Shown here one piece after another: positions 1-64,000 of a DNA stretch of 64,000 bases. A program made the translations under genes and the position numbers. Position 1 is the stretch's first letter. Each line of letters begins with the position of its first letter. Location of the stretch: the sequence record PQ351811. One strand, written 5' to 3'. This DNA comes from Shigella phage SSG23. The notes under the pieces are model-generated. The model did not search any database. It had not been told where the DNA came from and was given only the letters and a program-made list of their open reading frames with translations.

Positions 1-126
1 GAACTTATCACGAAGCATTGCGAACCAATCGCCGATGAATCAGAATGCCTACAGAACCTAGTTCTAAAAGATTCTGAGAAGTCCGCTATCAAAGAAAAGA
101 TAGAAAGTGCGAAGGATGGTACTGAT

Positions 127-1101
127 ATGATCGATTCTTCGCTTAGAGGGCTTTATGAGGCGTTATTAGAGAAGAAAATCAACGTTATGGTAAAACATAA
201 CGAAGGACACCGGAAGAATGGGTCGAAAATTGTTTTCTTGAACGATAACAAACACGGTACGTGGGGAGACTTTAAAAAGGTTACGATAGCATGTGCAAAT
301 CTCTTTGATACATACAGCGGAAAGTATCTACGATACTATGCAAATTGCGATTTTGTTCCTAGTGCGCTAGAATCGCGGTTGTATTTTAAAGAATACAAAA
401 ATACCGATAGAGTTAATATCGTGCTAATGACCGATTCTGAAAGATGGTCCCGTCATCAATCAGAAACAAATAATACCTTTGAACGTTTGGTTGATATGGT
501 TAAAGATGAATGTGGTGACAATTTCATATATACCGTTAACCGCGACCGAGAGGCGTGCACAAATGGTATTGGTGAGCGGATACCATACGGATCATATGGC
601 CTTAACTCTTACATTCATCATAAAAATGTTGCTGTGATGTTCAGCTTTAACCCTCAACGGTGGGAGATTGACATTTTAAAAGGATTGGCGCATAGTTGCG
701 ATCTCCCGACAAATGAGTTTTTGAAAGCGCGTCATGTTTCTGACTATCTGGAACCAGCATTTCAATTATGTTTGCGTTGCAACCTTAGAGACAACGAGAG
801 CAAAGAGAAGGTTAATTTATATGTTCCTGATTGGGCGTTAGTGGACTATCTAAAAACTTTTCTTCCTAACGCCAATGTTATAACAGACCGCATGATCTCT
901 TTAGAATGTGGTGAGCGCAAAGGTCGAAAATCGTTTAAGAAGATGTTCGATTTTAACGAGAAGGAGAACGCCAGATTTAATGGATTCAAGCACCGCATGA
1001 AGAAAAAAGGAAAAACTCTTGATCCGTCTGATGGTGAATCGGTAGAGATGGTTAGAGTGTGGATAACTAAGCAAAGAAAGTATAATAGTAATGGGGAATA
1101 G
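127..1101 (+). CDS. hypothetical protein, possibly 5-prime truncated by the window edge
   Basis: Reading frame has no stop from position 1 to 126, so the true start may lie upstream of the window; an AAGGA Shine-Dalgarno 11 nt before ATG 127 makes 127 a possible real start. No recognised motif; basic C-terminus. Confidence 0.5.
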   Translation: MIDSSLRGLYEALLEKKINVMVKHNEGHRKNGSKIVFLNDNKHGTWGDFKKVTIACANLFDTYSGKYLRYYANCDFVPSALESRLYFKEYKNTDRVNIVLMTDSERWSRHQSETNNTFERLVDMVKDECGDNFIYTVNRDREACTNGIGERIPYGSYGLNSYIHHKNVAVMFSFNPQRWEIDILKGLAHSCDLPTNEFLKARHVSDYLEPAFQLCLRCNLRDNESKEKVNLYVPDWALVDYLKTFLPNANVITDRMISLECGERKGRKSFKKMFDFNEKENARFNGFKHRMKKKGKTLDPSDGESVEMVRVWITKQRKYNSNGE

Positions 1102-1118
1102 CCCGAAAGGGTTATTTC
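1092..1118 (+). other. GAAA-tetraloop RNA stem-loop
   Basis: GGGAATAGCCC-GAAA-GGGTTATTTCC; about 11 bp including G-U pairs; overlaps the ORF stop. Confidence 0.4.
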
Positions 1119-1141
1119 CTAAATAATAGCGAGGGTGCGAA

Positions 1142-1675
1142 GTGTCTGATTATGTAAACAATAAAGAGCTTTACGAAGAAATTTGTCGTTGGAAACAACG
1201 AATTGCAGCCGAAGGTCGACAAGTGCCAATGAGCAACCAAATCGGCCTAGCAATTATGCAAATCTCTAAAAATCTATCACGGCGTTTTAACTTTTCTGGC
1301 TATAGTCAAACGTGGCGCGAAGAAATGATCGACGATGGAATCGAAGCGGCGGTCAAGGGTTTGATTAATTTTGACGAGACAAAGTATAAAAATCCTCATG
1401 CTTACATTACGCAAGCGTGCTTTAATGCCTTTGTACAGCGCATTAAAAAAGAAAGAACAGCAACCGCCGCAAAATACAAATATTTTGTGCATCATGTGTA
1501 TGACGAACGCGACGCTGATATGTGCCAGATTGCGGATGAGGCATTCATACAGGACATTTACGATAAGATCAACAACTACGAGGAATCGGTCAATAAACCG
1601 AAAGCGCCAAAGGTTGAAGATGTATTGACCGAGGAATTGCCTAGCCTGGACCAATTTTATGAGATTGAAAATTAA
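1142..1675 (+). CDS. 55: late-transcription sigma factor gp55
   Basis: Strong match to T4 gp55 ([50 protein letters not shown]). GTG start at 1142 preceded by GAGGG. Confidence 0.9.
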
Positions 1676-1892
1676 CATTTCCCGTTTGCTGGAAGAAGCA
1701 GAGTTTGAAACTGACCTTGTGCCGTATTTCTCCAAATTATTTTTGAGAGATTGCGGCGTTCCGGTGATTATCGATCCGTGTAATATCAAGTCACCGGATC
1801 TTGAGGTCTTGACGGGTACAATCTCACATAGCTATAATGTATCAGAAGATGAATTTTCTTTAATCATCGACTATATCCCAGAAGGAAAATAA
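1659..1892 (+). CDS. hypothetical small protein
   Basis: ORF fills the gap after gene 55; overlaps the 55 stop by 17 nt; no recognised motif. Confidence 0.3.
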
Positions 1893-1893
1893 T

Positions 1894-2181
1894 ATGACTC
1901 ACAATGAACAACATGAGCAAATTGCTGTGAATGAAGTAGACAAAGTTCAAGCAGACCTAGAGGCGAAAGCCGCTAAAAAGGCTGGAAAGATCCTGCGTAA
2001 GAACGCGCGAGAGATTGAACGCCTTAAATTGTGGGCTGAAAAGGCTATCATCGATGATAACCGTGATGCGTATATCTACGCTATCGGAAAGTTACGTGAT
2101 ATCTACAAACAGCCACACACGCCAGAACTGCTTTCTGCTATGTGGATTAGTACACGGCAAACGGTATTAAGTATGCTGTAA
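1894..2181 (+). CDS. hypothetical protein
   Basis: 95-aa ORF immediately followed by a GAAA-tetraloop terminator hairpin. Confidence 0.45.
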   Translation: MTHNEQHEQIAVNEVDKVQADLEAKAAKKAGKILRKNAREIERLKLWAEKAIIDDNRDAYIYAIGKLRDIYKQPHTPELLSAMWISTRQTVLSML

Positions 2182-2190
2182 TGGCTTTAT

Positions 2191-2225
2191 AAGGGAGACT
2201 CCGAAAGGGGTTTCCCTTTTTATTT
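2191..2225 (+). terminator. rho-independent terminator
   Basis: AAGGGAGACTCC-GAAA-GGGGTTTCCCTT stem followed by TTTTATTTTT. Confidence 0.6.
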
Positions 2226-2271
2226 TTCTATGATATAGTGAGAGCATCGAAAACGAAGAGAGGAAGAGACT

Positions 2272-3297
2272 ATGAAAATTTTGCTTTTGGGTGATCTGCA
2301 TACTGGTATCGGTGGCGATGATCCGTGGGTGCATGAGTATATTTTAGACACGATCAAGAAAGCGGTTGATTATTCTAAAGAAAATGGTATTAAGACATGG
2401 ATTCAAACAGGGGATTGGTTTGATTGCCGCAAGGCGATAACTCATGAAACCATGAAGTTTAACCGTACTAAGGTCATCCCATTACTGGAAGAGGCTGGAA
2501 TTACTTGTTATATCACGGTCGGGAATCATGATATGTTTAAACGAAACAAGATCCAGCCTAACGCACCGCGTGAAGTGTTAAGCCAGTATGATTGCATTAA
2601 GGTCATCGATAAGCCGGAAACAGTTACCTTTGATGGTGTATCGTTTGATCTGTTCCCGTGGTTTTGTGATGATAATAAATCAGAGGTTTTAGAGTTTATT
2701 CAAAATTCATTCAGCGAATATTGTGTAGGCCATTGGGAATTGTCTGGTTACTATTTCTATAAAGGTCTAAAATCCGAAGGTTATAGCGCGGACTTCCTCA
2801 AGAAATACCGTGAAGTGTTTTCCGGTCACTTTCATACTATCAGTGATGGCGGTAACGTAACGTATATTGGCACACCATACACACTAACGGCGGGTGACGA
2901 AAACGATCCGCGTGGTTTTTGGGTATTCGATACCGATACACACAAAAAAGAGTTTATCCAGAATGATAAAACATATCATGTGCGTATCACTTACCCGTCA
3001 GATGATAAAATCGACGTAGAACGCTATAAGGGGCTTAGTGTGCGTCTTATCGCAACGGTCGCTGATAATGGGTTAACTAAGTTAGAAAGCGCGTTAGAAG
3101 CCGTTGTGCATAAGCTAAAAGTGGTCCATAAGCTGGAGAGTAGCGCATCACAGGAAACAGGTGTTATTGAAGTTAAAAGCACTATTCAGATGGTCTATGA
3201 ATATCTGGAAGAACAAAACCTAGAACCGGAAGAACTTGCGGCAGTTAAGCGCATCTCTGATGAACTTTTAGCCGAAGTAAATAGCGCAAAAAGTTAG
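2272..3297 (+). CDS. 47: recombination endonuclease subunit gp47 (Mre11/SbcD-like)
   Basis: Calcineurin-like phosphoesterase motifs (LLLGDLHTG, GDWFD, GNHD); 341 aa versus T4 gp47 339 aa; followed by gene 46. Confidence 0.9.
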   Translation: MKILLLGDLHTGIGGDDPWVHEYILDTIKKAVDYSKENGIKTWIQTGDWFDCRKAITHETMKFNRTKVIPLLEEAGITCYITVGNHDMFKRNKIQPNAPREVLSQYDCIKVIDKPETVTFDGVSFDLFPWFCDDNKSEVLEFIQNSFSEYCVGHWELSGYYFYKGLKSEGYSADFLKKYREVFSGHFHTISDGGNVTYIGTPYTLTAGDENDPRGFWVFDTDTHKKEFIQNDKTYHVRITYPSDDKIDVERYKGLSVRLIATVADNGLTKLESALEAVVHKLKVVHKLESSASQETGVIEVKSTIQMVYEYLEEQNLEPEELAAVKRISDELLAEVNSAKS

Positions 3298-3326
3298 TTG
3301 ACGCGGGGAGAAATCCCCGTTATACT
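3298..3326 (+). promoter_or_regulatory. sigma70-like early promoter with spacer hairpin (PeSL-like)
   Basis: TTGACG, 17-nt spacer containing CGGGGA-GAAA-TCCCCG hairpin, TATACT. Confidence 0.6.
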
Positions 3327-3350
3327 CTCTAAAAATTGATGGAGGTTATT

Positions 3351-3602
3351 ATGATTACTGATGCACTGAAAGAATTTAACGCAAGTTTAGAGAAGTTCAC
3401 TAAGATCCGAGTTTTTGAGGTTGTTCGGAATGGTCAACATATGCTATCCTTCCGTTCTAACTACGGGATGTGGACACATGACGAAATCCCGTTTGATCGT
3501 GATAATATCACTAGACTGGAACTAGCAACCATTGTATCCCGTAAGATTGCTGATATTACCCAGAATGTTATTGCGCGTGGGTCTATGGAGTCTGTACGAT
3601 GA
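3351..3602 (+). CDS. hypothetical protein
   Basis: ORF with GGAGG Shine-Dalgarno before ATG 3351; preceded by promoter-hairpin at 3298. Confidence 0.4.
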   Translation: MITDALKEFNASLEKFTKIRVFEVVRNGQHMLSFRSNYGMWTHDEIPFDRDNITRLELATIVSRKIADITQNVIARGSMESVR

Positions 3603-3916
3603 AAACACTTGCACAAAAAGTAATGGAATTTAATGCAGCGTTGCCTATGTTCGCTCGACGTAAGGGGATCTCCGTTGATGTATGGTATTCCAAAGAGCAT
3701 GAAGAAGTTCGGATGATGCTCGAAAAGCGACTCACTGACACTACCGTTAAGTGTAAGATTCGTTCTATTCCTCGCGAGGAAATAGAATTTGATGAAAGCT
3801 ATTACTTTACGCTGCGTCATGTGCTGAAACAAGCAATGGATGAACTTTTAGAAGACCTGAAACAATATGAGATTGAAGGGGGAACATATTATGAATATGA
3901 CTATGGTCGAGGCTGA
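3599..3916 (+). CDS. hypothetical protein
   Basis: ORF with ATGA overlap to the upstream gene. Confidence 0.4.
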   Translation: MKTLAQKVMEFNAALPMFARRKGISVDVWYSKEHEEVRMMLEKRLTDTTVKCKIRSIPREEIEFDESYYFTLRHVLKQAMDELLEDLKQYEIEGGTYYEYDYGRG

Positions 3917-4463
3917 TTCTGATTCGCTGGTAATGGAACATTTTATTGAATTGGTACACACATACACAATAAAACAATCATATCACAAGAATCCGATCTA
4001 TGGCTATCTGAAAGCGCGTATTGCTAAAATGTGGGGTCAGCCAGTGGTTAAGATGTGGTATGATGACGGTTATCGTCGTTACCTTAAAGTTATTCATCCA
4101 CAGGATTTGATGGTAACTATGGACATTGGCGACTTTGTAAAAGACAAAGTAGAATCCATTATTAAGAGTGTGGTTGGTGAATATAATCCGATTGTATATG
4201 GTGCTTTCGTCCAGTGGATACAATCCAGCAAGTATTATTTTCCGAATACTCCATTGACGCTAACAGGTTGGATCTCTGTCATGCATAGCGGTGTATTCCT
4301 GGAAGCGTCAGAGACAATGTACAAGGGATATATTCTCCCGCATCGACTGGTGAAATGTGATCACCGCTTGACTGTAGGTGAATTTCGCGATATTCTGGAA
4401 CAGCAAGCGGAAGACCTGCAAGGTGAAATTGAAGAATTTTTAGAGGAACATAAACTAAAATGA
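3891..4463 (+). CDS. hypothetical protein
   Basis: ORF; GAAGGGGG Shine-Dalgarno before ATG 3891. Confidence 0.4.
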   Translation: MNMTMVEADSDSLVMEHFIELVHTYTIKQSYHKNPIYGYLKARIAKMWGQPVVKMWYDDGYRRYLKVIHPQDLMVTMDIGDFVKDKVESIIKSVVGEYNPIVYGAFVQWIQSSKYYFPNTPLTLTGWISVMHSGVFLEASETMYKGYILPHRLVKCDHRLTVGEFRDILEQQAEDLQGEIEEFLEEHKLK

Positions 4464-4723
4464 TTCTATCGATGACCTACCTTAGACATAGGGTTATAGA
4501 AGGTCTTCGCGAATATCTGGCATTGAATAAAGGGATTTACATTGATCCCTTTATGACATATGATCCGGCGACACTGGATTATGTGGTCATGTTGCCAGAT
4601 CGCAGAGACACACTAGTTAAAGTGAAGGCGGCAAGTGTTTACAACATTGATGAAGATGTGTTAGCATTTAATATTATGGAATGTGTGATCGCGGAGTGGA
4701 TTAATGGCAAAGTTAAATTTTAA
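4460..4723 (+). CDS. hypothetical protein
   Basis: ORF with ATGA overlap to upstream gene; precedes gene 46. Confidence 0.4.
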   Translation: MILSMTYLRHRVIEGLREYLALNKGIYIDPFMTYDPATLDYVVMLPDRRDTLVKVKAASVYNIDEDVLAFNIMECVIAEWINGKVKF

Positions 4724-6386
4724 AACCTTGCGCTATCAGAATATAATGAGCGTAGGTGCTGAACCTGTAGAGATTCAGCTAGACGGATTCAAAAAGACAC
4801 TAATCACTGGTGTTAACGGTGCTGGTAAATCAACAATGATCGAGGCGCTTTGCTTTGTATTGTTTGGTAAACCGTTTCGTAGTATCAAGAAAGGCCAATT
4901 GATTAACAGCGTCAACAAAAAGAAACTGTTAGTCGAAGTCTGGTTTGAACTGGACGGGAAAGAATTTTATATTAAACGTGGTCAAAAGCCGGAAGTATTC
5001 GAAGTGCATCGCGACGGTCAAAAGATCGACGAGAGCGCGAGCACCAAAGACTTTCAGGAATATTTTGAAGGTATCATAGGCATGAACCTAGCCAGCTTTA
5101 AGCAGATTGTTGTTTTAGGCACTGCTGGTTATGTTCCGTTTATGAGTCTTCCGGCAGCGGGTCGCCGTAAGCTGGTCGAGGATTTGCTTGATATTGCCAC
5201 ATTAGGAGAAATGGACAAGCTGAATAAAGCGTATGTGCGCGAGATTACCCAGAATATCCAAATGCAGGAAATGAAAGCTAATCACGTTCAGCAACAAATC
5301 AACACTCATAAAAAGTACATAGAAGACGCTAGCAAGGCGAGTGCCGAGAATCTCCAGCGTTTACAGAATATGTATGATAAAGAGGTAGAATCGGCTAAAG
5401 CATTTAAAGCCGAAGAAACGCGCTTGACCGATGAGCTATTGGCTGTTGTTATGCCGGAAGATCCCAGCGCGGCATTGGCTAAAATTAATACGGCTATCGC
5501 ACAGATTGGTGCACAGATCCAGAACTTTGACCGTGTTATCCATATGCACGAGAAAGGCGGGGTTTGTCCTACGTGTACACAACCGATCATTCAGGGTAAT
5601 GATCATGCTGTACGCGAACAAAAAGCACAAGCAGAACATAAGCTGTCTCTGATTGACGAGAAACGCGTAGAATACGCAGAGAAAGCCAATTCTTTCCAGA
5701 CAGCACAAACTAAGGTCTTGGAAATTAAACGCGCTATAGAGTCACAGAGAGCGAATTTAACGGCATCTGTAGGTCGGGCTAAACAGATCCAGAAAGCAAT
5801 TCAGGAATTACAAAAAGAAAGGGTTGACAATTCCGAAGAACTTGCTAAACTGGAGCACGAACTGGTAGAGATTACCAATGAAAAATCAAAACTAGTTCTT
5901 GAAAAATATCATCGTGGATTTGTAACAGAAATGTTGAAGGATTCCGGTGTTAAGGCGTCTATCGTCAAGAAATATATTCCATATTTCAATGATCGAATTG
6001 CTTATTATCTGGAGATCATGGAAGCGGATTATATCTTTACGCTAGATGAAGAGTTTAACGAAACAATCAAATCACGGGGGCGTGAATCGTTTTCGTATAC
6101 ATCATTCAGTCAAGGCGAAAAAGCACGTATTGATCTTGCGATGCTCTTTACATGGCGTGATGTTGCTGGTAAAGTATCTGGTACTAATATCTCTTTGTTG
6201 GTACTCGATGAAATTTATGATGGGGCTACTGACGTTCAAGGCGTAAAAGCACTTGATTCCATCATTGACAAGTTAGATGATAACGTGTATATTATCAGCC
6301 ATCGTGACCATAACCCTGATGATTTTAGCCGTCATCTCAAGATGGTTAAACGTGGGCGATTCACTGAAATGAATGTTAACATTTGA
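4704..6386 (+). CDS. 46: recombination endonuclease subunit gp46 (Rad50/SbcC-like ATPase)
   Basis: Walker A GVNGAGKST at N-terminus, central coiled coil with CPTC zinc hook, C-terminal LVLDE Walker B; 560 aa as in T4. Confidence 0.9.
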   Translation: MAKLNFKTLRYQNIMSVGAEPVEIQLDGFKKTLITGVNGAGKSTMIEALCFVLFGKPFRSIKKGQLINSVNKKKLLVEVWFELDGKEFYIKRGQKPEVFEVHRDGQKIDESASTKDFQEYFEGIIGMNLASFKQIVVLGTAGYVPFMSLPAAGRRKLVEDLLDIATLGEMDKLNKAYVREITQNIQMQEMKANHVQQQINTHKKYIEDASKASAENLQRLQNMYDKEVESAKAFKAEETRLTDELLAVVMPEDPSAALAKINTAIAQIGAQIQNFDRVIHMHEKGGVCPTCTQPIIQGNDHAVREQKAQAEHKLSLIDEKRVEYAEKANSFQTAQTKVLEIKRAIESQRANLTASVGRAKQIQKAIQELQKERVDNSEELAKLEHELVEITNEKSKLVLEKYHRGFVTEMLKDSGVKASIVKKYIPYFNDRIAYYLEIMEADYIFTLDEEFNETIKSRGRESFSYTSFSQGEKARIDLAMLFTWRDVAGKVSGTNISLLVLDEIYDGATDVQGVKALDSIIDKLDDNVYIISHRDHNPDDFSRHLKMVKRGRFTEMNVNI

Positions 6387-6603
6387 CAGAGTAACGCAGC
6401 CGGAGTTAGAATTGTATACATTAATCAATCTATATTCCGGTGAAGAATATGTAGTTAGTATGGGGGATATGAAAAACAGCATATACAGCGATGCAGACAT
6501 AACAAAAATGTTGTCTTGTCGTCATCATGAGTTTATGCTGGTCCCCAACTTTGATAAACTTGATTACCCTGATGCTGGGGTTGCAACAAACTTTAGAACG
6601 TGA
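6373..6603 (+). CDS. hypothetical small protein
   Basis: ORF in the 46-rpbA gap; weak RBS. Confidence 0.3.
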   Translation: MLTFDRVTQPELELYTLINLYSGEEYVVSMGDMKNSIYSDADITKMLSCRHHEFMLVPNFDKLDYPDAGVATNFRT

Positions 6604-6633
6604 TATACTGATTTTATTTTGGAGATTAATATT

Positions 6634-7011
6634 ATGACTACTTCCGCAAACCTGGCTAAAATTACCGTAGCAGACATTCAGAACAAGAAAACCAGTCTCG
6701 AATTTGACCGAGCAATGAACAAGATCCGTAAAGCGTGGGTACTTCAAATGCCGGAAAGCGAGAAAGCTAAAATGAAGGTTATCCCACAGCAAGCACGCTT
6801 TGAACTATACGCGCATATTGATGATATGGTGCAAAAAGAATGGATCGCGGCAATGCGCAAGTATTACGATGATTCAATTGCTAAAGGCGCTAAAACTATT
6901 CGAGGTAAAGATATTCTCGAAAAGGGTTATCAGATTGACACTGATGAACTGCTGATTGAAGCCGCTAGCGCAGTAGTAACTCGTCTAATCGCAATTGCTG
7001 ATGGGAAGTGA
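6634..7011 (+). CDS. hypothetical protein at the position of T4 rpbA
   Basis: About 125 aa, GGAG Shine-Dalgarno; position between 46 and 45 matches T4 rpbA, but sequence identity was not verified. Confidence 0.4.
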   Translation: MTTSANLAKITVADIQNKKTSLEFDRAMNKIRKAWVLQMPESEKAKMKVIPQQARFELYAHIDDMVQKEWIAAMRKYYDDSIAKGAKTIRGKDILEKGYQIDTDELLIEAASAVVTRLIAIADGK

Positions 7012-7015
7012 TAGA

Positions 7016-7393
7016 ATGAAACGTATGAGCCTAAAAGAACAATTAATGTTTATCGAACTTGACTATAAACTATTCCCGATACCGTTTGATTATGTCAAAC
7101 GTGGCAGTGTGGTTAATTTTGATATTGGAACCGATAGCAACATTTGGCATTTTGTTGTTGATGAGTTTGTTGATAATGTGATTCGTCGTAAACTTGCTTT
7201 TGAACCTTGCGGTGATCTGGTATATCTCGAAGGCAAGAAGACCGCAAAGAACCCTGTTACTGTCTATGCTCTGCAACAATACTTGACAGCATATATTGGA
7301 TTCAGATATACTCATACTATTGATGAGAAAGCTGCGGAAAACTTCCAAAACAAAATGCTCAAGATTCGTAACGAACACGAAGTAAACCCGTAA
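7016..7393 (+). CDS. hypothetical protein
   Basis: ORF with GGGAAGTGA RBS before ATG 7016. Confidence 0.4.
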   Translation: MKRMSLKEQLMFIELDYKLFPIPFDYVKRGSVVNFDIGTDSNIWHFVVDEFVDNVIRRKLAFEPCGDLVYLEGKKTAKNPVTVYALQQYLTAYIGFRYTHTIDEKAAENFQNKMLKIRNEHEVNP

Positions 7394-7423
7394 TTAATTG
7401 ATTAACATGATAAAGGTGATTTG

Positions 7424-8110
7424 ATGAAACTGACTAAAGAAACTATTGCTACTCTGAAAAACTTTTCCGCTATTAACCCAGGTATCATCCTGAAAAAAGG
7501 AAATGTGCTGATCACCAAAAACATGACAAACGTTGTATATGGTGAAGCGACTCTGAATCAAGAACTGGAACACGAAATTGGGATCTATGATCTTAACTCT
7601 TTCCTGGGTATTCTGAATCTGGTAGGCGATGAAGCAGATATTACGGTTGATAACCGCACTGGAAACATTCGTGTGTCTAACGATCGTCTGAAAATTAACT
7701 ATCCTGGTGCTAGTGCTGCCGCTATCGTATCACCGAAAGGCCGAGTTACTCCACCTGCAAGCGATGTAGATTACGAACTGAGCAACGACGATCTGAAACA
7801 GCTTATGAAAATGAGCAATCAGCTTAAAGTGGACCGCCTTGAATTTCTACCGATTGATGGTCGTCTGATGATCAAAGGCTGGGAAGAGATTGACAAAAAC
7901 AATCCTAATGAGATGTTTTGTCTTGACATGGGCGAATATACCGGAACCGCCGACTTCCATTTCTTTATTCGTAAAGACAACATGAAACTGGTTGCTACTG
8001 ACTTCGGCGATTACAAACTGAGCTTCACTCGCCGTAAGGCTGTATGGCTGGCAAGTGAAACCGTGTCTTACATGATCGCGTGTGACCTTGACTCCAGCTA
8101 CACCGACTAA
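7424..8110 (+). CDS. 45: sliding clamp gp45
   Basis: N-terminus MKLTKETIATLKNFSAINPGI matches T4 gp45 (MKLSKDTTALLKNFATINSGI); 228 aa. Confidence 0.9.
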   Translation: MKLTKETIATLKNFSAINPGIILKKGNVLITKNMTNVVYGEATLNQELEHEIGIYDLNSFLGILNLVGDEADITVDNRTGNIRVSNDRLKINYPGASAAAIVSPKGRVTPPASDVDYELSNDDLKQLMKMSNQLKVDRLEFLPIDGRLMIKGWEEIDKNNPNEMFCLDMGEYTGTADFHFFIRKDNMKLVATDFGDYKLSFTRRKAVWLASETVSYMIACDLDSSYTD

Positions 8111-8122
8111 TATAATGTTTGT

Positions 8123-8147
8123 GGGGAGTGTAAATACTCCCTTTTTA
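8123..8147 (+). terminator. rho-independent terminator after gene 45
   Basis: GGGGAGT-gtaaat-ACTCCC followed by TTTTT. Confidence 0.55.
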
Positions 8148-8174
8148 ATGATGTAATTTGTGAGAGGTGATTAT

Positions 8175-9149
8175 ATGCTGAGTGTTAATGAAAATGAGTT
8201 TCAGTGGGAACAGAAATACCGTCCGAAATCAATTTCTGAATGTATTCTGCCGGAAGCAGATAAAAAGATCTTCGCGCAGATCGTTAAACAAGGCCGAATC
8301 CCTTCAATGATTCTGCATAGCCCATCGCCGGGTACTGGTAAAACAACCGTTGCTAAGGCGCTTTGTGAAGATGTGGGTGTTGATTATCTGTTTGTTAACG
8401 GCGCAGATTGTAAGATTGACTTTATCCGCGATGAGATTACACGCTTTGCGCAGAGTGTATCACTCGATGAAGAAAAACGAGAAAAAGGCAAAGTTGTTAT
8501 TATCGATGAGTATGACCGAGCGGGGCTGGCTGATGCTCAAAGACACTTGCGTAGTTTCTCTGAGGCATACTCAAACAATGTGACATTCATTATCACAGCA
8601 AACGATCTAGAAGGTATTATCCCAGCGTTGAGATCTCGATTTGATCCAATCACGTTTGGATCTCCGACTAAAGATGATCAGCTTCGCATGATGAAAGAAA
8701 TGATCGTCCGGTGTAAAGCAATTCTTGATAAAGAAGGTGTTCCAGTAGAAGAAATGCGCGTATTGGCGGAACTGGTTAAGCAGAACTTCCCAGATTTCCG
8801 GCGCGTAATGAAACTTTTGGACCGTTACGCAAAACACGGTAAAATTGATGCTGGCGTATTGAGCATGGTTATCGAAAGTAGCAATACCGAAGTAACCGAT
8901 GTGGTGGAAGCACTTAAAACTAAACAGTTTGCTAATGTGCGTAAACTTGCGCCACGATATACCAATACATACGCTCAATTTGTCAAGAAACTTTATAATG
9001 AGTTGTATACTCAAGTTAAGCCAGCGTCGATTATTCGTCTCACTGAGATCATCGGTGAAAATAATCAGATGTTTGCACACGCGGCTGATAAAGAGATTCA
9101 CATTGTCTTTTTGTTAATGCAATTAATGGTTGAATTGGAGTTCGTATAA
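8175..9149 (+). CDS. 44: clamp loader large subunit gp44 (AAA+ ATPase)
   Basis: EQKYRP, SPSPGTGKTTVAKALC Walker A and DEYDR match T4 gp44. Confidence 0.9.
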   Translation: MLSVNENEFQWEQKYRPKSISECILPEADKKIFAQIVKQGRIPSMILHSPSPGTGKTTVAKALCEDVGVDYLFVNGADCKIDFIRDEITRFAQSVSLDEEKREKGKVVIIDEYDRAGLADAQRHLRSFSEAYSNNVTFIITANDLEGIIPALRSRFDPITFGSPTKDDQLRMMKEMIVRCKAILDKEGVPVEEMRVLAELVKQNFPDFRRVMKLLDRYAKHGKIDAGVLSMVIESSNTEVTDVVEALKTKQFANVRKLAPRYTNTYAQFVKKLYNELYTQVKPASIIRLTEIIGENNQMFAHAADKEIHIVFLLMQLMVELEFV

Positions 9150-9727
9150 TGTTAGGTCAATTTTTCGGTGAAGATGATACACAATTAAACGAGCATGAAA
9201 TTGCATGGCGCTCTCGTGATTGGGAAAAGGTGTCTGAACTAGCGGACACATTCACCGAGAAAACCGACAATGCATTATTTGCTCTGATGGATCATATCAC
9301 CTTAGATAAACAGCGCGTTAATGTGGGAAACAATTCTGCATATAACCAGAGATGGATTAACACCGCTCTTTCCCAGCACGCAGATTGTCTATATAGCGCG
9401 TATGTGATGAATTTAATCGGTCATGGCCTCCCAGATCAAATGCATTTTGATTATCTCTTACAGAGTATTTCTAAGGGGAAACGATACGGTAAATGGGCTA
9501 AACTAACAGAAGAATTGGACCAAAAATTGGTTTTAATGGCAGTGGCGAAAGCATATTGTGTAAATATGGATGACGCCCGGTTTTATCTCGATTTGGCTAA
9601 TGAAAAGGGATATATGGACAAGTTATTGAAGCACATTAAACCGTATGCGACCGATGAACTTTTGGCGGGTGTTACTAAGAATCAGACAGAAAGGAAACGA
9701 CTTAAAAAGATTATAGAAAGGTGGTAA
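9149..9727 (+). CDS. 62: clamp loader small subunit gp62
   Basis: ATG overlaps the gene 44 stop (TAATG); size and position match T4 gp62. Confidence 0.7.
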   Translation: MLGQFFGEDDTQLNEHEIAWRSRDWEKVSELADTFTEKTDNALFALMDHITLDKQRVNVGNNSAYNQRWINTALSQHADCLYSAYVMNLIGHGLPDQMHFDYLLQSISKGKRYGKWAKLTEELDQKLVLMAVAKAYCVNMDDARFYLDLANEKGYMDKLLKHIKPYATDELLAGVTKNQTERKRLKKIIERW

Positions 9728-9728
9728 A

Positions 9729-10091
9729 ATGATTGAAATTAATTTGATTAATCCTGAAAACTTCCTTAAAATTAAGGAGACTTTAACCCGCTGCGGCATT
9801 GCCAACAATCGAGACAAGACGCTGTATCAGTCTTGTCATATTCTCCAGAAGAAGGGGCGTTATTACATCGTTCATTTCAAGGAGTTGTTGAAATTAGATG
9901 GTCGTAGTGTTAAAATGACGTGGGAAGATGAATTACGCCGTAATAACATTGCAAAACTTCTTGCGCAGTGGAATCTATGCACCCTGATTGATAGTGATTT
10001 TGAAACTACCGAAGTTAATAATTTCCGCGTACTGTCTTTTAAACAGAAAGAAGAGTGGACGCTGATCGAGAAATATCAGATCGGACGCTAA
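9729..10091 (+). CDS. regA: translational repressor RegA
   Basis: Near-identical to T4 RegA over long stretches (LKIKETLTRCGIANNRDK, LYQSCHILQKKG, YIVHFKE, NNFRVLSFKQK). Confidence 0.9.
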   Translation: MIEINLINPENFLKIKETLTRCGIANNRDKTLYQSCHILQKKGRYYIVHFKELLKLDGRSVKMTWEDELRRNNIAKLLAQWNLCTLIDSDFETTEVNNFRVLSFKQKEEWTLIEKYQIGR

Positions 10092-10112
10092 GATACTGAT
10101 GGGATAGGGGTG

Positions 10113-10141
10113 TTGACAAACTAGTTCGACTCCCCTATAAT
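10113..10141 (+). promoter_or_regulatory. sigma70-like early promoter upstream of gene 43
   Basis: TTGACA, 17 nt, TATAAT; GGGG...CCCC arms flank the -35. Confidence 0.6.
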
Positions 10142-10173
10142 GAGTGTCTTTCGTAAGTGAAGGAGTTTATATT

Positions 10174-12852
10174 ATGTATTTTCTGTCATGTGAGCGAGTA
10201 GGTGATAAGATCTACGAGCGTTATATTGATGATGCTGGACAAGAACAAGAGCGTTACGTTGAATATACGCCAACATTATTTCATCATGCCGCGCCTGGTA
10301 TGGTTACTAATTATAAAGATATCTATGGCAAGCCTTGCATTGCTAAAAAATTCCCATCTATGAACGAGGCCAACAAATGGCGTAAAAAGATGGGGGAAAT
10401 GGGGCAAGAGGCACTAGGGATGGATGATTTTATCATCTCCTATCTGTCTGATACATATAAAGGTGAGATTCGATATGACCGAAATAAAATCCGTGTAGCA
10501 TGGGTTGATATTGAGGTCACTGCACCGGAATTTCCTAAACCAGAAGAGGCGAAATATCCTATCGATGCAATTACGCATTATGACTCCGTACATGATCGTT
10601 TCTTTGTATTTGATTTGAAAGGAAAAAACGGTGAAATCTGGGAAGCAAGAAAGTCTATTCTTCGACCTGATATTGTAGAGCGCGTTGTTTATAACGTCTA
10701 TGATACAGAAGATGAATTGCTATTAGAATACATCCGATTCTTTGAGGAAAATCGACCAGTTGGCTTCACTGGCTGGAACACAGAAACATTCGATATCCCG
10801 TATATCATTAAGCGTATCAGTAATAAGTTTGGAAGTCGAACGGCAAACCGTTTAAGCCCGTGCGGTAAGATTAAATCCCGAATCTCACAGGATGATTTTG
10901 GCAACGAGCGTGAAGCATTTACGATCATGGGGATCGAAAGCCTTGATTACATTGACCTGTACAAGAAATTTAGCTTTACGACTCAACCAACATATGCATT
11001 AGATTATGTTGCTGAATATGAGACAGGAATCGGTAAGGTTGATTATGATGGTCCGTTAAAGAAATTGCGTGATGACAACCATCAACTTTACATCGATTAT
11101 AACATCGGCGACGTTGACCGTGTGCTGGCGATTGATAAAAAACGTGGTTTTATTGATCTGGTGTATAGCCTATGTTTCTATGCAAAAATTAAATTTAACC
11201 ATGTTTATAATCCGATGAAAGTATGGGATGCTATTATCTTCGGATCTCTGAAAGCAGAGGGTAAAGTAGTACCGGAAAATAAGATACAGCCTAAGCAGAC
11301 TTATCCCGGCGCATTTGTAAAAGAACCTGTGCCGAATGCTTACCGTTGGATGATGAGCTTTGACTTAACAAGTCTTTATCCATCTATTATTCGACAGGTT
11401 AATATTTCGCCGGAAACTATCGCTGGGTCTTTTGATGCTGCACCGATGCACGAGTATATCAATAAAACTGCCCCGCGTCCGAGTGATGAGTATTCTTGCT
11501 CGCCTAACGGATGGATGTATCGAAAAGATATTCATGGTATCGTACCGATTGAGATTAAAAAGGTATTCGACCAGCGTAAGCAGTACAAAAACATGATGTT
11601 GGCATGTGATCGCAATGCTGAACTCTGTAAAGCGATTCTACACGATGAAAATCATGTTTATGGGGGAACCATTAGCTATAGCGTTGAAGTTCGTCATGAC
11701 TTCGATGAAGCGTTTAAATCTATGCTTTCGGAATTGAGCAAAGATACCCTAGAAAAATTGCTGGAAGAATGTAAAGACGAGTCGATCTTGTGCAACACAA
11801 ACCAGCTTTCTCGAAAAGTTTTGATCAACTCCCTTTATGGTGCGTTGGGGAATCCTAAATTCCGCTTTTATGATCTCCGTAACGCTAGTGCGATCACATT
11901 GTTTGGTCAGCTTGCAATTCAGTGGATTGAGCGTAAGATTAACGAATACTTAAACGAGCTTTGCGGAACAACTGATTTTGCATATGTTCGTTATTGTGAT
12001 ACTGACTCCGTTTATGTGCTGGTTAACAATGTTGTTGATAAGGTTGGCGGGGAAGACCGTTTCGACGATACCGAAAAACTTGTTGACTTCCTTGATAATT
12101 TCGGTAAGCATAGAATGGAACCGATTATCGACAAGGGATATCGCGAGTTATGCGAGTACATGAACAACTATGAGCACTTGATGTTTATGGACCGTGAGGC
12201 AATTGCCGGACCGCCTTTGAAGTCTGCGGGTATCGGTGGATTCTGGACTGGTAAAAAGCGTTATGCTCTTAATGTTTGGGATATGGAAGGAACGCGCTTT
12301 GCTGAACCTAAGCTAAAAATCATGGGCTTGGAAACACAACGTAGTTCTACTCCTAAAGCATGTCAGAAATCACTGAAAGAATGTATTCGTCGTATGTTGC
12401 AGGAAGGTGAAGAGTCATTGCAGGAATACTACGGTATTTTTGAGCAAGAATTTAGAAAACTTGACTATCTTGAGGTTGCTGCGGTATCATCTGCAAACAA
12501 CCTACAGAAATACAGCGATTCAAACGGGTATCCGATTAAGGGTTGTCCGTATGCGGTTAAGAGTGTATTGTGTTATAATCGTAATGCTCGAAAATTCGGA
12601 CTAGATCCGATTCGTGAGGGCGAGAAAGTTATGATCGTACCGCTCAAAGATCGAAATCCGTTTGGAGAAATCTGTTTTGGTTGGTTGTCTGGTACTCGTA
12701 TTCCGCCAGAAATTGAATCAGAAGTGTTAAAGTGGTTAGACTGGCCTTTGTTGTTTAATAAGACTTTCGTCAAACCACTGGAGAACATTACCACGGCTGC
12801 AAAGCTGCAATATGAAAAAGTTGCTTCTCTGACTGACCTGTTTGACATTTAA
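10174..12852 (+). CDS. 43: DNA polymerase gp43 (family B)
   Basis: Exo and pol motifs (DIEV, YNIGDVD, SLYPSII, NSLYGALG, YCDTDS) collinear with T4 gp43; start taken at ATG 10174 after AGGAG, not the upstream GTG. Confidence 0.95.
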   Translation: MYFLSCERVGDKIYERYIDDAGQEQERYVEYTPTLFHHAAPGMVTNYKDIYGKPCIAKKFPSMNEANKWRKKMGEMGQEALGMDDFIISYLSDTYKGEIRYDRNKIRVAWVDIEVTAPEFPKPEEAKYPIDAITHYDSVHDRFFVFDLKGKNGEIWEARKSILRPDIVERVVYNVYDTEDELLLEYIRFFEENRPVGFTGWNTETFDIPYIIKRISNKFGSRTANRLSPCGKIKSRISQDDFGNEREAFTIMGIESLDYIDLYKKFSFTTQPTYALDYVAEYETGIGKVDYDGPLKKLRDDNHQLYIDYNIGDVDRVLAIDKKRGFIDLVYSLCFYAKIKFNHVYNPMKVWDAIIFGSLKAEGKVVPENKIQPKQTYPGAFVKEPVPNAYRWMMSFDLTSLYPSIIRQVNISPETIAGSFDAAPMHEYINKTAPRPSDEYSCSPNGWMYRKDIHGIVPIEIKKVFDQRKQYKNMMLACDRNAELCKAILHDENHVYGGTISYSVEVRHDFDEAFKSMLSELSKDTLEKLLEECKDESILCNTNQLSRKVLINSLYGALGNPKFRFYDLRNASAITLFGQLAIQWIERKINEYLNELCGTTDFAYVRYCDTDSVYVLVNNVVDKVGGEDRFDDTEKLVDFLDNFGKHRMEPIIDKGYRELCEYMNNYEHLMFMDREAIAGPPLKSAGIGGFWTGKKRYALNVWDMEGTRFAEPKLKIMGLETQRSSTPKACQKSLKECIRRMLQEGEESLQEYYGIFEQEFRKLDYLEVAAVSSANNLQKYSDSNGYPIKGCPYAVKSVLCYNRNARKFGLDPIREGEKVMIVPLKDRNPFGEICFGWLSGTRIPPEIESEVLKWLDWPLLFNKTFVKPLENITTAAKLQYEKVASLTDLFDI

Positions 12853-12896
12853 GATAAAGTGTGTATAATGGCGGGTGTTGGGTGACGATACCCGCC
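12842..12896 (+). promoter_or_regulatory. sigma70-like early promoter plus downstream hairpin
   Basis: TTGACA overlapping gene 43 stop, 16 nt, TATAAT, then GGCGGGT...ACCCGCC hairpin. Confidence 0.55.
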
Positions 12897-12913
12897 AATG
12901 TGAGAAATATACT

Positions 12914-13102
12914 ATGAGAGACATTGAAAAGATTAAACGTGAACGAGAGGAAGGTATAGAGCATTTCAAGAAAGTTCACGGAAATCACAGCAACGAAGTA
13001 TTTGTGACGATCGATGTTGATGCGATGAAAAAGTTAATTCAAGAGCACTACAAAGATCGAATAACAATGAAGCAATTAAAGTATTACGGATTAACTGAAT
13101 AG
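12914..13102 (+). CDS. hypothetical small protein
   Basis: ORF downstream of promoter-hairpin at 12842; occupies the T4 beta-gt/42/imm slot but is unrelated to them. Confidence 0.35.
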   Translation: MRDIEKIKREREEGIEHFKKVHGNHSNEVFVTIDVDAMKKLIQEHYKDRITMKQLKYYGLTE

Positions 13103-13113
13103 AGGTATTAATA

Positions 13114-14184
13114 ATGTCTGTACTGGAAAAACTGAAAAAGAACTCTACCCTGAAAACTACTGCGGTACTGTCTAAATCCAGCTTCTTTAACGAAAAAACA
13201 AATACTCGCACTAAGATCCCGATGCTGAATATTGCGTTTTCTGGTGATCTTAAAAAAGGCTTTCAATCTGGTCTGATTTTCTTTGCTGGTCCGTCTAAGC
13301 ACTTTAAATCAAACATGGGATTAACTTGTGTTAGTGCATACATGAAACAGAATCCTGATGCGGCTTGCTTGTTCTTTGATTCTGAGTTTGGTATTACTTC
13401 CGCATATCTGGAATCTATGGGAGTAGATCCTGATCGCGTGGTGCATGTTCCAATCAAGAACATCGAAGAACTTAAATTTGAAATCATGAACCAGCTTGAG
13501 CAAATTACCCGCGAAGATAAAGTGATTATCTTTATTGACTCAATCGGTAACTTAGCAAGTAAAAAAGAAGTTGAAGACGCGATTAATGAGAAATCCGCGC
13601 AGGATATGACGCGAGCTAAAGCACTTAAAGGCTTGTTCCGTATGGTTACGCCATATCTGACTATGAATGATATCCCGTGCATCGCCATTAACCACACTTA
13701 CGAAACGCAAGAAATGTTTAGTAAGACCGTTATGTCCGGCGGTACTGGCGCGATGTATTCAGCCAATGAAGTTTTCATTATCGGTCGTCGTCAGCAGAAA
13801 GAAGGAACCGAAATTACTGGTTATGATTTTATCCTGAATGCGGAAAAATCACGAACCGTTAAAGAAAAATCTAAGTTCCCGATTAGCGTAACCTTTAGCG
13901 GTGGTATCGATCCATATTCTGGCTTGCTGGAATTGGCTGTAGAGTTAGGTTGGGTAGTGAAACCGTCAAACGGCTGGTATTCTCGTTCCATCCTGAATAC
14001 AGAGACCGGAGAGATGGAAACCGAAGAACGCAAGTTCCGTGCTAAAGAAACCAATAGTATTGAGTTCTGGAAACCACTTCTGACAAACGATAAGTTTAAC
14101 GAAGCAATCAACGATCATTATAAGCTGGGACAAGTGATCAGCAATGAAGCAGTTGACAAAGAAATCGAAGATATGTTAGCATAA
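13114..14184 (+). CDS. uvsX: recombinase UvsX (RecA-like)
   Basis: FFNEK, TKIPMLNIAFSG, FAGPSKHFKSN Walker A and INHTYETQEMFSKTVM match T4 UvsX. Confidence 0.95.
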   Translation: MSVLEKLKKNSTLKTTAVLSKSSFFNEKTNTRTKIPMLNIAFSGDLKKGFQSGLIFFAGPSKHFKSNMGLTCVSAYMKQNPDAACLFFDSEFGITSAYLESMGVDPDRVVHVPIKNIEELKFEIMNQLEQITREDKVIIFIDSIGNLASKKEVEDAINEKSAQDMTRAKALKGLFRMVTPYLTMNDIPCIAINHTYETQEMFSKTVMSGGTGAMYSANEVFIIGRRQQKEGTEITGYDFILNAEKSRTVKEKSKFPISVTFSGGIDPYSGLLELAVELGWVVKPSNGWYSRSILNTETGEMETEERKFRAKETNSIEFWKPLLTNDKFNEAINDHYKLGQVISNEAVDKEIEDMLA

Positions 14185-14195
14185 CAATGGTAGTA

Positions 14196-14219
14196 AAGGG
14201 GCTACTTGCCCCTTTTTCA
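14196..14219 (+). terminator. rho-independent terminator after uvsX
   Basis: GGGGC-tactt-GCCCC followed by TTTTT. Confidence 0.6.
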
Positions 14220-14239
14220 TATCTAGAGAGGATTATATT

Positions 14240-14557
14240 ATGGATAAGAAACCAACAAGTTTAGAAGAAGCACACGGCTTGATTCAAGAAGCAATGAAGA
14301 CAGTTATTCAGGAATTGATAATTGTTGATGAAGAGGGAGAGCATCATATTGTCTATATTCATAATGTTGAATACGATCCAGACACTAAAGGTATTGTGGT
14401 CGACTACTCCACGCCGTCAGATCGTGATGTGGTATATCCTCACGTCATTAAGGCGTTAACCGCGCAGATCAAAGAAGCAGAAGAAAAGTTGAAAAAGGAA
14501 ACTTTCTGGTATAAACTCAAGACCTTTGTTATGCGTGTAGTCGGGGGCTATGTATGA
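14240..14557 (+). CDS. hypothetical protein at the T4 gene 40 position
   Basis: ORF between uvsX and 41; identity to gp40 not verified. Confidence 0.4.
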   Translation: MDKKPTSLEEAHGLIQEAMKTVIQELIIVDEEGEHHIVYIHNVEYDPDTKGIVVDYSTPSDRDVVYPHVIKALTAQIKEAEEKLKKETFWYKLKTFVMRVVGGYV

Positions 14558-15966
14558 TTAAAACTATCTTTTCACAGTTGATTTACAATGGCGCATTCTT
14601 TACGAATGTATGGCCTCACCTTAAAGCGGACTACTTCACCGAAGACGAAGAAAAACTGATTTATAAGCTGATTAAAAAGCACGTAGACGAATATTCTAAT
14701 ATTCCTACGCCAACTGCATTACAGATTGCTTTAGACAAGGAGAGAGGCAATCAGACAACATATGAAGGGGCTAAAACTCTTCTCGATTCGCTGGAGAATA
14801 CACCGGAAGACCTTGATTGGTTAATGAAGGAAACCGAAAAATTTATCCGCGACCGCGCTATGTATAATGCAATGTCACGGGCGCTAGAGATTCAGGCGAA
14901 CGCACAACTACCAAAAGAGAAACAGAATAAGAAATTGCCAAGTGAAGGCGCTATTCCTGAGATCATGCAGGAAGCACTATCCATTACGTTTGATTCTGAT
15001 GTAGGTCATGACTGGTTTAATGACTTTGAAAAACGATTCTTGTTATATCAGACTAAAGCGAATAAGATCCCGTTTAAGCTGTCTATTCTGAATAAAATCA
15101 CGAAAGGCGGGGCAGAGAAAAAGACATTGAATGTTTTACTTGCTGGTGTAAACGTTGGTAAATCGTTGGGATTGTGTTCTCTTGCTGCGGATTATATGGA
15201 ATGTGGTTATAATGTTCTGTATATCTCAATGGAGATGGCAGAGCATGTCGTAGCCAAACGTATTGACGCAAATTTGCTTGACATTACCTTAGATGAATTG
15301 GATGATGGCAATGTTTCCTTTGCTGAATATTCCGCACGCATGAAACGCGTCAAGAATAAGAAAGCTGGAGAACGTCCAATCGGCAAGCTGATGATCAAAC
15401 AGTATCCGACTGGTGGCGCGAACTCCAATCACTTTGAGGCGTTAATGAATGAATTGCGACTCAAGAAACAGTTTAAACCTGATGTTGTGATTGTTGACTA
15501 TCTGGGGATTTGCGCATCGTCTCGCTTGCGTGTATACTCTGAAAATAGTTACACACTAGTTAAGGCTATTGCGGAAGAACTTCGCGGATTTTTTGTTAAG
15601 TGGGATGTTGTTGGTTGGACTGCGGCACAGACTACCCGCGCGGGTTGGGATGCTTCCGACCTTAACATGAGTGATACCGCTGAATCAGCAGGTCTTCCGG
15701 CTACAGCCGATTTTATGTTGGGTGTAATTGAGACCGAAGATCTTGCAAAAATGGGTGTTCAATTACTCAAGCAGATTAAATCTCGTTACGGTGATAAGAA
15801 CTATTATTCACGGTTTAACGTTGGTGTGAAAAAAGGCAATCAGCGTTGGTATGAAGTCCCAAACCAGATCGCAGATCAGGAGAATGCACAAGTTAAACCA
15901 CAAAGCGCACAGCAAGCCGAGAAACGAGAAAAACTCGACGAGCTAGCAAATAACATGACTTTCTAA
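14554..15966 (+). CDS. 41: replicative DNA helicase gp41 (DnaB-like)
   Basis: Walker A LAGVNVGKSLGLCSLAADY, YISMEMAE, IKQYPTGGA, VDYLGIC match T4 gp41. Confidence 0.95.
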   Translation: MIKTIFSQLIYNGAFFTNVWPHLKADYFTEDEEKLIYKLIKKHVDEYSNIPTPTALQIALDKERGNQTTYEGAKTLLDSLENTPEDLDWLMKETEKFIRDRAMYNAMSRALEIQANAQLPKEKQNKKLPSEGAIPEIMQEALSITFDSDVGHDWFNDFEKRFLLYQTKANKIPFKLSILNKITKGGAEKKTLNVLLAGVNVGKSLGLCSLAADYMECGYNVLYISMEMAEHVVAKRIDANLLDITLDELDDGNVSFAEYSARMKRVKNKKAGERPIGKLMIKQYPTGGANSNHFEALMNELRLKKQFKPDVVIVDYLGICASSRLRVYSENSYTLVKAIAEELRGFFVKWDVVGWTAAQTTRAGWDASDLNMSDTAESAGLPATADFMLGVIETEDLAKMGVQLLKQIKSRYGDKNYYSRFNVGVKKGNQRWYEVPNQIADQENAQVKPQSAQQAEKREKLDELANNMTF

Positions 15967-16016
15967 TAAAATGCGCCCTACGGGGCGCTGGTGAATGATT
16001 TGATAGGAGATATAAC

Positions 16017-16652
16017 ATGATCGCTAATGCTTTACCGCCAAAATGGATCGTAAGTCGTTTTTATACTCTCAAGGAAGGTAACGCACCTGATGGTCGTCCG
16101 ATCCGAGATCTGTTTCTGGAGATGACTACAGCCGAAGCACAGTTTTATAATGATCTGACAGACGATAAGCCATTTCTCGTAAATTCGGTGGACCTTGATG
16201 GTAATGTTACGTCAATTATCGCACATGGTGGGGAAGTGAAAAATATTACTTCCTTGCGTGATCACGGTTGGGAAATTGCTTGTGTATTTCCTGCGGATGT
16301 ACGCGGATTCTTTGATGAGGTATCTGATATTAAAGTAAATGCACTGGAACCATATGACGAGAACCCACCACTGAAAGAAGAAAAAGAGTTGACACCGGAA
16401 GATGTAGGCAGTATACTACAACCCGACCTGTTTAAAAAGATTAGCGGTTTATGGACTATTACCCTGTATCCAACCGCATTAGGTTTAGAATTGGGTATGC
16501 CAACTTATTCTGATATTGATAATTGGACTAAGCACATTGATAAAGATGTTGAAAAACAGCGAAACAATGCTAAACTACAGTTGAAAGAGAAACGCAAAGA
16601 TCTTGAACGACAACTGAAAGAAACAAAACATTTGCTTTCTACGTTCGCTTGA
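16017..16652 (+). CDS. hypothetical protein
   Basis: 211-aa ORF in the 41-61 interval. Confidence 0.5.
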   Translation: MIANALPPKWIVSRFYTLKEGNAPDGRPIRDLFLEMTTAEAQFYNDLTDDKPFLVNSVDLDGNVTSIIAHGGEVKNITSLRDHGWEIACVFPADVRGFFDEVSDIKVNALEPYDENPPLKEEKELTPEDVGSILQPDLFKKISGLWTITLYPTALGLELGMPTYSDIDNWTKHIDKDVEKQRNNAKLQLKEKRKDLERQLKETKHLLSTFA

Positions 16653-16682
16653 TCTATAATGAAACTCTAAGGAGACTATATT

Positions 16683-17057
16683 ATGAAAAATATGATTACA
16701 CCGGAAGATGTAGCATTTAAAACCGCAAATAACGGAGACATTCTTATCTTTATTAACGGTAAACATGCTGGTATGGTTGAACCGGAAGGACGCTGGGGAG
16801 TCGCCGAACTTTATGATGTGGCTGGTGTAGATCCGAAAACTGCAATTGTTTTTCTGGCTGATAAAGATCAAATGCGTCGAAAAATTGCTGCGCTCTATAA
16901 TGAAGCAGTATATTTCTACGAACCGTTTCATCGTATTAAAACGATCTCCCGCGTGACTCGAAAAGATGTTAACGCTTGTATTATCAAGATTGTAGAGAAT
17001 CAGGATAAACTGACGAAAGACCAGATCGTTGACTTACTGAAAGAGATTATTCTATGA
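16683..17057 (+). CDS. hypothetical protein
   Basis: 124-aa ORF with GGAG RBS. Confidence 0.5.
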   Translation: MKNMITPEDVAFKTANNGDILIFINGKHAGMVEPEGRWGVAELYDVAGVDPKTAIVFLADKDQMRRKIAALYNEAVYFYEPFHRIKTISRVTRKDVNACIIKIVENQDKLTKDQIVDLLKEIIL

Positions 17058-17229
17058 TTGGCTTTAAACAGTTTGTTGAAGAAAATAAACTCAAAGAAGA
17101 TATGACCGCTGGCGATGCTGGCGGCAATCCTGAGAAGATCGCAGCAGGGGAAACGAGCGGATCTATTACCAATCGTGGACCTAGCGTAGTGGGTAAAGAA
17201 AAACGCAAGAAGGAGAAAGACGGTGCTTA
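17054..17229 (+). CDS. hypothetical small protein
   Basis: 58-aa ORF with ATGA overlap to upstream gene; Gly-rich, basic C-terminus. Confidence 0.3.
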
Positions 17230-17237
17230 GTATCATC

Positions 17238-17381
17238 ATGTTTATCGTTGGCTTGCTGTCCGCTATTATCGGTGTTGTTGTTTTCGGATTATCTGGACAC
17301 AAAACAAAAACAGAAAAGTTATCCGAGATCACAATGTATGTTGGTGTAGTTCTCATTCTGTTATCGGTGGCGCTTAAATGA
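17238..17381 (+). CDS. small hydrophobic membrane peptide
   Basis: 47-aa ORF with two hydrophobic stretches (FIVGLLSAIIGVVVFGL, YVGVVLILLSVAL); overlaps next start. Confidence 0.3.
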   Translation: MFIVGLLSAIIGVVVFGLSGHKTKTEKLSEITMYVGVVLILLSVALK

Positions 17382-17581
17382 TTACGATGAAATGTCTTAA
17401 AAGCACATATGCACTTTTTGAAGCCGGAAAAGAATATGAATTTACAGAACTTGATCCGGTAGGCCGTTTTCGTGTATTCTCTTACACATCGCCAGATGGT
17501 AGTGTCTACAAATTTGGCTTAGATGAGAACGGAGAGAATGAAAATGAAAGTGTTGGAACTTTCATGAAATTTGAGCTATAA
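17378..17581 (+). CDS. hypothetical small protein
   Basis: 67-aa ORF just upstream of primase. Confidence 0.4.
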   Translation: MITMKCLKSTYALFEAGKEYEFTELDPVGRFRVFSYTSPDGSVYKFGLDENGENENESVGTFMKFEL

Positions 17582-17590
17582 GAGGTTATT

Positions 17591-18619
17591 ATGATTTACT
17601 ACGCAGATTATGAAATAGCGGAAAAAGCCATATACGGCGAACGAAATTTTAAACGGTTGCATACTAGCTCATTTACGCTGGTCTGTAGTTGTCCGATCTG
17701 CGGTGACTCAAAGAAAAATCATACTCAAGCGCGATTCCGTATCTATACCTATAAGGATAGTTTGCGTTGTGGTTGTTTCAACTGTAACTACAATCAGCCG
17801 TTAGGTGAATTTCTCAAACAGTATAAGCCGGACCTATTCAGGGAATGGCTTATGGAACGACGGAAGGAACAAGGCGACCACAAGAACACCACGTTCAAGC
17901 CACTGAAAAAGGTAGAAAAGCCGGAGATTAAGAAAGTGCAAACATTGCCTTTCTGCGAGAGATTAGATACTCTTCCGGCTAATCATCCTATAATAAAGTA
18001 TGTCAGTGATCGTTGCATTCCCAACGATAAATGGGATCTTCTGTATTTCACGAGAGAATGGCAAAAGGTAGCAAATCACATTAAAGCGGATACCTTCAAG
18101 AATCCGCAACCTGAACCGCGTTTAGTGATTCCTATCTTTAACCGTGAGAACAAGATAGAATCCATTCAGGGGCGAGCATTGAGAAAGGATTACGGAAAGA
18201 CCAAATATATGACGATTAAAACTCATGAGTTAGCGAGTAAGGTCTACGGTCTTGAACGTGCTGATCCGAGCAAACCAGTGTACTTCTTAGAGGGTCCGAT
18301 AGATTCCCTGTTCATTGATAATGGATGTGCTATCACTGGCGGTACTTTGGGATTGGATGAAATTCCTTTCCCTGATCAGCGAGTGTTTGTACTTGACGCC
18401 GAACCACGGTCAGCCGATACAATGCACCGACTGGAAAAGTTTATCAATGCAGGGGAAAAGATTGTATTGTGGGATCGTTGCCCGTGGCATTCTAAAGACG
18501 TTAACGCCATGATTCAGGACGAGGGCGCTACACGCGACCAGATCATGGAATATATCAAAGAGAACACCGTACAAGGTCTGATGGCTAAAATGCGGTTTAT
18601 GAAATATTGTAAATTTTAA
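17591..18619 (+). CDS. 61: DNA primase gp61
   Basis: N-terminal zinc ribbon (CSCPICGD, CGCFNC) plus Toprim-like region; 342 aa as in T4. Confidence 0.9.
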   Translation: MIYYADYEIAEKAIYGERNFKRLHTSSFTLVCSCPICGDSKKNHTQARFRIYTYKDSLRCGCFNCNYNQPLGEFLKQYKPDLFREWLMERRKEQGDHKNTTFKPLKKVEKPEIKKVQTLPFCERLDTLPANHPIIKYVSDRCIPNDKWDLLYFTREWQKVANHIKADTFKNPQPEPRLVIPIFNRENKIESIQGRALRKDYGKTKYMTIKTHELASKVYGLERADPSKPVYFLEGPIDSLFIDNGCAITGGTLGLDEIPFPDQRVFVLDAEPRSADTMHRLEKFINAGEKIVLWDRCPWHSKDVNAMIQDEGATRDQIMEYIKENTVQGLMAKMRFMKYCKF

Positions 18620-18627
18620 TTAATGAG

Positions 18628-19152
18628 GTGAATATGTCAGAATTTAATTCTTGCGCTGGTCTGGTTAGCGACGAAACTATGTCTAAAGCTGGTATTGCGT
18701 ATTCCGAGGCAATCACTAGCGGCAAAGATCCGCTGCAAGTAATGTTAGATATGCAAAAAGGCTTACAGGTCGCACTAGCTGATAAATTTGAGTGGGTGCC
18801 GCATCCTGATAAGCTGGAAACTTGCGGGGAGATCCTTGATTGGATGAAGTTGTGGGATGACGCAATCGACGACGAGACACGAGAACTTTATGTTGCCCTG
18901 GGTGGCATGTCAAATGGCAAAGATGCAAGCGCAATTACTAAAGTGTGGAAGAAGAACCACGGCGAAGCACGAGCGCGTAAATTTGCTGATCTGTCAGATG
19001 ACGATAAAATCGAAATTGCGATGGAATTGATCGATATCTGGCATTTCGTGCTGATTAAAATGCTGGGCTTAGGTTTAACCGCTAAGGATATCTTCAAGCT
19101 GTACTACCTGAAAAATGCTGAAAATTTCGCCCGTCAAGAACGCGGCTACTAA
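18628..19152 (+). CDS. 56: dCTP pyrophosphatase gp56 (MazG-like)
   Basis: DPLQVMLDMQ, RELY, LGGMSNG and C-terminal FKLYYLKNAENFARQ match T4 gp56. Confidence 0.85.
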   Translation: MNMSEFNSCAGLVSDETMSKAGIAYSEAITSGKDPLQVMLDMQKGLQVALADKFEWVPHPDKLETCGEILDWMKLWDDAIDDETRELYVALGGMSNGKDASAITKVWKKNHGEARARKFADLSDDDKIEIAMELIDIWHFVLIKMLGLGLTAKDIFKLYYLKNAENFARQERGY

Positions 19153-19159
19153 AAATTAG

Positions 19160-19188
19160 TTGACACTACTCTATAATGGTTTTATTAT
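19160..19188 (+). promoter_or_regulatory. candidate early promoter
   Basis: TTGACA, 17 nt, TATTAT; a TATAAT also lies only 6 nt after the -35, so assignment is ambiguous. Confidence 0.35.
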
Positions 19189-19217
19189 GCCTCCCGTCGA
19201 AAGATTGGAGGCTTTTT
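19189..19217 (+). terminator. terminator-like hairpin that also contains the next gene's Shine-Dalgarno
   Basis: GCCTCC-cgtcgaaagatt-GGAGGC followed by TTTTTATT, then ATG 19221. Confidence 0.5.
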
Positions 19218-19220
19218 ATT

Positions 19221-19724
19221 ATGCAATTCACACCAGAAGAACTTAACATCATTGATGAAGTGATGAACTCTAAAGAAAATATCGATATGTCGATCCTTAA
19301 TGGATTGATTGAAAAGACTGAACGGTTAGTGCATCACGAAGCCTTGTATCGCGGTGTGAGCAAAAGAGAAGGCCGTAAGCTGGATACCTTAATTGTGGGT
19401 GATTCTTTCGTTGTAGAGCGTCCTATGAGCTTTACGCCACTACAATCAACAGCAGAGGACTTTGCAACCGATGTTTATGCAACAGGAAAGATTATTGCAG
19501 TAAAACCTACCAAGCCTTGCATGAATTATTACGAACATGCTATAGACCGAGTGGTGTCTAAAGAGTATGACAATCCGACTACTCGACTGTCTTTGTATGC
19601 TATGTTGGCTGATGAGCGCGAGTGCATATACAAGACAGGGACGACCATGATCCTTGATGAGATCGAGGAAGTTTACGCGTGCAATGGCGACCTGATAGAG
19701 ATTTACAAATTTTCTTTAATTTAA
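19221..19724 (+). CDS. putative ADP-ribosyltransferase (ModA/ModB-like)
   Basis: R-S-E-type triad candidates: LYRGVS, SFTPLQST, ADEREC; size and position near dda/56 fit T4 modA/modB. Start at ATG 19221 after a hairpin-embedded GGAGG. Confidence 0.45.
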   Translation: MQFTPEELNIIDEVMNSKENIDMSILNGLIEKTERLVHHEALYRGVSKREGRKLDTLIVGDSFVVERPMSFTPLQSTAEDFATDVYATGKIIAVKPTKPCMNYYEHAIDRVVSKEYDNPTTRLSLYAMLADERECIYKTGTTMILDEIEEVYACNGDLIEIYKFSLI

Positions 19725-19727
19725 GTG

Positions 19728-19757
19728 TTGACAGCACAAACCAGATAGACAATAATA
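19728..19757 (+). promoter_or_regulatory. candidate early promoter
   Basis: TTGACA, about 17 nt, AATAAT; conserved leader ...ACCAACTAAGGAGAATCA before ATG. Confidence 0.4.
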
Positions 19758-19785
19758 CACACATACCAACTAAGGAGAATCAATT

Positions 19786-20541
19786 ATGAAACTGTTTGCT
19801 TTTAAATCTAACGAAGAATTGGCGCTGGTTGTTTTCCGTTTGAACTCTATCATGGCTGGCGCTTCTCGTCGTAACAAAGACTTCTCTATGAGCTTAGTCA
19901 CTGTGCGTAACATCTATCGCCAGACTCATTGCGCATATTCAGGTGAGGCGTTCGGTGAAGGTGATGATGGACTCTCCTTAGAGCGCATTGATTGCAATCT
20001 GGGCTATGTTGATGGCAATGTGATTCCGGTTAAACTGAAATACAATTCTTTCCGTGGTAATCACACTATCGAATCTCTTAAAGAGATCCAGGAACTAGGA
20101 ACTAACGGTAAACTTTCTGATGATGAGATCGCCCTACGTGCAAAGTACATCGAGTGGATCGAACTTAACGAGAATCGCATCAAGAATCAGGAAATGGCGA
20201 TTGAAGAAAAGAAATTAGCGGTAGAACGCCACAAAAAGCACAATGAACCGGAGAAAGCAGAGGCAGCAGAGAAAGCAATTAAAAACACTCTCTTCCGTAT
20301 GGAAGAACGTTATCAGAAAATTGCAGATCTCAAGCAAGCCCTTAGCGAAATCAACAAGAAAGAGGAAAAACTTAAGGCTATTGCAAATAATACCGAAATC
20401 GTGCTAAAATATACCAGCGTTTTGATTGAATCTCTTTCTAAGTATGAGAACTTAACGCCAGCACAAAAAGAACGCGTGAAATACGGGCTTCCGATTGATG
20501 CGTCGTGGATTGAATTGATGAAAGCGAAGGTAGGTTTATAA
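19786..20541 (+). CDS. hypothetical protein with coiled-coil C-terminus
   Basis: N-terminal region resembles a degenerate HNH motif (CAYSGE, NVIPV, KYNSFRGNH); long charged helical C-terminus. Confidence 0.5.
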   Translation: MKLFAFKSNEELALVVFRLNSIMAGASRRNKDFSMSLVTVRNIYRQTHCAYSGEAFGEGDDGLSLERIDCNLGYVDGNVIPVKLKYNSFRGNHTIESLKEIQELGTNGKLSDDEIALRAKYIEWIELNENRIKNQEMAIEEKKLAVERHKKHNEPEKAEAAEKAIKNTLFRMEERYQKIADLKQALSEINKKEEKLKAIANNTEIVLKYTSVLIESLSKYENLTPAQKERVKYGLPIDASWIELMKAKVGL

Positions 20542-20855
20542 TGCATGTATTTGCTGTATGTTATCGTGATAAAGACGGATTCTTTCAATACTCAGTGGAC
20601 GCGAAAGGTCGCGTCCTAACTTGCGAAACACATGATGCAGCGTTAGCGTCAATGTGTGATCAGATAGATTATTGTGAGAGTCTATTGGCAGGTGAACCGA
20701 AATACAAGGTTGTGCCTAAACGAAAATTTGGTATAATCCGGTCTTCTGAAATTGTTCGGGATGGTGTAGAATACAAAATTCCAGACTATGAAAAAGAGCG
20801 GGTACGACGAGAACTCAATACTATCTGTGTTCGCAAGGTGAGGATTTTAGGATAA
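20541..20855 (+). CDS. hypothetical protein
   Basis: 104-aa ORF with ATG overlapping the upstream stop. Confidence 0.45.
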   Translation: MHVFAVCYRDKDGFFQYSVDAKGRVLTCETHDAALASMCDQIDYCESLLAGEPKYKVVPKRKFGIIRSSEIVRDGVEYKIPDYEKERVRRELNTICVRKVRILG

Positions 20856-22246
20856 TGAGCAGAGTATTAACTTTCGATATGTTGACAGACGGACAAAAAC
20901 ATGCTTTCGATGTTCTGATGAAACGCATTGAACAAAAGAAACATACAACTGTCCGAGGTGCGGCGGGTACTGGTAAAACCGCAATGATGAAATTCATTGT
21001 TCAGGAAATGGTCCGCCGTGGTGTAACTGGTGTGGTTTTGGCAACGCCTACCCACCAGGCTAAAAAAGTTTTGAGTAAGGCGGTAGGTCGTCAAGCATTT
21101 ACTTTACATGCTTTATTGCGTCTTAATCCGACCAATTATGAAGATACTCAAGTATTTGAACAAAAAGATACTCCTAAGCTAGATGATGTTCAGATCATCA
21201 TTGTTGATGAAGCGAGTATGGTCGATAAGAAGTTATTTGATATTCTCATGAAGAGTATCAACGGGCGAATTGTTATTATTGCCGTGGGTGATCCGCACCA
21301 GTTACGACCAGTTGATCCGAGCGGTGCAACGTCAATTTCTCCTTTCTTCACGGTTGAAGAGTTTCAGAACGTGGAGTTAACAGAAATTAAAAGGTCTAAT
21401 GCACCAATAATTGATGTGGCGACCGCTGTCCGTAACGGTAAATGGGTATTCGAAAAGCAGTGCGGTAACGAGGGTGTATTCCATAGCTCAACTCTACCGG
21501 AGTTTATGACTCGTTATTTTGAAGCAGTGAAAACGCCGGAAGACCTTCTAGAAAACCGTATTCTGGCTTACACTAATAAGAGTGTCGAAAAACTCAATGA
21601 AATTGTGCGTAAGCGCATTTACAATACAGAAGATCCGGTCATTGTAGATGAAATTCTGGTTACTCAGGAACCGTTGATCGAATATCTGCGAGATGAACGC
21701 GGGAAGAAGATTCCTAATGTGATTTTTAACAACGGTGAGATGATCCGAGTTAAAGAGGTTATACCGCGCGAATTTACATTACGTTGCACGGGGGTAGATC
21801 CGCAACCAGTTTTAGGGTATACTCTTAAAGTCGAAAGCGTCGATAATGACGAAGACAAAGAGATCCTGAATCAGAAAGTTGGTTTAGATGCAGTCGGAAT
21901 CACTACCGACAAACCGGATTTAGTAGAAATCAATATTCTGACAGAACAACGACAGAAGAACATTTTCTCTATCTACCTGAATACGGTAGCCGGACAATAT
22001 CGCGAAATGAAGAAAGAGAATCCAAACTTTAAACCAGATTGGGATTCTTTCTGGACGATGAAACGTATGTTCCTTAATGTAAAAGCATTACCAGCTTGCA
22101 CTATTCATAAGTCACAAGGGATCAGCGTAGACCGCGTGTTCCTGTATACTCCTTGCATGTGTACAGATAATGTTGACTTTGAACTGGCAATGCAGTTATT
22201 ATATGTGGGTGTTACCCGTGCACGTTATCGGGTAGACTATATTTGA
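20855..22246 (+). CDS. dda: DNA helicase Dda (SF1)
   Basis: LTDGQKHAFDV, Walker A GAAGTGKT, ATPTHQAKK and C-terminal LLYVGVTRARY match T4 Dda. Confidence 0.9.
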   Translation: MSRVLTFDMLTDGQKHAFDVLMKRIEQKKHTTVRGAAGTGKTAMMKFIVQEMVRRGVTGVVLATPTHQAKKVLSKAVGRQAFTLHALLRLNPTNYEDTQVFEQKDTPKLDDVQIIIVDEASMVDKKLFDILMKSINGRIVIIAVGDPHQLRPVDPSGATSISPFFTVEEFQNVELTEIKRSNAPIIDVATAVRNGKWVFEKQCGNEGVFHSSTLPEFMTRYFEAVKTPEDLLENRILAYTNKSVEKLNEIVRKRIYNTEDPVIVDEILVTQEPLIEYLRDERGKKIPNVIFNNGEMIRVKEVIPREFTLRCTGVDPQPVLGYTLKVESVDNDEDKEILNQKVGLDAVGITTDKPDLVEINILTEQRQKNIFSIYLNTVAGQYREMKKENPNFKPDWDSFWTMKRMFLNVKALPACTIHKSQGISVDRVFLYTPCMCTDNVDFELAMQLLYVGVTRARYRVDYI

Positions 22247-22256
22247 GGAAACTATT

Positions 22257-22424
22257 ATGATTATGCGAAATATCCCCGAATTTGACGAAGTGACGGTACG
22301 CCGTCACAATGGAACTGTTACCATGTGTTTTAGTTGGGGTCATTATGGATGGAACGTGTCCGGCGACAGTGAAGCTGAATGTATCAATAAAATGATCGAA
22401 CATTTCACTAAGCGAGGTTTTTGA
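22257..22424 (+). CDS. hypothetical small protein
   Basis: 55-aa ORF filling the gap after dda; below the ORF-track size cutoff. Confidence 0.3.
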   Translation: MIMRNIPEFDEVTVRRHNGTVTMCFSWGHYGWNVSGDSEAECINKMIEHFTKRGF

Positions 22425-22425
22425 T

Positions 22426-22668
22426 ATGGTTGTTATTAACGATATCTCTAAGGTAATTCATCTTGAATCAATTGTCGCGTGGAACCGTCAAAAGATTCAT
22501 TGTGACTATGCACAACATGTAATGAATTTTAACAACAAGGTACGCGCATACATGGCAACGGACCGACTGTTAACCGATAATTACGGTAAAGGAATTATTG
22601 ATTGTAGCGGTTTCATTCTGGACAAAAACGATCTTGAGTTGTTCCGGCATATAGCGGAGGATATTTAA
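22426..22668 (+). CDS. hypothetical protein
   Basis: 80-aa ORF. Confidence 0.4.
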   Translation: MVVINDISKVIHLESIVAWNRQKIHCDYAQHVMNFNNKVRAYMATDRLLTDNYGKGIIDCSGFILDKNDLELFRHIAEDI

Positions 22669-22669
22669 A

Positions 22670-23338
22670 ATGCTTCCAGTGGATTTAATGATTGACTTTG
22701 AAAGTTTAGGTTATCCGCCTGATGGGGCGGTAATCAATATGGCGGCAATCGGATTTAAAGAAGATCCACACAATCCACCGACATTTAAAGAACTGGTTGA
22801 TAATTCCTTTCTGGTAAAATTTGATATTCCTTCCCAGAAAGGTGTAAGGATCTTTGATCATGGTGTGGTTGAATGGTGGAAGAATACCGCCTCAGAAGGC
22901 ATGAGAAAGCAATTAATCACAAATGGGACGGAAGTATCAACCAAAGAAGGTTTAGCGCGTTTTAACGCATTCTGTGAATCCGTGGGAGTAGATCCGGTTA
23001 AATCCGTAATGTGGTCACGCGGTAATGCGTTTGATATTCCGTTGCTAGTTGATATGATTCGACGCGCTCATAATACCCGTGAGACGTTCACTCTTGAACC
23101 TGTGCGATTCTGGAACATCCGAGATGTTCGCACCGCCATTGAGCGTACATTAATGCATCGTGGTATGTGTGAGTGTCCGCTACCAATGGGTACATTAGAC
23201 GGATTCATCGCACATGATGCAATTCACGATTGCGCTCGCGATATTCTTATGCTAATCTATGCACAACGTTATGCTATGGGTCTGGAAGACCTGCCAGAAA
23301 ATCCAGACCCAAATTCAGTTAAGAAACAAAGGGGATAA
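22670..23338 (+). CDS. dexA: exonuclease A DexA (DnaQ-like 3-prime-5-prime exonuclease)
   Basis: DFESLG near N-terminus and HDAIHDC near C-terminus are DEDDh exonuclease motifs; about 222 aa as T4 DexA. Confidence 0.8.
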   Translation: MLPVDLMIDFESLGYPPDGAVINMAAIGFKEDPHNPPTFKELVDNSFLVKFDIPSQKGVRIFDHGVVEWWKNTASEGMRKQLITNGTEVSTKEGLARFNAFCESVGVDPVKSVMWSRGNAFDIPLLVDMIRRAHNTRETFTLEPVRFWNIRDVRTAIERTLMHRGMCECPLPMGTLDGFIAHDAIHDCARDILMLIYAQRYAMGLEDLPENPDPNSVKKQRG

Positions 23339-23339
23339 T

Positions 23340-23513
23340 ATGCCATTATACGATTATTCTTGTGAAGAACACGGTCAATTTCAGAAAATCCGCAAAATTT
23401 CCGAGCGTGAAAAGGCAGAATGTCCTGAATGTGGGAAAGAATGTAAACAGGGATTAACTGCCCCGCGCGGTATTAATGGCGGGTATTACGATAAAAATGT
23501 GCGCGTGTCATGA
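23340..23513 (+). CDS. zinc-ribbon small protein (FmdB-like)
   Basis: MPLYDYSCEEHG...CPECG: two CxxC-type pairs typical of FmdB-family zinc ribbons. Confidence 0.5.
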   Translation: MPLYDYSCEEHGQFQKIRKISEREKAECPECGKECKQGLTAPRGINGGYYDKNVRVS

Positions 23514-23612
23514 GTCATATACTTGACAATCACTCAATTTTTAATATGATTGTTGCAGCCGTCTTTGTGGCGGTTGCAGTAAGTTATGGTTATGTTATGA
23601 AGAGGTTTAATA

Positions 23613-25436
23613 ATGAGTGAGTTCCGCATTTTATCGGATCGTGAACATGTCCTTAAGCGTGCAGGAATGTACATAGGATCAACTACTTATGAAGAACATC
23701 AACGTTTCCTGTTCGGTAAGTGGACAAAAATTTCATACGTTCCTGGACTGGTTAAAATCATTGATGAGATCATCGACAACTCTGTAGATGAGGCGATCCG
23801 CACTAACTTTGAATTTGCCAATGTGATTAGCGTCGATATCCAAAACAATATTGTTACGGTAACAGACAATGGTCGCGGTATTCCTCAACATATGGTTACT
23901 ACTCCAGAGGGTACGCAGATTCCGCAACCTGTAGCCGCATGGACACGAACAAAAGCCGGGTCTAACTTTGATGATACCAATCGATTAACGCAAGGGATGA
24001 ACGGCGTAGGATCGTCGTTGTCAAATTTCTTTAGCGATTGGTTTACTGGTGTAACCTGTGACGGTGAAACAGAAATGACCGTTCAATGCACAAATGGTGC
24101 TGAAAATATCACATGGTCATCAAAACCATCAAAATTAAAGGGAACAAAGGTTACATTTTGTCCAGACTTCGATCACTTCGAAGGTTATATGATGGACAAC
24201 TCTGTTTTAGATATCGTTCATGATCGTCTGCAATCATTGAGCGTAATATTTCCGAAGATCACGTTTAAGTTTAATGGTAAACGTATTGTTAGTAAGTTCA
24301 AGGAGTATGCTAAACTCTATAATGATGATCCGTTTGTCATTGAAGATAAAAACTTTTCACTTGCCCTAGTTCCTGCGGTTGAGGGTGAAGGTTTTAAATC
24401 TGTATCCTTTGCTAATGGTCTGTTTACCAAAAACGGGGGAACACACGTTGATTATGTGATGGATGATCTTTGTGAAGAGATTGTAAAACGAATCAAGAAA
24501 GAATATAAGGTTGATGTTACTAAAGCTGCGGTTAAGTCTGGTTTGACCTGTATCCTTATTGTTCGTGAATTGCCTAACCTTCGTTTTGATTCACAGACAA
24601 AAGAGCGATTGACTAACCCGACTGGTGATATCAAGCGTCATATTGATCTGGACTTTAAAAAACTGGCTAAGGTCATTGCTAAGAAAGAAAACATTATCAT
24701 GCCTATTATTGCTGTAGTTCTAGCACGCAAAGAGGCAGCAGATAAAGCGGCAGCGACTAAGGCAGCAAAGGCAGCAAAACGGGCTAAGGTTGCAAAACAC
24801 GTTAAAGCTAACCTTATTGGAACTGACGCAGAAACTACCCTGTTTCTGACGGAAGGTGATTCCGCAATCAACTATCTGATTTCTGTACGTGATCAAGATT
24901 TACATGGCGGTTTCCCGTTGCGAGGTAAAACTCTTACAACGTGGGAACAACCGGAGGCAAAGATCGTTAAGAATGCCGAAATTTTTAACATCATGGCGAT
25001 CACTGGCTTGCAATTTGGTGTTGATGCATTGGAAGTTATGCAATACAAAAATATTGCGATTATGACTGACGCGGATACTGACGGGATCGGATCTATTAAG
25101 CCTAGTCTGATCTCTTTCTTTGCACGTTGGCCTGAATTGTTCGAAGATGGACGAATCCGGTTTATCAAAACACCTATTATCATTGCAGAACCAAAGAAAG
25201 GTGATGATGTTCGATGGTATTATGACCTAGAAGATTTCGAGAACGACCGAGATAATATCAAAGGTTATAACATTCGATATATCAAAGGGTTAGCATCGCT
25301 TACAGAATCAGATTATCATCGCGTGATCAATGATCCTGTCATGGAGATCATCACGTTACCGGAAAACTATAAAGAGCTATTCGATTTGCTCTATAGCGAA
25401 GATTCAGACCGCCGTAAAGAGTGGATGTGTAGCTAA
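23613..25436 (+). CDS. 39: DNA topoisomerase II large subunit gp39 (GyrB-like, fused 39+60)
   Basis: GHKL ATPase motifs (DNSVDEA, TDNGRGIP) and Toprim EGDSA; a single 607-aa ORF equivalent to T4 gp39 plus gp60. Confidence 0.9.
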   Translation: MSEFRILSDREHVLKRAGMYIGSTTYEEHQRFLFGKWTKISYVPGLVKIIDEIIDNSVDEAIRTNFEFANVISVDIQNNIVTVTDNGRGIPQHMVTTPEGTQIPQPVAAWTRTKAGSNFDDTNRLTQGMNGVGSSLSNFFSDWFTGVTCDGETEMTVQCTNGAENITWSSKPSKLKGTKVTFCPDFDHFEGYMMDNSVLDIVHDRLQSLSVIFPKITFKFNGKRIVSKFKEYAKLYNDDPFVIEDKNFSLALVPAVEGEGFKSVSFANGLFTKNGGTHVDYVMDDLCEEIVKRIKKEYKVDVTKAAVKSGLTCILIVRELPNLRFDSQTKERLTNPTGDIKRHIDLDFKKLAKVIAKKENIIMPIIAVVLARKEAADKAAATKAAKAAKRAKVAKHVKANLIGTDAETTLFLTEGDSAINYLISVRDQDLHGGFPLRGKTLTTWEQPEAKIVKNAEIFNIMAITGLQFGVDALEVMQYKNIAIMTDADTDGIGSIKPSLISFFARWPELFEDGRIRFIKTPIIIAEPKKGDDVRWYYDLEDFENDRDNIKGYNIRYIKGLASLTESDYHRVINDPVMEIITLPENYKELFDLLYSEDSDRRKEWMCS

Positions 25437-25441
25437 AACAC

Positions 25442-25480
25442 TTGACATACAAGGGAGATTCTCTATAATGGGAGTCTCCC
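25442..25480 (+). promoter_or_regulatory. early promoter with enclosing hairpin (PeSL-like)
   Basis: TTGACA, 16 nt, TATAAT; GGGAGA...TCTCCC arms enclose the -10; T-run follows. Confidence 0.55.
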
Positions 25481-25503
25481 TTTTCTTTTATGAGGATTTA
25501 ATA

Positions 25504-25803
25504 ATGAGCAAAAAGAATAACATGATGATGAGCATGGCAAAGTTCATGGAAGCAGACCTGATCAAAAATACAGTACAGCATGAACGTCAGCGAGAAGCCG
25601 CAGTGATTGCAGAACAAGGTTTTCAGGTTATCCGCAATCCACCTAAAGACACGGTTAAATCGAAATACAGAGACGATTTGAAAGACCATGAAGTACGGGA
25701 ACTGGTTAATGATCTGCGTGACATTGCTATCAAATATCATGGTTATCAGTGCTTAAGAGAACTGATTGCAGAGCGAGTAATGGATGCACTGAAAAAAGAT
25801 TAA
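25504..25803 (+). CDS. hypothetical protein
   Basis: ORF downstream of promoter-hairpin at 25442. Confidence 0.4.
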   Translation: MSKKNNMMMSMAKFMEADLIKNTVQHERQREAAVIAEQGFQVIRNPPKDTVKSKYRDDLKDHEVRELVNDLRDIAIKYHGYQCLRELIAERVMDALKKD

Positions 25804-25810
25804 AAAGTTG

Positions 25811-25845
25811 TTGACGCTGGATCGGGGATATAGCATAATATCCCC
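25811..25845 (+). promoter_or_regulatory. early promoter with hairpin (PeSL-like)
   Basis: TTGACG, 17 nt, CATAAT; GGGGATAT...ATATCCCC arms. Confidence 0.55.
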
Positions 25846-25869
25846 ATCGAAAACAAAAGGTTGACTTAT

Positions 25870-26064
25870 ATGAAACCGTTTAAGAATGAAGAAACTCAAA
25901 AATTTTGTGAAAAAATTGCAGAAATCTACTTGACAGGAGAGAAGGAAAAGGCTAATATTATGTTCAAAGAGGCAGTTTCCTTGATGAAAGTAGCACGCTG
26001 GGAACTGATTGCAATGCAAGACCAAATTCGTTATCTAGTAACAAAGGAGAATCAAAATGCGTAA
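25870..26064 (+). CDS. hypothetical protein
   Basis: ORF downstream of promoter-hairpin at 25811. Confidence 0.35.
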   Translation: MKPFKNEETQKFCEKIAEIYLTGEKEKANIMFKEAVSLMKVARWELIAMQDQIRYLVTKENQNA

Positions 26065-26251
26065 CCATTACATCGAACTGGCAAGCCGTAAAGTTTCCGA
26101 TCTGAAAGGCGTAATTGCTTACTATGAAGAAGTCCTGAAAAACGAAATTGCTGATTGGGAACGTAAAGAATACAGCAAGTGCTTAGAGAAAAGCCGCGCT
26201 GAATTGGTTGACGCAGAAGCCCATCTGCAATGGGTGATTGAAAATGTGTAA
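26057..26251 (+). CDS. hypothetical protein
   Basis: 64-aa ORF with GGAG RBS. Confidence 0.35.
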   Translation: MRNHYIELASRKVSDLKGVIAYYEEVLKNEIADWERKEYSKCLEKSRAELVDAEAHLQWVIENV

Positions 26252-26261
26252 GGAGTAGAAA

Positions 26262-26519
26262 ATGAGTCGAAGTTTTGATTTTATGTTCGCCAAGTATCAT
26301 CGAGACAAGAAATCGATGGACCTGTTTATGGAATGTTTGAGGTATGAATATGCTCACCTTCGGAAGAACAAAATTGATCCGCAAGTTTCCTACGAAAACA
26401 TCAAGAAATATGCGAAAGAAGTGATTGACAATAATTGCACCGTGACATATAATGCGTTTATTGATTTATGGGCGTGGGATGTAATCTACGCAGAGATGGA
26501 CAAAGAAGATTTTAATTAA
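26262..26519 (+). CDS. hypothetical protein
   Basis: 85-aa ORF with GGAG RBS. Confidence 0.4.
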   Translation: MSRSFDFMFAKYHRDKKSMDLFMECLRYEYAHLRKNKIDPQVSYENIKKYAKEVIDNNCTVTYNAFIDLWAWDVIYAEMDKEDFN

Positions 26520-26533
26520 GTGAGGATTATATT

Positions 26534-28642
26534 ATGAAAATGCATATTGATAATGAAGAAGTATTTGGCAGTGACCTGAGCGGTGCGGTTGATTTTTCAC
26601 TGAAAGCAAGTAGCAAGGCTTTTATGGTGCTTTCTAAGAACACATATCAATATTGTGAGCGTGCTTGCGTCCGTGAGTATTCGTGCAATGCTACCGACAC
26701 TCACAAAGAAGCCGGAACCTTAGATCGTCCGTTTGATATTCATTTGCCGACTGCAATCGAACCGTATTTCTCTGTACGTGATTATGGTACTGGTATTCCA
26801 TCTAAGAAAGAATTAGAACAACTGTTTACGGTTTACTTTGAATCAACCAAAGACCAGACTAATGACTATATCGGATCTTTTGGTTTGGGTGCGAAGTCTG
26901 CTTATAGCTACACCGACACCTTTACAATCGTGAACTATTACAATGGTCGCGCTTATGGCTTTACTGCATTCGTGCAAAACTCTATGCCGAAAATGGTGCA
27001 GATTTTCGACGAACCAACCTATGAAGACAATGGTCTGAAAATCACTATTCCGGTGAAAGAGAAAGATATTCAGACATGGCATCGAGAAGCACAATTTGTA
27101 CTGCGTCATTTTGGGGAACATAAACCGAATATCAACGCAATCGAAATTAATTATTTCCCTAGCTTTGATAATTATTATGTGTGTAATGGACGTGATAACG
27201 ATTCCTATGTGGTATATGCAATCATGGGTAAGATCCAGTATCCGATCCCGTATGAATATGTTCGCGGAACATGGTTAGAAGCTGTAAACCGCCAGCACCA
27301 GACCATTTACATTAATTTTGAGTTGGGTGATCTGGACCTGATGCCATCGCGTGAAGAAGTTCACTTGTCAATTGAGACTAAAGCGAACATCGAAAAACGT
27401 ATTGCAGAAATCAATGAAATGATGTTGGAAAAGGTTAAAGAGAAGATCGCCAGCATTGAAACGGAGCGTAAACTCGCGCAATTTATGAGCGAGTATTCAT
27501 CGACTCAACGCAATATTATTAGCAAGATGGGTAAGATCGGACAATGGGACGATCCGGTAGCAATCTATAACAAGTTTGTAAATGCTGGTAAAGATTCGCC
27601 TAATGACGTAGAAGGTCAAGTGTATACTCTGTATCGTACTCGACACACAATCAGCAAATTGCGCCCTGCTTTCGTTAGCAGTCAATACAACATTACGCAC
27701 TTTGTATGGATTCATAAAGAAGATATTCTATGTGTAATTGATGATACGGATAAACCGAAACTGCGTGCACTGACTCTTAACGGCATGGTCCAGGAATACG
27801 GCATCAATAAAAAGGTACTGGTGTTCCGTCAGAGCAACGAAAAACACATGGAGACTTTCGAGTACATCAAACAGTATTATGATGAATCGGAAATGACCGT
27901 GATTAAGGTATCCGAGGCCGATGATCTGCGTGCTAAAGCAGTTAAGCCGGAGAAGACCGAACGTGCACAGCGTGAAGCTACTCCTAAGCTGCCTAACGTG
28001 TATATCATGGAAAAGATTGGTGACAGTTGGCATAAAACCAGCCATCATATGAAAGCGGCAGAGATTCGCGAGTTATCAGGCTTGCACATGTTCCGCGTGG
28101 GTGATGCATTCGAAAGCCGTAGCCGTCAATCGATCTATAGTGAAGATACCTTACACACGGCGCTTGACTACTTCGGGGTAACAAAGTATATTATTACCAG
28201 AAACGAGACACAAAAATATCTCGTTGACGAACAACTGGAATGCGCGCTAGAATTTGTTCGCGGTAAGCTGGCTGGTCTGGCTAAGAAGGTTAAGACCAAT
28301 CATCTGGGGTATGGCGAATATCTGGGTGTGATCACTATGTTGTTTCATGACGATGAATTAGAACGCTGTATTCCAGAATTTATTGACAGACTCTATGGTC
28401 GTCATTATAATAAAGAGGTTTCCAAGTTGCTCCTTCGTACTCGTTGGATTATGGACGAAGAAACTAAGAAGATCTGCGATGAAAAATTCACGGCAGCAAA
28501 CGAACGAATTAAAGCAGTTTGTGCGAAGTTTAAAGAGAATAGCCCGTTACTGTATGATATTGTAGATAACTGGTATCGTATTCTGCATAATGACAAACGC
28601 GCACAAGACTTTATGAAACTGGTTAAGAATGTTAAATTTTAA
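26534..28642 (+). CDS. rIIA: rIIA protein
   Basis: 702 aa with GHKL-type ATPase-like motifs (VRDYGTGIP, GSFGLGAKSA); sits between 39 and rIIB as in T4. Confidence 0.8.
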   Translation: MKMHIDNEEVFGSDLSGAVDFSLKASSKAFMVLSKNTYQYCERACVREYSCNATDTHKEAGTLDRPFDIHLPTAIEPYFSVRDYGTGIPSKKELEQLFTVYFESTKDQTNDYIGSFGLGAKSAYSYTDTFTIVNYYNGRAYGFTAFVQNSMPKMVQIFDEPTYEDNGLKITIPVKEKDIQTWHREAQFVLRHFGEHKPNINAIEINYFPSFDNYYVCNGRDNDSYVVYAIMGKIQYPIPYEYVRGTWLEAVNRQHQTIYINFELGDLDLMPSREEVHLSIETKANIEKRIAEINEMMLEKVKEKIASIETERKLAQFMSEYSSTQRNIISKMGKIGQWDDPVAIYNKFVNAGKDSPNDVEGQVYTLYRTRHTISKLRPAFVSSQYNITHFVWIHKEDILCVIDDTDKPKLRALTLNGMVQEYGINKKVLVFRQSNEKHMETFEYIKQYYDESEMTVIKVSEADDLRAKAVKPEKTERAQREATPKLPNVYIMEKIGDSWHKTSHHMKAAEIRELSGLHMFRVGDAFESRSRQSIYSEDTLHTALDYFGVTKYIITRNETQKYLVDEQLECALEFVRGKLAGLAKKVKTNHLGYGEYLGVITMLFHDDELERCIPEFIDRLYGRHYNKEVSKLLLRTRWIMDEETKKICDEKFTAANERIKAVCAKFKENSPLLYDIVDNWYRILHNDKRAQDFMKLVKNVKF

Positions 28643-28653
28643 GAGGTGATATT

Positions 28654-28785
28654 ATGACTAAACTGACCGCTATCCAGAAAGAAACTATTCGTAAACAATA
28701 CGCTCGCGGCTTGACTAAAGGCGAACTGGCACGAATCTATAATGTATCAGACCGCACAATCCGCAAGGTTGTCGAAGCAAAATAA
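28654..28785 (+). CDS. small HTH protein resembling the rIIB N-terminal domain
   Basis: 43-aa ORF MTKLTAIQKETIRKQYARGLTKGELARIYNVSDRTIRKVVEAK aligns with the N-terminus of T4 rIIB (LTKNEQAEIVKLY...ELADWQGVSVDTIRRVLKNAEEAK). Confidence 0.4.
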   Translation: MTKLTAIQKETIRKQYARGLTKGELARIYNVSDRTIRKVVEAK

Positions 28786-28846
28786 TTCTGGTATAATGAT
28801 GTGAATCGGGCGGCGATAGTCGCCCACTAATAGAGGAATGAATACT

Positions 28847-29839
28847 ATGACTAAAGCAAAAATCACCGTCTCTGACCGTAACGTTCAATGCCTGGACTCT
28901 GCGAAACAAATCAAACTGGCTAAACAGTGGGGCGAAGGTAAGTTTACTACCCGCGAAGCACTTGCGGCAGCATTTGGTGTATCTCGTCGCACTGCCTCCC
29001 GTGTATTACTGATTCAGAAAGACGCAGTAGCGGAAGGTCGCAAGGCACTGGAAAACCGTAAAGCACGCCGTAAAACCAGTAAAGGAAAAGGCGGTGAACG
29101 CGCAAAAAAGCCCGTGACTACTTCCTCAAAAATCGTAGCAATAGCCTCATCTAAATTCATTACTATTACATGTGGTGACATTGTTTATACTGCTGACCCA
29201 TCACATGTTAACTTTAATGAAGCACTGGAAGCGATTAAACAAAATGATTTCATCAAAGCTATTACGCTGATTGACATTAAGAAAGCGGTTGAAGTATATT
29301 ATCACGGCGCTTTCCGTATCGAAAATGGCATTGTGTATTATCATAATATTGTTCTTGATAATAATCTGACTCGTCGAGTTGTTGAGTCGATTAAAGAGAA
29401 TAAGCCATATACGCACTATCTGAACTTCTTTGAGAAGTGCAAGAAAAACCCTAGCCGTAAGGCGGTAGATCGTCTGTTTGACTTCTTAGAGCACAACGAC
29501 ATTGAGATCGGGGAAGATGGTTGTTTCTATGCATGGAAACGTGTTGATGTTGATTATAAAGATTTCTTTACGCATACGTTTGATAATAGCCCAGGGCGCA
29601 CGGTTAAAATGAAGCGTAAAGACGTGGACCCAGATGATGACCGCACTTGCTCTAATGGCCTCCATGTTGCAGCGAAACACTACATTCCGCACTATGGCGG
29701 TGGACGAGGCCGAATCATTAAATGCAAAGTTGATCCGCGTCACGTTGTAAGTATTCCGAAAGATTATGCGAATGCCAAAATGCGCTGTCATCGTTACTAT
29801 GTGGTTGAAGATGTAACCGAAGGTTTTAGCCATTACTAA
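28847..29839 (+). CDS. rIIB: rIIB protein
   Basis: NPSRKAVDRLFDFL, TFDNSPGRTVKM, CSNGLHVAAK, YYVVEDVTEGF match T4 rIIB; start at second ATG, properly spaced from GAGG. Confidence 0.85.
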   Translation: MTKAKITVSDRNVQCLDSAKQIKLAKQWGEGKFTTREALAAAFGVSRRTASRVLLIQKDAVAEGRKALENRKARRKTSKGKGGERAKKPVTTSSKIVAIASSKFITITCGDIVYTADPSHVNFNEALEAIKQNDFIKAITLIDIKKAVEVYYHGAFRIENGIVYYHNIVLDNNLTRRVVESIKENKPYTHYLNFFEKCKKNPSRKAVDRLFDFLEHNDIEIGEDGCFYAWKRVDVDYKDFFTHTFDNSPGRTVKMKRKDVDPDDDRTCSNGLHVAAKHYIPHYGGGRGRIIKCKVDPRHVVSIPKDYANAKMRCHRYYVVEDVTEGFSHY

Positions 29840-29847
29840 CAGAGGAA

Positions 29848-30171
29848 TTGATTATGATTGATATGAAGGTTACTTGCGAAAGTGCACATGTTGAAGTAGA
29901 ACAGGTATTATATCCATCTCAACGCGTTACGGTGACTTTAGACGAGGTGGATCTGGCTAATAGTGTTACCGTTGAAGATATTGCTAACGAGTATGACCAT
30001 GATGAACTGTTAGATGCAATCCCTGAACATGTTGTCATTCAGCATGTAGTAAGCAATAATGATCCATCGACTTTCATTAAAGAATATGGCGCTGATGAAA
30101 TGCTCGATGAAATTGGCGAAAAGATTGTTATTGCATGGCTTGAAAACAACGGTTATACTGTAGAACAATAA
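29848..30171 (+). CDS. hypothetical acidic protein
   Basis: 107-aa ORF followed by terminator hairpin. Confidence 0.45.
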   Translation: MIMIDMKVTCESAHVEVEQVLYPSQRVTVTLDEVDLANSVTVEDIANEYDHDELLDAIPEHVVIQHVVSNNDPSTFIKEYGADEMLDEIGEKIVIAWLENNGYTVEQ

Positions 30172-30179
30172 TCAACATA

Positions 30180-30204
30180 GGCCGCTTTGCGCGGCCTTTC
30201 TTAG
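30180..30204 (+). terminator. rho-independent terminator
   Basis: GGCCGC-tttgc-GCGGCC followed by TTTCTT. Confidence 0.5.
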
Positions 30205-30216
30205 AGGGAATATATT

Positions 30217-30510
30217 ATGACGGTCACGATTATTACCAAATACGACGACGAAAATGTGATTTACGGTGATGTGGTTGTTGTTCACGGTCGTAGCATGAAA
30301 GTTACTGGTAATTGTAAAGATGGTGCTATTATTTGCGGTGAACTTGTGCGAACCGTCAATCCTATCACCGACGAACAAAAGCGAGACATTATCAGAAAAT
30401 TTAAAGACAGCGGATATTGTAACGTTGTGGTGATTCAAGAAAAATTTGAAGTAGGACACCTATACACAAACCAGAAAACAATTCCAGTATCAATGATGAA
30501 AGGCGGTTAA
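30217..30510 (+). CDS. hypothetical protein
   Basis: 97-aa ORF with GAGGGA RBS. Confidence 0.45.
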   Translation: MTVTIITKYDDENVIYGDVVVVHGRSMKVTGNCKDGAIICGELVRTVNPITDEQKRDIIRKFKDSGYCNVVVIQEKFEVGHLYTNQKTIPVSMMKGG

Positions 30511-30512
30511 TA

Positions 30513-30875
30513 ATGCTAGGTCATTCTAAAATAGAAGATTGCTCATTCAGAGCAATGAAAGATGATTTTTCTGTCCTGTATGCGTCTATCCGAGAATTGT
30601 TTGTAGATTTTAAGCAATTCAGGGAATACAAAGGCGTTAAGATGCGGGAGTGGGTATTCTGGCCTTTCTATATCATTACTCTGTTTTCTATGGTATTTTG
30701 TTTTGTCGGGATCACTATCGCTAGCTTTGTCACTTGCGTTTTCCTGATTATCCGGTGTATCATGTTTGCTTTGATTGCTGCCCCGTTTATTGTTTCAATC
30801 CTTCCGTTAAAATGGCTATTGGATTGGGCTGATAAATCTGATAAAGTAAAGAATGTGATTTGTAAGCGTGTATGA
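30513..30875 (+). CDS. putative integral membrane protein
   Basis: Two or three hydrophobic helices (WVFWPFYIITLFSMVFCFVGITIASFV, IMFALIAAPFIVSIL). Confidence 0.5.
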   Translation: MLGHSKIEDCSFRAMKDDFSVLYASIRELFVDFKQFREYKGVKMREWVFWPFYIITLFSMVFCFVGITIASFVTCVFLIIRCIMFALIAAPFIVSILPLKWLLDWADKSDKVKNVICKRV

Positions 30876-30882
30876 GGTGAAG

Positions 30883-32247
30883 ATGGATAAAATTAGTCAA
30901 ATTATAAACACAATTACTTACCGTAGCCTTGAAAGCATTGTACACAATGAAGCTAAGGAATATGCGATCTATTCTGCCGAGGAACGCGGGATTCCTCAAT
31001 TAGTAGATGGGCTTAAACCAGTGCAACGCTTTGTTATGGAATGTGCTTTGCAAAAGAGTAAAGGCGACCGTAAGAAATTCCGTAAGATGGCAGATATTGG
31101 ATCTGGTGTTGCTGAGTTGGGGTATCACCACGGGGAAACTAATGCCGTAGAAGCTGGATCACTCATGGCGAATACATGGAGCAATAATACTCCACTGCTT
31201 GACGGTCAAGGTAACTTTGGATCGCGTTTAGTCCAGAAAGCGGGGGCAGCACGTTATATCTTTGCTCGTGTGCATGAAAACTTCTTTAAAATCTATAAAG
31301 ATATGAATTGCGCACCTAAGCACGAAGATCTGGAACACATCCCGCCAGCATTCTACTTGCCAGTCGTGCCAATGGTATTAGCTAATGGTATTAGTGGTAT
31401 TGCTACAGGGTACAAAACTGACATTTTACCGCATTCACTGGAAAGCCTCATTGAATGCACAGAGCTAGCACTTGCCGGAAAACTGGATAAAGAACCTACT
31501 GTTCAATTCCCGAAATTCACGGGTAAAGTTATCCCGCGAGATGATCGCGATGGTGTGATTCTTGAGGGTACATATGAACTAAACGGCAAGACTAAGCTGA
31601 CAATAACGGAAGTTCCTTATAAGTTCGACCGTGAAGAATATGTAGCGGTACTGGATGCGCTGGAAGAAAAAGATCTGATTGTATCGTATAATGACCGTTG
31701 CTCTAAGGACGGATTCAGATTTGAAGTAACCCTGAAACGCGATTATTTCAAAAGTGAAGATGAATCCGCTCGACATGAGCAGATCATGAAGGATTTTAAG
31801 TTAACGCAGCTAGTAGCACAGAATATCGTAGTAGTTAACGAACGTGGTTTAGTTGAAGTATTCGAGAAAGCGAGCGATCTGATCCGTCGATTCGTCGAAA
31901 TCAGATTAGGCTATGTAGATAAACGCATTGAATTGATGCAAGCCGAAACACTGGAAGCATACAATTATGCAATGGCTAAAGCAGAATTTATCGACCGCGT
32001 AATTAAGGGCGAAATCGAGCTACAGGGCAAGAAAAAGGCCGAGGTGATGCAATCCATCAATGGACATGAAAAACTGCGTCCATATGCCGATAAGCTCGTT
32101 TCTATGCCATTGTATAGCGTTACTCAAGAAGAGTATGATCGACTGGTCAAAGATGCCGATAAACATCATAGTGAATATGAGTATTGGACAAAGACGACCG
32201 CAATGAAGGAATATAAGAAAGATCTTAAAGAACTTAAGAAGGGTTGA
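30883..32247 (+). CDS. 52: DNA topoisomerase II medium subunit gp52 (GyrA-like)
   Basis: DGLKPVQRFV, YHHGE, LLDGQGNFGS and RYIFARV match T4 gp52 and GyrA N-terminal motifs. Confidence 0.9.
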   Translation: MDKISQIINTITYRSLESIVHNEAKEYAIYSAEERGIPQLVDGLKPVQRFVMECALQKSKGDRKKFRKMADIGSGVAELGYHHGETNAVEAGSLMANTWSNNTPLLDGQGNFGSRLVQKAGAARYIFARVHENFFKIYKDMNCAPKHEDLEHIPPAFYLPVVPMVLANGISGIATGYKTDILPHSLESLIECTELALAGKLDKEPTVQFPKFTGKVIPRDDRDGVILEGTYELNGKTKLTITEVPYKFDREEYVAVLDALEEKDLIVSYNDRCSKDGFRFEVTLKRDYFKSEDESARHEQIMKDFKLTQLVAQNIVVVNERGLVEVFEKASDLIRRFVEIRLGYVDKRIELMQAETLEAYNYAMAKAEFIDRVIKGEIELQGKKKAEVMQSINGHEKLRPYADKLVSMPLYSVTQEEYDRLVKDADKHHSEYEYWTKTTAMKEYKKDLKELKKG

Positions 32248-32249
32248 TT

Positions 32250-32453
32250 ATGAAAGATTATCCCGTAGGTGGTTATGTGGCTTTCGTGTTCAACAATGAA
32301 AAGATTGCACCAATGGTCGTTGAGACTATGGAAGAAGCCAACCGGATCACTATTGAATCTCTGAACAAGTTAGCAGAGATAACAAACACACCAAAACACA
32401 GAGCAACGATAGATTATTTGATGAAAGAATTTTTGGAGGGAAAGTATGACTGA
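32250..32453 (+). CDS. hypothetical protein
   Basis: ORF immediately after gene 52. Confidence 0.4.
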   Translation: MKDYPVGGYVAFVFNNEKIAPMVVETMEEANRITIESLNKLAEITNTPKHRATIDYLMKEFLEGKYD

Positions 32454-32841
32454 ACGACGCATCACTGCAACTGGTTTGGGTAATCATCATGCATGGATGG
32501 TTAATCCAGACAAAAATCCTTATAAACTGTACGATACAACGATTAAACCGTGGGATAATGGCGTGTGGAAAACATCACCGACAACAGCACCTATTATGAC
32601 CGATCCGAAACCGATTAGCCCGATGGCGGAACCAGTACAGATTAAGCCGTTACCATACCAGATAACGACGAATAGCATCGCCAACAAGCAAGAAAATGAT
32701 ATTGATATGATCTACGAGATGATTAAACTTTGGCGTGATGTTTATCTGGGTGTTCTTTGCAACACAGATAAAAGTGCACATGCGGCAGCGGTACTTGCAT
32801 CTCATGCGGTAGACGAAGCCAAAAAGAAATTTAGCAAGTAA
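32446..32841 (+). CDS. hypothetical protein
   Basis: 131-aa ORF followed by strong terminator at 32852. Confidence 0.45.
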   Translation: MTERRITATGLGNHHAWMVNPDKNPYKLYDTTIKPWDNGVWKTSPTTAPIMTDPKPISPMAEPVQIKPLPYQITTNSIANKQENDIDMIYEMIKLWRDVYLGVLCNTDKSAHAAAVLASHAVDEAKKKFSK

Positions 32842-32851
32842 CTGATTATTA

Positions 32852-32880
32852 AGCCGATCCTTGTGGTCGGCTTTTTTTTA
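32852..32880 (+). terminator. rho-independent terminator
   Basis: AGCCGA-tccttgtgg-TCGGCT followed by T8. Confidence 0.7.
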
Positions 32881-32892
32881 TTTTAAAAGTTG

Positions 32893-32921
32893 TTGACTTC
32901 CATAATCCAACATTGCATAAT
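32893..32921 (+). promoter_or_regulatory. candidate early promoter
   Basis: TTGACT, 17 nt, CATAAT; follows terminator at 32852. Confidence 0.45.
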
Positions 32922-32952
32922 ACACCCATACCAAACAAAAGGAGATTCAAAA

Positions 32953-33159
32953 ATGAAAGTACGTTGCATTGAAACCGATCACATCAATTATAGCTTTAGT
33001 GTCGGGTGTGATTATGATGTTGATATATTCACGGACAATAGCGGAAACACATTTGATGTAGTTCACGGTGACTATATTTGGTTTTACTTTGACAAACAAC
33101 AACTTACTGCAACCAAACGAAATGGTGATCCGGTAGCAAAATTTGAAATAATCGAATAA
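32953..33159 (+). CDS. hypothetical small protein (paralog of 61313..61531)
   Basis: 68 aa, MK..C start and C-terminal DPVAKFEIIE; flanked by promoter-hairpin cassettes. Confidence 0.45.
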   Translation: MKVRCIETDHINYSFSVGCDYDVDIFTDNSGNTFDVVHGDYIWFYFDKQQLTATKRNGDPVAKFEIIE

Positions 33160-33165
33160 AGTCTA

Positions 33166-33200
33166 TTGACACCAGAACAAGGGAGTAGTAACATACTCCC
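33166..33200 (+). promoter_or_regulatory. PeSL-like promoter-hairpin cassette
   Basis: TTGACA, 17 nt, TAACAT; GGGAGTAGTAACATACTCCC hairpin; conserved leader CCATACCAAACAAAAGGAGAATCA. Confidence 0.6.
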
Positions 33201-33225
33201 ATACCAAACAAAAGGAGAATCAAAG

Positions 33226-33498
33226 ATGAGCAACAAAAACAGCAAAGTGTTAGCAATTGCAGATAAAGTAGGCTACTGGAAATGTTGGGATGATATGGAG
33301 AAATTAGGCGGTCGCTATCTCGATAACTTAGAGTTGCATTATTGCCAAGCGCGTAATGCAGAAGTTGCGGGAGTAGCAATCGAAGATATTCCGTCTAAAG
33401 TCTTCGGATTCTCTAAAGATGATACCTTAGAGTATGTTTTTAAGGCTGTAATGGATCAAGCATGGGAAGACGCAGAGACACGCGCTCTTGATTGGTGA
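33226..33498 (+). CDS. hypothetical protein
   Basis: ORF with AAAGGAGAATCA leader shared by neighbouring cassettes. Confidence 0.45.
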   Translation: MSNKNSKVLAIADKVGYWKCWDDMEKLGGRYLDNLELHYCQARNAEVAGVAIEDIPSKVFGFSKDDTLEYVFKAVMDQAWEDAETRALDW

Positions 33499-33502
33499 TA
33501 AT

Positions 33503-33673
33503 ATGAACTGGTATAAAATTTGGAAAAATCAGGTGGAGGCTTATCTAGGGTATAAGCCCACCGACGAAGAATTACTCGATGCAATGTACGAAGACGGACT
33601 AAATCCGAAAGTAGCCGCGCAAGAATACGCGGAATGGATGAAGGTCGAAGATAACCTAAAGGGGAAACTATGA
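33503..33673 (+). CDS. hypothetical small protein
   Basis: 56-aa ORF. Confidence 0.35.
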   Translation: MNWYKIWKNQVEAYLGYKPTDEELLDAMYEDGLNPKVAAQEYAEWMKVEDNLKGKL

Positions 33674-33894
33674 AGAAAATGATTGCAATTGCTTTGCTGG
33701 CTAGTGCATGTACTGTAAATGCTAATACCGCAGCGATGGTCGCGGCTGTAACTGCTGCAAATGCTTCCGTTATGGCTTCACAAGAGGCAGCACGCCAGCA
33801 AGCACAACAAGAAGCCCAGCGAAAAGCACATGAGGCGACGAAAAATTTTCACGAAAATAATAAAAAAGAAGTTGACGCCAAAGGTCGTCGGTAG
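33670..33894 (+). CDS. small secreted protein (signal peptide)
   Basis: N-terminus MKKMIAIALLASACTVNA is a typical Sec signal peptide; Ala/Gln-rich mature part. Confidence 0.45.
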   Translation: MKKMIAIALLASACTVNANTAAMVAAVTAANASVMASQEAARQQAQQEAQRKAHEATKNFHENNKKEVDAKGRR

Positions 33895-33907
33895 TATTAT
33901 ACTCCCA
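33872..33907 (+). promoter_or_regulatory. PeSL-like cassette (degenerate hairpin) overlapping the end of a coding region
   Basis: TTGACG, 17 nt, TATTAT; GGTAGTA...TACTCCC; inside the 3-prime end of ORF 33670..33894. Confidence 0.5.
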
Positions 33908-33934
33908 TACCGAAACGAACTGGAGGAAATAAAA

Positions 33935-34177
33935 ATGGTTAAAGTTAATGTTATCGAAGTTGCACTGTACGACGCTGGGATCTTCCTGAATGAAAAAGAA
34001 GCTGCCGTCCTCGACGAACTGAAAACTGTTTTTGTTCCTGTAGTAGAAGACGTAGAAGCAATCAAAATCGCTTCTCGTAAACTGTCCCATGAAGCATTTG
34101 ACATGATTGATCCGGTTTTCAAAGTTATGCACGAATGCGCGGTTATGATGACCGAAGAAGAAGCGAAAAATTTCTAA
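33935..34177 (+). CDS. hypothetical protein
   Basis: ORF with GGAGG RBS. Confidence 0.45.
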   Translation: MVKVNVIEVALYDAGIFLNEKEAAVLDELKTVFVPVVEDVEAIKIASRKLSHEAFDMIDPVFKVMHECAVMMTEEEAKNF

Positions 34178-34183
34178 AATTAG

Positions 34184-34218
34184 TTGACGTAAAGAAACGG
34201 GAGTAGTAAGATACTCCC
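34184..34218 (+). promoter_or_regulatory. PeSL-like promoter-hairpin cassette
   Basis: TTGACG, 17 nt, TAAGAT; GGGAGTAGTAAGATACTCCC hairpin. Confidence 0.6.
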
Positions 34219-34241
34219 ATACCAAACGAAAGGAGAATCAC

Positions 34242-34454
34242 ATGAAATCTATCGAGCAAGTAGTAACCGAGTTTATGAGCTACGAAGGAAACCGCATCTT
34301 TGGACGTTCTCAAGTTCGCGAGATCGTAGAAGAAGTTGCGAGAGAGTTTGCGGAATCTGGTCACATTATCACGAAAGACCGTAAAGAAGAAGCAGTAAAC
34401 CAGATCATGGCTATACAGAAAATGCGTATTAATTTACGCGTGGGTAAACATTAA
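34242..34454 (+). CDS. hypothetical protein
   Basis: ORF with conserved AAAGGAGAATCA leader. Confidence 0.45.
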   Translation: MKSIEQVVTEFMSYEGNRIFGRSQVREIVEEVAREFAESGHIITKDRKEEAVNQIMAIQKMRINLRVGKH

Positions 34455-34464
34455 AAATAGTTGT

Positions 34465-34493
34465 TGACAGGGGATCGGTGATCCCCTATAATG
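34465..34493 (+). promoter_or_regulatory. PeSL-like promoter-hairpin cassette
   Basis: TTGACA, 17-nt spacer made of GGGGATC-GGT-GATCCCC hairpin, TATAAT. Confidence 0.65.
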
Positions 34494-34523
34494 AACTCAT
34501 CAAGACAACGAAGGAGAATCAAA

Positions 34524-34679
34524 ATGAAACATACTCACAAATTAATGGTTAAATTTGAAGGTGCTAAGGGATATGAACGTTACGGTGTATTCTTCTCTGA
34601 GGATGATGCATGGGATGCTGGTTTGGCAACGTTCGCCGAACACAACAACATTGAAGACTTTACTGTAGAAGAAATTTAA
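34524..34679 (+). CDS. hypothetical small protein
   Basis: ORF with conserved GAAGGAGAATCA leader. Confidence 0.4.
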   Translation: MKHTHKLMVKFEGAKGYERYGVFFSEDDAWDAGLATFAEHNNIEDFTVEEI

Positions 34680-34687
34680 AAAAGTAG

Positions 34688-34722
34688 TTGACACCGGATT
34701 ATGGGAGTAGTAAGATACTCCC
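34688..34722 (+). promoter_or_regulatory. PeSL-like promoter-hairpin cassette
   Basis: TTGACA, 17 nt, TAAGAT; GGGAGTAGTAAGATACTCCC hairpin identical to the copy at 34199. Confidence 0.6.
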
Positions 34723-34749
34723 ATCAAGAAAAACATTGAGGAATATATT

Positions 34750-35508
34750 ATGAAAAACATTATCGCTGCTATCGTTCTTTCTGCTACTGCTTTCGGTGCT
34801 AATGCTGCGTCCTTTGATTGCACTAAGGCTACTACCAAATCAGAGAAGTTTATTTGTGCTAATGAGTCAATCTCCGCACTGGATTCTAAACTTCATGAAG
34901 TATATGTTAAGGCCGTTAAGATTGATCCGTCTCTGAAACAAGAGCAACGTAACTGGAATAAAACTGTTCGTGATACTATGATCAATATCGGGCAGATTCA
35001 GCCACTGGAGGCTGTATATAACGCTCAAATCCAAAACTTGATGAATGTATTACCTAAAGAAGAAACAGCGTCAGAAAGCGATTCAGAGACTTCTGCGAAG
35101 GTTGAAAAAGAACAACCGAAACAGGAAGCAAAAGTGGTAGAAGAACCGAAGGTTGAAACTTTTACTTATCAATGCAACATTCGCTATGAGTGGAGTATTA
35201 AAGATGGAATTTCCACCAAAATTAAAGAAGCGCCACTGTATGCCAAATATGGAAATCAACCAGGAGATCTTCAAGTAACAATTAAAAATGGGGAAATGGT
35301 CGATTTTGTATACATTGATGAATACAACGTACACAAAGCAAACGTACAAGAAACCGTTATGACTAAAGGCGGGTTTTATAAAAATGTTGGCAAGAAAGAT
35401 CTATATGAATACTCCGTTTTCGAACCAAACGACGGAACTATTCGATTTGAAAAACGTCATCCTACATTCGGTGGCGCAATTGATGTAGATCAATACGTTT
35501 GCAAGTAA
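34750..35508 (+). CDS. secreted protein with DUF1311/LprI-like N-terminal domain
   Basis: Signal peptide MKNIIAAIVLSATAFGANA followed by SFDCTKATTKSEKFICANESISALDSKLHEVY, resembling the lysozyme-inhibitor LprI N-terminal signature. Confidence 0.55.
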   Translation: MKNIIAAIVLSATAFGANAASFDCTKATTKSEKFICANESISALDSKLHEVYVKAVKIDPSLKQEQRNWNKTVRDTMINIGQIQPLEAVYNAQIQNLMNVLPKEETASESDSETSAKVEKEQPKQEAKVVEEPKVETFTYQCNIRYEWSIKDGISTKIKEAPLYAKYGNQPGDLQVTIKNGEMVDFVYIDEYNVHKANVQETVMTKGGFYKNVGKKDLYEYSVFEPNDGTIRFEKRHPTFGGAIDVDQYVCK

Positions 35509-35519
35509 GAGGTTAAATT

Positions 35520-35798
35520 ATGCAATTCAATAACATGAAGATCACAAAAGATTGGTGGGATGCTATGAGAGCTAACGACCGGATCGGAATTGGAAAGGCA
35601 GAAAAGACAGTTGTTATTGTCGAGTATAAAGCGACGCAAGATCTTTTAATTAAGGAACTTATTCGAGCGGGGAGCTATCAAACACCGGAGGGTCTTATTG
35701 ACATGATGGTTGATAACATGTATAGTGACGAACCGCCAAACATTAAACAACATTACAAGCAGTATTACCGAAAGTGGCAGAAGTATAACCGAAAATAG
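35520..35798 (+). CDS. hypothetical protein
   Basis: 92-aa ORF. Confidence 0.45.
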   Translation: MQFNNMKITKDWWDAMRANDRIGIGKAEKTVVIVEYKATQDLLIKELIRAGSYQTPEGLIDMMVDNMYSDEPPNIKQHYKQYYRKWQKYNRK

Positions 35799-35821
35799 TT
35801 TGTTGACGTGAGGATTATATT

Positions 35822-36013
35822 ATGGTAATTTTTAATCGCGATGGTATCATAGTTCGGCAACACCCATTCCTTGAATACTATCAGGTTGAACAATGGGGAT
35901 ACGGGGATTGCTCGCGCTCATACGGTCAAAGCTGGAGATACCGTACAGTTTTTGAATCAACTAATATTGACAAAGTACGACAGAAAGTTTTAGAACTTCT
36001 TAACGATAAGTGA
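35822..36013 (+). CDS. hypothetical protein
   Basis: 63-aa ORF. Confidence 0.4.
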   Translation: MVIFNRDGIIVRQHPFLEYYQVEQWGYGDCSRSYGQSWRYRTVFESTNIDKVRQKVLELLNDK

Positions 36014-36023
36014 GGATTACATC

Positions 36024-36392
36024 ATGGAAATTCAAAACAATTACGAAAAATGTGTTATTATCAATGATCTGCAACGTCAATTGCACCACTACGAAACCGA
36101 TTATAAGACAGCAACCAAAACCGGAAAACTGAAAGTGTGGGAAGTTTGGTATAACCGAAACTATCTAGGCAGTATCCACAAACTTGATCGCAGTGATGTT
36201 TATACAATGCATGTAGGCGCTTGCGGTGAATCGGATGTAGCATTTAATTTCATGGAAGCACTTGCATTCTATGTAGAATATCTGGTAGACTATATCGAGT
36301 TGGAAGAGGAAGTGGTAGAATTGCTTCCTCCACCGGAAGAAGCGCCGGAAGCAACTATCCTTAAAGCATTAAAGAAAATCTTTGTTAAGTGA
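36024..36392 (+). CDS. hypothetical protein
   Basis: 122-aa ORF. Confidence 0.45.
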   Translation: MEIQNNYEKCVIINDLQRQLHHYETDYKTATKTGKLKVWEVWYNRNYLGSIHKLDRSDVYTMHVGACGESDVAFNFMEALAFYVEYLVDYIELEEEVVELLPPPEEAPEATILKALKKIFVK

Positions 36393-36400
36393 GGTGAACT

Positions 36401-36733
36401 ATGAAAAATGTACTGATTGTATGGGAACTGATTCCAGAAACTACCGAATTGTACATGGTACAGGTTGACGATAAAGAATTTGAAATTCTGAAACGCGTCA
36501 ACTGCAAATATATTAACATTGATGACATGACCCCAGAAATGGACTATGTAAACTATGCTCTCATGCAGCCTAGCTGGATTATGGATGAAACTAAAGCAGA
36601 TGCCGAATCGCTGGGTGTACCGGAAGAAGTATTAGCGAAATGGCATCAATTCAAAGTTGAGATAAAAGAGGGTGAACCGTTTATCCCTAGCGGTATGATC
36701 GACGCGGTGATCGTAACAGGTTTTCATCTGTAA
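36401..36733 (+). CDS. hypothetical protein
   Basis: 110-aa ORF. Confidence 0.45.
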   Translation: MKNVLIVWELIPETTELYMVQVDDKEFEILKRVNCKYINIDDMTPEMDYVNYALMQPSWIMDETKADAESLGVPEEVLAKWHQFKVEIKEGEPFIPSGMIDAVIVTGFHL

Positions 36734-36745
36734 GGGTATTCTATA

Positions 36746-37078
36746 ATGTTTAATTATGACAAATATGAATCATGGAAAGCATCCGAACTGAAAGAGGCAG
36801 CGCGGTTAATCACACCGCGTCTTTATCCGGTACTGTTTAGCGCCGATAAAGTAACAAGGGAAGTAAACGAGGCGCTATCGGTTTTAGGTTATCTAATCGA
36901 TAAAGTAGAGAAAACATCGGTATTCACAAATAGTGTAGAATATACCCGTTATCGAGTGTTTTTAGATTCCCTGCTCGTTGTCATTAAGGCGCTAAATGAT
37001 CATAACTACACCATGAACATGACGAAAATAATCGACGAAGCAAGAATTATGACAGAGAATATTTTCGGAAGATTTTGA
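36746..37078 (+). CDS. hypothetical protein (tandem paralog A)
   Basis: 110 aa; C-terminus IIDEARIMTENIFGRF parallels the next gene. Confidence 0.45.
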   Translation: MFNYDKYESWKASELKEAARLITPRLYPVLFSADKVTREVNEALSVLGYLIDKVEKTSVFTNSVEYTRYRVFLDSLLVVIKALNDHNYTMNMTKIIDEARIMTENIFGRF

Positions 37079-37080
37079 TT

Positions 37081-37191
37081 ATGAAAGATGATGAATCATT
37101 GAAAATTGCACTGGTTATTCTATTACAAGGTATAGAATTAGCAAACCACGAAAAAATGTTGATACAACAACGTGAAATTATGAGAGGTTGA
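37081..37191 (+). CDS. hypothetical micro-ORF
   Basis: 36-aa ORF between the two paralogs. Confidence 0.25.
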   Translation: MKDDESLKIALVILLQGIELANHEKMLIQQREIMRG

Positions 37192-37193
37192 TT

Positions 37194-37508
37194 ATGAGTG
37201 ATATTAAAACCGATGAAGAAATGCAGGATATTGCAAAGGAATTAACCACCATCATGATCCGTCGCGGATCGTATAATGCAAAAACCATTATCGATGAAGT
37301 CAATACAGCGATTAAGGCAATCGAGAAAGTAAAGTCAGACGTTGCATTTGAAAGATACACATGGGAAGATATTCGCAATCGAAGCCGCTATAATTTCTTT
37401 GTTGATTGTATTATGTCAATGGTTGAACATTACGGGCATAGCATGAATGACATTATCATCGATGCACGTAAGCTGGCAGAGAATGTTTACGGGAAGTTTC
37501 CAGAATGA
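37194..37508 (+). CDS. hypothetical protein (tandem paralog B)
   Basis: 104 aa; C-terminus IIIDARKLAENVYGKF parallels 36746..37078. Confidence 0.45.
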   Translation: MSDIKTDEEMQDIAKELTTIMIRRGSYNAKTIIDEVNTAIKAIEKVKSDVAFERYTWEDIRNRSRYNFFVDCIMSMVEHYGHSMNDIIIDARKLAENVYGKFPE

Positions 37509-37753
37509 AATTAGAGCAAGCGATTGTTTATTTTGAGATGGGCTATGATATTGCTCGTGTAGAATGGGAAGATGGTGATTTTGTTCGATTGATTGATCTT
37601 CCAGAAACAGCTATTGCACTGGTCAAAGTAGAAAACGGCGTACAACGAAATTACGCGTTTTCTGACGAAGACAAACAAGCCGATGACTGGTACGCTACCT
37701 GTTTTCATCATACAGCGTCAAAATTCGATTCAGGCGCGTCTATGCGTCAATAA
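37505..37753 (+). CDS. hypothetical protein
   Basis: 82-aa ORF; last + gene before the convergent late block. Confidence 0.4.
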   Translation: MKLEQAIVYFEMGYDIARVEWEDGDFVRLIDLPETAIALVKVENGVQRNYAFSDEDKQADDWYATCFHHTASKFDSGASMRQ

Positions 37754-37760
37754 AAAAGAA

Positions 37761-37782
37761 GGGGAGGCCGAAAGGCTTCCCC
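37761..37782. terminator. bidirectional terminator between convergent early (+) and holin t (-) genes
   Basis: GGGGAGGCC-GAAA-GGCTTCCCC; T-rich on both flanks (TTT on +, TTCTTTTTT on -). Confidence 0.6.
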
Positions 37783-37788
37783 TTTAAG

Positions 37789-38445
37789 TTATCTAATCCT
37801 TCCGAGGATTCTGGCAGATTGATTACAAAGAGTATCTAAATTCTCGATATCAATATCTGGTTTATTCTTCCATGCAATGGCAATACTACCAGAATAGACA
37901 TTATCGAGATTGAATATAGGACAAGAATACATGAATCCTATATCGATATTCTCTAATTTTTTCTCCCTCGATGGAATATACTGGAAATCTTTATCGGTAA
38001 AATAGGATTTACCTAAAAGATGCCTACGATATTCTTCACTCGTTTTATTGATAGGGAATCCGCCTAAATTCTTTTCATCGATTGTATGCGGTAGCTTTCC
38101 TTCATATGCCACCAAATCAACAAAATAGTTTAGGTTTTTCGGACGAAAACTAAAAACAGCAGAAAAATCGGCATCAGCCGACACATGAACTATCTGTAAC
38201 TGCTCCTGTGCTGCATTATCAAAATTGCGGTCTTTCTCTACCTGGAGAACGTGAGCATAAGTCTCATAACGAGTCTCTTTATACAAAGCAAACAACTCGT
38301 TTTTGCTATAAACGACAAATGCTAATATGGACAACACGACGGCAGCAAAAACACGAAGTACGAGCAACTCCGTGCTTTTAGTTGTGAAAATAGCGCGCAG
38401 GACATTTGAGATAGCAAAGTCTTTCTCTTTTTCAGAAACTTGCAT
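37789..38445 (-). CDS. t: holin T
   Basis: 218 aa; LQIVHVSADADFSAVFSFRPKNLNYFVDLVAYEGKLP, MYSCPIFNLDNVY and C-terminal ARILGR match T4 holin T. Confidence 0.9.
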   Translation of the reverse strand: MQVSEKEKDFAISNVLRAIFTTKSTELLVLRVFAAVVLSILAFVVYSKNELFALYKETRYETYAHVLQVEKDRNFDNAAQEQLQIVHVSADADFSAVFSFRPKNLNYFVDLVAYEGKLPHTIDEKNLGGFPINKTSEEYRRHLLGKSYFTDKDFQYIPSREKKLENIDIGFMYSCPIFNLDNVYSGSIAIAWKNKPDIDIENLDTLCNQSARILGRIR

Positions 38446-38478
38446 ATAATGCCCTAAGATAACTATGACAGTGTACTC

Positions 38479-38718
38479 TTATTTAGGTACTTGACTATCA
38501 CTAGGTTTATCTTGCTCGTTGCTATCTTCCGACTGATCTTTATTAAACTCCTTATAAAGTTCTTCCACAAAACGGTCATCAATTGGCGTATTGGTATAAG
38601 CCGCAAGACGACGAGCGCAATAGAAGAAAATTTTAGTGAGCATCTTTTCACTAATTAACTTTGATAATAGTTTCATTCCGAAACTAGACAAAGCACCAAT
38701 GACGATATTATAGACCAT
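38479..38718 (-). CDS. hypothetical small protein
   Basis: 79-aa ORF between gene 37 and t, with hydrophobic N-terminus; not gp38-like. Confidence 0.35.
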   Translation of the reverse strand: MVYNIVIGALSSFGMKLLSKLISEKMLTKIFFYCARRLAAYTNTPIDDRFVEELYKEFNKDQSEDSNEQDKPSDSQVPK

Positions 38719-38760
38719 AGCCGTTTCTCCTTAGTAGTTTCCCTTCCCTGGGAGTTTTCC

Positions 38761-41703
38761 TTAATTCTTTTTAAGTTCCGCTAGTTCAGCTTTAACGGCT
38801 TTCAATTCTTCGCTCATTTCCTGAAACGCCTTAATTAAAAGAGCGTTGACAGCAGAGTTAGAAATTGTTAATATCTCTTCTGGTTTATCTGGATCGCCGA
38901 CCTTAGAAGTTGTTACGGCTTCCGGCAATTCTTTTTCAAGATCCTGTGCAATAATACCAACTTCATGAGCAATGACAGTACGGTCAGTTAAAGATTTAAC
39001 CTTATCGTAGGTGTATACAGTCAAGCGATTAACTTTATCGGTGGCATTCTCTTTATACTCTTCCTTGTTGATTTTAAGGCGAGCATCAGAACGAATATAC
39101 ACATCGTTAAACGAACCGTTACGACCTACCGACATATCACCGGAGGCGTTAAAGTCAAAGTTGGCGTCATGAACGTTTAGGCGAGCTAAAGCATTGGTAA
39201 TAGTACCACTAGGAACATGTACACCCATTGCTGCGATATGATATTTACCCCAATGCGTCGCTTTCCATACGTTATGTGCCGAGTCAACGGATTGAGGACA
39301 CCCAACCATAAGGCCAGCAGCACGGTCACGCCAGCTAGCCCAACTACCGCCAGCAACTTCACCACGAATCAGGCCATTACCGCCACCAGTTACAGTACCA
39401 GCTTCCAATTGGATCATTTTATCTGCAAATTTCCACGTCTGGGCTTGTTTCTGACCACGGAAGCGAATAACACCAGCATCATCGGAATACATCAAACCTA
39501 GTTCTAAACCGTCTGGATCTCTAAACCAGATATGCTTATTACCAGTGCGACGAAATTCAATATCAGCACCGTTCAAAAGAATATTGCCGCCAGTGTGAAT
39601 TGCTTGAGGCTTAACAGTACCGTTGATGGCAAACTCAATTGCAGAAGTACCCGGACCGCCAGGCCGTTGAGTATACCAATGCCAACCACTTTCATCTACA
39701 CACTCGAAAACCTGTTTACGGGAACCACTATTACCCCATGCACGAATGTTAAAGCCAGATGTGGCTGTACCCTTGCCCCACGTTAATTTCCCTTCTGTGG
39801 TTAAATCCCCTCGGAAGTGAGCAAGCAATCCACCATCAGCATTACGTTCGGTTGTAAAATGTGTTCCTTTCGTGTCTTCAAATTGTAAAACATTATATCG
39901 TCCAGCGTTACTATTCCCCCAATGGTTAATAGTGAAAGAATCCATCGACTGATTCCCACCCGCAGAGAAAGTAAGCAATCCTTTTTCTAAGAATACATTG
40001 TTGCTAAAACGAGCAGCACGGCTATCTCTTTCGAGAACTAATGCGCCTTCGTTACCATCACCACCTAAAGTAACTTTACCATTTGTCAAATCGTAGATGA
40101 ATGGTCGGTTGCCGTTCCATCCACCAAAACGGTCATTTTCTTCTGTGGAAAGAAGATAAATTTTCGTACCGTCATTACGCCAGAATGCACCGTAATTACC
40201 AAAGATCATGCGATATGCATCTGAGTTAGCGGAATAGTATTGTCCGTTGGTATATACAATTTTTGTTTTTCCTGTAGTCAAATTTACTTGTCCACTACCT
40301 TCCAAATCAAATGAGTTAGCACCAACATCATTACGCCACACAAAACCATCACTAGTACCATCCGCATGACCGATATAACCACTACGTTGGTTTTTACCAT
40401 CACGACGATCCCACCACGCCATATAGGCAGCTTGATCAGTCTGGCGATGTAAAGTCATCGCATTACCACTACCGTGCAATTCCATTTTACCAGTAATTAC
40501 ATATCCTTTATAGCTACCAGGTATAGCACTATTAGAATCAACTCTAAGAACTTCCGTAGAATCTGTAACACCAGTAGCAAGACGATATACAGCACCCTGA
40601 ACGGTTTCATGCCAAACCATTTCATTATAGTTACTACGGAATTTACGAATATATTTCCTACCAGTACCTCTATCATTACTCAAGTGAACAATATCATAGC
40701 TATTTTGTGTGTTGTCGTCAAAACTCAACACACCTCGTTTGTTTTCGGTGTTGAAAAGAGTTACAGCGCGACCGCCAATAACATTATCGCCAGCAGGACG
40801 TTCAGCAACAAAATCTGGAACGTCATGCACTGTTAAATTAACATCAACACTTTTACCAAATTCAACAATAACGTTATCAGTATAACGCTGATATTTCACA
40901 TAGATATCATAGTTATCGCCAGAAGTGTTAACAGCCAAAACATCAAATGATTTGTTTGTATTTCGGCGATATGCAATAACGTTAACACCTTTAGGGCGAT
41001 TATTTCCACTACGAATAACAATTTCTACAATATCAACTTGATCGTATGCAGTAACGTTATATCCGTTGCCGCCATGAATACGGAAAAATACGCTACGCCC
41101 ATTTTGTGGAATCATTGCAGTTGCTAATTTAAAATAGCCTTCAACGGTATCAACAGGAACTGTAGCAAGTTTAACGTTCTTAACAAACATTCTATCTACT
41201 TCTTGTTTGCTATAAACGTTCAATTCTCCTGGAGTTGGCTTATCACCTTCGTGATACATGCGGTAACTGAATCTCTTGTTGCCATCCTTATCAAAACCAT
41301 AGGTTTTAACCTGAGAGGAACTAGAACCATATTGAAATTCAAACCCGCGACCGTGTGCTTTACCGTTAGAATGAGGAATGTTCAGAATCAAGTTAGACCA
41401 ACCATCAGCATTATTCGTTCGAAACGCACCAAATTTGTCAAGGTCGCGAGCGGTTGAATCGTCCATATAGTTAGCGGTTTTACCTAAAATATAGTTGTCG
41501 CCGTCAACCTTACCAGCGAATCTAACTTGTCGGTCATAAACCGGAGGACAACTTAAATTGATAATAGCACCGGAATCATTTTTAGTAAGAAGATATTGAT
41601 CCGCAAGGTTGATTGCCAATTCCCCCGGATTCATCGTACCAGCATCAGGTCGACGACCTTTAGTGCTAGTGCGTTTAAATTGGATTCTGCTTAAATCTGC
41701 CAT
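38761..41703 (-). CDS. 37: long tail fibre distal subunit gp37 with C-terminal intramolecular chaperone domain
   Basis: N-terminus MADLSRIQFKRTSTKGRRPDAGTMNPGELAINL matches T4 gp37; C-terminus has SDARLKINKEEY-type autoproteolytic chaperone motif and a coiled coil. Confidence 0.9.
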   Translation of the reverse strand: MADLSRIQFKRTSTKGRRPDAGTMNPGELAINLADQYLLTKNDSGAIINLSCPPVYDRQVRFAGKVDGDNYILGKTANYMDDSTARDLDKFGAFRTNNADGWSNLILNIPHSNGKAHGRGFEFQYGSSSSQVKTYGFDKDGNKRFSYRMYHEGDKPTPGELNVYSKQEVDRMFVKNVKLATVPVDTVEGYFKLATAMIPQNGRSVFFRIHGGNGYNVTAYDQVDIVEIVIRSGNNRPKGVNVIAYRRNTNKSFDVLAVNTSGDNYDIYVKYQRYTDNVIVEFGKSVDVNLTVHDVPDFVAERPAGDNVIGGRAVTLFNTENKRGVLSFDDNTQNSYDIVHLSNDRGTGRKYIRKFRSNYNEMVWHETVQGAVYRLATGVTDSTEVLRVDSNSAIPGSYKGYVITGKMELHGSGNAMTLHRQTDQAAYMAWWDRRDGKNQRSGYIGHADGTSDGFVWRNDVGANSFDLEGSGQVNLTTGKTKIVYTNGQYYSANSDAYRMIFGNYGAFWRNDGTKIYLLSTEENDRFGGWNGNRPFIYDLTNGKVTLGGDGNEGALVLERDSRAARFSNNVFLEKGLLTFSAGGNQSMDSFTINHWGNSNAGRYNVLQFEDTKGTHFTTERNADGGLLAHFRGDLTTEGKLTWGKGTATSGFNIRAWGNSGSRKQVFECVDESGWHWYTQRPGGPGTSAIEFAINGTVKPQAIHTGGNILLNGADIEFRRTGNKHIWFRDPDGLELGLMYSDDAGVIRFRGQKQAQTWKFADKMIQLEAGTVTGGGNGLIRGEVAGGSWASWRDRAAGLMVGCPQSVDSAHNVWKATHWGKYHIAAMGVHVPSGTITNALARLNVHDANFDFNASGDMSVGRNGSFNDVYIRSDARLKINKEEYKENATDKVNRLTVYTYDKVKSLTDRTVIAHEVGIIAQDLEKELPEAVTTSKVGDPDKPEEILTISNSAVNALLIKAFQEMSEELKAVKAELAELKKN

Positions 41704-41746
41704 TTGATAAAATCCTTAAACGGTTATTAGAATAATATTATTTAGA

Positions 41747-41765
41747 AAAGCGGGGAGATAATCCC
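41747..41765 (-). other. intergenic stem-loop between genes 36 and 37
   Basis: GCGGGGA-gataa-TCCCCGC. Confidence 0.4.
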
Positions 41766-41773
41766 CGCTAAAA

Positions 41774-43264
41774 TTAGAAAGTACCAAAATCAATCACCGC
41801 ATTAAGTGGAACCGCGCCAACCTCTGCGGGTGTCGGTTTATGGCCTTCGTGGTAAAGTTCATAGCGATCTGTGTCTTGAGTATTTCCACGCGCTTTAATG
41901 AAAACAGCTTTAGAATCGTGTGTAATACCCAATTTTTCGGTGGCTTTGATATCGCTGATACGGTGAATCATAGCCGTGCCATCGGCACTATTTAACCCAG
42001 CATAGTAGTTATCACCGTTATATGCACCTCTAGCCGTTTTAACGCCATTTGCAGCCGGAACAGTTAACGGTCCTGTCATGGTGTCGCCAGTTACGTTAAC
42101 ATAGCGAATATCGGCTAATTTACGGTGATCTACATAGTTCCATGCAGTCCACGATTCATTAGAACAGGAACGCCAGCACATCGGATGGTCAATAGATTCA
42201 GGATAATACACCTGAACAATTCGACGAGTACCGACCGCATCTTCTGGGCGGTATACCATCAAAACGCCGTTATAATAGCTATCAGACGGTTTATTAGTAC
42301 CTGATCCAGCATTTTCCACACGATAGATACCGCGATTAATAAGAGTGTTCCAATCAACGTTTCCAATGATGGTTGGATTTGCTACCATTGATTTTTTCTC
42401 AAAGTAGCTCAAACGAACCAATTCATTAGGACCAGCAGGATCGTTTGTCGCCAACATTCTAGGCGCTTGCAAGTTACCTTCCATAATATCACCAGCACGT
42501 TTAACCTGTGCATCATTGGTGACATTACCTAGACCAACATCGGCTTTAGTTGGTTTATTGTTGGTGTGATAAAAACGACCTTCTTTGCCATTAACAAAAA
42601 TGGTAGGCTCATCTTTACTTCGGAATACCAACGTATCAAGAACGTTACCATAATAGATTTTAGTGGCATCAAAATTAATTAAATCACGTCCCCTTGCAAT
42701 TAATTTCGAATCAACCGATAATTTAACTGTGACAGTGTTTAAATTATATGTTCCTGAGAGAGTATCACCGCGACGGGAGACTAAATCCAAATCATTATTC
42801 GTCGGTTTATTGACAGGGCTATAGACGCGCTGACCTGTGTCTTTAATGGTTGTCCCTTCGATAGTCCCTTTAGACTTAAATTCGCCCGTTGTGGTGTCAA
42901 TATAAGCCATGATAACACCATCACGGGCATTAACAAAGCCGATTGACTTCCATGAATGCAAACCCCAGCTTACACCGTCAAAATTAGCGGCATCGCTCTG
43001 TCCTTTAAAAATACCGTTCTTTTTGGTTTCCCCAGCCGATGCACTACCTACGCTTAAACCTTCCTCAAAATGAACTTGCTTTTGAAATGTACCACCCTCG
43101 GATGCACTAACAGCATCAAAATCGGTAGCCGAAGGTCTATCAAAAGCGGTATAGATTTTATGACCTTTGTAGAAAAGCTGATCTCCCGCTGGCTGGATCG
43201 TCAAGTTTCCTTGCGTCCAAATGGGAGATCCGCCTACAGTAGATCCATGTTTCAAATCTGCCAT
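41774..43264 (-). CDS. 36: long tail fibre distal connector gp36
   Basis: N-terminus MADLKHGSTVGGSPIWTQGN matches T4 gp36 (MADLKVGSTTGGSVIWHQGN); longer than the T4 protein. Confidence 0.8.
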   Translation of the reverse strand: MADLKHGSTVGGSPIWTQGNLTIQPAGDQLFYKGHKIYTAFDRPSATDFDAVSASEGGTFQKQVHFEEGLSVGSASAGETKKNGIFKGQSDAANFDGVSWGLHSWKSIGFVNARDGVIMAYIDTTTGEFKSKGTIEGTTIKDTGQRVYSPVNKPTNNDLDLVSRRGDTLSGTYNLNTVTVKLSVDSKLIARGRDLINFDATKIYYGNVLDTLVFRSKDEPTIFVNGKEGRFYHTNNKPTKADVGLGNVTNDAQVKRAGDIMEGNLQAPRMLATNDPAGPNELVRLSYFEKKSMVANPTIIGNVDWNTLINRGIYRVENAGSGTNKPSDSYYNGVLMVYRPEDAVGTRRIVQVYYPESIDHPMCWRSCSNESWTAWNYVDHRKLADIRYVNVTGDTMTGPLTVPAANGVKTARGAYNGDNYYAGLNSADGTAMIHRISDIKATEKLGITHDSKAVFIKARGNTQDTDRYELYHEGHKPTPAEVGAVPLNAVIDFGTF

Positions 43265-43297
43265 AAAGTAACCTCAAAAATTAGTTATAGTTCCGAG

Positions 43298-43305
43298 TAT
43301 TTATA
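43298..43305 (-). promoter_or_regulatory. T4-type late promoter (TATAAATA) upstream of gene 36
   Basis: + strand reads TATTTATA, i.e. TATAAATA on the - strand, about 35 nt upstream of the gene 36 start. Confidence 0.5.
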
Positions 43306-43419
43306 GAATGTTAACAAAATATCGCTTCGCGACGTGCCGTAGGCACTGACTATTTTTTAACCGAAACAAACTTTTCTATATTCTAAAGATCTTTCTTCGT
43401 TTTGGCTACGTTTTAACCA

Positions 43420-43455
43420 ACTGTATAAAAATAAAGCCGACCACATGGATCGGCT
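43420..43455 (-). terminator. rho-independent terminator after gene 35
   Basis: On the - strand: AGCCGA-TCCATGTGG-TCGGCT followed by TTTATTTTTATAC; nearly identical to the + strand terminator at 32852. Confidence 0.6.
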
Positions 43456-43466
43456 TGTTAAAAATG

Positions 43467-44606
43467 TTAATCAACATCGAACTCTTTAAAGTTGTTGGAT
43501 GTGATATGTTTATTATCTCTAGGCAGCTTAAGAAGACTCATTACAGGGTTAGTAAAATCACCGTTATCCTGAATATGAGTTGTTCTAACACCATTAACAC
43601 CAAAGGAAGTAGGACCAGTCGTTTTGACAACCCCACTGATCGGCGTTATTAGTATGTTTCTAACTTTAACAATACCTTCATTGGAGTTGGTTGGATATCT
43701 AACGCAACCAGTTACTACACTATCAACTCCTTCCGGTACAGTATAAACAGCTTCAAACTTTTCCCATTGATCTTTTTTGCTGGCATTGTATCGAACACCA
43801 GTTTTGTATTGTCCATCAGTAAAATAGTTGTGATAGAAACGCGCTGTTACGTTAGCTGCGGCTGCGGCACTATCACGGAACAATTCAAAAGATATTGATA
43901 GTTTGTCACCCGCCTTTATGTTAAAATCTTCAAGTGGTGCGCTGATCTCATCATGAGGCCATTGTATTAGCTCGAAATGTTCGGCATCTTCGCTAACATA
44001 CTCAACCGGATAATCTAAAAATCTCTGTGGTGTTCCTGTGATCGCAAGATCATCTATAGTATCATAAACCTTCTCAATTTGTATAGACGAATCTTGTCCT
44101 TCCCCGTGGGTCGCTTGCATACCCTCACAAACAATTTTACCCATTTTCGTAGAATAAATTGCTGCATATGATACACGAGGCATTTGCTGTAACAAAATAT
44201 GGTTAGGGAATGATACAGCCCCCAGCTTAGAGAATACATCATCGCTTACCGGGTCTGCAAACAATTCTCCATGCGTTGCCATCGCAATGATATAGTCACC
44301 TTTCAGCAAAGAAAGATAATCACGCATTGCCAAAACAGCACCCCGACCATAGAATACCTTTTCTTCGTGTAGTTGTCCAGTTTGGGTAAGAACTTTAAAA
44401 TTTAGGCCAGTTTCATAGCCAGTCCCGACGATCTCCACTCCATTAAATCTAATCCTTGCTGGTTTGGTAGAATCCGCATTAGATCCGCGTACTTCCAGCT
44501 TATACATCACAGAGTTGTTTTCTGAAATGCTTGTAAATGTCGCGGAGTCCTCATCGAAATGCGCAAATTTAATTCCAGTGTTGCGTAATTCTATCTCTTG
44601 TGTCAT
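43467..44606 (-). CDS. 35: long tail fibre hinge connector gp35
   Basis: 379 aa versus T4 gp35 372 aa; conserved position between 34 and 36. Confidence 0.7.
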   Translation of the reverse strand: MTQEIELRNTGIKFAHFDEDSATFTSISENNSVMYKLEVRGSNADSTKPARIRFNGVEIVGTGYETGLNFKVLTQTGQLHEEKVFYGRGAVLAMRDYLSLLKGDYIIAMATHGELFADPVSDDVFSKLGAVSFPNHILLQQMPRVSYAAIYSTKMGKIVCEGMQATHGEGQDSSIQIEKVYDTIDDLAITGTPQRFLDYPVEYVSEDAEHFELIQWPHDEISAPLEDFNIKAGDKLSISFELFRDSAAAAANVTARFYHNYFTDGQYKTGVRYNASKKDQWEKFEAVYTVPEGVDSVVTGCVRYPTNSNEGIVKVRNILITPISGVVKTTGPTSFGVNGVRTTHIQDNGDFTNPVMSLLKLPRDNKHITSNNFKEFDVD

Positions 44607-44618
44607 AATAACCCCATA

Positions 44619-44634
44619 GGGGGCTTTCGCCCCC
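44619..44634 (-). other. intergenic stem-loop between genes 34 and 35
   Basis: GGGGGC-tttc-GCCCCC. Confidence 0.4.
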
Positions 44635-44639
44635 TTTAA

Positions 44640-47600
44640 TTAGTCTTCCCAGATAAAGTCTACGGTACGAGTCAGATTATTGGCGATGATTTTAACATTA
44701 CCAACTTTGATCCAATCACGAACCGTCATAGAGTTCATTAAACCACCTTCCGCAACCACTGCCCCGATTTCCTGAGCGGTAGGCTTATTCTGTTTGGTGT
44801 AAATTTCACCCCAGGCGGTCCATTGACCACCAGTACCGGAACGGATATAATGTTTATGAGTACCATCAGGGGACCAAAGCTGGGTAAGCCCGTCCTCGTC
44901 AGTGCCCCATTGCATCAGAGTACCGTTTTTCTTCTCTGGATAAGTATCTTTGATGTTCTTGGTAGTAACGCGCATATTCCAGAAACCGATATTACCGATT
45001 GCCGGAGCGGTTGCCGCGCTAGCTTCATGCTTAACAGAAACAATAGGCGCATTATCCATAATCAGCTTACCGACCATTGTATCGCCAGCATTCTTAACAA
45101 ACTGACGGTTAAGAACTTCGTCAGCGTTTCCTGCGTGTACGATCTGATATTTCTGTCCGGCGATCTCTGTAGTTAACGTTTGATAACCTGCCTTGATGTT
45201 AACACTTCCACCGTGACCGATATTCAACATACCATCAGGGGAACGAGTCATTGCCGGATTAGACTGGTCAACAATGTATAAACCGCCTTGTTTCGCATAC
45301 AGGTTACGACCTGCAATAAAGTCTCGATATGCTGCCGCGTCGCCATTATGTTCCATAGCAAAGGCGTAATGCTCGACAAATCCAGAATCGTTAATCTTAC
45401 CAAAAGCGATAGCATCACTATCAACAACTTGCGCTGTTCCAGTACCACCAACGATAATAGACCATGAGTTTTCCATACCTTCCGATGCGGTTGTGCCGTG
45501 CAGAGTAATTCCGGTGTGACCGTCAACTCCACGCTCACCCAATACCAGATGACCATTACTCGGATCATCAGTCGAGTTCTTAGTCACAAACAGAGTTTCA
45601 AAGGAACCAGATTTTAAGCACTCTAAATCGCCCTTCACGTTAACGTTTTTATTAAACGTGTAATTGCTCTCAATGGTCTGGTCAATGTCTCTACGCGCCC
45701 ATTTAGCGGCCTCTACGTTACCCAATTTCAAACTATTCTGAGCGGTTGCCATCTTAGGTAAGAAATTAGCAAGTGCGTAGTTTAATCCTTTAGGGGTAAC
45801 AGCTATTCCGTCATGCTGGTAATTTCCTAGTTCTTGAGTAGAACCTTGCAGATTATCACCAACAAAACAGTTTTCCTGAGTAGCAACTTTCAAGAAACCA
45901 CGACGCGCTTCGGTTGCTTTCCATGTATCCTCTGTCTGAACAACATATTTGAAGTTCTTCGGAGAAATTGCTACATTGTCCAGTGTACCAGCGACGGTTT
46001 CGGCTTGAGTACCAACTCGGATAATACCTTCTTTAACTTCGGTGGCCTTTTTGCCTTGCAGCTTTTTAGGGGTAATGATCGTGGCGTCATCTTTTCCCGC
46101 ATCGGTAAGCTGAGTAGTAGCAACTTTAGCGACACCTTTTGTATCTTCGGTTGCATCAAGACCGCTGATCATGATACCTTGCCACAAATCACCAGTAAGG
46201 TTAAGCCCCTGAGTCGGATCTACTTTCAAACGCTGTGCATTCTCAAAGAAGGTTTTAATCTTCAATGGGGTAGAAATGCGAGCGTCGTCACGACCTGCGT
46301 CAAATTCCGGCTGAGTTGCAATTTCTGCTAAACCGTGTAGAGTTTCCGTCGCACGGCGAGTATGCAGCTTTTTAGGCGTGATGATATGGTTATCACTCTG
46401 ACCTAAGTTTGTTTCTTCCTGAGTTGCAATTTCAGCGATACCAGTACGCGATTCGGTAGCAGTACGTTTCGTTAGCGTGCGAGTAGTGATCAGCAATGCA
46501 TCTTGCGGGGTTGATTCTGTAGCCCCTTGCACTTCCGCGTCAGTTGCCAGATAGCCAACACCACGGGAAGTTTCGGTCGCCTTGACCTCGTTGATGTTTT
46601 GTGGTGTAACAATTTTAGCATGGTCATTGATGTTATAGATCCCTGTACCAGCTTCGCCACGTCGAGCGGCAGCACGACCGCCTACCTGAACAATTTCAGC
46701 AATACCAGCGAGGTCTTCGGAAGCGCGACGTTCTTCTAATTTCTTAGGAGTAATAGCGCGGGTATCGTCTAAACCTTCATTGGTTTCGTGCTGGGTTGCA
46801 ATTTCCATCACACCACGACGGGCTTCGGTAGCAACACAGTCATTTAACTTTTTAGGTGTAACGATAACATCATCCAGGAAGCTGGAACCAGTATCTTGAT
46901 GCGTTTCCGCCTGAGTAGCAATACGAGCAATACCGCGTCGAGTTTCGTTGGCGGTTTTATTAGCCAGCATTTTTGGCGTTACTGCAACTTCGTCGCTAGG
47001 ATTCTCTTCATGGTTTTTATTCGTTTCATTCTGGGTAGCCAGTGCAATTACACCAACACGCTCTTTGCGAGTCGGATCTACTCGTTCTACGATCGGGTGA
47101 GCGTGTGCTACCAACCAGTGTTTCTTACCATCATCACCTTCTGAATAAGAGAACTCCAGATAAGGTACATAATCATTTGCAGCGTTGAACGACAATTCAG
47201 ACACTTCCTTCCACGTCTCGGTCCCGTTGAATGGGTACTCGCTACGTTTCGGAAACTGAACCATGTTTTTCTGCATAAGGATTTTTGTATCCTCTGCGGC
47301 GGTGATAATACGGCAATTCTGGTTTCCGTGCATATACTGCATAGAAACTTGGATACGATCACCAGGCTCGACGTTGGTCGGTAGCGTCAGAGTAACATCA
47401 TGATCACCAAATACAGCAACATAGCTATTAGGTTGCAAGCGAGTGTCATCGATGATCGGTTTAAGACGAACAGACTGATCACCATCCCACACACGCCATA
47501 AGTTTTCCGGCTTATCAAAGATGAATACACCATGACCGCTACGCTTACCGATAATCTCTTTTAGACCGAACGTGCCGATTGATTGTTCTTCTGCGTGCTC

Positions 47601-48380
47601 ATGGACTTTAACCGTAACGTGGTTGGTTGCGGTTAATCCGTCAAGGTCTGTAGTCTGGATCATGTCGCCATTGTTGGCAAACTTAGGAAGCACTAAGGTA
47701 ATATTACCCAATGAACTACGACGAAATACTTGATCACCATTCTGCATTTGAATAGCATCAATTGCTGGCTGTGCGTACACACCGCGCGGCTCTGTTCCCG
47801 TCTGATAAACGTGCCAACGATTGCGAACAAAGATGAAATAGTTCATTGCATAAGGGGTAGTGCAATGCCATTTTCGGTTATACACATTACCGTTATGATA
47901 GAACTCATGCCCTGAACTCAAGAACGATAATTCGTTAACACCACACTTGCCACCGATATCTTTTACTGTTATAGTGTCTCCCTCTGCTGGTTTATTTGGC
48001 ATAGAGAAAGTCAAGTTTGCAAATTGACCATCTGCTGCGATATAATCACCAGACTTTAAAGGAGTATCACCGGAAGTTGCTGCAACATAGTCCCAACGTG
48101 GGTCCGTGCGCAGTGCTTGCCATTTAGTCGGGTCAAAATCACCTGCTGGCTTTGTGATATCTTCTTTTGCATAATACGGGCGGTTTTGATAGATTGTAGT
48201 TCCGTATTGATCATAACCGCGAGTTGTGTCATACTGAGTAATACCATTATGGTAATTGAAAAATTCAACGTTGACCGCATCGGTGTTGACATTCTTATCA
48301 GCCAATGCTACATTGACGACCTTTTCATTACCAGCGTCAAAGCCAAATGTGGCCTTGAAATGTTGAGAAAAATCTGCCAT
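44640..48380 (-). CDS. 34: long tail fibre proximal subunit gp34
   Basis: 1246 aa with repeated TRRGIARIATQ / ITPKKL motifs as in T4 gp34; preceded by a TATAAATA late promoter. Confidence 0.9.
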   Translation of the reverse strand: MADFSQHFKATFGFDAGNEKVVNVALADKNVNTDAVNVEFFNYHNGITQYDTTRGYDQYGTTIYQNRPYYAKEDITKPAGDFDPTKWQALRTDPRWDYVAATSGDTPLKSGDYIAADGQFANLTFSMPNKPAEGDTITVKDIGGKCGVNELSFLSSGHEFYHNGNVYNRKWHCTTPYAMNYFIFVRNRWHVYQTGTEPRGVYAQPAIDAIQMQNGDQVFRRSSLGNITLVLPKFANNGDMIQTTDLDGLTATNHVTVKVHEHAEEQSIGTFGLKEIIGKRSGHGVFIFDKPENLWRVWDGDQSVRLKPIIDDTRLQPNSYVAVFGDHDVTLTLPTNVEPGDRIQVSMQYMHGNQNCRIITAAEDTKILMQKNMVQFPKRSEYPFNGTETWKEVSELSFNAANDYVPYLEFSYSEGDDGKKHWLVAHAHPIVERVDPTRKERVGVIALATQNETNKNHEENPSDEVAVTPKMLANKTANETRRGIARIATQAETHQDTGSSFLDDVIVTPKKLNDCVATEARRGVMEIATQHETNEGLDDTRAITPKKLEERRASEDLAGIAEIVQVGGRAAARRGEAGTGIYNINDHAKIVTPQNINEVKATETSRGVGYLATDAEVQGATESTPQDALLITTRTLTKRTATESRTGIAEIATQEETNLGQSDNHIITPKKLHTRRATETLHGLAEIATQPEFDAGRDDARISTPLKIKTFFENAQRLKVDPTQGLNLTGDLWQGIMISGLDATEDTKGVAKVATTQLTDAGKDDATIITPKKLQGKKATEVKEGIIRVGTQAETVAGTLDNVAISPKNFKYVVQTEDTWKATEARRGFLKVATQENCFVGDNLQGSTQELGNYQHDGIAVTPKGLNYALANFLPKMATAQNSLKLGNVEAAKWARRDIDQTIESNYTFNKNVNVKGDLECLKSGSFETLFVTKNSTDDPSNGHLVLGERGVDGHTGITLHGTTASEGMENSWSIIVGGTGTAQVVDSDAIAFGKINDSGFVEHYAFAMEHNGDAAAYRDFIAGRNLYAKQGGLYIVDQSNPAMTRSPDGMLNIGHGGSVNIKAGYQTLTTEIAGQKYQIVHAGNADEVLNRQFVKNAGDTMVGKLIMDNAPIVSVKHEASAATAPAIGNIGFWNMRVTTKNIKDTYPEKKNGTLMQWGTDEDGLTQLWSPDGTHKHYIRSGTGGQWTAWGEIYTKQNKPTAQEIGAVVAEGGLMNSMTVRDWIKVGNVKIIANNLTRTVDFIWED

Positions 48381-48408
48381 TATTGGGTCTCCTTTTATAG
48401 TATGTTCA

Positions 48409-48416
48409 TATTTATA
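48409..48416 (-). promoter_or_regulatory. T4-type late promoter (TATAAATA) upstream of gene 34
   Basis: + strand reads TATTTATA; about 30 nt upstream of the gene 34 start on the - strand. Confidence 0.5.
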
Positions 48417-48454
48417 AAATGAGGCTTGATAGAAACAAAAGAGGATGATATACT

Positions 48455-48640
48455 ATGGTTAAAGTTGATTTGTCAGACGGCGCAAAATGGATAGTTGACA
48501 GAATCCCAGATAAGGATTACAATTATTTCCGTGCCGAATTAAACAATGCAATTCTGCGAGTTATGGAGAAATACGGGTATGATCGTGAAGTATCTAACTC
48601 GTTTGGCGAATATGTTGTTGTGAGAGTGGAGAGAACTTAA
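48455..48640 (+). CDS. hypothetical protein
   Basis: 61-aa ORF with GAGGATGA RBS. Confidence 0.4.
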   Translation: MVKVDLSDGAKWIVDRIPDKDYNYFRAELNNAILRVMEKYGYDREVSNSFGEYVVVRVERT

Positions 48641-48642
48641 TT

Positions 48643-49590
48643 ATGACGTATAACCCGTTTACAAAAACTACCGCTACACTTAATGATTTCTTCGATGATC
48701 CAGAAGATAAACTGCCGGAAGGTGTGCATTTGATTGATATGTCGCAGCTTATGATTGCTACTATCTCTCATACATTTAAGCCGGAAGATCCGATTAATGA
48801 AGGTATGATTCGTCATCTTATCCTTGACACCATGCGTTATAATATGACAAAATTCAAAGAGCAATACCCGATTACGGTACTTGCCTTTGACTCTAGCAAA
48901 GGTTACTGGCGACGTGATATCGCACCATATTACAAACGTAACCGCAAGGAAAAGCGAGACGCAGATCCGCGTGATTGGGATATGATCTTTGCGGCGATCA
49001 ATAAGATCACCGAAGAGTTTAAAGAGAACATGCCTTATCACGTTATTAAGGTTGACAAAATTGAAGCAGATGATATAATCGCTGTGTTAACTAAAAAGTT
49101 TTCTGTAGAAGGTCGCCAGGTGCTAATCAACTCCGGCGATGGTGACTACACACAGTTGCACAAATACAAAAACGTGAAACAGTGGGCACCAGTACAGAAA
49201 GCATGGAAGAAGTGCAAATATGGTAGCCCATACAAAGACCTTATGGTAAAATGTGTTAAGGGCGACGCAAAAGACGGTGTAGCCTCTGTCAAATGTCGTA
49301 GTGATTTTATTATCTCTCGACTGGAAGGGGAGCGAGCTAAACCAATTGCAACCAAATGGTTAGAGCAAATTTTCGATGTCGAAGATCCAAAGTCTTTGAT
49401 GACAGAGGAAGAAGCACGACGCTTTGACGAAAACCGCGAACTTATTGATTTTGAATTTATTCCTGATAACATCGAATATGAAATTTTGTTAGCCTGGGAG
49501 AAATCTAAACCAGCACCACGCGGTAAAATTTATAACTATTTTGTAACAAATGCGTTAGTTAAAATGTTGCAGAAAATTGGTGAGTTCTAA
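48643..49590 (+). CDS. rnh: RNase H (5-prime-3-prime exonuclease, FEN family)
   Basis: 315 aa with FEN-type acidic clusters (DMSQL, AFDSSKGYWRRD, EADDIIA, NSGDGDY); adjacent to gene 34 as in T4. Confidence 0.85.
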   Translation: MTYNPFTKTTATLNDFFDDPEDKLPEGVHLIDMSQLMIATISHTFKPEDPINEGMIRHLILDTMRYNMTKFKEQYPITVLAFDSSKGYWRRDIAPYYKRNRKEKRDADPRDWDMIFAAINKITEEFKENMPYHVIKVDKIEADDIIAVLTKKFSVEGRQVLINSGDGDYTQLHKYKNVKQWAPVQKAWKKCKYGSPYKDLMVKCVKGDAKDGVASVKCRSDFIISRLEGERAKPIATKWLEQIFDVEDPKSLMTEEEARRFDENRELIDFEFIPDNIEYEILLAWEKSKPAPRGKIYNYFVTNALVKMLQKIGEF

Positions 49591-49600
49591 GGGTTGACAC

Positions 49601-50197
49601 ATGAAAGAACTTGAATTAAAATACTATGCTCATTCACAGGAAGGTGTAGAAACAATCTGTGATTTGTGGGTGGCAATGTATGACGGGTACAATCTCATAG
49701 ACCGAGATAACATATTAAAACACGAATTTTATTATGATACCGAAGATCATGCACTGCGTCGAAAAGGAATTTATGCTCGACTTGACGTTAACAGATCATT
49801 GATCATGGTCAAAATAGGTGATAGTGAATCTGGACTATTCAACCGAGAAGAAATTACTTTTTCAACAATGGATGATTTCTATCACTATGTTGATAGTCTA
49901 GGCGTAAACTCCGACCTTATCGTCCCTTTACTGCAAGTTATGACATATCGCAAGTCATTGACACTTGACCTTGAGGGTGCTATAGTGGAAATGTGCAAAG
50001 ACACTTTCTATTATTGCAAAGTAGGCGAAGGAATGGGCGACGCTCACTATGAACTTGAGTTCGAGTTAAAATCAGGTGATGAAAAAGCACTTGACATTAT
50101 CCGAGAAATGATGCTAGAATATGTCGGCGATGATTTAAGTCCTAGCGAAATCTCAAAAGCTGAACGTGGTTTTCAATTAATGATTAAAGAGGGTTAA
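49601..50197 (+). CDS. CYTH-like (triphosphate tunnel metalloenzyme) domain protein
   Basis: N-terminal ELELK (ExExK signature) and C-terminal YELEFELK acidic strand; about 198 aa, typical CYTH size. Confidence 0.5.
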   Translation: MKELELKYYAHSQEGVETICDLWVAMYDGYNLIDRDNILKHEFYYDTEDHALRRKGIYARLDVNRSLIMVKIGDSESGLFNREEITFSTMDDFYHYVDSLGVNSDLIVPLLQVMTYRKSLTLDLEGAIVEMCKDTFYYCKVGEGMGDAHYELEFELKSGDEKALDIIREMMLEYVGDDLSPSEISKAERGFQLMIKEG

Positions 50198-50201
50198 TAT
50201 T

Positions 50202-50477
50202 ATGACTGAACAGAAAAAAGAAAAAGTAGTATTTGACGAAGCAGTACACGGAAATACCCTGGCACAACTGATTAAAGAAGCCAGCGATCAGAAAACCATT
50301 CAAGAAGCATACGGCGATAAGATCAAAGAGATCAAACAGCGTGCTAAAGAAGAATTAGGAGTAGATGGTAAAATGTGGGGCATTCTGTTTAAACTGTATC
50401 ACCAGCAACAGCGCGAAACCTTCGAAGCGGAACGCGATGAAGCGGTAGAACTCTATGATCGGGTGTTCAATGCTTAA
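50202..50477 (+). CDS. hypothetical protein at the T4 dsbA position
   Basis: 91-aa ORF between rnh and 33; position and size fit T4 DsbA, but sequence identity could not be confirmed from memory. Confidence 0.4.
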   Translation: MTEQKKEKVVFDEAVHGNTLAQLIKEASDQKTIQEAYGDKIKEIKQRAKEELGVDGKMWGILFKLYHQQQRETFEAERDEAVELYDRVFNA

Positions 50478-50724
50478 TGAACATGCGGTAAAGGCCGCGA
50501 ACAAAACAGCAAACGGTCTTGCAATCGAAAAACTGGTCGTTGAAGAGGGATTGACTTATCTTGAAGCGACAACGCAGTTTGTAGAGGAAAACTCTATCGA
50601 ATATGGTCACTATCAGAAATATATTCCGGTGTCCATTATTGACAAGATCACACAAGAATGTATAGTAAATAGAACGCTCAGGAAGGGAGTGATCGACGAA
50701 CCGACCAACACTCTCGATATTTAA
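50470..50724 (+). CDS. 33: late transcription co-activator gp33
   Basis: IEKLVVEEGLTYLEATTQFVEENSI and C-terminal NTLD match T4 gp33. Confidence 0.8.
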   Translation: MLNEHAVKAANKTANGLAIEKLVVEEGLTYLEATTQFVEENSIEYGHYQKYIPVSIIDKITQECIVNRTLRKGVIDEPTNTLDI

Positions 50725-50733
50725 GGGGTATGT

Positions 50734-51414
50734 ATGATCAGAAACCGTCTTCCTCCAGATCCAGATATGCGAATTAATGCTAAATCTGTGTATATGTTAT
50801 ATTGCATGATGAAAGCTCATATGAACGGGCGTTATGATTGTGTAAAATATAATTGGAGGATGCGGTTATCTGATGCCGCATTCAATAAACGCAGAGATAA
50901 GTATTATTTCGCGAAATTAGCGGAAAAGTACAATCTAAGAGAATTATACTTCCTATTCCTAAGCAATCTGGTAGCTAATACCGATGCATGGGTAGGTGAA
51001 ATCACTGATGTTGACGCATACGGATTTTACATGGAGTATATCGGTAAGATCACTGATGCGGCAACACGATTTGACGATGACATTAAAAGTCTTGTATACT
51101 TCTCCGAGAAACGCGGGGTTACTCTTAAAGAGCTAATTACATACAATCCCGCAACCGAAACTAGCGGTATCTTTAAGCTACTGCAAAATCGGATTATATC
51201 GTTTGAGTCGTTTATGTTGTTAGATAGCTTTCTAAATATAATCGACGAACACGACAAGGTAGCCAAAGACTTGATTTGGCAAACTTATAGTGTTAAAATG
51301 AAGGCGTACAAGAAACTACTTGTTATTGACGCCACAAAAGCAAGAGCATTATTTGTTAAAGTAGTTAAAGAGTGTAAAGAAATATCTCAATTAAAAGCCG
51401 AAACAAATAGTTGA
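50734..51414 (+). CDS. 59: helicase loader gp59
   Basis: KSVYMLYCMMKAHMNGRYDCVKYNWRMRLSDAAFNKRRDKYYF and LSNLVANTDAW match T4 gp59. Confidence 0.9.
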   Translation: MIRNRLPPDPDMRINAKSVYMLYCMMKAHMNGRYDCVKYNWRMRLSDAAFNKRRDKYYFAKLAEKYNLRELYFLFLSNLVANTDAWVGEITDVDAYGFYMEYIGKITDAATRFDDDIKSLVYFSEKRGVTLKELITYNPATETSGIFKLLQNRIISFESFMLLDSFLNIIDEHDKVAKDLIWQTYSVKMKAYKKLLVIDATKARALFVKVVKECKEISQLKAETNS

Positions 51415-51438
51415 CAAGTAAATCTAAATCTGTATAAT
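51411..51438 (+). promoter_or_regulatory. strong sigma70 promoter upstream of gene 32
   Basis: TTGACA (overlaps gene 59 stop), 16 nt, TATAAT. Confidence 0.6.
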
Positions 51439-51468
51439 AGTCTAGTAAATTAATCAAAAGAAGGAATA

Positions 51469-52416
51469 GTGAATATGTTTAAACGCCAAGATTCTTCCAA
51501 ACTGCAAGCTCAACTGGCCGCACTGAAAGGTGGCAACGGTTTCTCTAAAGAAGATCCGAAAGAGTGGAAGATTAAGACTGATGCAGCAGGTAACGGTGAA
51601 GCCCTGATTCGCTTCCTGCCGTCTAAGACAGAAGACGGTCTGCCGATTGTGAAACTGGTAAACCATTCCTTCAAAGTTAATGGAAAATGGTATTGGGAAA
51701 ACTGCTCCAGCACCCACGGTGATTTTGATTCTTGCCCTGTGTGCAAATATATTAACGAAAAAGATTTGTACAATACCGATAAAACCGAATGGCAACTGAT
51801 CAAGCGTAAAGCGTCTTACTACGCAAATATTCTGGTACTGAAAGATCCTCAAGCACCGGAAAACGAAGGCAAGGTATTTAAATTCCGCTTCGGTCAGAAA
51901 ATTTATGATAAGATCGTTGCAATGGTGAACGTGAATACCGATATGGGCGAAGTTCCGGTCGATGTAACTTGTGTGTTCTCCGGTGCTAACTTCCTCCTGA
52001 AAGCTAAGAAGGTTGATAAACACCAGAACTATGATGATTCTCGTTTCATGCAGCAATCACAGCTTCCGAAAATTGAAGACGAAGCATACCAGAAATATCT
52101 GATGGAAAACATGGTTGATCTGGGTGAGATTGTAGCACCTAGCCAGTTTAAACCGTTTGACGAACTGGAAACCAAATTTAAGAAAACTATGGGTGTGTCT
52201 ATGGTAGCGGGTGCTGCGGCTTCCAGTGCTGCGGCGGCGATTAACAGCCAGCTTGATGATTTTGATGCTCAGATGAATGCATTCGATTCTGGTATTACCG
52301 CAGCTAGCACGGCGTCAGATTCTTCCGCTGATGACCTGATGGCATCTCTGGACCTGGGTGGCGGTACTTCCTCCGCTTCTGATCTGGATGACCTGGATTC
52401 TCTGTTAGCGATGTAA
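51469..52416 (+). CDS. 32: single-stranded DNA-binding protein gp32
   Basis: [52 protein letters not shown] match T4 gp32; acidic C-terminal tail. Confidence 0.95.
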
Positions 52417-52427
52417 TGAATTTTTAT

Positions 52428-52453
52428 AGCCTCCCTTCGGGGAGGCTTTTTTA
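52428..52453 (+). terminator. rho-independent terminator after gene 32
   Basis: AGCCTCCC-ttcg-GGGAGGCT followed by TTTTTTATT. Confidence 0.75.
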
Positions 52454-52478
52454 TTACCTAAAAATTTATGAAAAGGTG

Positions 52479-52506
52479 TTGACATGTTGGTGAGGTAATG
52501 TATAAT
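52479..52506 (+). promoter_or_regulatory. sigma70-like early promoter
   Basis: TTGACA, 16 nt, TATAAT; directly after the gene 32 terminator. Confidence 0.55.
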
Positions 52507-52535
52507 GAACTCATCGAAACAATGGAGGATTAACA

Positions 52536-52865
52536 ATGTTTTTGAATGCTACCCTTTCCCAGAAAAGTGATAAAATCGAACTTCTGTATGTCATTGCTGA
52601 TGTGGACGTACAACGAAGAAATATAGATTTAAAAATTCACAAATATTATACTATGAGTGAATATCATGAAATCGAGATCCCACATAGTGTGTATCCTGCA
52701 TTATTGTTAGGAAAAGGAAATCTAAGTGAATATTCTTTGAAAGTCATCAAAGATTCTAAATCAATGCTTGCTCATATGGAAAAAGATTTTCTTGATGAAA
52801 TTTCCGCGCTAGTTATTAAACTGAAAGAAGAAACAGCACCGCTTTTCATGGAACAAAAAGGTTGA
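52536..52865 (+). CDS. hypothetical protein
   Basis: 109-aa ORF downstream of terminator and promoter at 52428-52506. Confidence 0.45.
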   Translation: MFLNATLSQKSDKIELLYVIADVDVQRRNIDLKIHKYYTMSEYHEIEIPHSVYPALLLGKGNLSEYSLKVIKDSKSMLAHMEKDFLDEISALVIKLKEETAPLFMEQKG

Positions 52866-52889
52866 CTCCGAACACAGATGATGTATAAT
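52862..52889 (+). promoter_or_regulatory. sigma70-like early promoter
   Basis: TTGACT (overlaps upstream stop), 16 nt, TATAAT. Confidence 0.55.
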
Positions 52890-52920
52890 ACAAACATCAA
52901 AACAAAGAGAGGATTATATT

Positions 52921-53250
52921 ATGTGGACAGTAGAACAAATCGTAGATGAAACAGTAAGTATTATCGCATGTGGCACTATTGAAGAATGCCTTAAAGCCGC
53001 TAACCGTGAATGTATTATGGTTTATGAAGCCCGTCGCGGTGATGGTACTGTGTTAACCAGCGACTATCGATATGAACCAAAAATGATTACCTTTCGTTTT
53101 TGGGAAAATGGTGTTAATGTTGGGGTATCTCACTTAAAACGTTTTCGTGATTATTCTGACCGTTATTTCATCACACCGGATAATGGTCAAGAATTTAAGA
53201 CAGCAATCACCGAAGAAAATGTAAACGAAAACTTCTTTAAACTGATTTGA
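52921..53250 (+). CDS. hypothetical protein
   Basis: 109-aa ORF downstream of promoter at 52862. Confidence 0.45.
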   Translation: MWTVEQIVDETVSIIACGTIEECLKAANRECIMVYEARRGDGTVLTSDYRYEPKMITFRFWENGVNVGVSHLKRFRDYSDRYFITPDNGQEFKTAITEENVNENFFKLI

Positions 53251-53264
53251 TAGGAGATTATATT

Positions 53265-53834
53265 ATGATTCAATGTGTATTTGCGATTGGTGACACTAAA
53301 ATGTCAGATGAAAATTGGGCGTTTGGTTTTAAAGGTGGCTTACCGTGGGGTCGTCCAATCAAAAAGGATATGGAAAACTTCCAAATGCGCACTATGACGC
53401 GGTTTAGCGATGCTGCGGTAGTAATGGGGCGTAATACCTTTGAAAGTCTTCCTAAAGCTCTTGCAGGACGTCTTAATGTGGTTATTAGCACCGATGCCAG
53501 TAAGCCGACACCAAAAGCTAAAAACGGCGACCAGCCAGATGTGTATACTGGAATTGAATTAAAGGATCTGTTAAAAGCCCTTGAGAAAACGCAAGGTTTG
53601 GTAAGCGTTATCGGTGGACCTTCCCTGATTGAAAAAGCAGTTGAGTTTGCGGACCGTATTGTGTTAACGTATGTTCAACGTTCAGGAATCAACGATCCGT
53701 TTGAATATGATGTTGGTATCTCTAAGGAAATGATTCAGGAATTGTATTTTGACTTTGCAACAAAAGAAGAACATAATTACTTCCTTGATGATTACCTGAT
53801 CAGTGAGCAAATTTTAGAACGTAAGAAGGCGTAA
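53265..53834 (+). CDS. frd: dihydrofolate reductase
   Basis: DHFR motifs (FAIGD, GLPWGRPIKKD, VVMGRNTFESLP, VIGGPSL); position upstream of td as in T4. Confidence 0.8.
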   Translation: MIQCVFAIGDTKMSDENWAFGFKGGLPWGRPIKKDMENFQMRTMTRFSDAAVVMGRNTFESLPKALAGRLNVVISTDASKPTPKAKNGDQPDVYTGIELKDLLKALEKTQGLVSVIGGPSLIEKAVEFADRIVLTYVQRSGINDPFEYDVGISKEMIQELYFDFATKEEHNYFLDDYLISEQILERKKA

Positions 53835-53835
53835 C

Positions 53836-53928
53836 ATGAAAATTCTGACAGATTATGAGTGTAAACATTGCGGTGAATCTTTGATGTTTGCTGGTAGTCG
53901 GTGTTTACATTGTGGGAGGGAACAATAA
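53836..53928 (+). CDS. zinc-ribbon micro-protein
   Basis: 30-aa ORF MKILTDYECKHCGESLMFAGSRCLHCGREQ with two CxxC pairs; tightly packed (TAATG junction). Confidence 0.3.
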   Translation: MKILTDYECKHCGESLMFAGSRCLHCGREQ

Positions 53929-54197
53929 TGAAAATAACCATTATTCAATTATGGTCGGCTACCAGTGAAAACTACGCAGTAGCCGTAGATTATTACGGTT
54001 TACAATATCTCTATGATGAAGCGAGCGCATCATGGCTTCCGGTGCAAGAAAATAGCGATATCTCAAGACCTGCTACTGTATTCGATCCGGGCGTTGTCTT
54101 TATCAATATTGACGAGACAGTAGCAAAACTGCGTAAGAAAGCAATCAATAAGAAAAAGGTGATGTGGGATGAAAGAATATTTGAAACTATTGCGTGA
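53928..54197 (+). CDS. hypothetical protein
   Basis: 89-aa ORF between frd and td. Confidence 0.4.
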   Translation: MKITIIQLWSATSENYAVAVDYYGLQYLYDEASASWLPVQENSDISRPATVFDPGVVFINIDETVAKLRKKAINKKKVMWDERIFETIA

Positions 54198-55401
54198 TGT
54201 TCTTGATAATGGCTGGCCTCGTGAAGACCGAACGGGGGTAGGTACGCTCTCTAAATTCGGCGCAGAGATGCGAATTGACTTAAGCAAGGGTTTCCCCTTA
54301 CTGACAACTAAAAAGATGGCTACAGCCTCTGTAATTGGCGAGTTGCTATGGTTTATGGAAGGGTCGCTGGACCGCCGTCGCTTACAGGAAATTACACGCG
54401 GTAAATTCGATGACGAAGCCTTTGATATTTGGCGCGGTAACTGTCTTGATATGAAAGAAAAGAATCCTTTGCGATTCAACGGCTATAATGTTGGCAATAT
54501 GTATGGTATGGCGTGGCGACGCAAGCCGATTCATCCACACGGTGAAATCAAAATTAAGCGCGTTAAGAGCAAATATACACATACATTTAAGCACCCGTGG
54601 GTAGAAGACTTTACGCCAACCAACGACACAGAAGACCGTTTATGTGCTATCTGGCGTGGTATGCGTTATGAAGAGTTTGATTCTGAATATAATCAATTCT
54701 TAGTAGCAGACCACTGGAAGACTCAATCCAATTTTGTTAATGATGCATACTGCTTGTGGGGATTCCAGGAATGGGTAGATGATGGTTATTTCGGTTATCT
54801 GCTTGATAGTGATTATCTGGGTGGGGATATGTTCGCACCGGATACCACAATCTTTGTTAATATGGACGTAGACACATCAAGCCCTAAAGACGATGAAGAA
54901 TATATCTATCGCCCGAAGATTTGGGAAGACCAGTTACAAAACGTGATTGAACAAATTAAAAATAATCCAACGGATCGCCGGATCATTATTGACTCATGGA
55001 ACGTACAAGGAACACATAATGCTGTATTAGGTGTATGTCATCCTTTCGTGCAATTCTACGTCAATGAAGGTAAACTGTCCTGTATGTGGTTTCAGCGAAG
55101 CGTAGACAGCTTTTTGGGCTTGCCCTTTAACGTCGCCAGCTATGCGCTGTTAACTCACATCATAGCGAAAATGTGCGACCTTGAGGTTGGCGAACTGATT
55201 TTCTCCGGCGGAGATACTCACATTTACAAAAACCACTTTGACCAAGTTATGGAGCAATTAAACCGTGTTCCGTTTGATAAACCAACAATTGAGTTGCCGG
55301 AATTTAAATCTTTAGATGAGGTATTGACAAAAACTCCGAAAGACTTTAAAATTCACAACTATCAAAGCCACCCGGCAATCACCGCTCAAATGGCAGTATA
55401 A
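54169..55401 (+). CDS. td: thymidylate synthase with a large internal insertion
   Basis: ThyA motifs (DRTGVGT, GELLWF, DSWNV, GVCHPFVQFYV, FQRSVDSFLGLPFNVASYALL, GGDTHIY); 410 aa versus about 264-286 for E. coli and T4. Confidence 0.85.
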   Translation: MKEYLKLLRDVLDNGWPREDRTGVGTLSKFGAEMRIDLSKGFPLLTTKKMATASVIGELLWFMEGSLDRRRLQEITRGKFDDEAFDIWRGNCLDMKEKNPLRFNGYNVGNMYGMAWRRKPIHPHGEIKIKRVKSKYTHTFKHPWVEDFTPTNDTEDRLCAIWRGMRYEEFDSEYNQFLVADHWKTQSNFVNDAYCLWGFQEWVDDGYFGYLLDSDYLGGDMFAPDTTIFVNMDVDTSSPKDDEEYIYRPKIWEDQLQNVIEQIKNNPTDRRIIIDSWNVQGTHNAVLGVCHPFVQFYVNEGKLSCMWFQRSVDSFLGLPFNVASYALLTHIIAKMCDLEVGELIFSGGDTHIYKNHFDQVMEQLNRVPFDKPTIELPEFKSLDEVLTKTPKDFKIHNYQSHPAITAQMAV

Positions 55402-55407
55402 ACAAAT

Positions 55408-55425
55408 GCGGGGAGAAATCCCCGC
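55408..55425 (+). other. GAAA-tetraloop stem-loop after td
   Basis: GCGGGGA-GAAA-TCCCCGC; same hairpin as in the promoter spacers at 3304 and 58010, here without a -35 element. Confidence 0.5.
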
Positions 55426-55437
55426 AAGGAGTATCAA

Positions 55438-55740
55438 ATGAAAATATGCCGCGTTGTAAACAAGTACAATAGCGATTTTGATGTTAATATTCAGCGTGGT
55501 ACTATGTGGGGAAATCCATACACCGCCAAAGAATACGGACGAGAGAAAGCTATTGCATTATACAAAGAGTGGTTGTATAATAAGATTCGAAATGGTGAGA
55601 TAACACGAGCGCATTTAGAAGTATTAAGACATATGCGCTTAGGTTGTACTTGCTACCCTAAGAAATGCCACGGTGAAGTATTGGCGGATCTCGTTAATAG
55701 AGTTTTCGGCGATACTCCAGAAAATACGCTTGATATATGA
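55438..55740 (+). CDS. DUF4326-like protein
   Basis: WGNPY and LGCTCYPKKCHGEVL resemble the DUF4326 signature; family assignment is from memory. Confidence 0.4.
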   Translation: MKICRVVNKYNSDFDVNIQRGTMWGNPYTAKEYGREKAIALYKEWLYNKIRNGEITRAHLEVLRHMRLGCTCYPKKCHGEVLADLVNRVFGDTPENTLDI

Positions 55741-55751
55741 AGTGAGGTAAT

Positions 55752-57995
55752 ATGATTAAAAATGTTGTTAAGTCTTCCGGTCTGACTGTTCCGTTTGAAA
55801 AAGAAAAAGTAATGAAAATTCTGGAAGCGGCAGCCGAAGGTCATAACGTTGATCCATATGAATTGTTTGATATGGTTGAACCGCTTCTGACAGAAGGTAT
55901 GTCTACCAACGATATCCAGAAAGTATTGATTAAGGTCGCCGCAGATAACATTACTGTAGAAACACCTGATTATCAATATGTAGCAAGTAACCTTGCAATG
56001 TTCGCGCTTCGTAAATCAGTATATGGTCAATTCCAACCGATTGATTTTTACAGCCATATTGAGCGTAATATTGCAACCGGAAAATATGATCGCGAAATTC
56101 TGCAAAAGTATTCCCGTGAAGAAGTGGAATATCTGGAGAAATTCATCGATCATAAACTTGATTTTAAAATGACCTATGCTGGTGCGATGCAGTTAAAAGA
56201 GAAATATCTTGTTCAGGATCGCAGCACTAAGAAAATCATTGAAACACCGCAATTTGCGTATATGCTGATCGGTATGTGCTTACATCAAGAAGAGACAGAA
56301 AATCGACTTGAACATGTGATTGATTTTTATAATGCTGTTGCGAATAAGCAAATTTCTCTGCCTACTCCGATTATGGCGGGTGTGCGTACCCCGACACGAC
56401 AATTTAGTTCGTGTGTGGTGATTGAAAGTGATGACTCATTGCAGGGCATCAATGAAACAGCAAATGCAATCATCAAGTATATTAGTAAGCGTGCTGGTAT
56501 CGGCATCAATGCTGGTATGATTCGCGCGGAAGGATCTAAGATCGGGCATGGTGAAGTTCGTCATACTGGCGTTATCCCGTTCTGGAAACATTTTCAGACT
56601 GCCGTTAAGTCATGTTCACAAGGCGGTATTCGTGGCGGGGCAGCGACTCTCTATTACCCAATGTGGCATTTAGAGTTTGAAAGTCTTATTGTGTTGAAGA
56701 ACAACAAAGGGGTAGAAGATAACCGCATCCGTCATCTTGATTACGGCGTACAGATTAATAACCTGATGGTAGAGCGATTCCTTAAACGCGATTACATTAC
56801 TCTGTTTAGTCCAGATGTTGCGGGTGGCTTGTTGTGGGATCTGTACTTCCGAGATGAGGAAGGATTCCGCCAGCTTTACGAAAAACTGGAAAAAGATCCG
56901 AGTGTGCGTAAAACTCGTGTTAAAGCCGAAGACCTGTTTTTAGCGGTGGCAATTGAACGTTTTAACACTGGTCGAATCTATCCAGCGTTCACAGACAACA
57001 TGAACAATCACGGGGCGTTTATTCGTAATGTAGCACCGATTAAACAATCTAACCTGTGTTGTGAAATTGCTCTGCCGACAAAACCGATGGGTCGTGATGA
57101 TTCAGAGATCAGCCTATGCACTTTGGCAGCATATGTTTTAGGTAATTTCGATATCGAAAACATGGAAGAAGTAGAACGCATTGCTATGGTTATGGTGCGT
57201 GCGCTTGACAACTTGTTAGATTATCAGGATTATCCTGTAAAACAAGCACTGACAGCCAAAAAACGTCGCTCTCTGGGTGTTGGCGTGACTAACTTTGCAT
57301 CATATCTGGCGGATAATTTCTTCACATATGAAGACGCTAACGAGTTTACGCATAAAACGTTTGAACGCTTGCAATATGCTCTGATTAAGGCTAGTGTGCA
57401 ACTGGCTAAAGAGAAGGGTGCTTGCGAACTGATGCACGAAACACGTTATGGTCGCGGTGAACTTCCTATTGACTGGTACAAAAAGACAGTAGATGAACTG
57501 GTTGATCCGGTGTATGAGATGGATTGGGAAGAACTGCGCGAAGACCTGAAAAAATATGGCATTCGTAACAGTACGCTTTCGGCGCTGATGCCTTGTGAGT
57601 CGTCTTCTCAGGTGTCTAACAGCACAAACGGTATTGAACCGCCTCGCGGGATTGTATCGGTTAAAGGATCAAAGGAAGGACAATTTAATCAGGTTATTCC
57701 GAACGTAGAGAATAATGCTGATGTTATTGACCTGCTTTGGACACTGATCAAGAAAGGTAACAAGCCTTATCTGACACTGGCAGCGATCATGCAGAAGTTT
57801 GTAGATCAGGCGATTAGTTCCAATACATCCTACGATCCAAGCACTTATAAGACTGGTAAAGTCGATATTGCTGATGTATTAGATGATATGTTGTTTGCTC
57901 AATATTACGGCCTCAAGACACTGTATTACGCTAACGTGCGTGATGGTGCTGATGGTACGGAAGACGCTAGCGAATGTTCATCTTGCAAACTGTAA
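55752..57995 (+). CDS. nrdA: ribonucleotide reductase large subunit NrdA (class Ia)
   Basis: N-terminal ATP-cone, catalytic NLCCEI and C-terminal CSSCKL tail; 747 aa. Confidence 0.95.
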   Translation: MIKNVVKSSGLTVPFEKEKVMKILEAAAEGHNVDPYELFDMVEPLLTEGMSTNDIQKVLIKVAADNITVETPDYQYVASNLAMFALRKSVYGQFQPIDFYSHIERNIATGKYDREILQKYSREEVEYLEKFIDHKLDFKMTYAGAMQLKEKYLVQDRSTKKIIETPQFAYMLIGMCLHQEETENRLEHVIDFYNAVANKQISLPTPIMAGVRTPTRQFSSCVVIESDDSLQGINETANAIIKYISKRAGIGINAGMIRAEGSKIGHGEVRHTGVIPFWKHFQTAVKSCSQGGIRGGAATLYYPMWHLEFESLIVLKNNKGVEDNRIRHLDYGVQINNLMVERFLKRDYITLFSPDVAGGLLWDLYFRDEEGFRQLYEKLEKDPSVRKTRVKAEDLFLAVAIERFNTGRIYPAFTDNMNNHGAFIRNVAPIKQSNLCCEIALPTKPMGRDDSEISLCTLAAYVLGNFDIENMEEVERIAMVMVRALDNLLDYQDYPVKQALTAKKRRSLGVGVTNFASYLADNFFTYEDANEFTHKTFERLQYALIKASVQLAKEKGACELMHETRYGRGELPIDWYKKTVDELVDPVYEMDWEELREDLKKYGIRNSTLSALMPCESSSQVSNSTNGIEPPRGIVSVKGSKEGQFNQVIPNVENNADVIDLLWTLIKKGNKPYLTLAAIMQKFVDQAISSNTSYDPSTYKTGKVDIADVLDDMLFAQYYGLKTLYYANVRDGADGTEDASECSSCKL

Positions 57996-58003
57996 AATAA
58001 GTG

Positions 58004-58032
58004 TTGACGCGGGGAGAAATCCCCGCTATAAT
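58004..58032 (+). promoter_or_regulatory. PeSL-like promoter-hairpin cassette
   Basis: TTGACG, 17-nt spacer with CGGGGA-GAAA-TCCCCG hairpin, TATAAT; near-identical to the 3298 copy. Confidence 0.65.
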
Positions 58033-58063
58033 ACAACCATCAAAAACAAATGAGGATTTTATT

Positions 58064-58231
58064 ATGACCAAATTAAAATGTGTTGCTGTAGATTTTGAGC
58101 TAGCTGATAGCTTTGTTGTCGGTGATGAATATGATGCTCGACATGATGGGACTTGCTACTACGTTAAGGATGAATACGGCGTAGAATGGGCTATTCTTCC
58201 TGATGATAAATGTTTTGAGGTTGTCGGATAA
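58064..58231 (+). CDS. hypothetical small protein
   Basis: ORF downstream of promoter-hairpin at 58004. Confidence 0.4.
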   Translation: MTKLKCVAVDFELADSFVVGDEYDARHDGTCYYVKDEYGVEWAILPDDKCFEVVG

Positions 58232-58404
58232 TGGCTACTGTATGGTTATTGATTGCAATAAGCAATTCAATGTATAATTACGGAAATATGTCAAGCATTG
58301 AATTTGCCACAAAGCAGGATTGCGTTAAAGCTCGCGAGATTATCCGCGAAGACAATAAACGCTTTATGAATCTGTATTGCATTGAAAAGCAGAAGGTGAA
58401 CTAA
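58231..58404 (+). CDS. hypothetical small protein (tandem paralog 1)
   Basis: 57 aa starting MATVWLLIAIS; TAATG junctions on both sides. Confidence 0.3.
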   Translation: MATVWLLIAISNSMYNYGNMSSIEFATKQDCVKAREIIREDNKRFMNLYCIEKQKVN

Positions 58405-58571
58405 TGGCTACATTATGGTTATTGCTTTCCGTTAGTGTCGGCGTATATAATAAAGGAACTGTTACCAGCGTAGAGTTTTCATCACATCAAAGTTGTTTTG
58501 AAGCCATGCAGGAATTGCAACAGGATAGCGAAATAAACAGAAATACTAAGTTCTTTTGTGTTAAAAAGTGA
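58404..58571 (+). CDS. hypothetical small protein (tandem paralog 2)
   Basis: 55 aa starting MATLWLLLSVS; similar layout to 58231..58404 (hydrophobic N-terminus, SIEF/SVEF, C-terminal Cys). Confidence 0.3.
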   Translation: MATLWLLLSVSVGVYNKGTVTSVEFSSHQSCFEAMQELQQDSEINRNTKFFCVKK

Positions 58572-58640
58572 TAGTGAGGTGAATTAATCCTTCTTCTGGA
58601 TACCTGATAAATAATGGTATACAGAAAAGAGGATTTATTC

Positions 58641-59288
58641 ATGAACTTACAAAAACTACACGACGCAATCATAGAAAAAGCGAAGATAAGAGGAACCGTT
58701 GAAGGATATAAGGAAACACATCATATTTTACCGCGATCTATGGGTGGCGGTGATGAAGTCGATAACCTGATTGATTTGACAGCCAAAGAACATTTTGTGA
58801 TTCATCACCTGCTAGCAAAAATTCATGGTGGACCTATGGCGCAAGCATTTGGTATGATGTGTTTGGCAAAAAATGCTAAGACCAATAAAAGAGATTATGT
58901 TGTTTCGTCTAGGGTATATGAACAAGCTAGGGTACTGATATCTGAACAAAGAAAGGGTAAGCCTATGAAAGAAGAAACGCGAAGAAAGATTAGCGAATCT
59001 TCGAAAGGTGTATTGAAATCAGAAGAGACAAAAGCTAAAATGCGTAAACCAAAAACAAAGGAGCACGCGTTAAACATTTCAAAAGCTAGAATGGGAAGTA
59101 AAAATCCTATGTTTGGGAAACCATCGCCAACTAAAGGAATACCACATAGCGAGGAAATGAGAAAGCTGATTGCACAAAGGACAAAGGAAGCAACAATGGC
59201 AGATCCTTGTCCGCATTGCGGTAAAATTACCAATAAAGGCAATGCTCTACGATGGCACTTTGATAACTGCAAAATGAGGAATATGTGA
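58641..59288 (+). CDS. HNH homing endonuclease (MobE-like, free-standing)
   Basis: HNH core (ETHHILPRSMGGGDEVDNLIDLTAKEH), NUMOD3-like repeats (ETRRKISESSKG, EHALNISKARMG), C-terminal CPHCG; sits between nrdA and nrdB like T4 mobE. Confidence 0.75.
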   Translation: MNLQKLHDAIIEKAKIRGTVEGYKETHHILPRSMGGGDEVDNLIDLTAKEHFVIHHLLAKIHGGPMAQAFGMMCLAKNAKTNKRDYVVSSRVYEQARVLISEQRKGKPMKEETRRKISESSKGVLKSEETKAKMRKPKTKEHALNISKARMGSKNPMFGKPSPTKGIPHSEEMRKLIAQRTKEATMADPCPHCGKITNKGNALRWHFDNCKMRNM

Positions 59289-60455
59289 ATGGGAAATACG
59301 GTATTTAATCGTGAACATGTTGATATTATGAATGAACCGATGTTTCTGGGTAGCGGTTTAGGTATCGCTCGTTATGACATTCAGCGTCATCAAGTATTTG
59401 AAGAACTAATTGAAAAATCTCTGTCATTTTTCTGGCGTCCAGAAGAGATTTCACTTGCAACTGACCGCATTCAATATCTGAATATGGGCGATGTTGAAAA
59501 ACGTTTCTTTACAGAAAACTTGAAGTATCAGACATTACTTGATTCTATTCAAGGTCGCGCACCATCCGCAGCATTTGGTCCAATTGTATCTGATCCGACT
59601 CTCGATACATGGTTGCAAACATGGACATTCAGCGAGACAATTCATAGCCGCAGTTATACTCACATTATGCGTAACTGTTTCATTGATCCGGCTAGTGAGT
59701 TTGACCAGATCATCGATAACCCTGCTATCATGAAGCGAGCGGAATCTATCGGGCAATATTATGATGATGTTCTTTATTGGATTCGTAAGTATGAGAATGC
59801 AAAAGAAGATCTCCGCTATTGGGAAGAACGAGACGACCAGACAGCATTAGATGATGCAAGAAGAGTTTTTGAAGATACAAAACGAGATCTGATGGCGTCG
59901 ATTTATCTGTGTGCACACTGCGTTAATGCACTGGAAGCAATCCGTTTTTATGTATCCTTTGCATGTACTTTCAGCTTTGCCGAACGTGGTTTACTGGAAG
60001 GTAACGCGAAGATCATGAAATTTATTGCGCGTGATGAACAACTTCACTTAAAAGGTACACAATACATTATTCGTCAATGGCAAACGGGGGCTGACGGTGA
60101 TGAGTGGAAACAGATTGCGGAAGAACTTGAAGACGAAGCAACGAAAATCTTTCTGGATGTTGTCGAGCAAGAAAAAGAATGGGTAGACCACCTATTCGCA
60201 ATGGGGGCAATTCCTAACCTGTCACCGGAAATTCTGAAAACCTATGTAGAATACCTGGCAGATTCCCGTATGCGTGCTGCCGGACTGAAAAGCCCGTTTA
60301 GTGTTCGTCGTCATCCTTTACCGTGGATGCGTAAGTGGTTAAACTCTGACGAAGTTCAAAACGCGGCGCAAGAAGTAGAGATCATGTATCTGGTATCTCA
60401 GGTTAATACCGATTTAACAGACGACGACTACAACCGATTCGGGAAATATCTATGA
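59289..60455 (+). CDS. nrdB: ribonucleotide reductase small subunit NrdB (class Ia)
   Basis: Di-iron/tyrosyl radical motifs (FSETIHSRSYTHI, ASIYLCAHCVNALEAIRFYVSFA, ARDEQLH); uninterrupted 388-aa ORF. Confidence 0.95.
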   Translation: MGNTVFNREHVDIMNEPMFLGSGLGIARYDIQRHQVFEELIEKSLSFFWRPEEISLATDRIQYLNMGDVEKRFFTENLKYQTLLDSIQGRAPSAAFGPIVSDPTLDTWLQTWTFSETIHSRSYTHIMRNCFIDPASEFDQIIDNPAIMKRAESIGQYYDDVLYWIRKYENAKEDLRYWEERDDQTALDDARRVFEDTKRDLMASIYLCAHCVNALEAIRFYVSFACTFSFAERGLLEGNAKIMKFIARDEQLHLKGTQYIIRQWQTGADGDEWKQIAEELEDEATKIFLDVVEQEKEWVDHLFAMGAIPNLSPEILKTYVEYLADSRMRAAGLKSPFSVRRHPLPWMRKWLNSDEVQNAAQEVEIMYLVSQVNTDLTDDDYNRFGKYL

Positions 60456-60928
60456 TATATTTTGTCGATTTAGATTTTACGATCACAGATCCAACGCATC
60501 GACTAGCTAAGATGCCAACCGAAAATCTTGATAAAGTCGAGTCATGGATCGAATATAACAAGGCATGTGGGGGAGATTCCCCCATTTACGATGTAATTCG
60601 TGTTATCAATGCTCTTTCTGACAACGGTCATTTGATTTACATCCTCACCGGACGAAGTTCACATGCTTACATAGAAACGGTGGAATGGCTGATCGCTAAT
60701 GATGTGTGTTTCGATAAAATCTTTATGAGAGGTCGCAATGATTCCCGTAAAGACTATCACATCAAATTAGAGGTAATTAAATCCTTTGATAAAGATGAAG
60801 TTGTCGGAGTCTTTGAGGATAACCCGGAAGTGATTAAAGTTCTCAGAGAAAACGGCTATCGTGTCTTTGACGTAGGAAATCACAAAGACAAGACACGAGC
60901 GGATATTGCAAATCACGGTCATGATTAA
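60452..60928 (+). CDS. HAD-superfamily phosphatase-like protein
   Basis: N-terminal FVDLDFTIT (HAD motif I, DxDxT), ILTGR (motif II-like) and FEDN near C-terminus. Confidence 0.5.
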   Translation: MIYFVDLDFTITDPTHRLAKMPTENLDKVESWIEYNKACGGDSPIYDVIRVINALSDNGHLIYILTGRSSHAYIETVEWLIANDVCFDKIFMRGRNDSRKDYHIKLEVIKSFDKDEVVGVFEDNPEVIKVLRENGYRVFDVGNHKDKTRADIANHGHD

Positions 60929-60940
60929 TGTTTGTTCAAA

Positions 60941-60964
60941 GTCGCCCATAGTGGCGACTTTTTT
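60941..60964 (+). terminator. rho-independent terminator
   Basis: GTCGCC-catagt-GGCGAC followed by TTTTTTGTT. Confidence 0.65.
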
Positions 60965-60975
60965 GTTATTGGGTG

Positions 60976-61004
60976 TTGACAATCGGATCTTGCCATAGCA
61001 TAAT
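60976..61004 (+). promoter_or_regulatory. sigma70-like early promoter
   Basis: TTGACA, 17 nt, CATAAT; follows terminator at 60941. Confidence 0.5.
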
Positions 61005-61028
61005 ACGCACATCGAAACGGAGGAACAT

Positions 61029-61247
61029 ATGGAAACAGAAGAACAAGTCATTGCATATTTTCATCGTAAAAAGATGAAACTTAGAATCGAAAAACAGTAC
61101 ATCAATCACTATATTGACCGAGTCCACTTAACAAGTACACCTTACCTATTCCGGTTGATAAACCCTCGAAAACGGTGGGATAAGTTGGATAGAAACACAA
61201 AAATAATTGATAAACTCACCCAATGGTGGAATGAATACAACAAGTAA
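61029..61247 (+). CDS. hypothetical protein
   Basis: 72-aa ORF downstream of promoter at 60976. Confidence 0.4.
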   Translation: METEEQVIAYFHRKKMKLRIEKQYINHYIDRVHLTSTPYLFRLINPRKRWDKLDRNTKIIDKLTQWWNEYNK

Positions 61248-61297
61248 AAAAGTAGTTGACACTGAATAACGGGGGTAGTAATATACCCCCATCGAAA
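61246..61297 (+). repeat. 52-bp direct repeat, copy 1
   Basis: aaaaagtagttgacactgaataacgggggtagtaatatacccccatcgaaac, identical to 61523..61574. Confidence 0.85.
61255..61289 (+). promoter_or_regulatory. PeSL-like promoter-hairpin cassette (duplicate copy 1)
   Basis: TTGACA, 17 nt, TAATAT; GGGGGTAGTAATATACCCCC hairpin. Confidence 0.6.
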
Positions 61298-61312
61298 CAA
61301 AGGAGAATCAAA

Positions 61313-61531
61313 ATGAAATTTATCTGCACCGACTCTATCAGCAAACACTTTGTAGTAGGCGAAGTATACGAATCTACTACCATTCGTCAGCGTGACCTGA
61401 TGGGTCGCCTTTACAATCAGCCAGTATTCATTATTGGTGAAGAATTGTTCTACATTGAAAACCGTCCGTGGGTTGCTTTCAATAAACGAGGACGCAAGGT
61501 AGCAAAATTCGAACTTGTCATTAAAAAGTAG
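61313..61531 (+). CDS. hypothetical small protein (paralog of 32953..33159)
   Basis: 72 aa ending KVAKFELVIKK; flanked by an exact 52-bp promoter-hairpin duplicate. Confidence 0.45.
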   Translation: MKFICTDSISKHFVVGEVYESTTIRQRDLMGRLYNQPVFIIGEELFYIENRPWVAFNKRGRKVAKFELVIKK

Positions 61532-61574
61532 TTGACACTGAATAACGGGGGTAGTAATATACCCCCATCGAAAC
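61523..61574 (+). repeat. 52-bp direct repeat, copy 2
   Basis: Exact copy of 61246..61297; the two copies bracket ORF 61313..61531. Confidence 0.85.
61532..61566 (+). promoter_or_regulatory. PeSL-like promoter-hairpin cassette (duplicate copy 2)
   Basis: Same sequence as copy 1. Confidence 0.6.
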
Positions 61575-61601
61575 GAAACTAACTTACTAAGGAGTATCAA
61601 G

Positions 61602-62000
61602 ATGATTAAATTTCAAACTCGCAAAGACGTTCTGGACTTCGTTAAAGTTTTCGGTTACGCTGCATTGCAACATGCAATGGACAAAATGACCATCACCCCA
61701 GATCAGACTATGCTGATCCGTATGGTTAAAGCAACCGCCTACAAAAACGACATTACCCTCTCAGAAATCAACGACGGTAATACTGTCCGCGAGGTGATTG
61801 TTTCTTTCGAATCACCGAAAATTGGCGGTTTTCATACCACGATGTTAGGCGAAATCACTGTCACTGTATACGGGCAAGGTGGCGGAGTGTTCACCGTAAA
61901 AGAAGCGATGGAAAACGGGACACTGAACAAAGAAAAACTGGAATTTGTCCTGAAAATCATCAAGGAGCGTAACGAAGCTCGCGATATTCTGGAAAGTTAA
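61602..62000 (+). CDS. hypothetical protein
   Basis: 132-aa ORF followed by terminator hairpin at 62008. Confidence 0.45.
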   Translation: MIKFQTRKDVLDFVKVFGYAALQHAMDKMTITPDQTMLIRMVKATAYKNDITLSEINDGNTVREVIVSFESPKIGGFHTTMLGEITVTVYGQGGGVFTVKEAMENGTLNKEKLEFVLKIIKERNEARDILES

Positions 62001-62007
62001 TAAGGTG

Positions 62008-62030
62008 GGCGGGAGAAATCCCGCCTTTGT
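62008..62030 (+). terminator. terminator-like GAAA-tetraloop hairpin
   Basis: GGCGGGA-GAAA-TCCCGCC followed by TTTGTTGT. Confidence 0.5.
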
Positions 62031-62050
62031 TGTGACGTGAGGAAAGGATA

Positions 62051-62512
62051 ATGATTAATGAGCTAATAGAAAACTATGGATTCGTTAAATATTCATGTTT
62101 AGAGTGTAAAGATGGTGATGTGATTCTACCGCCTCAGAAGAACCGTTTAAATGTTCTTTACGCTATTGTGGTTGATGATGAACTGGTATATATTGGTCAG
62201 ACTGTTAATCTAAGAAAGCGGATCAATTATTACCGGACTAGCATTAACAGACAGACACCAACGGCGGATACTCGCAAGAGTAAGAATATTCATAAGGCGC
62301 TAGAGGAAGGGAAGACAGTAACATTCTATTACCGCCAGTGCTTTGAGTTGTACATCGAGAATCCAACGGGTAAGGATATTATAAGCACTGCCGATATCGA
62401 AGAACCTGTTTTGATCACCAAATTTAAACCAGAATGGAACACAAATTATGTCAACAAAAGAAAACAACAAAAAAGTTTTAGCATTGTTCAAAAATCTGAT
62501 GACACTATGTGA
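62051..62512 (+). CDS. GIY-YIG nuclease domain protein
   Basis: LYAIVVDDELVYIGQTVNLRKRINYYR is a GIY-YIG motif; only 153 aa; 3-prime end overlaps the gene 63 start by 65 nt. Confidence 0.55.
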   Translation: MINELIENYGFVKYSCLECKDGDVILPPQKNRLNVLYAIVVDDELVYIGQTVNLRKRINYYRTSINRQTPTADTRKSKNIHKALEEGKTVTFYYRQCFELYIENPTGKDIISTADIEEPVLITKFKPEWNTNYVNKRKQQKSFSIVQKSDDTM

Positions 62513-63617
62513 CGGATCTGATACGTTCTATTACAAAGATGAAATTACGGCAATGCAAACCCGTATGCGCATTTTTAGTTATCTGTACTTGAGCAAACCT
62601 GAAATGTGGAATAAACCAGATGCGTTAGAGTGTCGCGGGATCATGTTTGAAATCGATGATAAAGACCGACCAGTCCGCATTGCATCTCGTCCTATGGAGA
62701 AGTTTTTTAATTTAGGCGAGAATGACCGCGCTCGCTTTAAGCCGGAAGAGGTGGAAATGGTCATGGACAAAATGGACGGTAGTCTAGTAAGCACATACAT
62801 TGATAACGGCTATGTTCAGTTGAAGTCTAAAGCGGCCTTGTACTCAAGCCAGGCAGAGAGAGCAAACGGTCTTCTGTATTCAGAGAAGTATGCGGAACTA
62901 CGTGCTAAGATCGCCGATATTGGATCTGATTATACTTTCAACTTTGAATATACAGCACCAAGCAACCGAATTGTTGTAGAATACAACGAACCGTCGCTAA
63001 CACTTCTGAATGTACGCCATAACGTCACAGGAGAGTATGTACCGCATCAAATTCTATTCGCCGATGCAATCCTGCGTCCTCATCTGGTAAATGCGTTACA
63101 GGTTGATTCAGCGCGGTTTAGCAATATTCTTGATGAAGTTCGGACCGCAGAAGGTATCGAGGGAATTGTTGCACGAACCAAAGACGGTCAGATGTTCAAG
63201 GTGAAAAGTGAATGGTATATTGGTGTGCATAACATTAAAAACACATCGATGTTTCCTAATAACCTGATCTACTATGTCGTAGAAAGCGAAACCGATGATT
63301 TGCGTGCTGCATATGAAGGTGAACCGGAAGCACTGGAACGAATCGAGCTATTCGAGGAAGCATTCAGGTCTATTCTTCGCAATGCCTTCACGACAGCAAC
63401 AGAATTTTATAACGCACACGCGGGAGAAGACAGAAAGACATATGCATCCAATGCGACTATCGAATCACGTAAACATGGTGATGCACAAGCATATATTTTC
63501 ATGTGTCTGATGATTGCATTTGATGGTCTTGATTATGACCGTATTCTGGCTTCAATGAAAACTTACTATCTACGGAATTATAAGAAACTGATTCCGGCTG
63601 ATAAGATTGATTGGTAA
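62448..63617 (+). CDS. 63: RNA ligase 1 gp63 (tail fibre attachment)
   Basis: PDALECRGIMFEID, PVRIASRPMEKFFNL, KMDGSLVSTY (ligase lysine motif) and FLRNYKKLIP match T4 Rnl1. Confidence 0.85.
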   Translation: MSTKENNKKVLALFKNLMTLCDGSDTFYYKDEITAMQTRMRIFSYLYLSKPEMWNKPDALECRGIMFEIDDKDRPVRIASRPMEKFFNLGENDRARFKPEEVEMVMDKMDGSLVSTYIDNGYVQLKSKAALYSSQAERANGLLYSEKYAELRAKIADIGSDYTFNFEYTAPSNRIVVEYNEPSLTLLNVRHNVTGEYVPHQILFADAILRPHLVNALQVDSARFSNILDEVRTAEGIEGIVARTKDGQMFKVKSEWYIGVHNIKNTSMFPNNLIYYVVESETDDLRAAYEGEPEALERIELFEEAFRSILRNAFTTATEFYNAHAGEDRKTYASNATIESRKHGDAQAYIFMCLMIAFDGLDYDRILASMKTYYLRNYKKLIPADKIDW

Positions 63618-63623
63618 TAATAA

Positions 63624-63639
63624 GCGGGGCTTGCCCCGC
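63624..63639 (+). other. stem-loop after gene 63
   Basis: GCGGGGC-ttg-CCCCGC. Confidence 0.4.
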
Positions 63640-63659
63640 CTATTGTCGTTGGGGGTAAT

Positions 63660-63983
63660 ATGTCAAAGCTGATATACGTTGTTATCATATCTGTGTTGCT
63701 GGGGGTAGGCGGCAATATGTGGTGGGAAAATAAGAAGGAGGTGGACCGATTAAATCAGGAATTTACAGAGTATAAGAAAAAGACAGATGAAAAGATGAAG
63801 GTCGTAGACTCACTACAAAAGGAGATGTACGGGATAAGAACTAAGTTCGCGGAAGAACAAAACAAAGCAATGAAAGACGCTACGCGAGGCTATGTAGTAG
63901 CACAAAAACCTAAGTTGGTAGAGAAACAGCTTAATGATTCATTTAAGGAGTTTACCGAAGAATTAAAGGAGGCGACTAAATGA
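63660..63983 (+). CDS. putative i-spanin (PseT.3/Rz-like)
   Basis: N-terminal transmembrane helix (LIYVVIISVLLGVGG) followed by charged coiled coil; next ORF starts with ATGA overlap at 63980 and runs off the window. Confidence 0.4.
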   Translation: MSKLIYVVIISVLLGVGGNMWWENKKEVDRLNQEFTEYKKKTDEKMKVVDSLQKEMYGIRTKFAEEQNKAMKDATRGYVVAQKPKLVEKQLNDSFKEFTEELKEATK

Positions 63984-64000
63984 GCATAGAAATATTGCCT

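Follow-up and report, generated by a model that had tools for sequence, protein, structure and literature searches.

In the established mechanism of ADP-ribosyltransferases (ARTs) of the R-S-ExE type, the arginine and the S-x-T element bind NAD+, the second glutamate is catalytic and the first one confers specificity for arginine. Phage T4 encodes two Mod enzymes, ModA and ModB, both of which carry the R-S-EXE motif of arginine-specific ARTs (PMC10468400). Arg265 of the alpha subunit of RNA polymerase is the target of ModA, while those of ModB are S1, EF-Tu, trigger factor and L2 (PMC3014915, PMC2988021, PMC10468400). Catalysis is lost in ModB R73A,G74A (PMC10468400), and ADP-ribosylation by ModA is abolished by E165A (PMC11404850). 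For ModB, RNAylation, that is, attachment of NAD-capped RNA, is documented as well (PMC10468400). Another set of T4 genes, namely e, soc, 49 and I-TevI, is translated or not according to the promoter from which the transcript was started (PMC3014915, section 29).

The window analysed here, a whole stretch of 64,000 nucleotides of Shigella phage SSG23 (PQ351811), carries a mod gene whose product is very probably a small, single-domain and catalytically competent mono-ADP-ribosyltransferase of the Mod family (R-S-ExE), probably made early and reprogramming host transcription and/or translation. No second mod or ART paralogue was found in the window when all six-frame open reading frames of at least 50 aa were searched with a Mod-family HMM. 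The open reading frame consists of 167 codons plus the stop, begins with ATG 10 nt downstream of a GGAGG and encodes a product of 19 kDa with a pI of 4.7 (Table 1). A sequence-only reading of this DNA had placed a Mod-like ADP-ribosyltransferase of roughly 168 aa here; the frame was borne out, with a stop codon following 167 rather than 168 amino acids. The assignment itself is now supported by homology, catalytic residues, predicted fold, synteny and purifying selection. An in-frame ATG at 19176, upstream of the leader hairpin described below, would extend the product to 182 aa, yet this start was rejected because it lies within the spacer of the promoter-like site, has no Shine-Dalgarno sequence and differs from the start annotated in public records. 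Automatic calling of the longest open reading frame would thus give mod a wrong start.

The ADP-ribosyltransferase identity is already known: Shigella phage SFHK24 has a 100% identical protein, annotated in GenBank as 'RNA polymerase ADP-ribosylase', and the family is represented in Pfam as PF26816 (Mod_ADP_RT). The sequence-only reading had therefore re-derived, correctly and from raw sequence, an existing annotation. Proteins named 'ModB' or 'ADP-ribosylase' in more than 50 RB49-like phages (Krischvirus) are at least 98.8% identical to the window protein, and the 701 bases around mod are 100% identical to SFHK24 and 95-99% identical to 57 other RB49-like records (Krischvirus, Straboviridae). 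Public names for the gene include 'RNA polymerase ADP-ribosylase', 'ADP-ribosylase', 'ModB ADP-ribosylase' and 'ModA or ModB ADP-ribosyltransferase'. In the searchable literature, no experimental work on the Krischvirus Mod was found.

Table 1. Positions of mod, its leader, its motifs and its neighbours in the window, and of the equivalent leaders at comparison loci.
Feature	Position	Strand	Remarks
Gene 56 homologue (dCTPase / NTP pyrophosphohydrolase)	18634-19152	+	Upstream neighbour; annotation of the identical record SFHK24
Promoter-like site of mod, TTGACA-17 nt-TATTAT	19160-19188	+	Sigma-70/T4-early type; 11/12 consensus matches; putative function
Leader hairpin, GCCUCC-C-GUC-GAAA-GAU-U-GGAGGC	19189-19212, with U run to 19217	+	Centroid -15 kcal/mol
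Shine-Dalgarno of mod, GGAGG	19206-19210	+	Annotated RBS in Ec_Makalu_003
mod	19221-19724	+	167-aa Mod-family ADP-ribosyltransferase (homology, motifs, predicted fold, selection)
LYRGVS (residues 42-47)	R44 at 19350-19352	+	
SFTPLQST (residues 70-77)	S70 at 19428-19430	+	
ADEREC (residues 130-135)	E132 at 19614-19616; E134 at 19620-19622	+	
Promoter-like site of srd, TTGACA-17-AATAAT	19728-19756	+	Directly upstream of the srd start at 19786
srd homologue (anti-sigma factor)	19786-20541	+	Downstream neighbour
dda.1	20541-20855	+	After srd
dda	20855-22246	+	After dda.1
mod leader layout, window	19160-19220		
mod leader layout, L001	3355-3413		
mod leader layout, L003	1375-1413		
mod leader layout, L004	1403-1458		
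mod leader layout, L005	1173-1209		
mod leader layout, L006	1400-1440		
mod leader layout, L012	460-498		
mod leader layout, L013	378-414		

Sequence, catalytic residues, predicted ART fold and genomic position all place the product in the Mod family (PHROG 832; PF26816). The resemblance to T4 Mod is not a matter of chance: PHROG 832 ('RNA polymerase ADP-ribosylase') matches the protein with an E value of 1.2e-20, and PF26816 is recorded for relatives that are 98%, 75% and 62% identical to it. By BLASTP, 33% identity to T4 ModB was found over 113 residues (residues 2-113; E 1e-10, 44 bits), and 23% identity to T4 ModA over 159 residues, that is, nearly the full length (E 1e-6, 32 bits). Scans of local copies of Pfam-A and NCBIfam returned nothing significant for this protein, T4 ModA or T4 ModB; as the local Pfam scan gave no PF26816 match for any Mod scanned, this result is not evidence against membership. 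Likewise, the PDB yielded no match in a single-sequence search and merely XopAI and Vis, at non-significant E values of 0.07-0.12, in a profile search, and no Mod-family structure was found among the solved structures searched.

The breadth of the family depended on how it was searched. Relatives were detected by tblastn in 464 phage records, 58 of them at 95% identity or above and the other 406, T4 modB included, below 60%. Word-indexed homologue searches gave only 3 and 9 clusters, and the family became visible only when 1.84 billion representatives were searched exhaustively with a profile; this returned 199 clusters at E <=1e-3 (17 of them at E <=1e-30). These comprise small stand-alone proteins (160-230 aa) and domains in giant proteins (1,000-7,000 aa). 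In P0025, P0031, P0032, P0041, P0074 and others, Mod-family domains, often several, are embedded in such giant proteins of 1,000-7,000 residues, which recall the phage and plasmid 'polyvalent proteins' of Iyer et al. 2017 (PMC5512222).

The catalytic residues were compared across 11 aligned Mod sequences, which represent seven genera and two metagenomic relatives. T72 is invariant there, R44, G45, S70, E132 and E134 are also among the invariant columns, and these five correspond to R73, G74, S99, E171 and E173 of T4 ModB and to R72, G73, S96, E163 and E165 of T4 ModA, respectively. All three elements of the R-S-E arrangement that had been read from the raw sequence (LYRGVS, SFTPLQST and ADEREC) are present, and their motif residues fall in invariant columns of the 11-sequence family alignment. 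The sequence-only reading had also named fold prediction as a check, and an ART fold of the R-S-E clade was indeed predicted: the AlphaFold2 model, built from a 9-sequence alignment only, has a mean pLDDT of 91.3, a pTM of 0.84 and no low-confidence segment. Judging from the fold match, R44, S70 and E134 are predicted to converge in space.

Against predicted viral structures, the model matches PM2 Mod (TM 0.93), ModB of a Serratia phage (0.91) and a T4-like ModA (0.86). Its nearest folds are toxins that target protein arginine, asparagine or actin, whereas the ARTs acting on nucleic acids score far lower (Tpt1 5.4, Scabin 5.0, DarT 3.6-4.3 and pierisin 3.5). This ranking bears on a second suggestion of the sequence-only reading, which had pointed out that some ART folds modify nucleic acids. 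A Mod that acts on DNA or RNA bases or phosphates in the manner of DarT, pierisin, Scabin or Tpt1/KptA has only this general precedent in its favour. The hint found no specific support; with none of DarT, pierisin/Scabin or Tpt1/KptA among the nearest neighbours, the nucleic-acid reading was rejected on the fold ranking and is extremely improbable.

Which Mod the gene encodes was examined by neighbour joining, a distance method only, with 47 members of the family and 100 bootstraps. The protein groups with P0002, P0003, P0012, P0013 and P0019, all of them short (161-176 aa), in 84 of the 100 replicates, and the core four of this short clade are recovered in every one. The other members of the clade are metagenomic; the best isolate matches of two of them, P0012 and P0019, are Krischvirus proteins, at 47% and 40% identity, respectively. 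Orthology to T4 ModA (grouping in 0 of 100 bootstraps) and orthology to T4 ModB (4 of 100) were both rejected. By this tree, the Krischvirus Mod is a separate short lineage, neither ModA nor ModB; therefore, host target and functional likeness to ModA versus ModB are matters that its sequence cannot decide. As it groups with neither T4 protein, the labels 'ModB' and 'RNA polymerase ADP-ribosylase' in public records reflect family membership only. Among the other members of the tree, genes that owe the label modA in some phages to their position, namely JS98 modA (L004, 2080-2691) and phiC120 mod (L007, 1405-2010), cluster with the large clade that contains ModB rather than with T4 ModA, and the ModA and ModB names are thus phylogenetically inconsistent beyond close relatives of T4.

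The same data weigh on a more specific proposal, namely that Mod acts as T4 ModB does and attaches NAD-capped RNA to S1 and L2, which would be an additional activity compatible with the preferred reading. The higher pairwise score to ModB (44 versus 32 bits for ModA) and the name ModB in several public records speak for it; however, the two cluster in merely 4 of the 100 bootstraps, and RNAylation is not scorable from sequence, as both the determinants of NAD-RNA acceptance and a structure of ModB are lacking (PMC10468400, bioRxiv 10.1101/2025.07.11.664405). We regard a specifically ModB-like activity as unlikely.

The substitution pattern marks mod as a functional, conserved gene under purifying selection. 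Relative to the mod gene of RB49, 11 synonymous differences and one non-synonymous difference were found (dN/dS 0.023); relative to genes whose proteins are 75% and 62% identical, dN/dS is ~0.1, with synonymous sites saturated. Such selection also bears on the shortness of the protein, which lacks the N-terminal ~30 residues of T4 ModA and ModB and is 33-40 residues shorter than these overall. A degenerate and inactive remnant, truncated from a longer Mod, would share this shortness and the missing segment; yet no catalytic residue is lost, the high-confidence model includes the full ART core, purifying selection is strong and many family members (161-191 aa) share this starting point, so that a remnant is barely credible. 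The short N terminus is not a defect, because many members of the family likewise begin at this conserved F-x-x-x-E position.

The gene order, taken from the SFHK24 record, is primase 61, dCTPase 56, mod, srd, dda.1 and dda. In T4, gene 56 is followed by ~10 small genes (a homing-endonuclease gene, soc, mrh, srh and others) and then by modB, modA, srd, dda.1 and dda. The region between dda and 56, which had been singled out from the raw sequence as the place where T4 encodes modA and modB, is thus the same block by gene order. A second promoter-like site precedes srd, so that each of the two genes, mod and srd, seems to own an early promoter.

A diverged version of part of this block was seen in the metagenome contig k141_36743 (L009), which, compared with 18527-20200 of the window, is ~100% identical at the primase end and in srd but only 45-88% identical across 56 and mod. 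A diverged allele may have taken the place of the 56-mod module in an otherwise near-identical Krischvirus; alternatively, the contig is a chimeric assembly. The observation is pertinent to an alternative in which Mod chiefly serves counter-defence, by ADP-ribosylating a host immunity protein or by depleting or redirecting NAD+. Phage ARTs with anti-defence roles exist, for example AcrIF11 (PMC12421852), and a diverged module in an otherwise near-identical phage would fit diversifying pressure, although it may also stem from chimeric assembly. However, mod has no defence-related neighbour and sits with srd in a conserved early block of transcription modulators, and its dN/dS is low; a role that is chiefly counter-defence is very unlikely.

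The leader of mod is structured. The promoter-like site (kept in the relatives L009 and L010 and in RB49) is directly followed by a hairpin whose 3′ arm is the Shine-Dalgarno sequence of mod. Together with its U run, the hairpin looks terminator-like for transcripts arriving from gene 56, and the Ec_Makalu_003 record annotates a terminator at the equivalent of 19188-19219, overlapping the RBS. In L010, whose protein is 62% identical, a compensatory double change from U-A to C-G keeps the stem, and the GNRA loop is also kept. By RNA folding, an RNA started 7 nt past the -10 hexamer (~19195) would lack the 5′ arm and forms no hairpin. No Rfam family was matched in 19050-19850.

This promoter-in-hairpin layout precedes 10 of the 12 mod genes of T4-like phages that were examined. 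T4 (modB), S16, JS98 (modB), PM2 and one phage each of Klebsiella, Enterobacter and Erwinia have it ahead of their first mod gene. The -10 element of the early promoter is located within the 5′ arm or immediately before it, and the 3′ arm contains the Shine-Dalgarno sequence and, in many cases, the AUG. The sequences of the arms vary between phages while their complementarity is kept; the minimum free energies of the leaders lie between -15.7 and -22.3 kcal/mol, and the z scores between -2.1 and -5.4. Among the leaders examined, the layout was not found at JS98 modA, phiC120 mod and T4 modA, and the neighbouring srd leaders do not have it and for the most part lack structure.

If the T4 genes e, soc, 49 and I-TevI are a guide, the hairpin probably masks the RBS of mod in read-through transcripts only. 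Transcripts reading through from upstream would then be translationally silent, and only promoter-proximal ones would yield the toxic enzyme. In the literature consulted, no account of this device was found for mod, which is also absent from the genes of this kind given in the 2010 review of T4 (PMC3014915); older primary literature may describe it. If the leader hairpin is confirmed, toxic early enzymes would join the short list of T4 genes with promoter-dependent translation.

Taken with the catalytic residues, the preferred reading of Mod as a competent R-S-ExE enzyme leads to the following proposal. Its own sigma-70 promoter probably drives synthesis early in infection, and the enzyme would be cytoplasmic. 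NAD+ would be held by R44, on strand 1, together with the strand of S70-F-T72; E134 would serve as the catalytic glutamate and assist in breaking the nicotinamide-ribose bond, and E132, two residues before it, would direct transfer to the arginine guanidinium of a host protein. Mod would thereby help to reprogramme host transcription and/or translation, with candidate targets, by analogy with T4, being Arg265 of RNA polymerase alpha (if ModA-like) or S1, EF-Tu, trigger factor and L2 (if ModB-like). An extended version is put forward tentatively, as a possibility rather than an expectation: as a third, minimal Mod lineage and the sole Mod of its phage, the enzyme may cover the roles of both ModA and ModB or have targets of its own, possibly with RNAylation, and its synthesis may be gated by the leader hairpin device, which would let only promoter-proximal immediate-early transcripts be translated.

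As an ART call, the Krischvirus Mod adds nothing to present annotation. Its value is modest and lies in a naturally minimal Mod of 167 aa, without N-terminal extension and with a high-confidence model. Because no Mod-family structure is solved and the use of NAD-capped RNA by ModB but not ModA is unexplained, such a compact and divergent Mod could aid structural work and comparisons of specificity. The residual interest is in the separate short lineage and the conserved leader architecture.

Compared with known systems, the Krischvirus Mod is like T4 ModB (P39423) in family, in belonging to the R-S-ExE clade, in its aligned catalytic residues and in its position in the block upstream of srd-dda, and the modB leader too has an early promoter embedded in an RBS-covering hairpin. 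It differs from ModB in being 40 residues shorter, in lacking the N-terminal 30, in having a shorter insert before the ExE and in falling into another clade. With T4 ModA it shares the family, the equivalence of E134 to the essential E165 and a gene position adjoining srd, as modA lies immediately upstream of srd in T4; yet the similarity is lower than to ModB and the two were never grouped in 100 bootstraps, while T4 modA, unlike the gene described here, depends on translational coupling to modB and is not preceded by its own leader hairpin. Where the T4 block has modB plus modA, the Krischvirus block has a single mod. The bacterial R-S-E ADP-ribosylating toxins of the C3, VIP2, iota, Certhrax and Vis type are more distant (8-19% identity), and in contrast to these the Krischvirus Mod, the product of an intracellular phage early gene, has no secretion or translocation domain. 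T4 Alt, too, is an R-S-E ART found in T4-like phages, with RNA polymerase as a substrate, and PHROG 832 pools Alt, ModA and ModB; however, Alt is a large virion protein packaged in the head and belongs to the Alt/VIP2 rather than the Mod family (PMC9503650), and a separate, diverged alt has been reported for RB49 (PMC1524935).

Follow-up and report, generated by a model that had tools for sequence, protein, structure and literature searches.

Few genes are as famous in molecular biology as rIIA and rIIB. In Shigella phage SSG23 (PQ351811), a Krischvirus (RB49-like) genome, they are separated by an open reading frame (ORF) of 43 codons, annotated as a hypothetical protein (RB49 gp274; PHROG 15481, function unknown). 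The question addressed here was whether this small ORF is a gene, and how it is related to the rIIB gene that follows it. The whole stretch of DNA analysed (64,000 nucleotides of that genome) is referred to as the window, and the features of the locus are collected in Table 1. The probability that the small ORF is a genuine, translated small gene, encoding a single three-helix HTH and representing the canonical free copy of the rIIB N-terminal module, derived from duplication or split of rIIB, was estimated at about 0.9.

Table 1. Coordinates of the features of the rII locus in the window.
Feature	Position	Strand	Basis or remark
Sigma-70 consensus promoter-like site upstream of rIIA	26425..26453	+	TTGACA-17-TATAAT, 12/12
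rIIA (702 aa)	26534..28642	+	Annotated RIIA in Krischvirus records, including the 100%-identical Shigella phage SFHK24
Promoter-like site within the 3' part of rIIA, perfect sigma-70 consensus	28383..28411	+	271 nt upstream of the small ORF
Shine-Dalgarno (SD) of the small ORF, GAGGTGAT	28643..28650	+	Directly after the rIIA stop; 7 nt from the end of the GAGG core to the ATG
43-aa gene, predicted free-standing rIIB-type N-terminal HTH (RB49 gp274 family, PHROG 15481)	28654..28785	+	ORF, profiles, selection, fold
Promoter-like site for rIIB	28769..28797	+	TTGTCG-17-TATAAT, TG at extended -10; -35 within the final codons of the small ORF
GC-rich hairpin GGGCGGC-GATA-GTCGCCC	28808..28825	+	Stem of 7 pairs, one of them G-U; 21 nt separate its end from the rIIB ATG
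SD of rIIB, GAGG	28833..28836	+	Spacing suits ATG 28847, not 28838
rIIB (330 aa)	28847..29839	+	44% identity to T4 rIIB, E = 2e-84; phrog_609, E = 2e-106
Divergent HTH module (aa 12-56) fused to the rIIB body	28880..29014	+	T4 alignment, profile score with indel, model

The small ORF runs from ATG 28654 to TAA 28783-28785 and starts 11 nt past the stop codon of rIIA (28640-42), a gene whose product has a weak match to GHKL ATPase. The encoded protein (MTKLTAIQKETIRKQYARGLTKGELARIYNVSDRTIRKVVEAK) is very basic (11 K/R vs 4 D/E) and was aligned over its full length to phrog_15481 (E = 3e-34, residues 1-43 matching all 43 profile positions); judged from sequence, PHROG 15481 and RB49 gp274 are the same gene family as the small ORF. 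Among the records of the gp274 family that were examined, none gave a function or a link to rIIB; Sf20 gp142, of the same family, is annotated "DNA-binding, homeobox domain-like".

The original prediction had named, as a finding that would speak against it, a frame absent or disrupted in close relatives and free of selection. The small ORF was found intact in 58/58 Krischvirus records, and the order rIIA, small ORF, rIIB recurred in about seven divergent metagenomic lineages, where the ORF is 43-46 aa long and always lies between rIIA and rIIB (L009, L010/11, L012/13/14, L024/25, L027, L028). It is directly downstream of rIIA in every lineage examined and preceded by a strong SD in each, GAGGTGA-like in the relatives as well. 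P0126 (44 aa), a match to the family profile, was counted apart from these rIIA/rIIB-flanked loci. Among 13 Krischvirus sequences, six of the seven variable sites of the small ORF were synonymous third positions, and between lineages pN was 0.08-0.17 vs a pS of 0.65-0.85. Identity to the window's copy in the same lineages was 58-86% for the small ORF, 33-44% for rIIA and 45-63% for rIIB, and the recognition helix NVSDRTIRK was invariant. These values indicate clear purifying selection on the small ORF and better conservation than that of both its neighbours.

The selection analysis also bears on the reading of the ORF as a non-functional relic, namely the 5' end of an older rIIB that was left behind by recombination or partial duplication and stayed open by chance. 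Such a relic would account for the start 11 nt past the rIIA stop, which is the spacing of the T4 rIIB start, and for a sequence nearer to the rIIB N-termini of other genera than to the adjacent one. Purifying selection, constant length and SD, and conservation exceeding that of both flanking genes, seen across lineages in which synonymous sites have reached saturation, contradict it; the pseudogene reading was rejected as very improbable. The free copy is confined to one clade. When further free copies were sought by a profile search and an IMG/VR scan, rII-linked proteins of 43-46 aa were recovered, and otherwise unrelated HTHs (part of an HNH endonuclease, or neighbours of a TrwC relaxase and of a LexA-like gene).

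For the relation to rIIB, the claim that the 43-aa ORF aligns with the first 50 residues of T4 rIIB was borne out by pairwise alignment: residues 4-41 matched T4 rIIB residues 7-45 with 41% identity (pairwise E = 5e-4), and the Smith-Waterman score was equalled by 2/20000 shuffles. A profile was then built from 116 rIIB proteins, using the first 60 residues of each and leaving this clade out. On this profile the small ORF scored 48.3 bits, gap-free (best of 2000 shuffles, 8.6), and T4 scored 59.8 bits. Positions 756-795 of phrog_609 matched the small ORF (E = 0.009), and position 743 is where the match of the window's own rIIB to that profile begins. Across 50,697 phage records, the top matches outside Krischvirus were rIIB N-termini (at most 52.5% identity), and residues G19, A26, V31, S32, T35, I36 and V39 of the small ORF are common to 24 diverse rIIBs.

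Other families were matched less well. The best Pfam match was CENP-B_N (PF04218; 26.0 bits, gathering cut-off 21.2) compared with 48 for the rIIB N-terminal profile, and the kinship to CENP-B_N is one of fold class, not of specific family. HTH_7 (PF02796; 18.3 vs 23.8) and Sigma70_r4 (PF04545; 21.1 vs 24.1) stayed below their gathering thresholds, and the likeness to Resolvase/Hin HTH_7 and Sigma-70 region 4 is structural only. Homing endonucleases and similar elements are abundant in T4-like genomes, and the small ORF could in principle have no relation to rIIB and be what is left, namely the DNA-binding tail, of a homing endonuclease or recombinase that had entered between rIIA and rIIB and then decayed. 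Weak matches to HNH/homing-endonuclease and invertase HTHs, and an IMG/VR match (43% identity) to the C-terminal HTH of an HNH endonuclease, fit this origin. The rIIB N-terminal profile is far superior (48 bits vs 15-26 for any other family) and no endonuclease remnant lies beside the small ORF in any lineage, and this origin was rejected as hardly credible.

The 43-aa protein is confidently modelled as a three-helix HTH of the Hin/resolvase/IstA/CENP-B type: the AF2 model (pLDDT 87.5) has helices at residues 6-18, 22-28 and 33-41, and superposed on the DNA-bound HTH domains of IstA, Hin and CENP-B with TM-scores of 0.80-0.82.

The downstream rIIB keeps an HTH-like segment of its own, as had been proposed. 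Its residues 12-55 align with T4 rIIB residues 3-45, and the segment was modelled as three helices (pLDDT >90), of which the third, VSRRTASRVLL, continues into a long helix; the motif FGVSRRTASRVLLxxKD is conserved across lineages. This fused HTH scored 26-30 bits, with an indel, on the 116-rIIB profile (21-30 bits over all scorings of the fused copy); since the small ORF reaches 48 bits, the free copy is taken as canonical and the fused copy as divergent. The ATG at 28838 is used as the rIIB start in some GenBank records, and the SD spacing argues for 28847. Local Pfam searches of rIIB returned no rIIB family, PF26926 (Phage_T4_rIIB) being found solely in precomputed annotations, and a Foldseek search of the rIIB model against the PDB gave nothing useful for the protein body.

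Within the window the likeness of the two copies is weak: BLASTP of the small ORF against its own rIIB found nothing (E = 26), and the relation was visible by profiles and by Smith-Waterman alignment with shuffles (score 41, equalled by 80/20000 shuffles). The corresponding scores of the small ORF were 49 for the median rIIB N-terminus and 80-86 for the closest, those of other genera. Because it is closer to these than to the HTH of its own neighbour, the small ORF is not a recent local duplicate; it is an old, selected gene common to several lineages. That both ORFs begin with MTK is true of the window, and does not hold in relatives, where the small ORF begins MSK, MAK, MVK or MK and rIIB begins MPR, MKR, MI or MS. 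The shared start is therefore a coincidence.

No covalent link joins the small ORF to the rIIB body. The stop codon after residue 43, a 61-nt spacer and the separate SD and ATG of rIIB make the small ORF a paralogue or split-off domain copy and not an rIIB protein. Translational bypass is classically associated with T4-like phages, and a real protein in which the ORF is continuous with rIIB (or rIIA) was considered, be it by gene-60-style bypass of the gap of about 60 nt, by programmed frameshifting or because a sequencing frameshift hides the fusion. The ORF does end AAA-TAA ahead of a hairpin, with AAA again at codon 3 of rIIB, and its end together with the rIIB start (VVEAK + AKITVSDR) resembles the T4 linker EEAKRPKVTISGD. 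The 58 independent genomes and the metagenomic lineages all have the same stop codon, however, and matching codons for take-off and landing show no conservation (L013 and L014 have none). Spacer length varies even within the genus (61 or 62 nt), which leaves no fixed frame relation, and elsewhere the spacer measures 52-78 nt or gives way to a TGATG overlap; rIIB also has its own conserved SD, ATG and promoter. The geometry, the codon pairs and the independent rIIB start are not those of gene-60-type bypass or programmed frameshifting, and no frameshift fusing the small ORF to rIIA or rIIB, the other outcome that the original prediction had set against itself, occurs in relatives. Bypass, programmed frameshifting and assembly frameshift were all rejected, with next to no probability left to them. 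As a free-standing rIIB-type HTH gene, the small ORF therefore makes the rII locus of the RB49-like clade, as far as sequence can tell, a three-gene cassette (rIIA, free HTH, rIIB).

The cassette carries several promoter-like sites. In six lineage groups (Krischvirus, L010, L012, L024, L027 and L028) the intra-rIIA site is kept, as a match of 10-12 of 12 positions 223-271 nt ahead of the small ORF, despite rIIA proteins only 33-44% identical; its counterparts in L009 are 331 and 403 nt upstream. The predicted promoter of rIIB, with its TATAAT box at 28792-28797, has the sequence of an extended -10 sigma-70 promoter, and spacer promoter-like sites are present in the window, some other Krischvirus, L010, L012/L013 and L028; the L009 spacer has the same TGgTATAAT box. 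Sigma-70-type promoters are expected before such genes because RB49 is without motA and middle promoters (PMC1524935).

The hairpin (GGGCG...CGCCC) and TATAAT box that had been noticed between the two ORFs were both located and recur in relatives. Per-lineage hairpin statistics, by which hairpin conservation was judged, placed a hairpin at the same position in all seven spacer-bearing lineages with differing stems (GGGCGGC, GCGCCTC, CGTCCTG, GCGTCCC). The promoter and the hairpin appear to be conserved features, the hairpin in its structure and not in its sequence. RNAalifold on the MAFFT spacer alignment, in which the hairpins were misaligned, gave no consensus structure, the fold of the whole 101-nt junction was not significant (z = -1.3) while the local hairpin alone was, and Rfam gave no match. 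The hairpin lies downstream of the -10 in the window, and in L010, L013 and L028 the -10 is within the loop. An intrinsic (Rho-independent) terminator was rejected: the stem is followed by ACTAATAG with no T-run, no T-run follows it in the relatives examined, and the terminator scan was silent.

An inverted repeat at or beside the -10 of the rIIB promoter stands where an operator would sit, and the rIIB-derived small protein may by now be an independent transcription regulator, of the rIIB promoter or of other early promoters, and not an rII subunit. The structural neighbours of the protein are DNA-binding HTHs of regulators, recombinases and transposases, its Pfam/PHROG matches include Sigma70_r4, Mor and late transcriptional activators, and rIIB itself has been regarded as a specific transcription factor (Iyer et al., 2021; PMC7824862). 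Yet the helix NVSDRTIRK is invariant and the sequence of the repeat is wholly different between lineages, which argues for an RNA or DNA structure rather than a sequence-specific operator. Moreover, L027 keeps the ORF without spacer, promoter or hairpin. A regulatory role was therefore considered unlikely.

The preferred reading, an rIIB N-terminal module released as a gene, implies an origin by domain duplication or gene splitting, as first proposed; this is supported by L027, where the small ORF overlaps both the rIIA stop and the rIIB start (TGATG), and by rIIBs with several modules, three being fused at the N-terminus in P0009 (L009) and in P0082 (Aeromonas phiAS5). The HTH module of rIIB would have been duplicated in an ancestor, a break would then have parted the first module from the rest of rIIB, and in the Krischvirus branch the gap would have grown to about 60 nt, now occupied by the putative promoter and RNA hairpin. 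No unsplit rIIB with a first module like the small ORF was found.

The small gene, with a strong SD of its own, would be expressed from the rIIA mRNA and from the sigma-70-type promoter within the 3' end of rIIA, and a separate extended -10 promoter would drive rIIB. Between these two units, the hairpin, which is without a U-tract, probably acts on read-through RNA as a 3' end/stability element or as an attenuator, and may uncouple rIIB output from that of rIIA and the HTH.

Classical T4 genetics (the B1 segment, the r1589 deletion) had found the rIIB N-domain dispensable for rIIB function on lambda lysogens; the literature on r1589 gave nothing useful beyond the BASEL note. The recognition helix of the fused copy reads RTASRVLL vs DTIRRVL/RTIRKVV. 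We tentatively suggest, with the odds somewhat against it, that the 43-aa protein binds in trans the same target (most likely DNA) as the T4-type rIIB N-domain, the fused copy having taken on a different, conserved role. Compensation by the free copy for a divergent fused HTH was rejected as a general rule, because the fused HTHs of P0051 and P0043 score poorly and no small ORF accompanies them. It is rather doubtful, if conceivable, that the protein is a third rII component ("rIIC"), the ancestral rIIB head released as a separately dosed subunit that is needed for rIIA/rIIB anti-defence (e.g. RexAB-like) or that alters a host response sensing rIIB. rIIB is required to evade RexAB and is also a trigger of a bacterial gasdermin/CARD defence system (bioRxiv 10.1101/2023.05.28.542683). 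If the third-component reading were true, the protein would be a small separable handle on the rII mechanism and on the part played by the N-terminal rIIB segment that classical genetics found dispensable. Taken as a whole (gene identity, origin and mode of action), the explanation given here is considered likely.

The result, a case of domain duplication or gene splitting, refines a known locus and describes no new kind of system. A name is gained for PHROG 15481 / RB49 gp274, the rIIB start codon is corrected in some records, and the 43-aa protein offers a simple experimental entry, since it can be deleted, tagged and used in DNA- or partner-binding tests. The findings point to the rIIB N-terminal HTH as an autonomous, selectable unit, because it exists as a separate gene, is better conserved than rIIA and rIIB, and has multiplied to three fused copies elsewhere.

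Among known systems, the closest is the N-terminal HTH of T4 rIIB (residues ~3-47), the part of the rIIB cistron known from classical genetics as the dispensable "B1" segment. It is the same module (41% identity over 39 aa, with the same signature residues) and likewise begins 11 nt past the rIIA stop, downstream of a promoter that lies within the terminal part of rIIA. The T4 module is fused to the rIIB body, whereas in the window it is followed by a stop after 43 aa and rIIB has a second, divergent module. The rIIBs of phiAS5 (432 aa) and of the metagenomic P0009 (459 aa) share the tendency to multiply the module, with three tandem modules each; in these proteins all copies are fused, although the locus of P0009 (L009) also has a free copy. 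The HTHs of Hin/gamma-delta resolvase, the IS21 transposase IstA and CENP-B have the same fold and size (TM-score 0.80-0.82, rmsd 0.9-1.6 Å over 39-43 residues). Those domains are parts of enzymes or larger proteins with known DNA sites, whereas the protein of the window is stand-alone.

The 3.3 kb segment 26534..29839 was 100% identical to Shigella phage SFHK24 by megablast, and 96-97% identical to RB49, Phi1, GEC-3S and about 55 further Krischvirus genomes (Straboviridae). The genes were arranged as follows: topoisomerase II large subunit, four small ORFs, rIIA, the 43-codon ORF, rIIB, three small ORFs and topoisomerase II medium subunit. The original prediction had described a small ORF resembling T4 rIIB, a downstream rIIB with a helix-turn-helix (HTH) of its own, a TATAAT box and a hairpin, and all of these were present where it had placed them.

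Features of the rIIA-rIIB region of the window
Feature	Position	Strand	Details
rIIA	26534..28642	+	
Promoter-like site inside rIIA	28383..28411	+	perfect sigma-70 consensus TTGACA-17-TATAAT
43-codon small ORF	28654..28785	+	product MTKLTAIQKETIRKQYARGLTKGELARIYNVSDRTIRKVVEAK
rIIB promoter-like site	-10 at 28792-97	+	TGgTATAAT; TTGTCG 17 nt upstream
Hairpin	28808-25	+	GGGCGGC-GATA-GTCGCCC; no T-run after
rIIB	28847..29839	+	start from Shine-Dalgarno spacing

The small ORF is labelled 'hypothetical protein' in GenBank (RB49p274), and the record of Sf20 gp142 alone carries the remark 'DNA-binding, homeobox domain-like'. The gene family is annotated already, without a name, and no statement on its relation to rIIB was found in the GenBank records examined or in the small set of papers retrieved. 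The annotated rIIB start is 28838 (333 aa) in SFHK24, UPWr_E1 and PTE-Eco09, and 28847 (330 aa) in TB34, kaaroe, Sf20 and others. The GAGG at 28833-36 lies 10 nt from ATG 28847 and 1 nt from ATG 28838, a spacing that supports 28847 as the start.

The small ORF is a gene, on five grounds: its ribosome-binding site, its intactness, synonymous variation, divergent homologues and conservation above that of its neighbours. The ribosome-binding site (GAGGTGAT, 28643-50) was rated excellent, and comparable sites were present in all relatives. The ORF was intact in all Krischvirus records (n=58 by megablast; n=58 by tblastn, with at least 95% protein identity), and seven sites varied among 13 Krischvirus sequences (six synonymous third positions and one T2 -> N). 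Divergent products from a large protein database were all 43-46 aa long, every divergent locus examined had the ORF between rIIA and rIIB, and a profile search retrieved one additional protein of the family beyond the loci inspected for gene order. Between lineages, pS was 0.65-0.85 (synonymous sites saturated) and pN was 0.08-0.17. Identity to the window copy was 58-86% for the small protein, versus 33-44% for rIIA and 45-63% for rIIB at the same loci, and the C-terminal half (TKG..A..NVSDRTIR..VE) was almost invariant across lineages.

This conservation pattern bears on the two outcomes that would have undone the original prediction. Absence or disruption of the ORF under no selection was not what was observed: the 58 intact records, with pN far below pS, rule out a pseudogene or decaying remnant. 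A frameshift fusing the ORF to a neighbour, whether from sequencing or from assembly, is ruled out by the same stop codon in many independent genomes. Programmed frameshifting or a gene-60-like bypass was rejected because the spacer length varies, because the take-off and landing codons are unconserved, and because rIIB has its own Shine-Dalgarno sequence, ATG and promoter-like site. The spacer measures 61 nt in the window; most other Krischvirus have 62 nt, with an additional A immediately after the hairpin (28826 region; e.g. L002:3753-3814 and L020:2259-2320, in the rII loci of relatives); elsewhere it is 52-78 nt or is replaced by an overlap.

Residues 4-41 of the small ORF product aligned with residues 7-45 of T4 rIIB at 41% identity (pairwise E = 5e-4), a score equalled by just 2 of 20000 shuffles, which bears out the predicted likeness. 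A profile was built from 116 rIIB proteins outside the Krischvirus clade, using residues 1-60 of each. On it, the small ORF scored 48.3 bits without gaps and the other small ORFs 44-54 bits; T4 rIIB scored 59.8 bits and the maximum of 2000 ORF shuffles was 8.6 bits. The best Pfam family was CENP-B_N (26 bits), with scores beneath the Pfam thresholds for Sigma70_r4 and HTH_7. In PHROGs, the small ORF forms its own 43-residue family (phrog_15481, function unknown, E = 3e-34) and also aligns with part of the RIIB family phrog_609 (positions 756-795); the window rIIB matches phrog_609 from position 743. The top tblastn matches outside Krischvirus, among 50,697 phage records, were rIIB N-termini (up to 52.5% identity, in Jiaodavirus), and unrelated phage HTH proteins ranked below them. 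MAFFT placed the small ORF on the N-terminal module of 24 diverse full-length rIIBs, with G19, A26, V31, S32, T35, I36 and V39 in common.

An origin as the HTH remnant of a homing endonuclease was rejected: scores were much weaker, and no endonuclease remnants surround the small ORF. Two IMG/VR contigs (L035/L036, about 2153-2734) encode an HNH homing-endonuclease-like protein whose C-terminal HTH, EIAIIYNVSDTTVRDVL, shares 43% identity with the small ORF. This suggests that the rIIB-type module and the DNA-binding tails of homing endonucleases fall in one broad HTH class.

The window rIIB aligned with T4 rIIB at 44% identity (E = 2e-84). Because the alignment opens at NVQCL versus NIKCL, the window rIIB keeps its own T4-type HTH, at residues 12-55. 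This fused HTH scored only 21-30 bits on the N-terminal profile across the clade, and required an indel. Its third helix reads RRTASRVLL, compared to DTIRRVL in T4 and RTIRKVV in the free copy. The free ORF and the fused HTH of its own neighbour gave a Smith-Waterman score of 41 (12/37 identical; equalled by 80 of 20000 shuffles), versus a median of 49 for the free ORF against 121 rIIB N-termini, the best (80-86) being in other lineages. The free ORF is therefore closer to most other rIIB N-termini than to its neighbour, and is not a recent local duplication. By sequence similarity, the free copy is canonical and the fused copy derived. Nor is the fused copy in decay: the stretch FGVSRRTASRVLLxxKD is conserved across lineages. 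AlphaFold predicted for it a confident HTH at residues 18-56 (pLDDT above 90), followed by a long helix (58-77), a disordered basic linker (80-93) and the body. A rule that a divergent fused HTH goes with a free copy failed in two lineages. The body (residues about 95-330) was also modelled confidently, mostly with pLDDT above 85; Foldseek against the PDB found no meaningful neighbour (best E about 0.1, TM-score 0.2 or less), and its fold appears to have no solved representative.

The fused modules number one to three, and one free copy may or may not be present. The metagenomic locus L009 (ENA contig ERZ27260015 k141_60519) encodes a 459 aa rIIB (L009:4685-6064) with three tandem HTH modules, plus a separate free 43-aa gene; the rIIB of Aeromonas phage phiAS5 (P0082, 432 aa) likewise has three tandem N-terminal modules. 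In the metagenomic locus L027, whose rIIB is just 45% identical to that of the window, a 46-aa ORF overlaps both the stop of rIIA (ATGA) and the start of rIIB (TGATG): with no spacer, promoter or hairpin, one stop/start overlap parts the two modules. The ORF end and rIIB start read VVEAK / (MTK)AKITVSDR in the window and VEVK / MIKVSDR in L027, and the T4 linker past its HTH, EEAKRPKVTISGD, resembles these joined ends, a short and weak likeness. The small ORF starts 11 nt past the rIIA stop, as does T4 rIIB; elsewhere this gap varies (0 nt in a Jiaodavirus, 83 nt in L026). None of the 121 rIIB N-termini compared belonged to an unsplit rIIB with an ORF43-like first module. From these sequence comparisons, we favour a probable duplication of the module followed by a split. 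The original reading as domain duplication or split was essentially right, with the free copy more rIIB-like than the fused copy and not a recent duplicate: the small ORF represents an rIIB head that was split off or duplicated, and gives a known locus a variant architecture.

AlphaFold predicted a confident three-helix bundle for the small protein (pLDDT 87.5; helices 6-18, 22-28 and 33-41). Among solved structures, the nearest were HTH domains in complex with DNA, those of IS21 IstA, gamma-delta resolvase / Hin and CENP-B (TM-score 0.80-0.82, rmsd 0.9-1.6 A); the E-values were weak, which is normal at a length of 43 residues. The protein is strongly basic, with 11 K/R versus 4 D/E. Classical T4 genetics showed that frameshift pairs and the r1589 deletion are tolerated in the first part of the rIIB cistron, which makes the module accessory to the rIIB body; an accessory, autonomous module fits the case, because it can multiply, diverge or be freed as a separate protein. 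We propose that the free protein would play in trans the role that the rIIB head plays in T4-type phages, most likely DNA binding. On account of its HTH, rIIB has been placed among the specific transcription factors (PMC7824862), RexAB is overcome by rIIA/B, and a gasdermin/CARD defence system is triggered by rIIB (bioRxiv 10.1101/2023.05.28.542683). The small gene is of modest interest, chiefly because it lets the rIIB N-domain be approached separately.

All seven spacer-bearing lineages had a GC-rich hairpin, with 19-31 nt between its end and the rIIB ATG. It was equalled in 0 to 22 of 5000 shuffles of each spacer, which makes every one of these hairpins improbable by chance. The stems were GGGCGGC, GCGCCTC, CGTCCTG, GCGTCCC, GCGTCCTA and GCGCCC; in one Krischvirus genome, FL20, the loop is AATA instead of GATA with the stem unchanged. 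With the structure preserved and the sequence changed, a role at the RNA level (or in DNA structure) is favoured, and an operator bound by the invariant recognition helix is disfavoured. The hairpin is not a classical terminator, since a U-tract is missing in every spacer-bearing lineage, and it had no match in Rfam.

Promoter-like sites recur in the spacer between the small ORF and rIIB with varying geometry: the hairpin is downstream of the -10 in the window (10 nt) and in L009, and the -10 hexamer lies within the hairpin loop at three other loci (L010:2705-2769, L013:1708-1776 and L028:1712-1789). Promoter-like site and hairpin stay paired despite this variable geometry. L026 (3918-4000), which lacks the small ORF, has a UUCG-tetraloop hairpin (ATGGGAG-TTCG-CTCCCAT) between rIIA and rIIB, followed by TTTACA-17-TATAAT, the opposite order to the window.

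In six lineage groups, whose rIIA proteins are just 33-44% identical, matches of 10-12/12 to the sigma-70 consensus were found 223-271 nt upstream of the small ORF; the L009 counterparts lie 331 and 403 nt upstream. The site inside the window rIIA looks like a conserved internal promoter, judged by its recurrence. The small gene would be expressed together with rIIA and also from this candidate promoter, rIIB would be driven by its own promoter, and on RNA that reads through, the hairpin may part the two units. Since motA and middle promoters are both absent from RB49 (PMC1524935), sigma-70-type promoters are expected at such positions. In its placement, the intra-rIIA site resembles the T4 rIIB promoters within rIIA.

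Follow-up and report, generated by a model that had tools for sequence, protein, structure and literature searches.

In phage T4, the region around asiA, arn and motA encodes two small proteins that act by binding host proteins; AsiA, of 90 aa, is an anti-sigma factor that binds region 4 of sigma-70, and Arn is an anti-restriction protein. Multi-allelism combined with presence or absence within one genus is typical of arms-race loci. Among the T4-type phages, hyperplastic regions have been described, and in RB49 and phi1 modular shuffling is mediated by PeSL (Arbiol et al. 2010 PMC2839356; Comeau et al. 2014 PMC4122927). The locus presented here lies in a 64,000-nt stretch of DNA of Shigella phage SSG23 (PQ351811), which we analysed as a whole and call the window, and it is made up of gene A, a micro-ORF and gene B. 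At face value it is ordinary: two hypothetical early genes of a T4-type hyperplastic region, already joined in one PHROG. Its behaviour fits the known hyperplastic early regions of T4-type phages, with which it shares both the phage group and the insertion, deletion and replacement of small early ORFs between genomes that are ~95% identical. Unlike PeSL cassettes, A, the micro-ORF and B are not flanked by a promoter and stem-loop in a scan that used promoter and terminator consensus sequences rather than the PeSL consensus, and exchange is instead bounded upstream by the conserved Shine-Dalgarno junction of B and downstream by a coding 3' end that is likewise conserved. The exchange of B amounts to allelic replacement inside an operon, not to the movement of a PeSL-flanked cassette, and the locus represents a clean, well-delimited case of such exchange in which three parts reassort. 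The grouping of A with B was already implicit in PHROGs; what is new relative to the phrog_9457 record is the allele structure and the assortment of cassettes.

Over the 2.5 kb around A, the micro-ORF and B the window matches Shigella phage SFHK24 (PQ351812) at 100% identity and another 57 genomes of Krischvirus (RB49-like Straboviridae) at 92-93%. All three are annotated as coding sequences in the SFHK24 record, as CDS0183-0185, and they belong to a string of small plus-strand genes that extends from rIIB and topoisomerase II as far as the convergent holin gene t, after which comes the distal long-tail-fibre gene. The string is tightly packed, with short gaps and overlapping stop and start codons, the latter being frequent throughout the operon. 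Given that the RB49 annotation describes the gene two positions 5' of A as similar to the T4 12.8-kDa protein of the asiA-motA region, and that homologues (p259) of this gene, which in the window is the 122-aa ORF at 36024..36392 (+), carry the Phage_T4_Y16F domain (PF26821), the locus corresponds to the T4 early region beside gene t; a Pfam scan of the window copy of this ORF gave no match. It resembles the T4 asiA-arn-motA region in its early genes convergent with holin t, in its place 3' of topoisomerase gene 52, in its Y16F-like neighbour and in the small proteins encoded at both sites. A consensus scan finds sigma-70-like promoter matches upstream at 34464 (12/12), 34688 and 35698, their number being no greater than expected from shuffled sequence, and no promoter- or terminator-like site on the plus strand of 35727-37760. 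This pattern fits an operon.

Paralogy, family range and predicted fold

A (36746..37078, +) encodes 110 aa and is the orthologue of RB49p257, whereas B (37194..37508, +) encodes 104 aa and is the orthologue of RB49p256. The preliminary description had reported a tandem pair of roughly 105-aa paralogs with parallel C-termini and a 36-aa ORF between them. Its coordinates are exact, the intervening ORF is present at 37081..37191 with an ATG start, and both C-termini are there (IIDEARIMTENIFGRF and IIIDARKLAENVYGKF), the similarity extending over the whole proteins. The open reading frame list takes B back to a TTG at 37188, but a GAGG Shine-Dalgarno sequence at 37184-37187 suits the ATG at 37194. 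By BLASTP, A and B are 27% identical over 98 columns (E=6e-8). Their local Smith-Waterman score of 83 compares with 28.0 ± 5.1 for shuffled sequences (z=10.8); 0 of 2000 shuffles reached 83, so the paralogy passes, by far, the shuffle comparison that the preliminary description had set for it. Both proteins match phrog_9457 at full length, A with E=2.6e-42 (residues 7-110 on profile positions 1-105 of 107) and B with E=1.5e-35 (residues 8-104 on positions 7-107 of 107), and this PHROG, which has no assigned function, contains RB49p257 as well as RB49p256. Invariant family columns are E-V-N-x-A in helix 2, R-Y-x-x-F in helix 3 and Y...M...A...EN..G in the last helix. A and B are confirmed as genuine ancient paralogs, and both are real genes under purifying selection.

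The family is narrow. A profile search of 1.84e9 representative proteins returns only 3 genuine clusters of phrog_9457; three further matches to long representatives (P0035-37) were judged spurious, being repeat proteins aligned in several short stretches. In a tblastn search of 50,697 phage records the matches are confined to 58 Krischvirus records, and in IMG/VR scans B retrieves two ECD7-type loci only and A none. At the level of sequence similarity that such searches detect, the family is shown to be confined to Krischvirus (RB49-like, T4-related) phages. A search of the literature library by locus tags, by PHROG identifier and by Krischvirus combined with anti-defence or Thoeris returned nothing on the family.

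The family proteins, of ~105 aa, are predicted to be soluble, near-neutral to mildly acidic and all-helical, with four helices. Structure prediction, which the preliminary description had proposed, places these helices at matching positions in the two AF2 models, with moderate confidence: residues 9-25, 33-60, 64-86 and 92-107 in A (pLDDT 68.7, pTM 0.62) and 7-23, 29-49, 57-79 and 84-99 in B (pLDDT 68.4, pTM 0.44). A has a GRAVY of -0.14 and a pI of 6.6; the GRAVY of B is -0.48 in the window copy and -0.15 to -0.56 across the alleles checked, with a pI of 5.2-5.8. A BFVD search with the B model finds an A-type protein (probability 1.00, E=2.8e-3), and searches of the PDB and of folds with A and B gave no informative match, the best PDB profile match, an Lrp/AsnC-type regulator, lying in the noise at E=0.74. 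Pfam, NCBIfam and PADLOC scans of A and B yield nothing significant; the partial PADLOC and NCBIfam matches (AbiEii, MTase_II, Csx1, CcdB and GapS4b, all E>=0.002) are far under the cut-offs. The two sequences carry no catalytic signature.

Allele classes, exchange of B and the origin of the tandem

The copy-number comparison in related phages that the preliminary description had suggested gives B in 58 of 58 Krischvirus records, A in 48 and the micro-ORF in 45. B is the universal, multi-allelic and constant member of the family. A is the optional member, conserved where it occurs: 45 records carry allele class A1, that of the window (95-100% amino acid identity), 3 carry A2 (69%), and the 10 others have no tblastn match at E<=1e-3. 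Within A1, ω is 0.03-0.14, and between A1 and A2 dS is 0.5-1.0. In two metagenomic kvi-type loci (L021 and L022, positions 1501..1806) A2 is called at 101 aa with an unrelated N-terminus (MEGDRTERGSTVAVNPALP...), which suggests that the 5' end of A is frameshifted or misassembled in these contigs.

The alleles of B are much more diverse. That of the window, class B2a, is 100% identical in SFHK24 only; its identity is 80% to Makalu, 74% to the ECD7 group, ~52% to 44 RB49-type records, 46% to the kvi group and 33% to the metagenomic protein P0034. The alleles of B fall into four or more deeply diverged classes, with 33-52% identity from class to class, set between flanks that are ~95% identical. 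Between alleles dS is 0.45-2.5 and ω 0.13-0.42, compared with a dS of 0.02-0.25 and an ω of 0.02-0.1 for the genes flanking A, the micro-ORF and B. The B alleles are under purifying but relaxed selection; positive selection on B was not detected, ω exceeding 1 nowhere and staying at 0.13-0.42 even for close alleles and in the variable part of the gene. Given that synonymous sites are near saturation despite flanking genes that are ~95% identical, the allelic diversity is old and imported by recombination, not made in place.

The exchanged segment has sharp edges. When genomes are compared in a sliding frame of 100 nt, the region is 93-100% identical apart from two islands, one at 35520..35798 and the other at A, the micro-ORF and B, where A and the micro-ORF behave as indels and the first ~225 nt of B drop in identity while the last ~90 nt recover. 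The upstream edge is the junction GAGAGGTTGATT at 37182..37193 (+), which holds the Shine-Dalgarno sequence of B; immediately 3' of it identity to RB49-type genomes falls from 90-97% to 45-62%. GAGAGG or GAGG, followed by 5-6 nt and an ATG, precedes B in every architecture, whether B comes after the micro-ORF, A or p258. The variable two-thirds of B, codons 1-75 (37194..37418, +), cover helices 1 and 2, the loop and the start of helix 3; their nucleotide identity is 45-62% to RB49-type genomes and 71-80% to Makalu and ECD7, against 93-100% in the flanks, and their ω is 0.14-0.31. In the C-terminal helix region (37419..37508, +), whose motif Y..M..II.DAR.LAENVYGKFPE is common to A, identity returns to 77-95% and ω is 0.00-0.29 over the 29 codons; the invariant family columns Y, M, A, N and G fall here. 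This region is likely to be both the downstream recombination anchor and the structural core of B. B alleles are swapped by homologous recombination between genomes otherwise ~95% identical, the conserved Shine-Dalgarno junction serving as upstream anchor and the conserved C-terminal coding region of B, or the Tad2-like gene that follows it, as the likely downstream anchor.

The two allele classes of A and the micro segment are optional cassettes that assort independently. The window combines A1, the micro-ORF and B2a. In phages ECD7, Makalu and relatives B stands alone, straight after the upstream gene, and in kvi A2 and B lie 9 nt apart with no micro-ORF between them. Metagenomic loci add further combinations: A2, micro-ORF and B2a (L023), A2 and B2a' (L018), A2' and B2 (L020), A1, micro-ORF and B2b (L019), and B4 alone (L006). 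The window and L023 have B in common (dS=0, 1 amino acid difference), whereas their A alleles, A1 and A2, differ with a dS of 0.6 and their flanks with a dS of 0.15; this pattern is a direct example of recent lateral exchange of B.

How did A and B come to stand side by side? The preliminary description had proposed a local duplication followed by divergence. Paralogy and tandem arrangement stand; the rest has to be revised, in that the split is ancient, the B alleles are old and imported by recombination, and A is optional. A recent local duplication diverging in this lineage is excluded by the data. We also doubt the broader reading, that an in-situ tandem duplication in this lineage was followed by divergence of the copies through sub- or neofunctionalisation. 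It is true that A and B, of similar length, follow one another on the same strand with collinear similarity, that kvi-type B retains an A-like N-terminus (MFNIDD.. versus MFNYDK..), and that in a neighbour-joining tree the A alleles form one clade and the B alleles, except that of L006, another. Yet A and B alleles are 21-32% identical, a value not above that of some pairs of positional B alleles (34%), and the single-copy B of L006, whose identity is 34-42% with other B alleles and 30-32% with A, falls on the A side when the tree is midpoint-rooted. These identities and the tree indicate that the A/B split is comparable in depth to the split among alleles at the B position, or goes beyond it. 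Further against duplication in place, flanks are ~95% identical while the alleles are near synonymous saturation, A is absent from 10 of the 58 genomes and from L006, the modules reassort freely, and the tandem is accounted for just as well if a divergent allele was captured through illegitimate recombination when phages co-infected a cell. No remnants of a duplication junction, such as repeated flanks, were seen at A and B beyond motifs of 10-20 nt. The data are compatible both with duplication in situ, if ancient, and with the capture of a divergent allele in tandem during a mixed infection, and A may equally be a captured divergent allele or an in-situ copy. We hold the evolutionary and anatomical account of A and B as a whole, that of ancient paralogs with an exchangeable B and optional companions, to be very probable.

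The micro-ORF segment

The micro-ORF (37081..37191, +; 36 aa, RB49p256.1, phrog_17009) lies inside a ~105-nt presence/absence segment that runs between the stop codon of A and the Shine-Dalgarno sequence of B. It is found in 45 of 58 Krischvirus records, the same number as carry A1, the two lists having been compared by totals rather than record by record. It is missing in kvi and in L018, L020 and L021, where the gap between A and B is 9-10 nt, and in L023 it occurs together with an A2 allele.

Is it a gene? It was put into the RB49 annotation as ORF256.1 by Arbiol et al. (PMC2839356) and is annotated in RB49, JSE, SFHK24 and others. The frame is open in 13 of 13 genomes read, and a TGAnnATG junction couples it to A. 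The segment also varies about half as much as synonymous sites do, which means that it is under some constraint. A genuine small-protein gene, possibly under diversifying selection, is nonetheless a reading that we consider somewhat doubtful. Among 11 genomes the polymorphisms of the micro-ORF are 2 synonymous and 9 nonsynonymous, with no codon-position bias, whereas those of A (22:9), the Tad2-like gene (22:5) and p258 (22:3) pool to 66:17 (Fisher p=1e-4); a test for synonymous excess in these 11 genomes detects no purifying selection on the peptide. Its length is decided merely by the B allele attached: with B2 alleles the ORF has 36 aa, and with the B1 allele of RB49-type genomes it has 41 aa and overlaps B. 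No good Shine-Dalgarno sequence lies 5' of its start, it is dispensable in 13 of the 58 records, and several annotators leave it out. The micro-ORF is better described as a ~105-nt optional indel segment, a putative gene whose protein-coding status is not demonstrable.

Other identities were tried for the segment. A 13/14-nt match between codons 7-11 of A and codons 4-8 of the micro-ORF raised the idea of a remnant third family copy; it was dismissed as chance, since the micro-ORF shows no similarity to the family by protein alignment (z<=1.7) or by family HMM (bit scores ~0). A structured RNA was likewise rejected (fold z=-1.8, no Rfam match), as was a promoter, the plus-strand scan showing no promoter-like site, and Pfam, NCBIfam and PADLOC scans of the micro-ORF gave nothing significant. 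Both the junction from A to the micro-ORF (37070..37089) and that from the micro-ORF to B (37183..37202) carry TTGATTATGA, a stop codon, two bases and a start codon, 113 nt apart. This repeat may reflect the reuse of one translational-coupling junction, or be a trace of the insertion of the ~105-nt segment.

Possible functions and the Tad2-like neighbour

The start codon of the next gene overlaps the stop codon of B (ATGA). This gene (37505..37753, +) encodes 82 aa, does not belong to the A/B family and matches Thoeris anti-defence 2 (PF11195) with 28.4 bits and E=2.4e-6, the gathering cut-off being 25 bits; the match takes in positions 1-71 of the 73 in the profile. It is highly conserved, with an ω of ~0.05, and the order B, Tad2-like gene, convergent holin t is found in every locus read, including the divergent metagenomic L006.

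The overlap of stop and start, and an order that is invariant even in L006, could suggest that B serves the Tad2-like sponge as an accessory or partner subunit; alternatively, A and B could form a heterodimer, and the C-terminal motif common to the two would fit contacts through the conserved C-terminal helix in either complex. We regard these readings as improbable. Overlapping stop and start codons are commonplace throughout the operon. The Tad2-like gene holds an ω of ~0.05 while B alleles diverge to 33% identity, so the two do not co-vary. Characterised Tad2 sponges are homo-oligomers that need no partner. Against a heterodimer stand the independent assortment of A and B alleles and the cases of ECD7 and Makalu, in which B functions with no A present.

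A role analogous to that of T4 AsiA, the small helical anti-sigma factor acting on sigma-70 region 4, must also be weighed. A and B occupy the position that asiA has in T4, where this early gene is convergent with t, they are of comparable size (~100 aa versus 90 aa) and they are predicted to be all-helical, and no AsiA homologue is detectable in the 64-kb window. However, A and B show neither sequence nor fold similarity to AsiA: the hhalign probability is 0.4%, no AsiA chain is present among the PDB profile matches at E<=10, and no AsiA-like fold was found. Membership in the AsiA or Arn family is not supported, and we consider even functional analogy highly improbable.

Position, multi-allelism and the Tad2-like neighbour lead us to suggest, tentatively, as the likeliest of the functional readings, that A and B might be early accessory proteins that act by binding, not by catalysis, on a variable host or defence factor. 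The conserved C-terminal helix and the core of B would supply the fold, the variable surface formed by its N-terminal and central parts would bind a polymorphic target of host or defence origin, in counter-defence or in host takeover, and A would supply a second specificity. Like the polymorphic counter-defence loci, among them those of Tad2 sponges (PF11195) and the T-even internal-protein locus, this locus is multi-allelic, with presence and absence within one genus, and a Tad2-like gene adjoins and overlaps B. It differs from them in that the family has no known anti-defence activity, in that PADLOC matches are insignificant and in that ω stays below 1. More speculative still, and in our judgement rather unlikely, is the specific proposal that B, with A as an optional second specificity, represents a previously unrecognised early counter-defence or host-factor-binding family in which each allele neutralises a different variant of a polymorphic E. 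coli or Shigella immunity or host protein, B and the overlapping Tad2-like sponge together making up an anti-defence module of two genes. Taken jointly, evolution, anatomy and function make up a best explanation that we think reasonably probable. B is in any case a candidate, beside the Tad2-like gene, for a determinant of host range or counter-defence in Krischvirus phages, several of which have been isolated for therapy or biocontrol. Should B alleles prove to decide which specific host defences a phage is sensitive to, the locus would help to predict the outcome of phage-host encounters.

Two further features of the same region deserve mention. The 252-aa protein encoded at 34750..35508 (+) among the early genes begins with a signal-peptide-like N-terminus (MKNIIAAIVLSATAFGANAASFDC), and its homologues show a faint match to LprI (PF07007); although coded among early genes, it may be secreted or periplasmic. 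The island at 35520..35798 (+), a 92-aa ORF (phrog_15915), is a second dimorphic site in the operon: it is 98% identical to the Makalu allele and ~52% identical to the 95-aa allele of RB49, TB34, ECD7 and kvi, with a dS of 1.3-2.3 between flanks of 93-100% nucleotide identity.

Follow-up and report, generated by a model that had tools for sequence, protein, structure and literature searches.

The distal long-tail-fibre locus of an RB49-like Shigella phage: an S74-type chaperone domain in gp37, a displaced gene 38 and a small homologue of PM2 P18

What forms the receptor-binding tip of a T-even-type long tail fibre when the position directly downstream of gene 37 is held, not by gene 38, but by a small ORF? 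The question is raised by a 64,000-nucleotide stretch of DNA from Shigella phage SSG23 (PQ351811; this whole stretch is the window referred to below), in which the interval 38479-39100 spans an ORF encoding 79 amino acids (ORF79) and the 113 codons with which gene 37 ends, separated by a gap of 42 nt.

Layout of the locus

Positions 1-47800 of the window align with Shigella phage SFHK24 (PQ351812.1) with 0 mismatches. SFHK24 is an RB49-like Krischvirus, and the locus is the standard distal long-tail-fibre locus of such a phage. (All window features specified below lie on the minus strand.) The gene 36 homologue (41774..43264, 496 aa; phrog_16472, phrog_1425), whose RB49 counterpart is annotated as 'hinge connector of long tail fiber distal connector', lies upstream of gene 37 (38761..41703, 980 aa), which encodes the distal long-tail-fibre subunit (phrog_1699, 'long tail fiber protein distal subunit', E 5.4e-171); the product is 100% identical to the SFHK24 CDS, which is likewise annotated. 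ORF79 follows (38479..38718; PF26925 Phage_PM2_Gpl, phrog_402), its ATG preceded at 8 nt by an AAGGAG ribosome-binding site, and is placed 33 nt upstream of gene t (37789..38445, 218 aa), which encodes a T4-type holin (Phage_holin_T, 206.5 bits in Pfam; phrog_860). No other credible ORF lies between 37 and t, as had been claimed from the outset. Upstream of gene 36, TATAAATA at 43298..43305 matches the T4 late-promoter consensus exactly; no second perfect match lies near the 36-37-ORF79-t block. It is a match to the consensus and no more, exact copies in the window being no commoner than expected by chance.

RB49 has the same gene order, 36-37-ORF251w(dc5)-t, reportedly described by Desplats 2002, with gene 38 likewise displaced to a distant locus (45367-46143 in RB49 coordinates). 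It differs by allelic divergence only: its gp37 is 78% identical in amino acid sequence (60-73% in parts of the shaft) and has an identical NDVYIRSDARLK motif, its gp38 is 84% identical, and ORF251w matches ORF79 at 75 of 79 residues. The divergence of the gp37 shaft and of gp38 probably means a different host range. Within gp37, residues 426-537 (40093..40428) constitute a Gp34_trimer-like domain (PF21446, 134.3 bits), a region for which phmmer finds matches to the T4 gp34 structures 4UXE and 5NXF.

The C-terminal domain of gp37 and its predicted self-cleavage

The gp37 precursor (108.5 kDa) ends in ...NDVYIRSDARLKINKEEY...AELAELKKN. Residues 872-980, with the stop codon (38761..39090), constitute a Peptidase_S74 intramolecular chaperone domain (PF13884) at the extreme C-terminus of the protein. 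The Pfam match, which places residues 872-931 on model positions 1-58, has an E value of 1.4e-11 and scores 44.9 bits (the cut-off is 22 bits), and profile search of the C-terminus matches PDB entries 6F45_A (E 2.1e-11), 8JOV, 7DC3 and 3GUD. An AF2 monomer model has pLDDT 83-93 over residues 881-980, with a long C-terminal helix at the end, and <50 over residues 782-835 and 862-872, that is, upstream of the cleavage site discussed below. When Foldseek is run with the predicted structure, the best 11 matches are all intramolecular-chaperone domains (chains of 7DC3, 3GW6 and 3GUD; E 3.7e-5 for the top match, 7DC3), and the AF2 model and the Foldseek matches both place in the gp37 domain the fold that combines a β-hairpin 'tentacle' region with a C-terminal coiled-coil helix. 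The S74-type resemblance that the original prediction had proposed, and had suggested looking for by profile search, is thus present and far beyond chance.

The catalytic motif S872-D-A-R-L-K877 (39073..39090; Ser codon 39088-39090, Lys codon 39073-39075) directly follows D867-V-Y-I-R871 (39091..39105), which, as read from the sequence, would be the last strand of mature gp37 and the docking surface for gp38. Within DVYIR|SDARLK, the bond predicted to be cut joins R871 and S872. Essentially all homologues retain Ser872, Asp873 and Lys877; in the chaperone-domain alignment, whose sequences are mostly gene fragments, K877 is identical throughout and S872 is present in at least 90%. SDARLK aligns with SSDRRIK of S16 and SDERHK of GA-1, and is in register with 8JOV too. 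The Ser-x4-Lys spacing is identical to that of T5 pb1 (Ser1264/Lys1269; PMC4690869). DVYIR|SD is, moreover, identical to the motif published for the T2-like fPS phages, in which DVYIR^SD.RLKI is the cleavage and docking site and is aligned to S16 DLNVS^SDRRIKK (PMC7917993); the S16 site aligns in the same way with DVYIR^SDARLKI of the present gp37. Since the S74 chaperone has its Ser-Lys dyad (S872, K877) intact, gp37 is expected to process its own C-terminus at the SDARLK serine, with predicted products of 871 residues, retained as gp37, and 109 residues (12.2 kDa), released. Domain, dyad and fold are documented by the present analysis, and the sequence, the predicted fold and the relatives (S16, T5, K1F) together point to cleavage at this site.

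It is very improbable that the domain is instead a remnant without catalytic activity, retained on the mature fibre. In T5, Arg1250 and Asp1239 are upstream residues that sense trimer folding. Their candidate counterparts in gp37 are R861 and D856 or D850; that these catalysis-assisting residues are not confidently alignable, and that R861 is not invariant among the homologues, is what a dead domain has in its favour. The retention of Ser872, Asp873 and Lys877 speaks against loss of activity, as does a cleavage-site context that is the same as in T2-like phages, and a retained domain would, in addition, leave the gp38 docking surface buried.

For an active S74 domain, the following pathway of fibre assembly can be proposed. 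Gp37 would be made as a 980-residue precursor, with the last 109 residues serving as the chaperone that nucleates the fibre-tip trimer. After folding of the tip, Lys877 would activate Ser872 to cut R871|S872, and the chaperone trimer would leave. Cleavage would expose the DVYIR end of the gp37 trimer, at which one molecule of gp38 would dock.

The S16 long-tail-fibre tip, (gp37)3-gp38 (PDB 6F45, a structure said to be that of Dunne et al. 2018), has the same design, with an intramolecular chaperone at the end of gp37 that cuts itself off (in the present case, by prediction); upstream of the last strand the two gp37 proteins have no detectable similarity. K1F endosialidase (3GW6), GA-1 gp12 (3GUD), T5 pb1 (4UW8) and MyRF ICA (7DC3) have PF13884 and the Ser-x4-Lys dyad in common with gp37, and share with its domain the helical coiled-coil and β-hairpin fold (PMC4690869). 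In these four systems, what remains after processing (fibre or spike) serves directly as the tip that binds the receptor or carries the enzyme activity, whereas processing of gp37 would here prepare a docking site for a separate adhesin.

The gp38 adhesin and the fibre tip

A search of the 64-kb window with RB49 gp38 (tblastn) finds no gp38 homologue. The SFHK24 genome, however, encodes a full gp38 adhesin of the T2/S16 type at 50572-51351 of its record, beyond the window and at a distance of ~55 kb from gene 37. Its profile matches are to GP38 (PF05268, 246.9 bits) and Gp38_N (PF21721, 65 bits), and it matches S16 gp38 (6F45_D) over its full length (E 1e-50). In the N-terminal helices of its attachment domain the docking tryptophans W7 and W20 are present, and the third docking position, a Trp in S16 and also in the gp38 of a related contig (L011), is Tyr in SFHK24 and RB49. 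S16 differs further in that gene 38 of SFHK24 lies away from gene 37. In L011 the canonical order, g37-g38-ORF79-t, is kept; ORF79 and gp38 therefore coexist. Adjacency of genes 37 and 38 is a habit of the family and not a functional requirement.

ORF79 was correctly said to be unrelated to gp38: it has no match to GP38 or Gp38_N, and Pfam scans of it at E values up to 10 give noise only. The further claims of the original prediction, that the chaperone makes gp38 unnecessary, that gp38 has been lost with ORF79 in its place, and that the processed end of gp37 is the receptor-binding tip, fare differently. In their favour, the 64-kb window as a whole, the 37-t interval included, has no gp38 homologue, and T5 pb1 and the endosialidases are examples of chaperone-bearing fibres that bind receptors directly (PMC4690869). 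The presence of the adhesin gene in the same genome, together with the co-occurrence of gene 38 and ORF79 in L011, leaves next to no probability to this account; displacement of gene 38 is, moreover, a documented rearrangement in Krischvirus (PMC3157838), and ORF79 is related to PM2 P18, a protein that serves lysis in a phage without a tail (see below). In RB49, the chaperone domain of gp37 cleaves itself off, a gp38 monomer then attaches, and the host-range mutations E230K/Y231S map to gp38 (PMC9569957). The S16 structure and these RB49 mutations suggest that gp38 docks on processed gp37 here as well, so that the glycine-rich, T2/S16-type gp38 encoded at a distance, rather than the processed gp37 end, would be the receptor-binding tip.

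T4, which had been taken as the yardstick, is off target for this comparison because among T-even-like phages it is the exception (PMC6851490): most of them combine a self-cleaving gp37 with a gp38 cap (PMC9569957, PMC6851490). T4 gp37 has the homologous fibre position and neighbourhood (36-37-...-t), but it has its own needle-and-head receptor-binding domain and no S74 domain, and T4 gp38, unlike that of SFHK24, is a non-adhesin chaperone (PMC6851490), which serves gp37 alongside a second chaperone, gp57A. The arrangement in the present phage is an ordinary one of the T2/S16 type, already known, and the combination of self-cleaving gp37, gp38 cap, displaced gene 38 and a small ORF in its place has already been described for RB49. 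The understanding of T-even fibre assembly is unchanged by the present findings.

For host-range prediction and annotation in RB49-like phages the determinant to look for is gp38, possibly tens of kilobases away from the fibre operon, and annotation pipelines that are restricted to the vicinity of gene 37 will miss it. The gp37 C-terminus, of which the last 109 residues are predicted to be discarded, is not the receptor-binding determinant.

A tip module of gp37, consisting of the roughly 90 residues that lead up to the cleavage site and of the chaperone domain, is common to T5-like fibres (37-44% identity). One T5-like match was considered as pb1 and rejected; it is a short Epseptimavirus fibre. 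The shared module might itself bind O-antigen, against which stands the location of the RB49 host-range mutations in gp38.

ORF79 as a homologue of PM2 P18

What, then, is the gene between 37 and t? ORF79 matches phrog_402 with an E value of 5.5e-20, as does PM2 gp l (E 8.2e-14), and hhalign of the ORF79 family against PM2 gp l gives 93.4% and E 2.4e-7. PF26925 (Phage_PM2_Gpl) is precomputed on all 47 ORF79 homologues, including those that are at least 59% identical; direct Pfam and NCBIfam scans of ORF79 gave no match, in the case of Pfam with a set that does not contain the PF26925 model. By these profile comparisons ORF79 is a homologue of the PM2 lysis protein P18 (gene XVIII, gp l), homologues of which have been reported in RB49 and Felix O1 (PMC1950889). 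The two proteins have the E24/T42/D47-D48 motif region in common and both genes stand beside a holin gene, but PM2 P18, at 51 residues, is without the acidic C-terminal tail of ORF79. The N-terminus of ORF79, which had been called hydrophobic, is so only weakly (a Gly/Ala/Ser-rich helix with a Kyte-Doolittle value of 1.45), and the AF2 model has three helices at modest confidence (pLDDT 66, pTM 0.32). A locus search with a narrow ORF79 alignment retrieves Krischvirus and Ounavirinae loci only. When phmmer is run with ORF79 on a set of 1.8 billion representatives, a repeat protein of 3836 aa and another with 'YKYTDTPADKRSVDDLHKR' repeats rank close to the top; both were judged to be short-motif or compositional matches and were rejected as relatives.

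Members of the ORF79 family stand beside a holin or endolysin gene in 6 of the ~10 lineages examined. Krischvirus and another T4-like contig have a T holin as the neighbour, and a Vibrio siphophage has a GH108 endolysin; in L044 and a Shewanella prophage the adjoining gene encodes a Phage_lysozyme, and PM2 P18 itself is accompanied by holin gene k. In Ounavirinae (27 IMG/VR loci, Mordin and Pistou) the neighbour is an annotated putative holin; this 'holin' is so by annotation only, its PHROG being of function not known. No lysis gene adjoins the family member in 7-11/SU10-like podophages, where it lies inside the head-tail structural module, or in the T7-like case, where it follows the terminase.

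Homology and gene neighbourhood are thus the observed basis for assigning ORF79 a role in lysis; it most likely belongs, and acts in lysis, with the adjacent holin t. A need for P18 in disruption of the outer membrane at lysis is known for PM2 only (reportedly from Krupovic 2007, as cited in PMC1950889, PMC6356626), and the function in the present phage is accordingly put forward by analogy. As a complete account of the locus, a self-cleaving gp37, a gp38 cap encoded at a distance and ORF79 as a non-fibre gene that would act in lysis together with t is, in our estimate, highly probable.

Two other roles for ORF79 have to be weighed. If it were a minor structural protein, or a factor in the assembly of fibres or virions, this would fit its position directly downstream of the tail-fibre gene in Krischvirus and Ounavirinae, the placement of relatives within the structural module of 7-11/SU10-like and Lahexavirus phages, and probable co-transcription with genes 36 and 37 from a late promoter. 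Yet the characterised homologue, P18, comes from a phage that has no tail fibres, other members follow endolysins with no fibre gene adjacent, and the upstream fibres vary between the S74 type in Krischvirus and a gp37_C type lacking S74 in Mordin, which argues against a specific pairing of ORF79 as chaperone with a fibre client; a structural role is improbable. A somewhat higher, though still low, probability attaches to a holin-like or antiholin-like regulator of T that sets lysis timing or inhibition and does not disrupt the outer membrane. ORF79 is small and helical, with the N-terminal helix already described, and three myovirus lineages have the family member right beside t or a putative holin gene, in many cases with stop and start codons overlapping or nearly so. 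RB49-like phages, moreover, have T4-type spanins (PMC6139136), so that an extra outer-membrane factor is not obviously needed, whereas PM2 has neither spanins nor endolysin. Against a regulator of T, in PM2 it is P17 (gp k) that serves as holin, and the target of P18 is the outer membrane, which it helps to disintegrate (PMC6356626); nor do family scans find any similarity of ORF79 to RI or RIII.

On a wider view, P18-like proteins (PF26925) may be a widespread and overlooked lysis component of tailed phages, placed beside the holin and serving either as a disruptor of the outer membrane that is independent of spanins or assists them, or as a regulator of T, a generalization to which we would give a little less than an even chance. 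If it is true, the T4-like lysis of Krischvirus has an extra, uncharacterised player. All Krischvirus and Felix O1-like records examined here annotate ORF79 as 'hypothetical'. The 'hypothetical protein' between 37 and t gains from the present analysis a homology, to PM2 P18, that was documented but unannotated, and with it a concrete lysis phenotype to test.

Organization of the locus

Genes 36 (41774-43264, 496 aa), 37 (38761-41703, 980 aa), ORF79 (the 79-aa open reading frame at 38479-38718) and the holin gene t (37789-38445, 218 aa; Phage_holin_T, 206.5 bits) follow one another in that order on the minus strand. The gap between 37 and ORF79 is 42 nt, that between ORF79 and t is 33 nt, and an AAGGAG ribosome-binding site lies 8 nt 5' of the ORF79 ATG. 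The interval singled out by the original prediction spans ORF79 and the final 113 codons of gene 37, and every sequence feature that it described is present. By megablast, 37700-41800 is 100% identical to Shigella phage SFHK24 (PQ351812.1; Straboviridae, Krischvirus) and matches RB49 and ~60 relatives at 85-94%. (The correspondence with SFHK24 extends without a mismatch over window 1-31759, which is record 67342-99100, and window 31700-47800, which is record 99041-115141; operationally, window position x corresponds to record position x + 67341.)

The single exact TATAAATA near this block, at 43298-43305, is directly upstream of gene 36, and no terminator-like site was found on the coding strand between 37, ORF79 and t. 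Judged by such consensus matches, 36-37-ORF79-t may constitute one late transcript. A 5-bp GC-rich hairpin (TTCCC-TTCCCT-GGGAG, 38739-38754) lies in the 42 nt that separate the stop codon of gene 37 from the start codon of ORF79; it is flagged as terminator-like on the non-coding strand only, its coding strand being devoid of a T-run. The gene 36 homologue is more than twice as long as T4 gp36 (~220 aa; PMC3157838) and scores below threshold for Pfam Phage_T4_gp36 (21.2 vs 26 bits).

The C-terminal chaperone of gp37

That gp37, the distal long-tail-fibre subunit, ends in an S74-type intramolecular chaperone, as originally predicted, is supported by a Pfam Peptidase_S74 match, by the Ser872/Lys877 pair, and by profile and fold comparisons. 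The Pfam match covers aa 872-931 (model positions 1-58; 44.9 bits vs cut-off 22, E 1.4e-11), with Ser872 at the first model position in the context NDVYIR-S872-DARL-K877. When gp37 is aligned with 13 homologues (46-94% identical), K877 never varies, and conservation reaches at least 90% at S872, at D873 and along the DVYIR strand. The final 199 aa match PDB 6F45 chain A, a fragment of S16 gp37 (phmmer, E 9.6e-5); with the profile of the gp37 alignment this improves to E 2.1e-11, and the same profile matches 8JOV, the MyRF ICA domain 7DC3 and the GA-1 chaperone 3GUD, with SD.R.K in register in each. The AF2 model (pLDDT 83-93 across aa 881-980) ends in a 31-residue helix, which is the "coiled coil" of the original prediction, and its best 11 Foldseek PDB matches are all chaperone/ICA domains (7DC3 foremost, at E 3.7e-5 and TM 0.67, then 3GW6 and 3GUD).

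In T5 pb1 (Ser1264/Lys1269) and K1F, the serine is activated by a lysine five residues on, and the chain is cut only once the trimer has folded (PMC4690869). We infer from these relatives that the folded gp37 trimer would likewise self-cleave, at R871|S872, and release its chaperone; the predicted products are an 871-aa mature gp37 (96.3 kDa) and a 109-aa, 12.2 kDa fragment.

The chaperone domain and the ~90 residues preceding the cleavage site (gp37 aa 782-963; 38761-39360, minus strand) are 37-44% identical to the fibre ends of T5-like EPS7, SH9 and poul149. Their identity to some Tequatrovirus gp37s is ~60%, a pattern suggesting that this module of the tip is transferred horizontally from one type of fibre to another. 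A strong Gp34_trimer domain is also present within gp37 (aa 426-537; 40093-40428, minus strand; 134 bits), and structures of T4 gp34 and of Mu tail-fibre S are among the phmmer matches of gp37. This internal domain is evidence that domains have been shuffled between the proximal and the distal subunits of the fibre.

A displaced gene 38

No gp38-like ORF is found anywhere in the 64-kb window. In RB49, gene 38 is annotated at 45367-46143 and genes 37 and t lie far away, at ~152-155 kb; tblastn locates a gene 84% identical to RB49 gp38 at SFHK24 record 50572-51351, ~16 kb ahead of the window start and ~55 kb from gene 37. Its product (Pfam GP38, 246.9 bits; Gp38_N, 65 bits) matches S16 gp38 (6F45_D) over its full length (E 1e-50). 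Among ~19 Krischvirus records common to the locus megablast and the RB49 gp38 tblastn, gene 38 lies tens of kb from 37-t, and its displacement has been documented (PMC3157838, Trojet et al.).

The Krischvirus-like IMG/VR contig L011 (UViG_3300045988_033703, 1325-5930) retains the canonical order, with genes 37, 38, ORF79 and t consecutive, encoding a 926-aa gp37 (S74, 42 bits; SDVYIR^SDSRLK), a 266-aa gp38 (GP38, 222 bits; Gp38_N, 71 bits) and a homologue 97% identical to ORF79. Thus, ORF79 adjoins t with or without gene 38 and is no substitute for it; the proposal that ORF79 had replaced gp38 fails on this gene order and on the SFHK24 gene. All three docking tryptophans are present in L011 gp38; the third is Tyr in SFHK24 and RB49, whose gene 38 is displaced.

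The S16 cleavage site DLNVS^SDRRIKK has been aligned with DVYIR^SDGRLKI of T2-like phages, and the DVYIR strand described as the gp38 docking face (PMC7917993, Salem et al. 2021); the gp37 motif here is exactly DVYIR^SDARLKI. By analogy, one gp38 would dock on this face and bind the receptor. For RB49, Efimov et al. describe a self-cleaving chaperone domain on gp37 and the subsequent attachment of a gp38 monomer, and they map the host-range mutations E230K and Y231S to gp38 (PMC9569957). In T4, gp37 forms a needle and gp38/gp57A serve as chaperones, an arrangement that is atypical (PMC6851490). A practical consequence for annotation is that the gene for the adhesin should be sought across the whole genome, not just beside gene 37.

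ORF79 and the lysis genes

ORF79 matches phrog_402, a family of unknown function (E 5.5e-20), as does the 51-aa product of PM2 (AF155037) gene l, which overlaps the end of gene k (E 8.2e-14). PF26925 (Phage_PM2_Gpl) is precomputed on all 47 ORF79 homologues found, and hhalign of PM2 gp l with the ORF79 family profile (probability 93.4%, E 2.4e-7) aligns 42 columns that include a conserved Glu and a T.T..DD motif. Genes k and l of PM2 encode its lysis proteins: P17 (gp k) perforates the cytoplasmic membrane, whereas P18 (gp l) aids outer-membrane disintegration (PMC6356626). Krupovic and Bamford had noted homologues of P18 in "PaP3, Felix 01, and RB49" (PMC1950889). The predicted ORF79 fold, of modest confidence, has three helices, the N-terminal one weakly hydrophobic, and an acidic disordered tail.

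By analogy with its relatives, ORF79 would act in lysis, probably as an accessory protein working with t. Its family adjoins the T holin in Krischvirus and another T4-like contig, an annotated putative holin in Ounavirinae (27 IMG/VR loci, Mordin, Pistou; stop and start codons touch) and holin gene k in PM2; other neighbours are a GH108 endolysin (Vibrio siphophage), a Phage_lysozyme (Shewanella prophage) and a lysozyme-domain protein (locus L044). Lysis linkage is lacking in a T7-like contig (3' of terminase) and in 7-11/SU10-like podophages and Lahexavirus, where the PF26925 genes (L006 4001-4183, L007 3992-4192, L045 4001-4183) lie in the head-tail structural module, adjoining the SU10 adaptor or virion structural proteins. 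An accessory lysis function leaves this structural placement unexplained. For ORF79 itself, a holin regulator is a conceivable, if rather doubtful, reading, and an assembly role is improbable. RB49-like phages also carry T4-type spanins (PMC6139136), so it is not obvious why they would need a P18-like factor. ORF79, a "hypothetical protein" in annotations, would be better named a "PM2 P18-like putative lysis protein".

The S74 domain, Ser-Lys dyad, fold, gp38 gene, P18 homology and gene neighbourhoods were computed in this analysis; already published for RB49 and relatives are the gp37 S74 domain, the cap formed by gp38, the displacement of gene 38, the small ORF that occupies its former position, and the homology of that ORF to PM2 P18. 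The present locus is one more allele of that arrangement.

Convergent with t is an 82-aa ORF (37505-37753, plus strand), "hypothetical" in the SFHK24 and RB49 annotations, that matches Pfam Tad2-like (Thoeris anti-defence 2-like, PF11195; 28.4 bits vs cut-off 25, E 2.4e-6). A 252-aa ORF (34750-35508, plus strand) with a signal-peptide-like N-terminus and an LprI (lysozyme inhibitor, DUF1311) domain at aa 24-76 (26 bits vs cut-off 22) may be a phage-encoded periplasmic protein.
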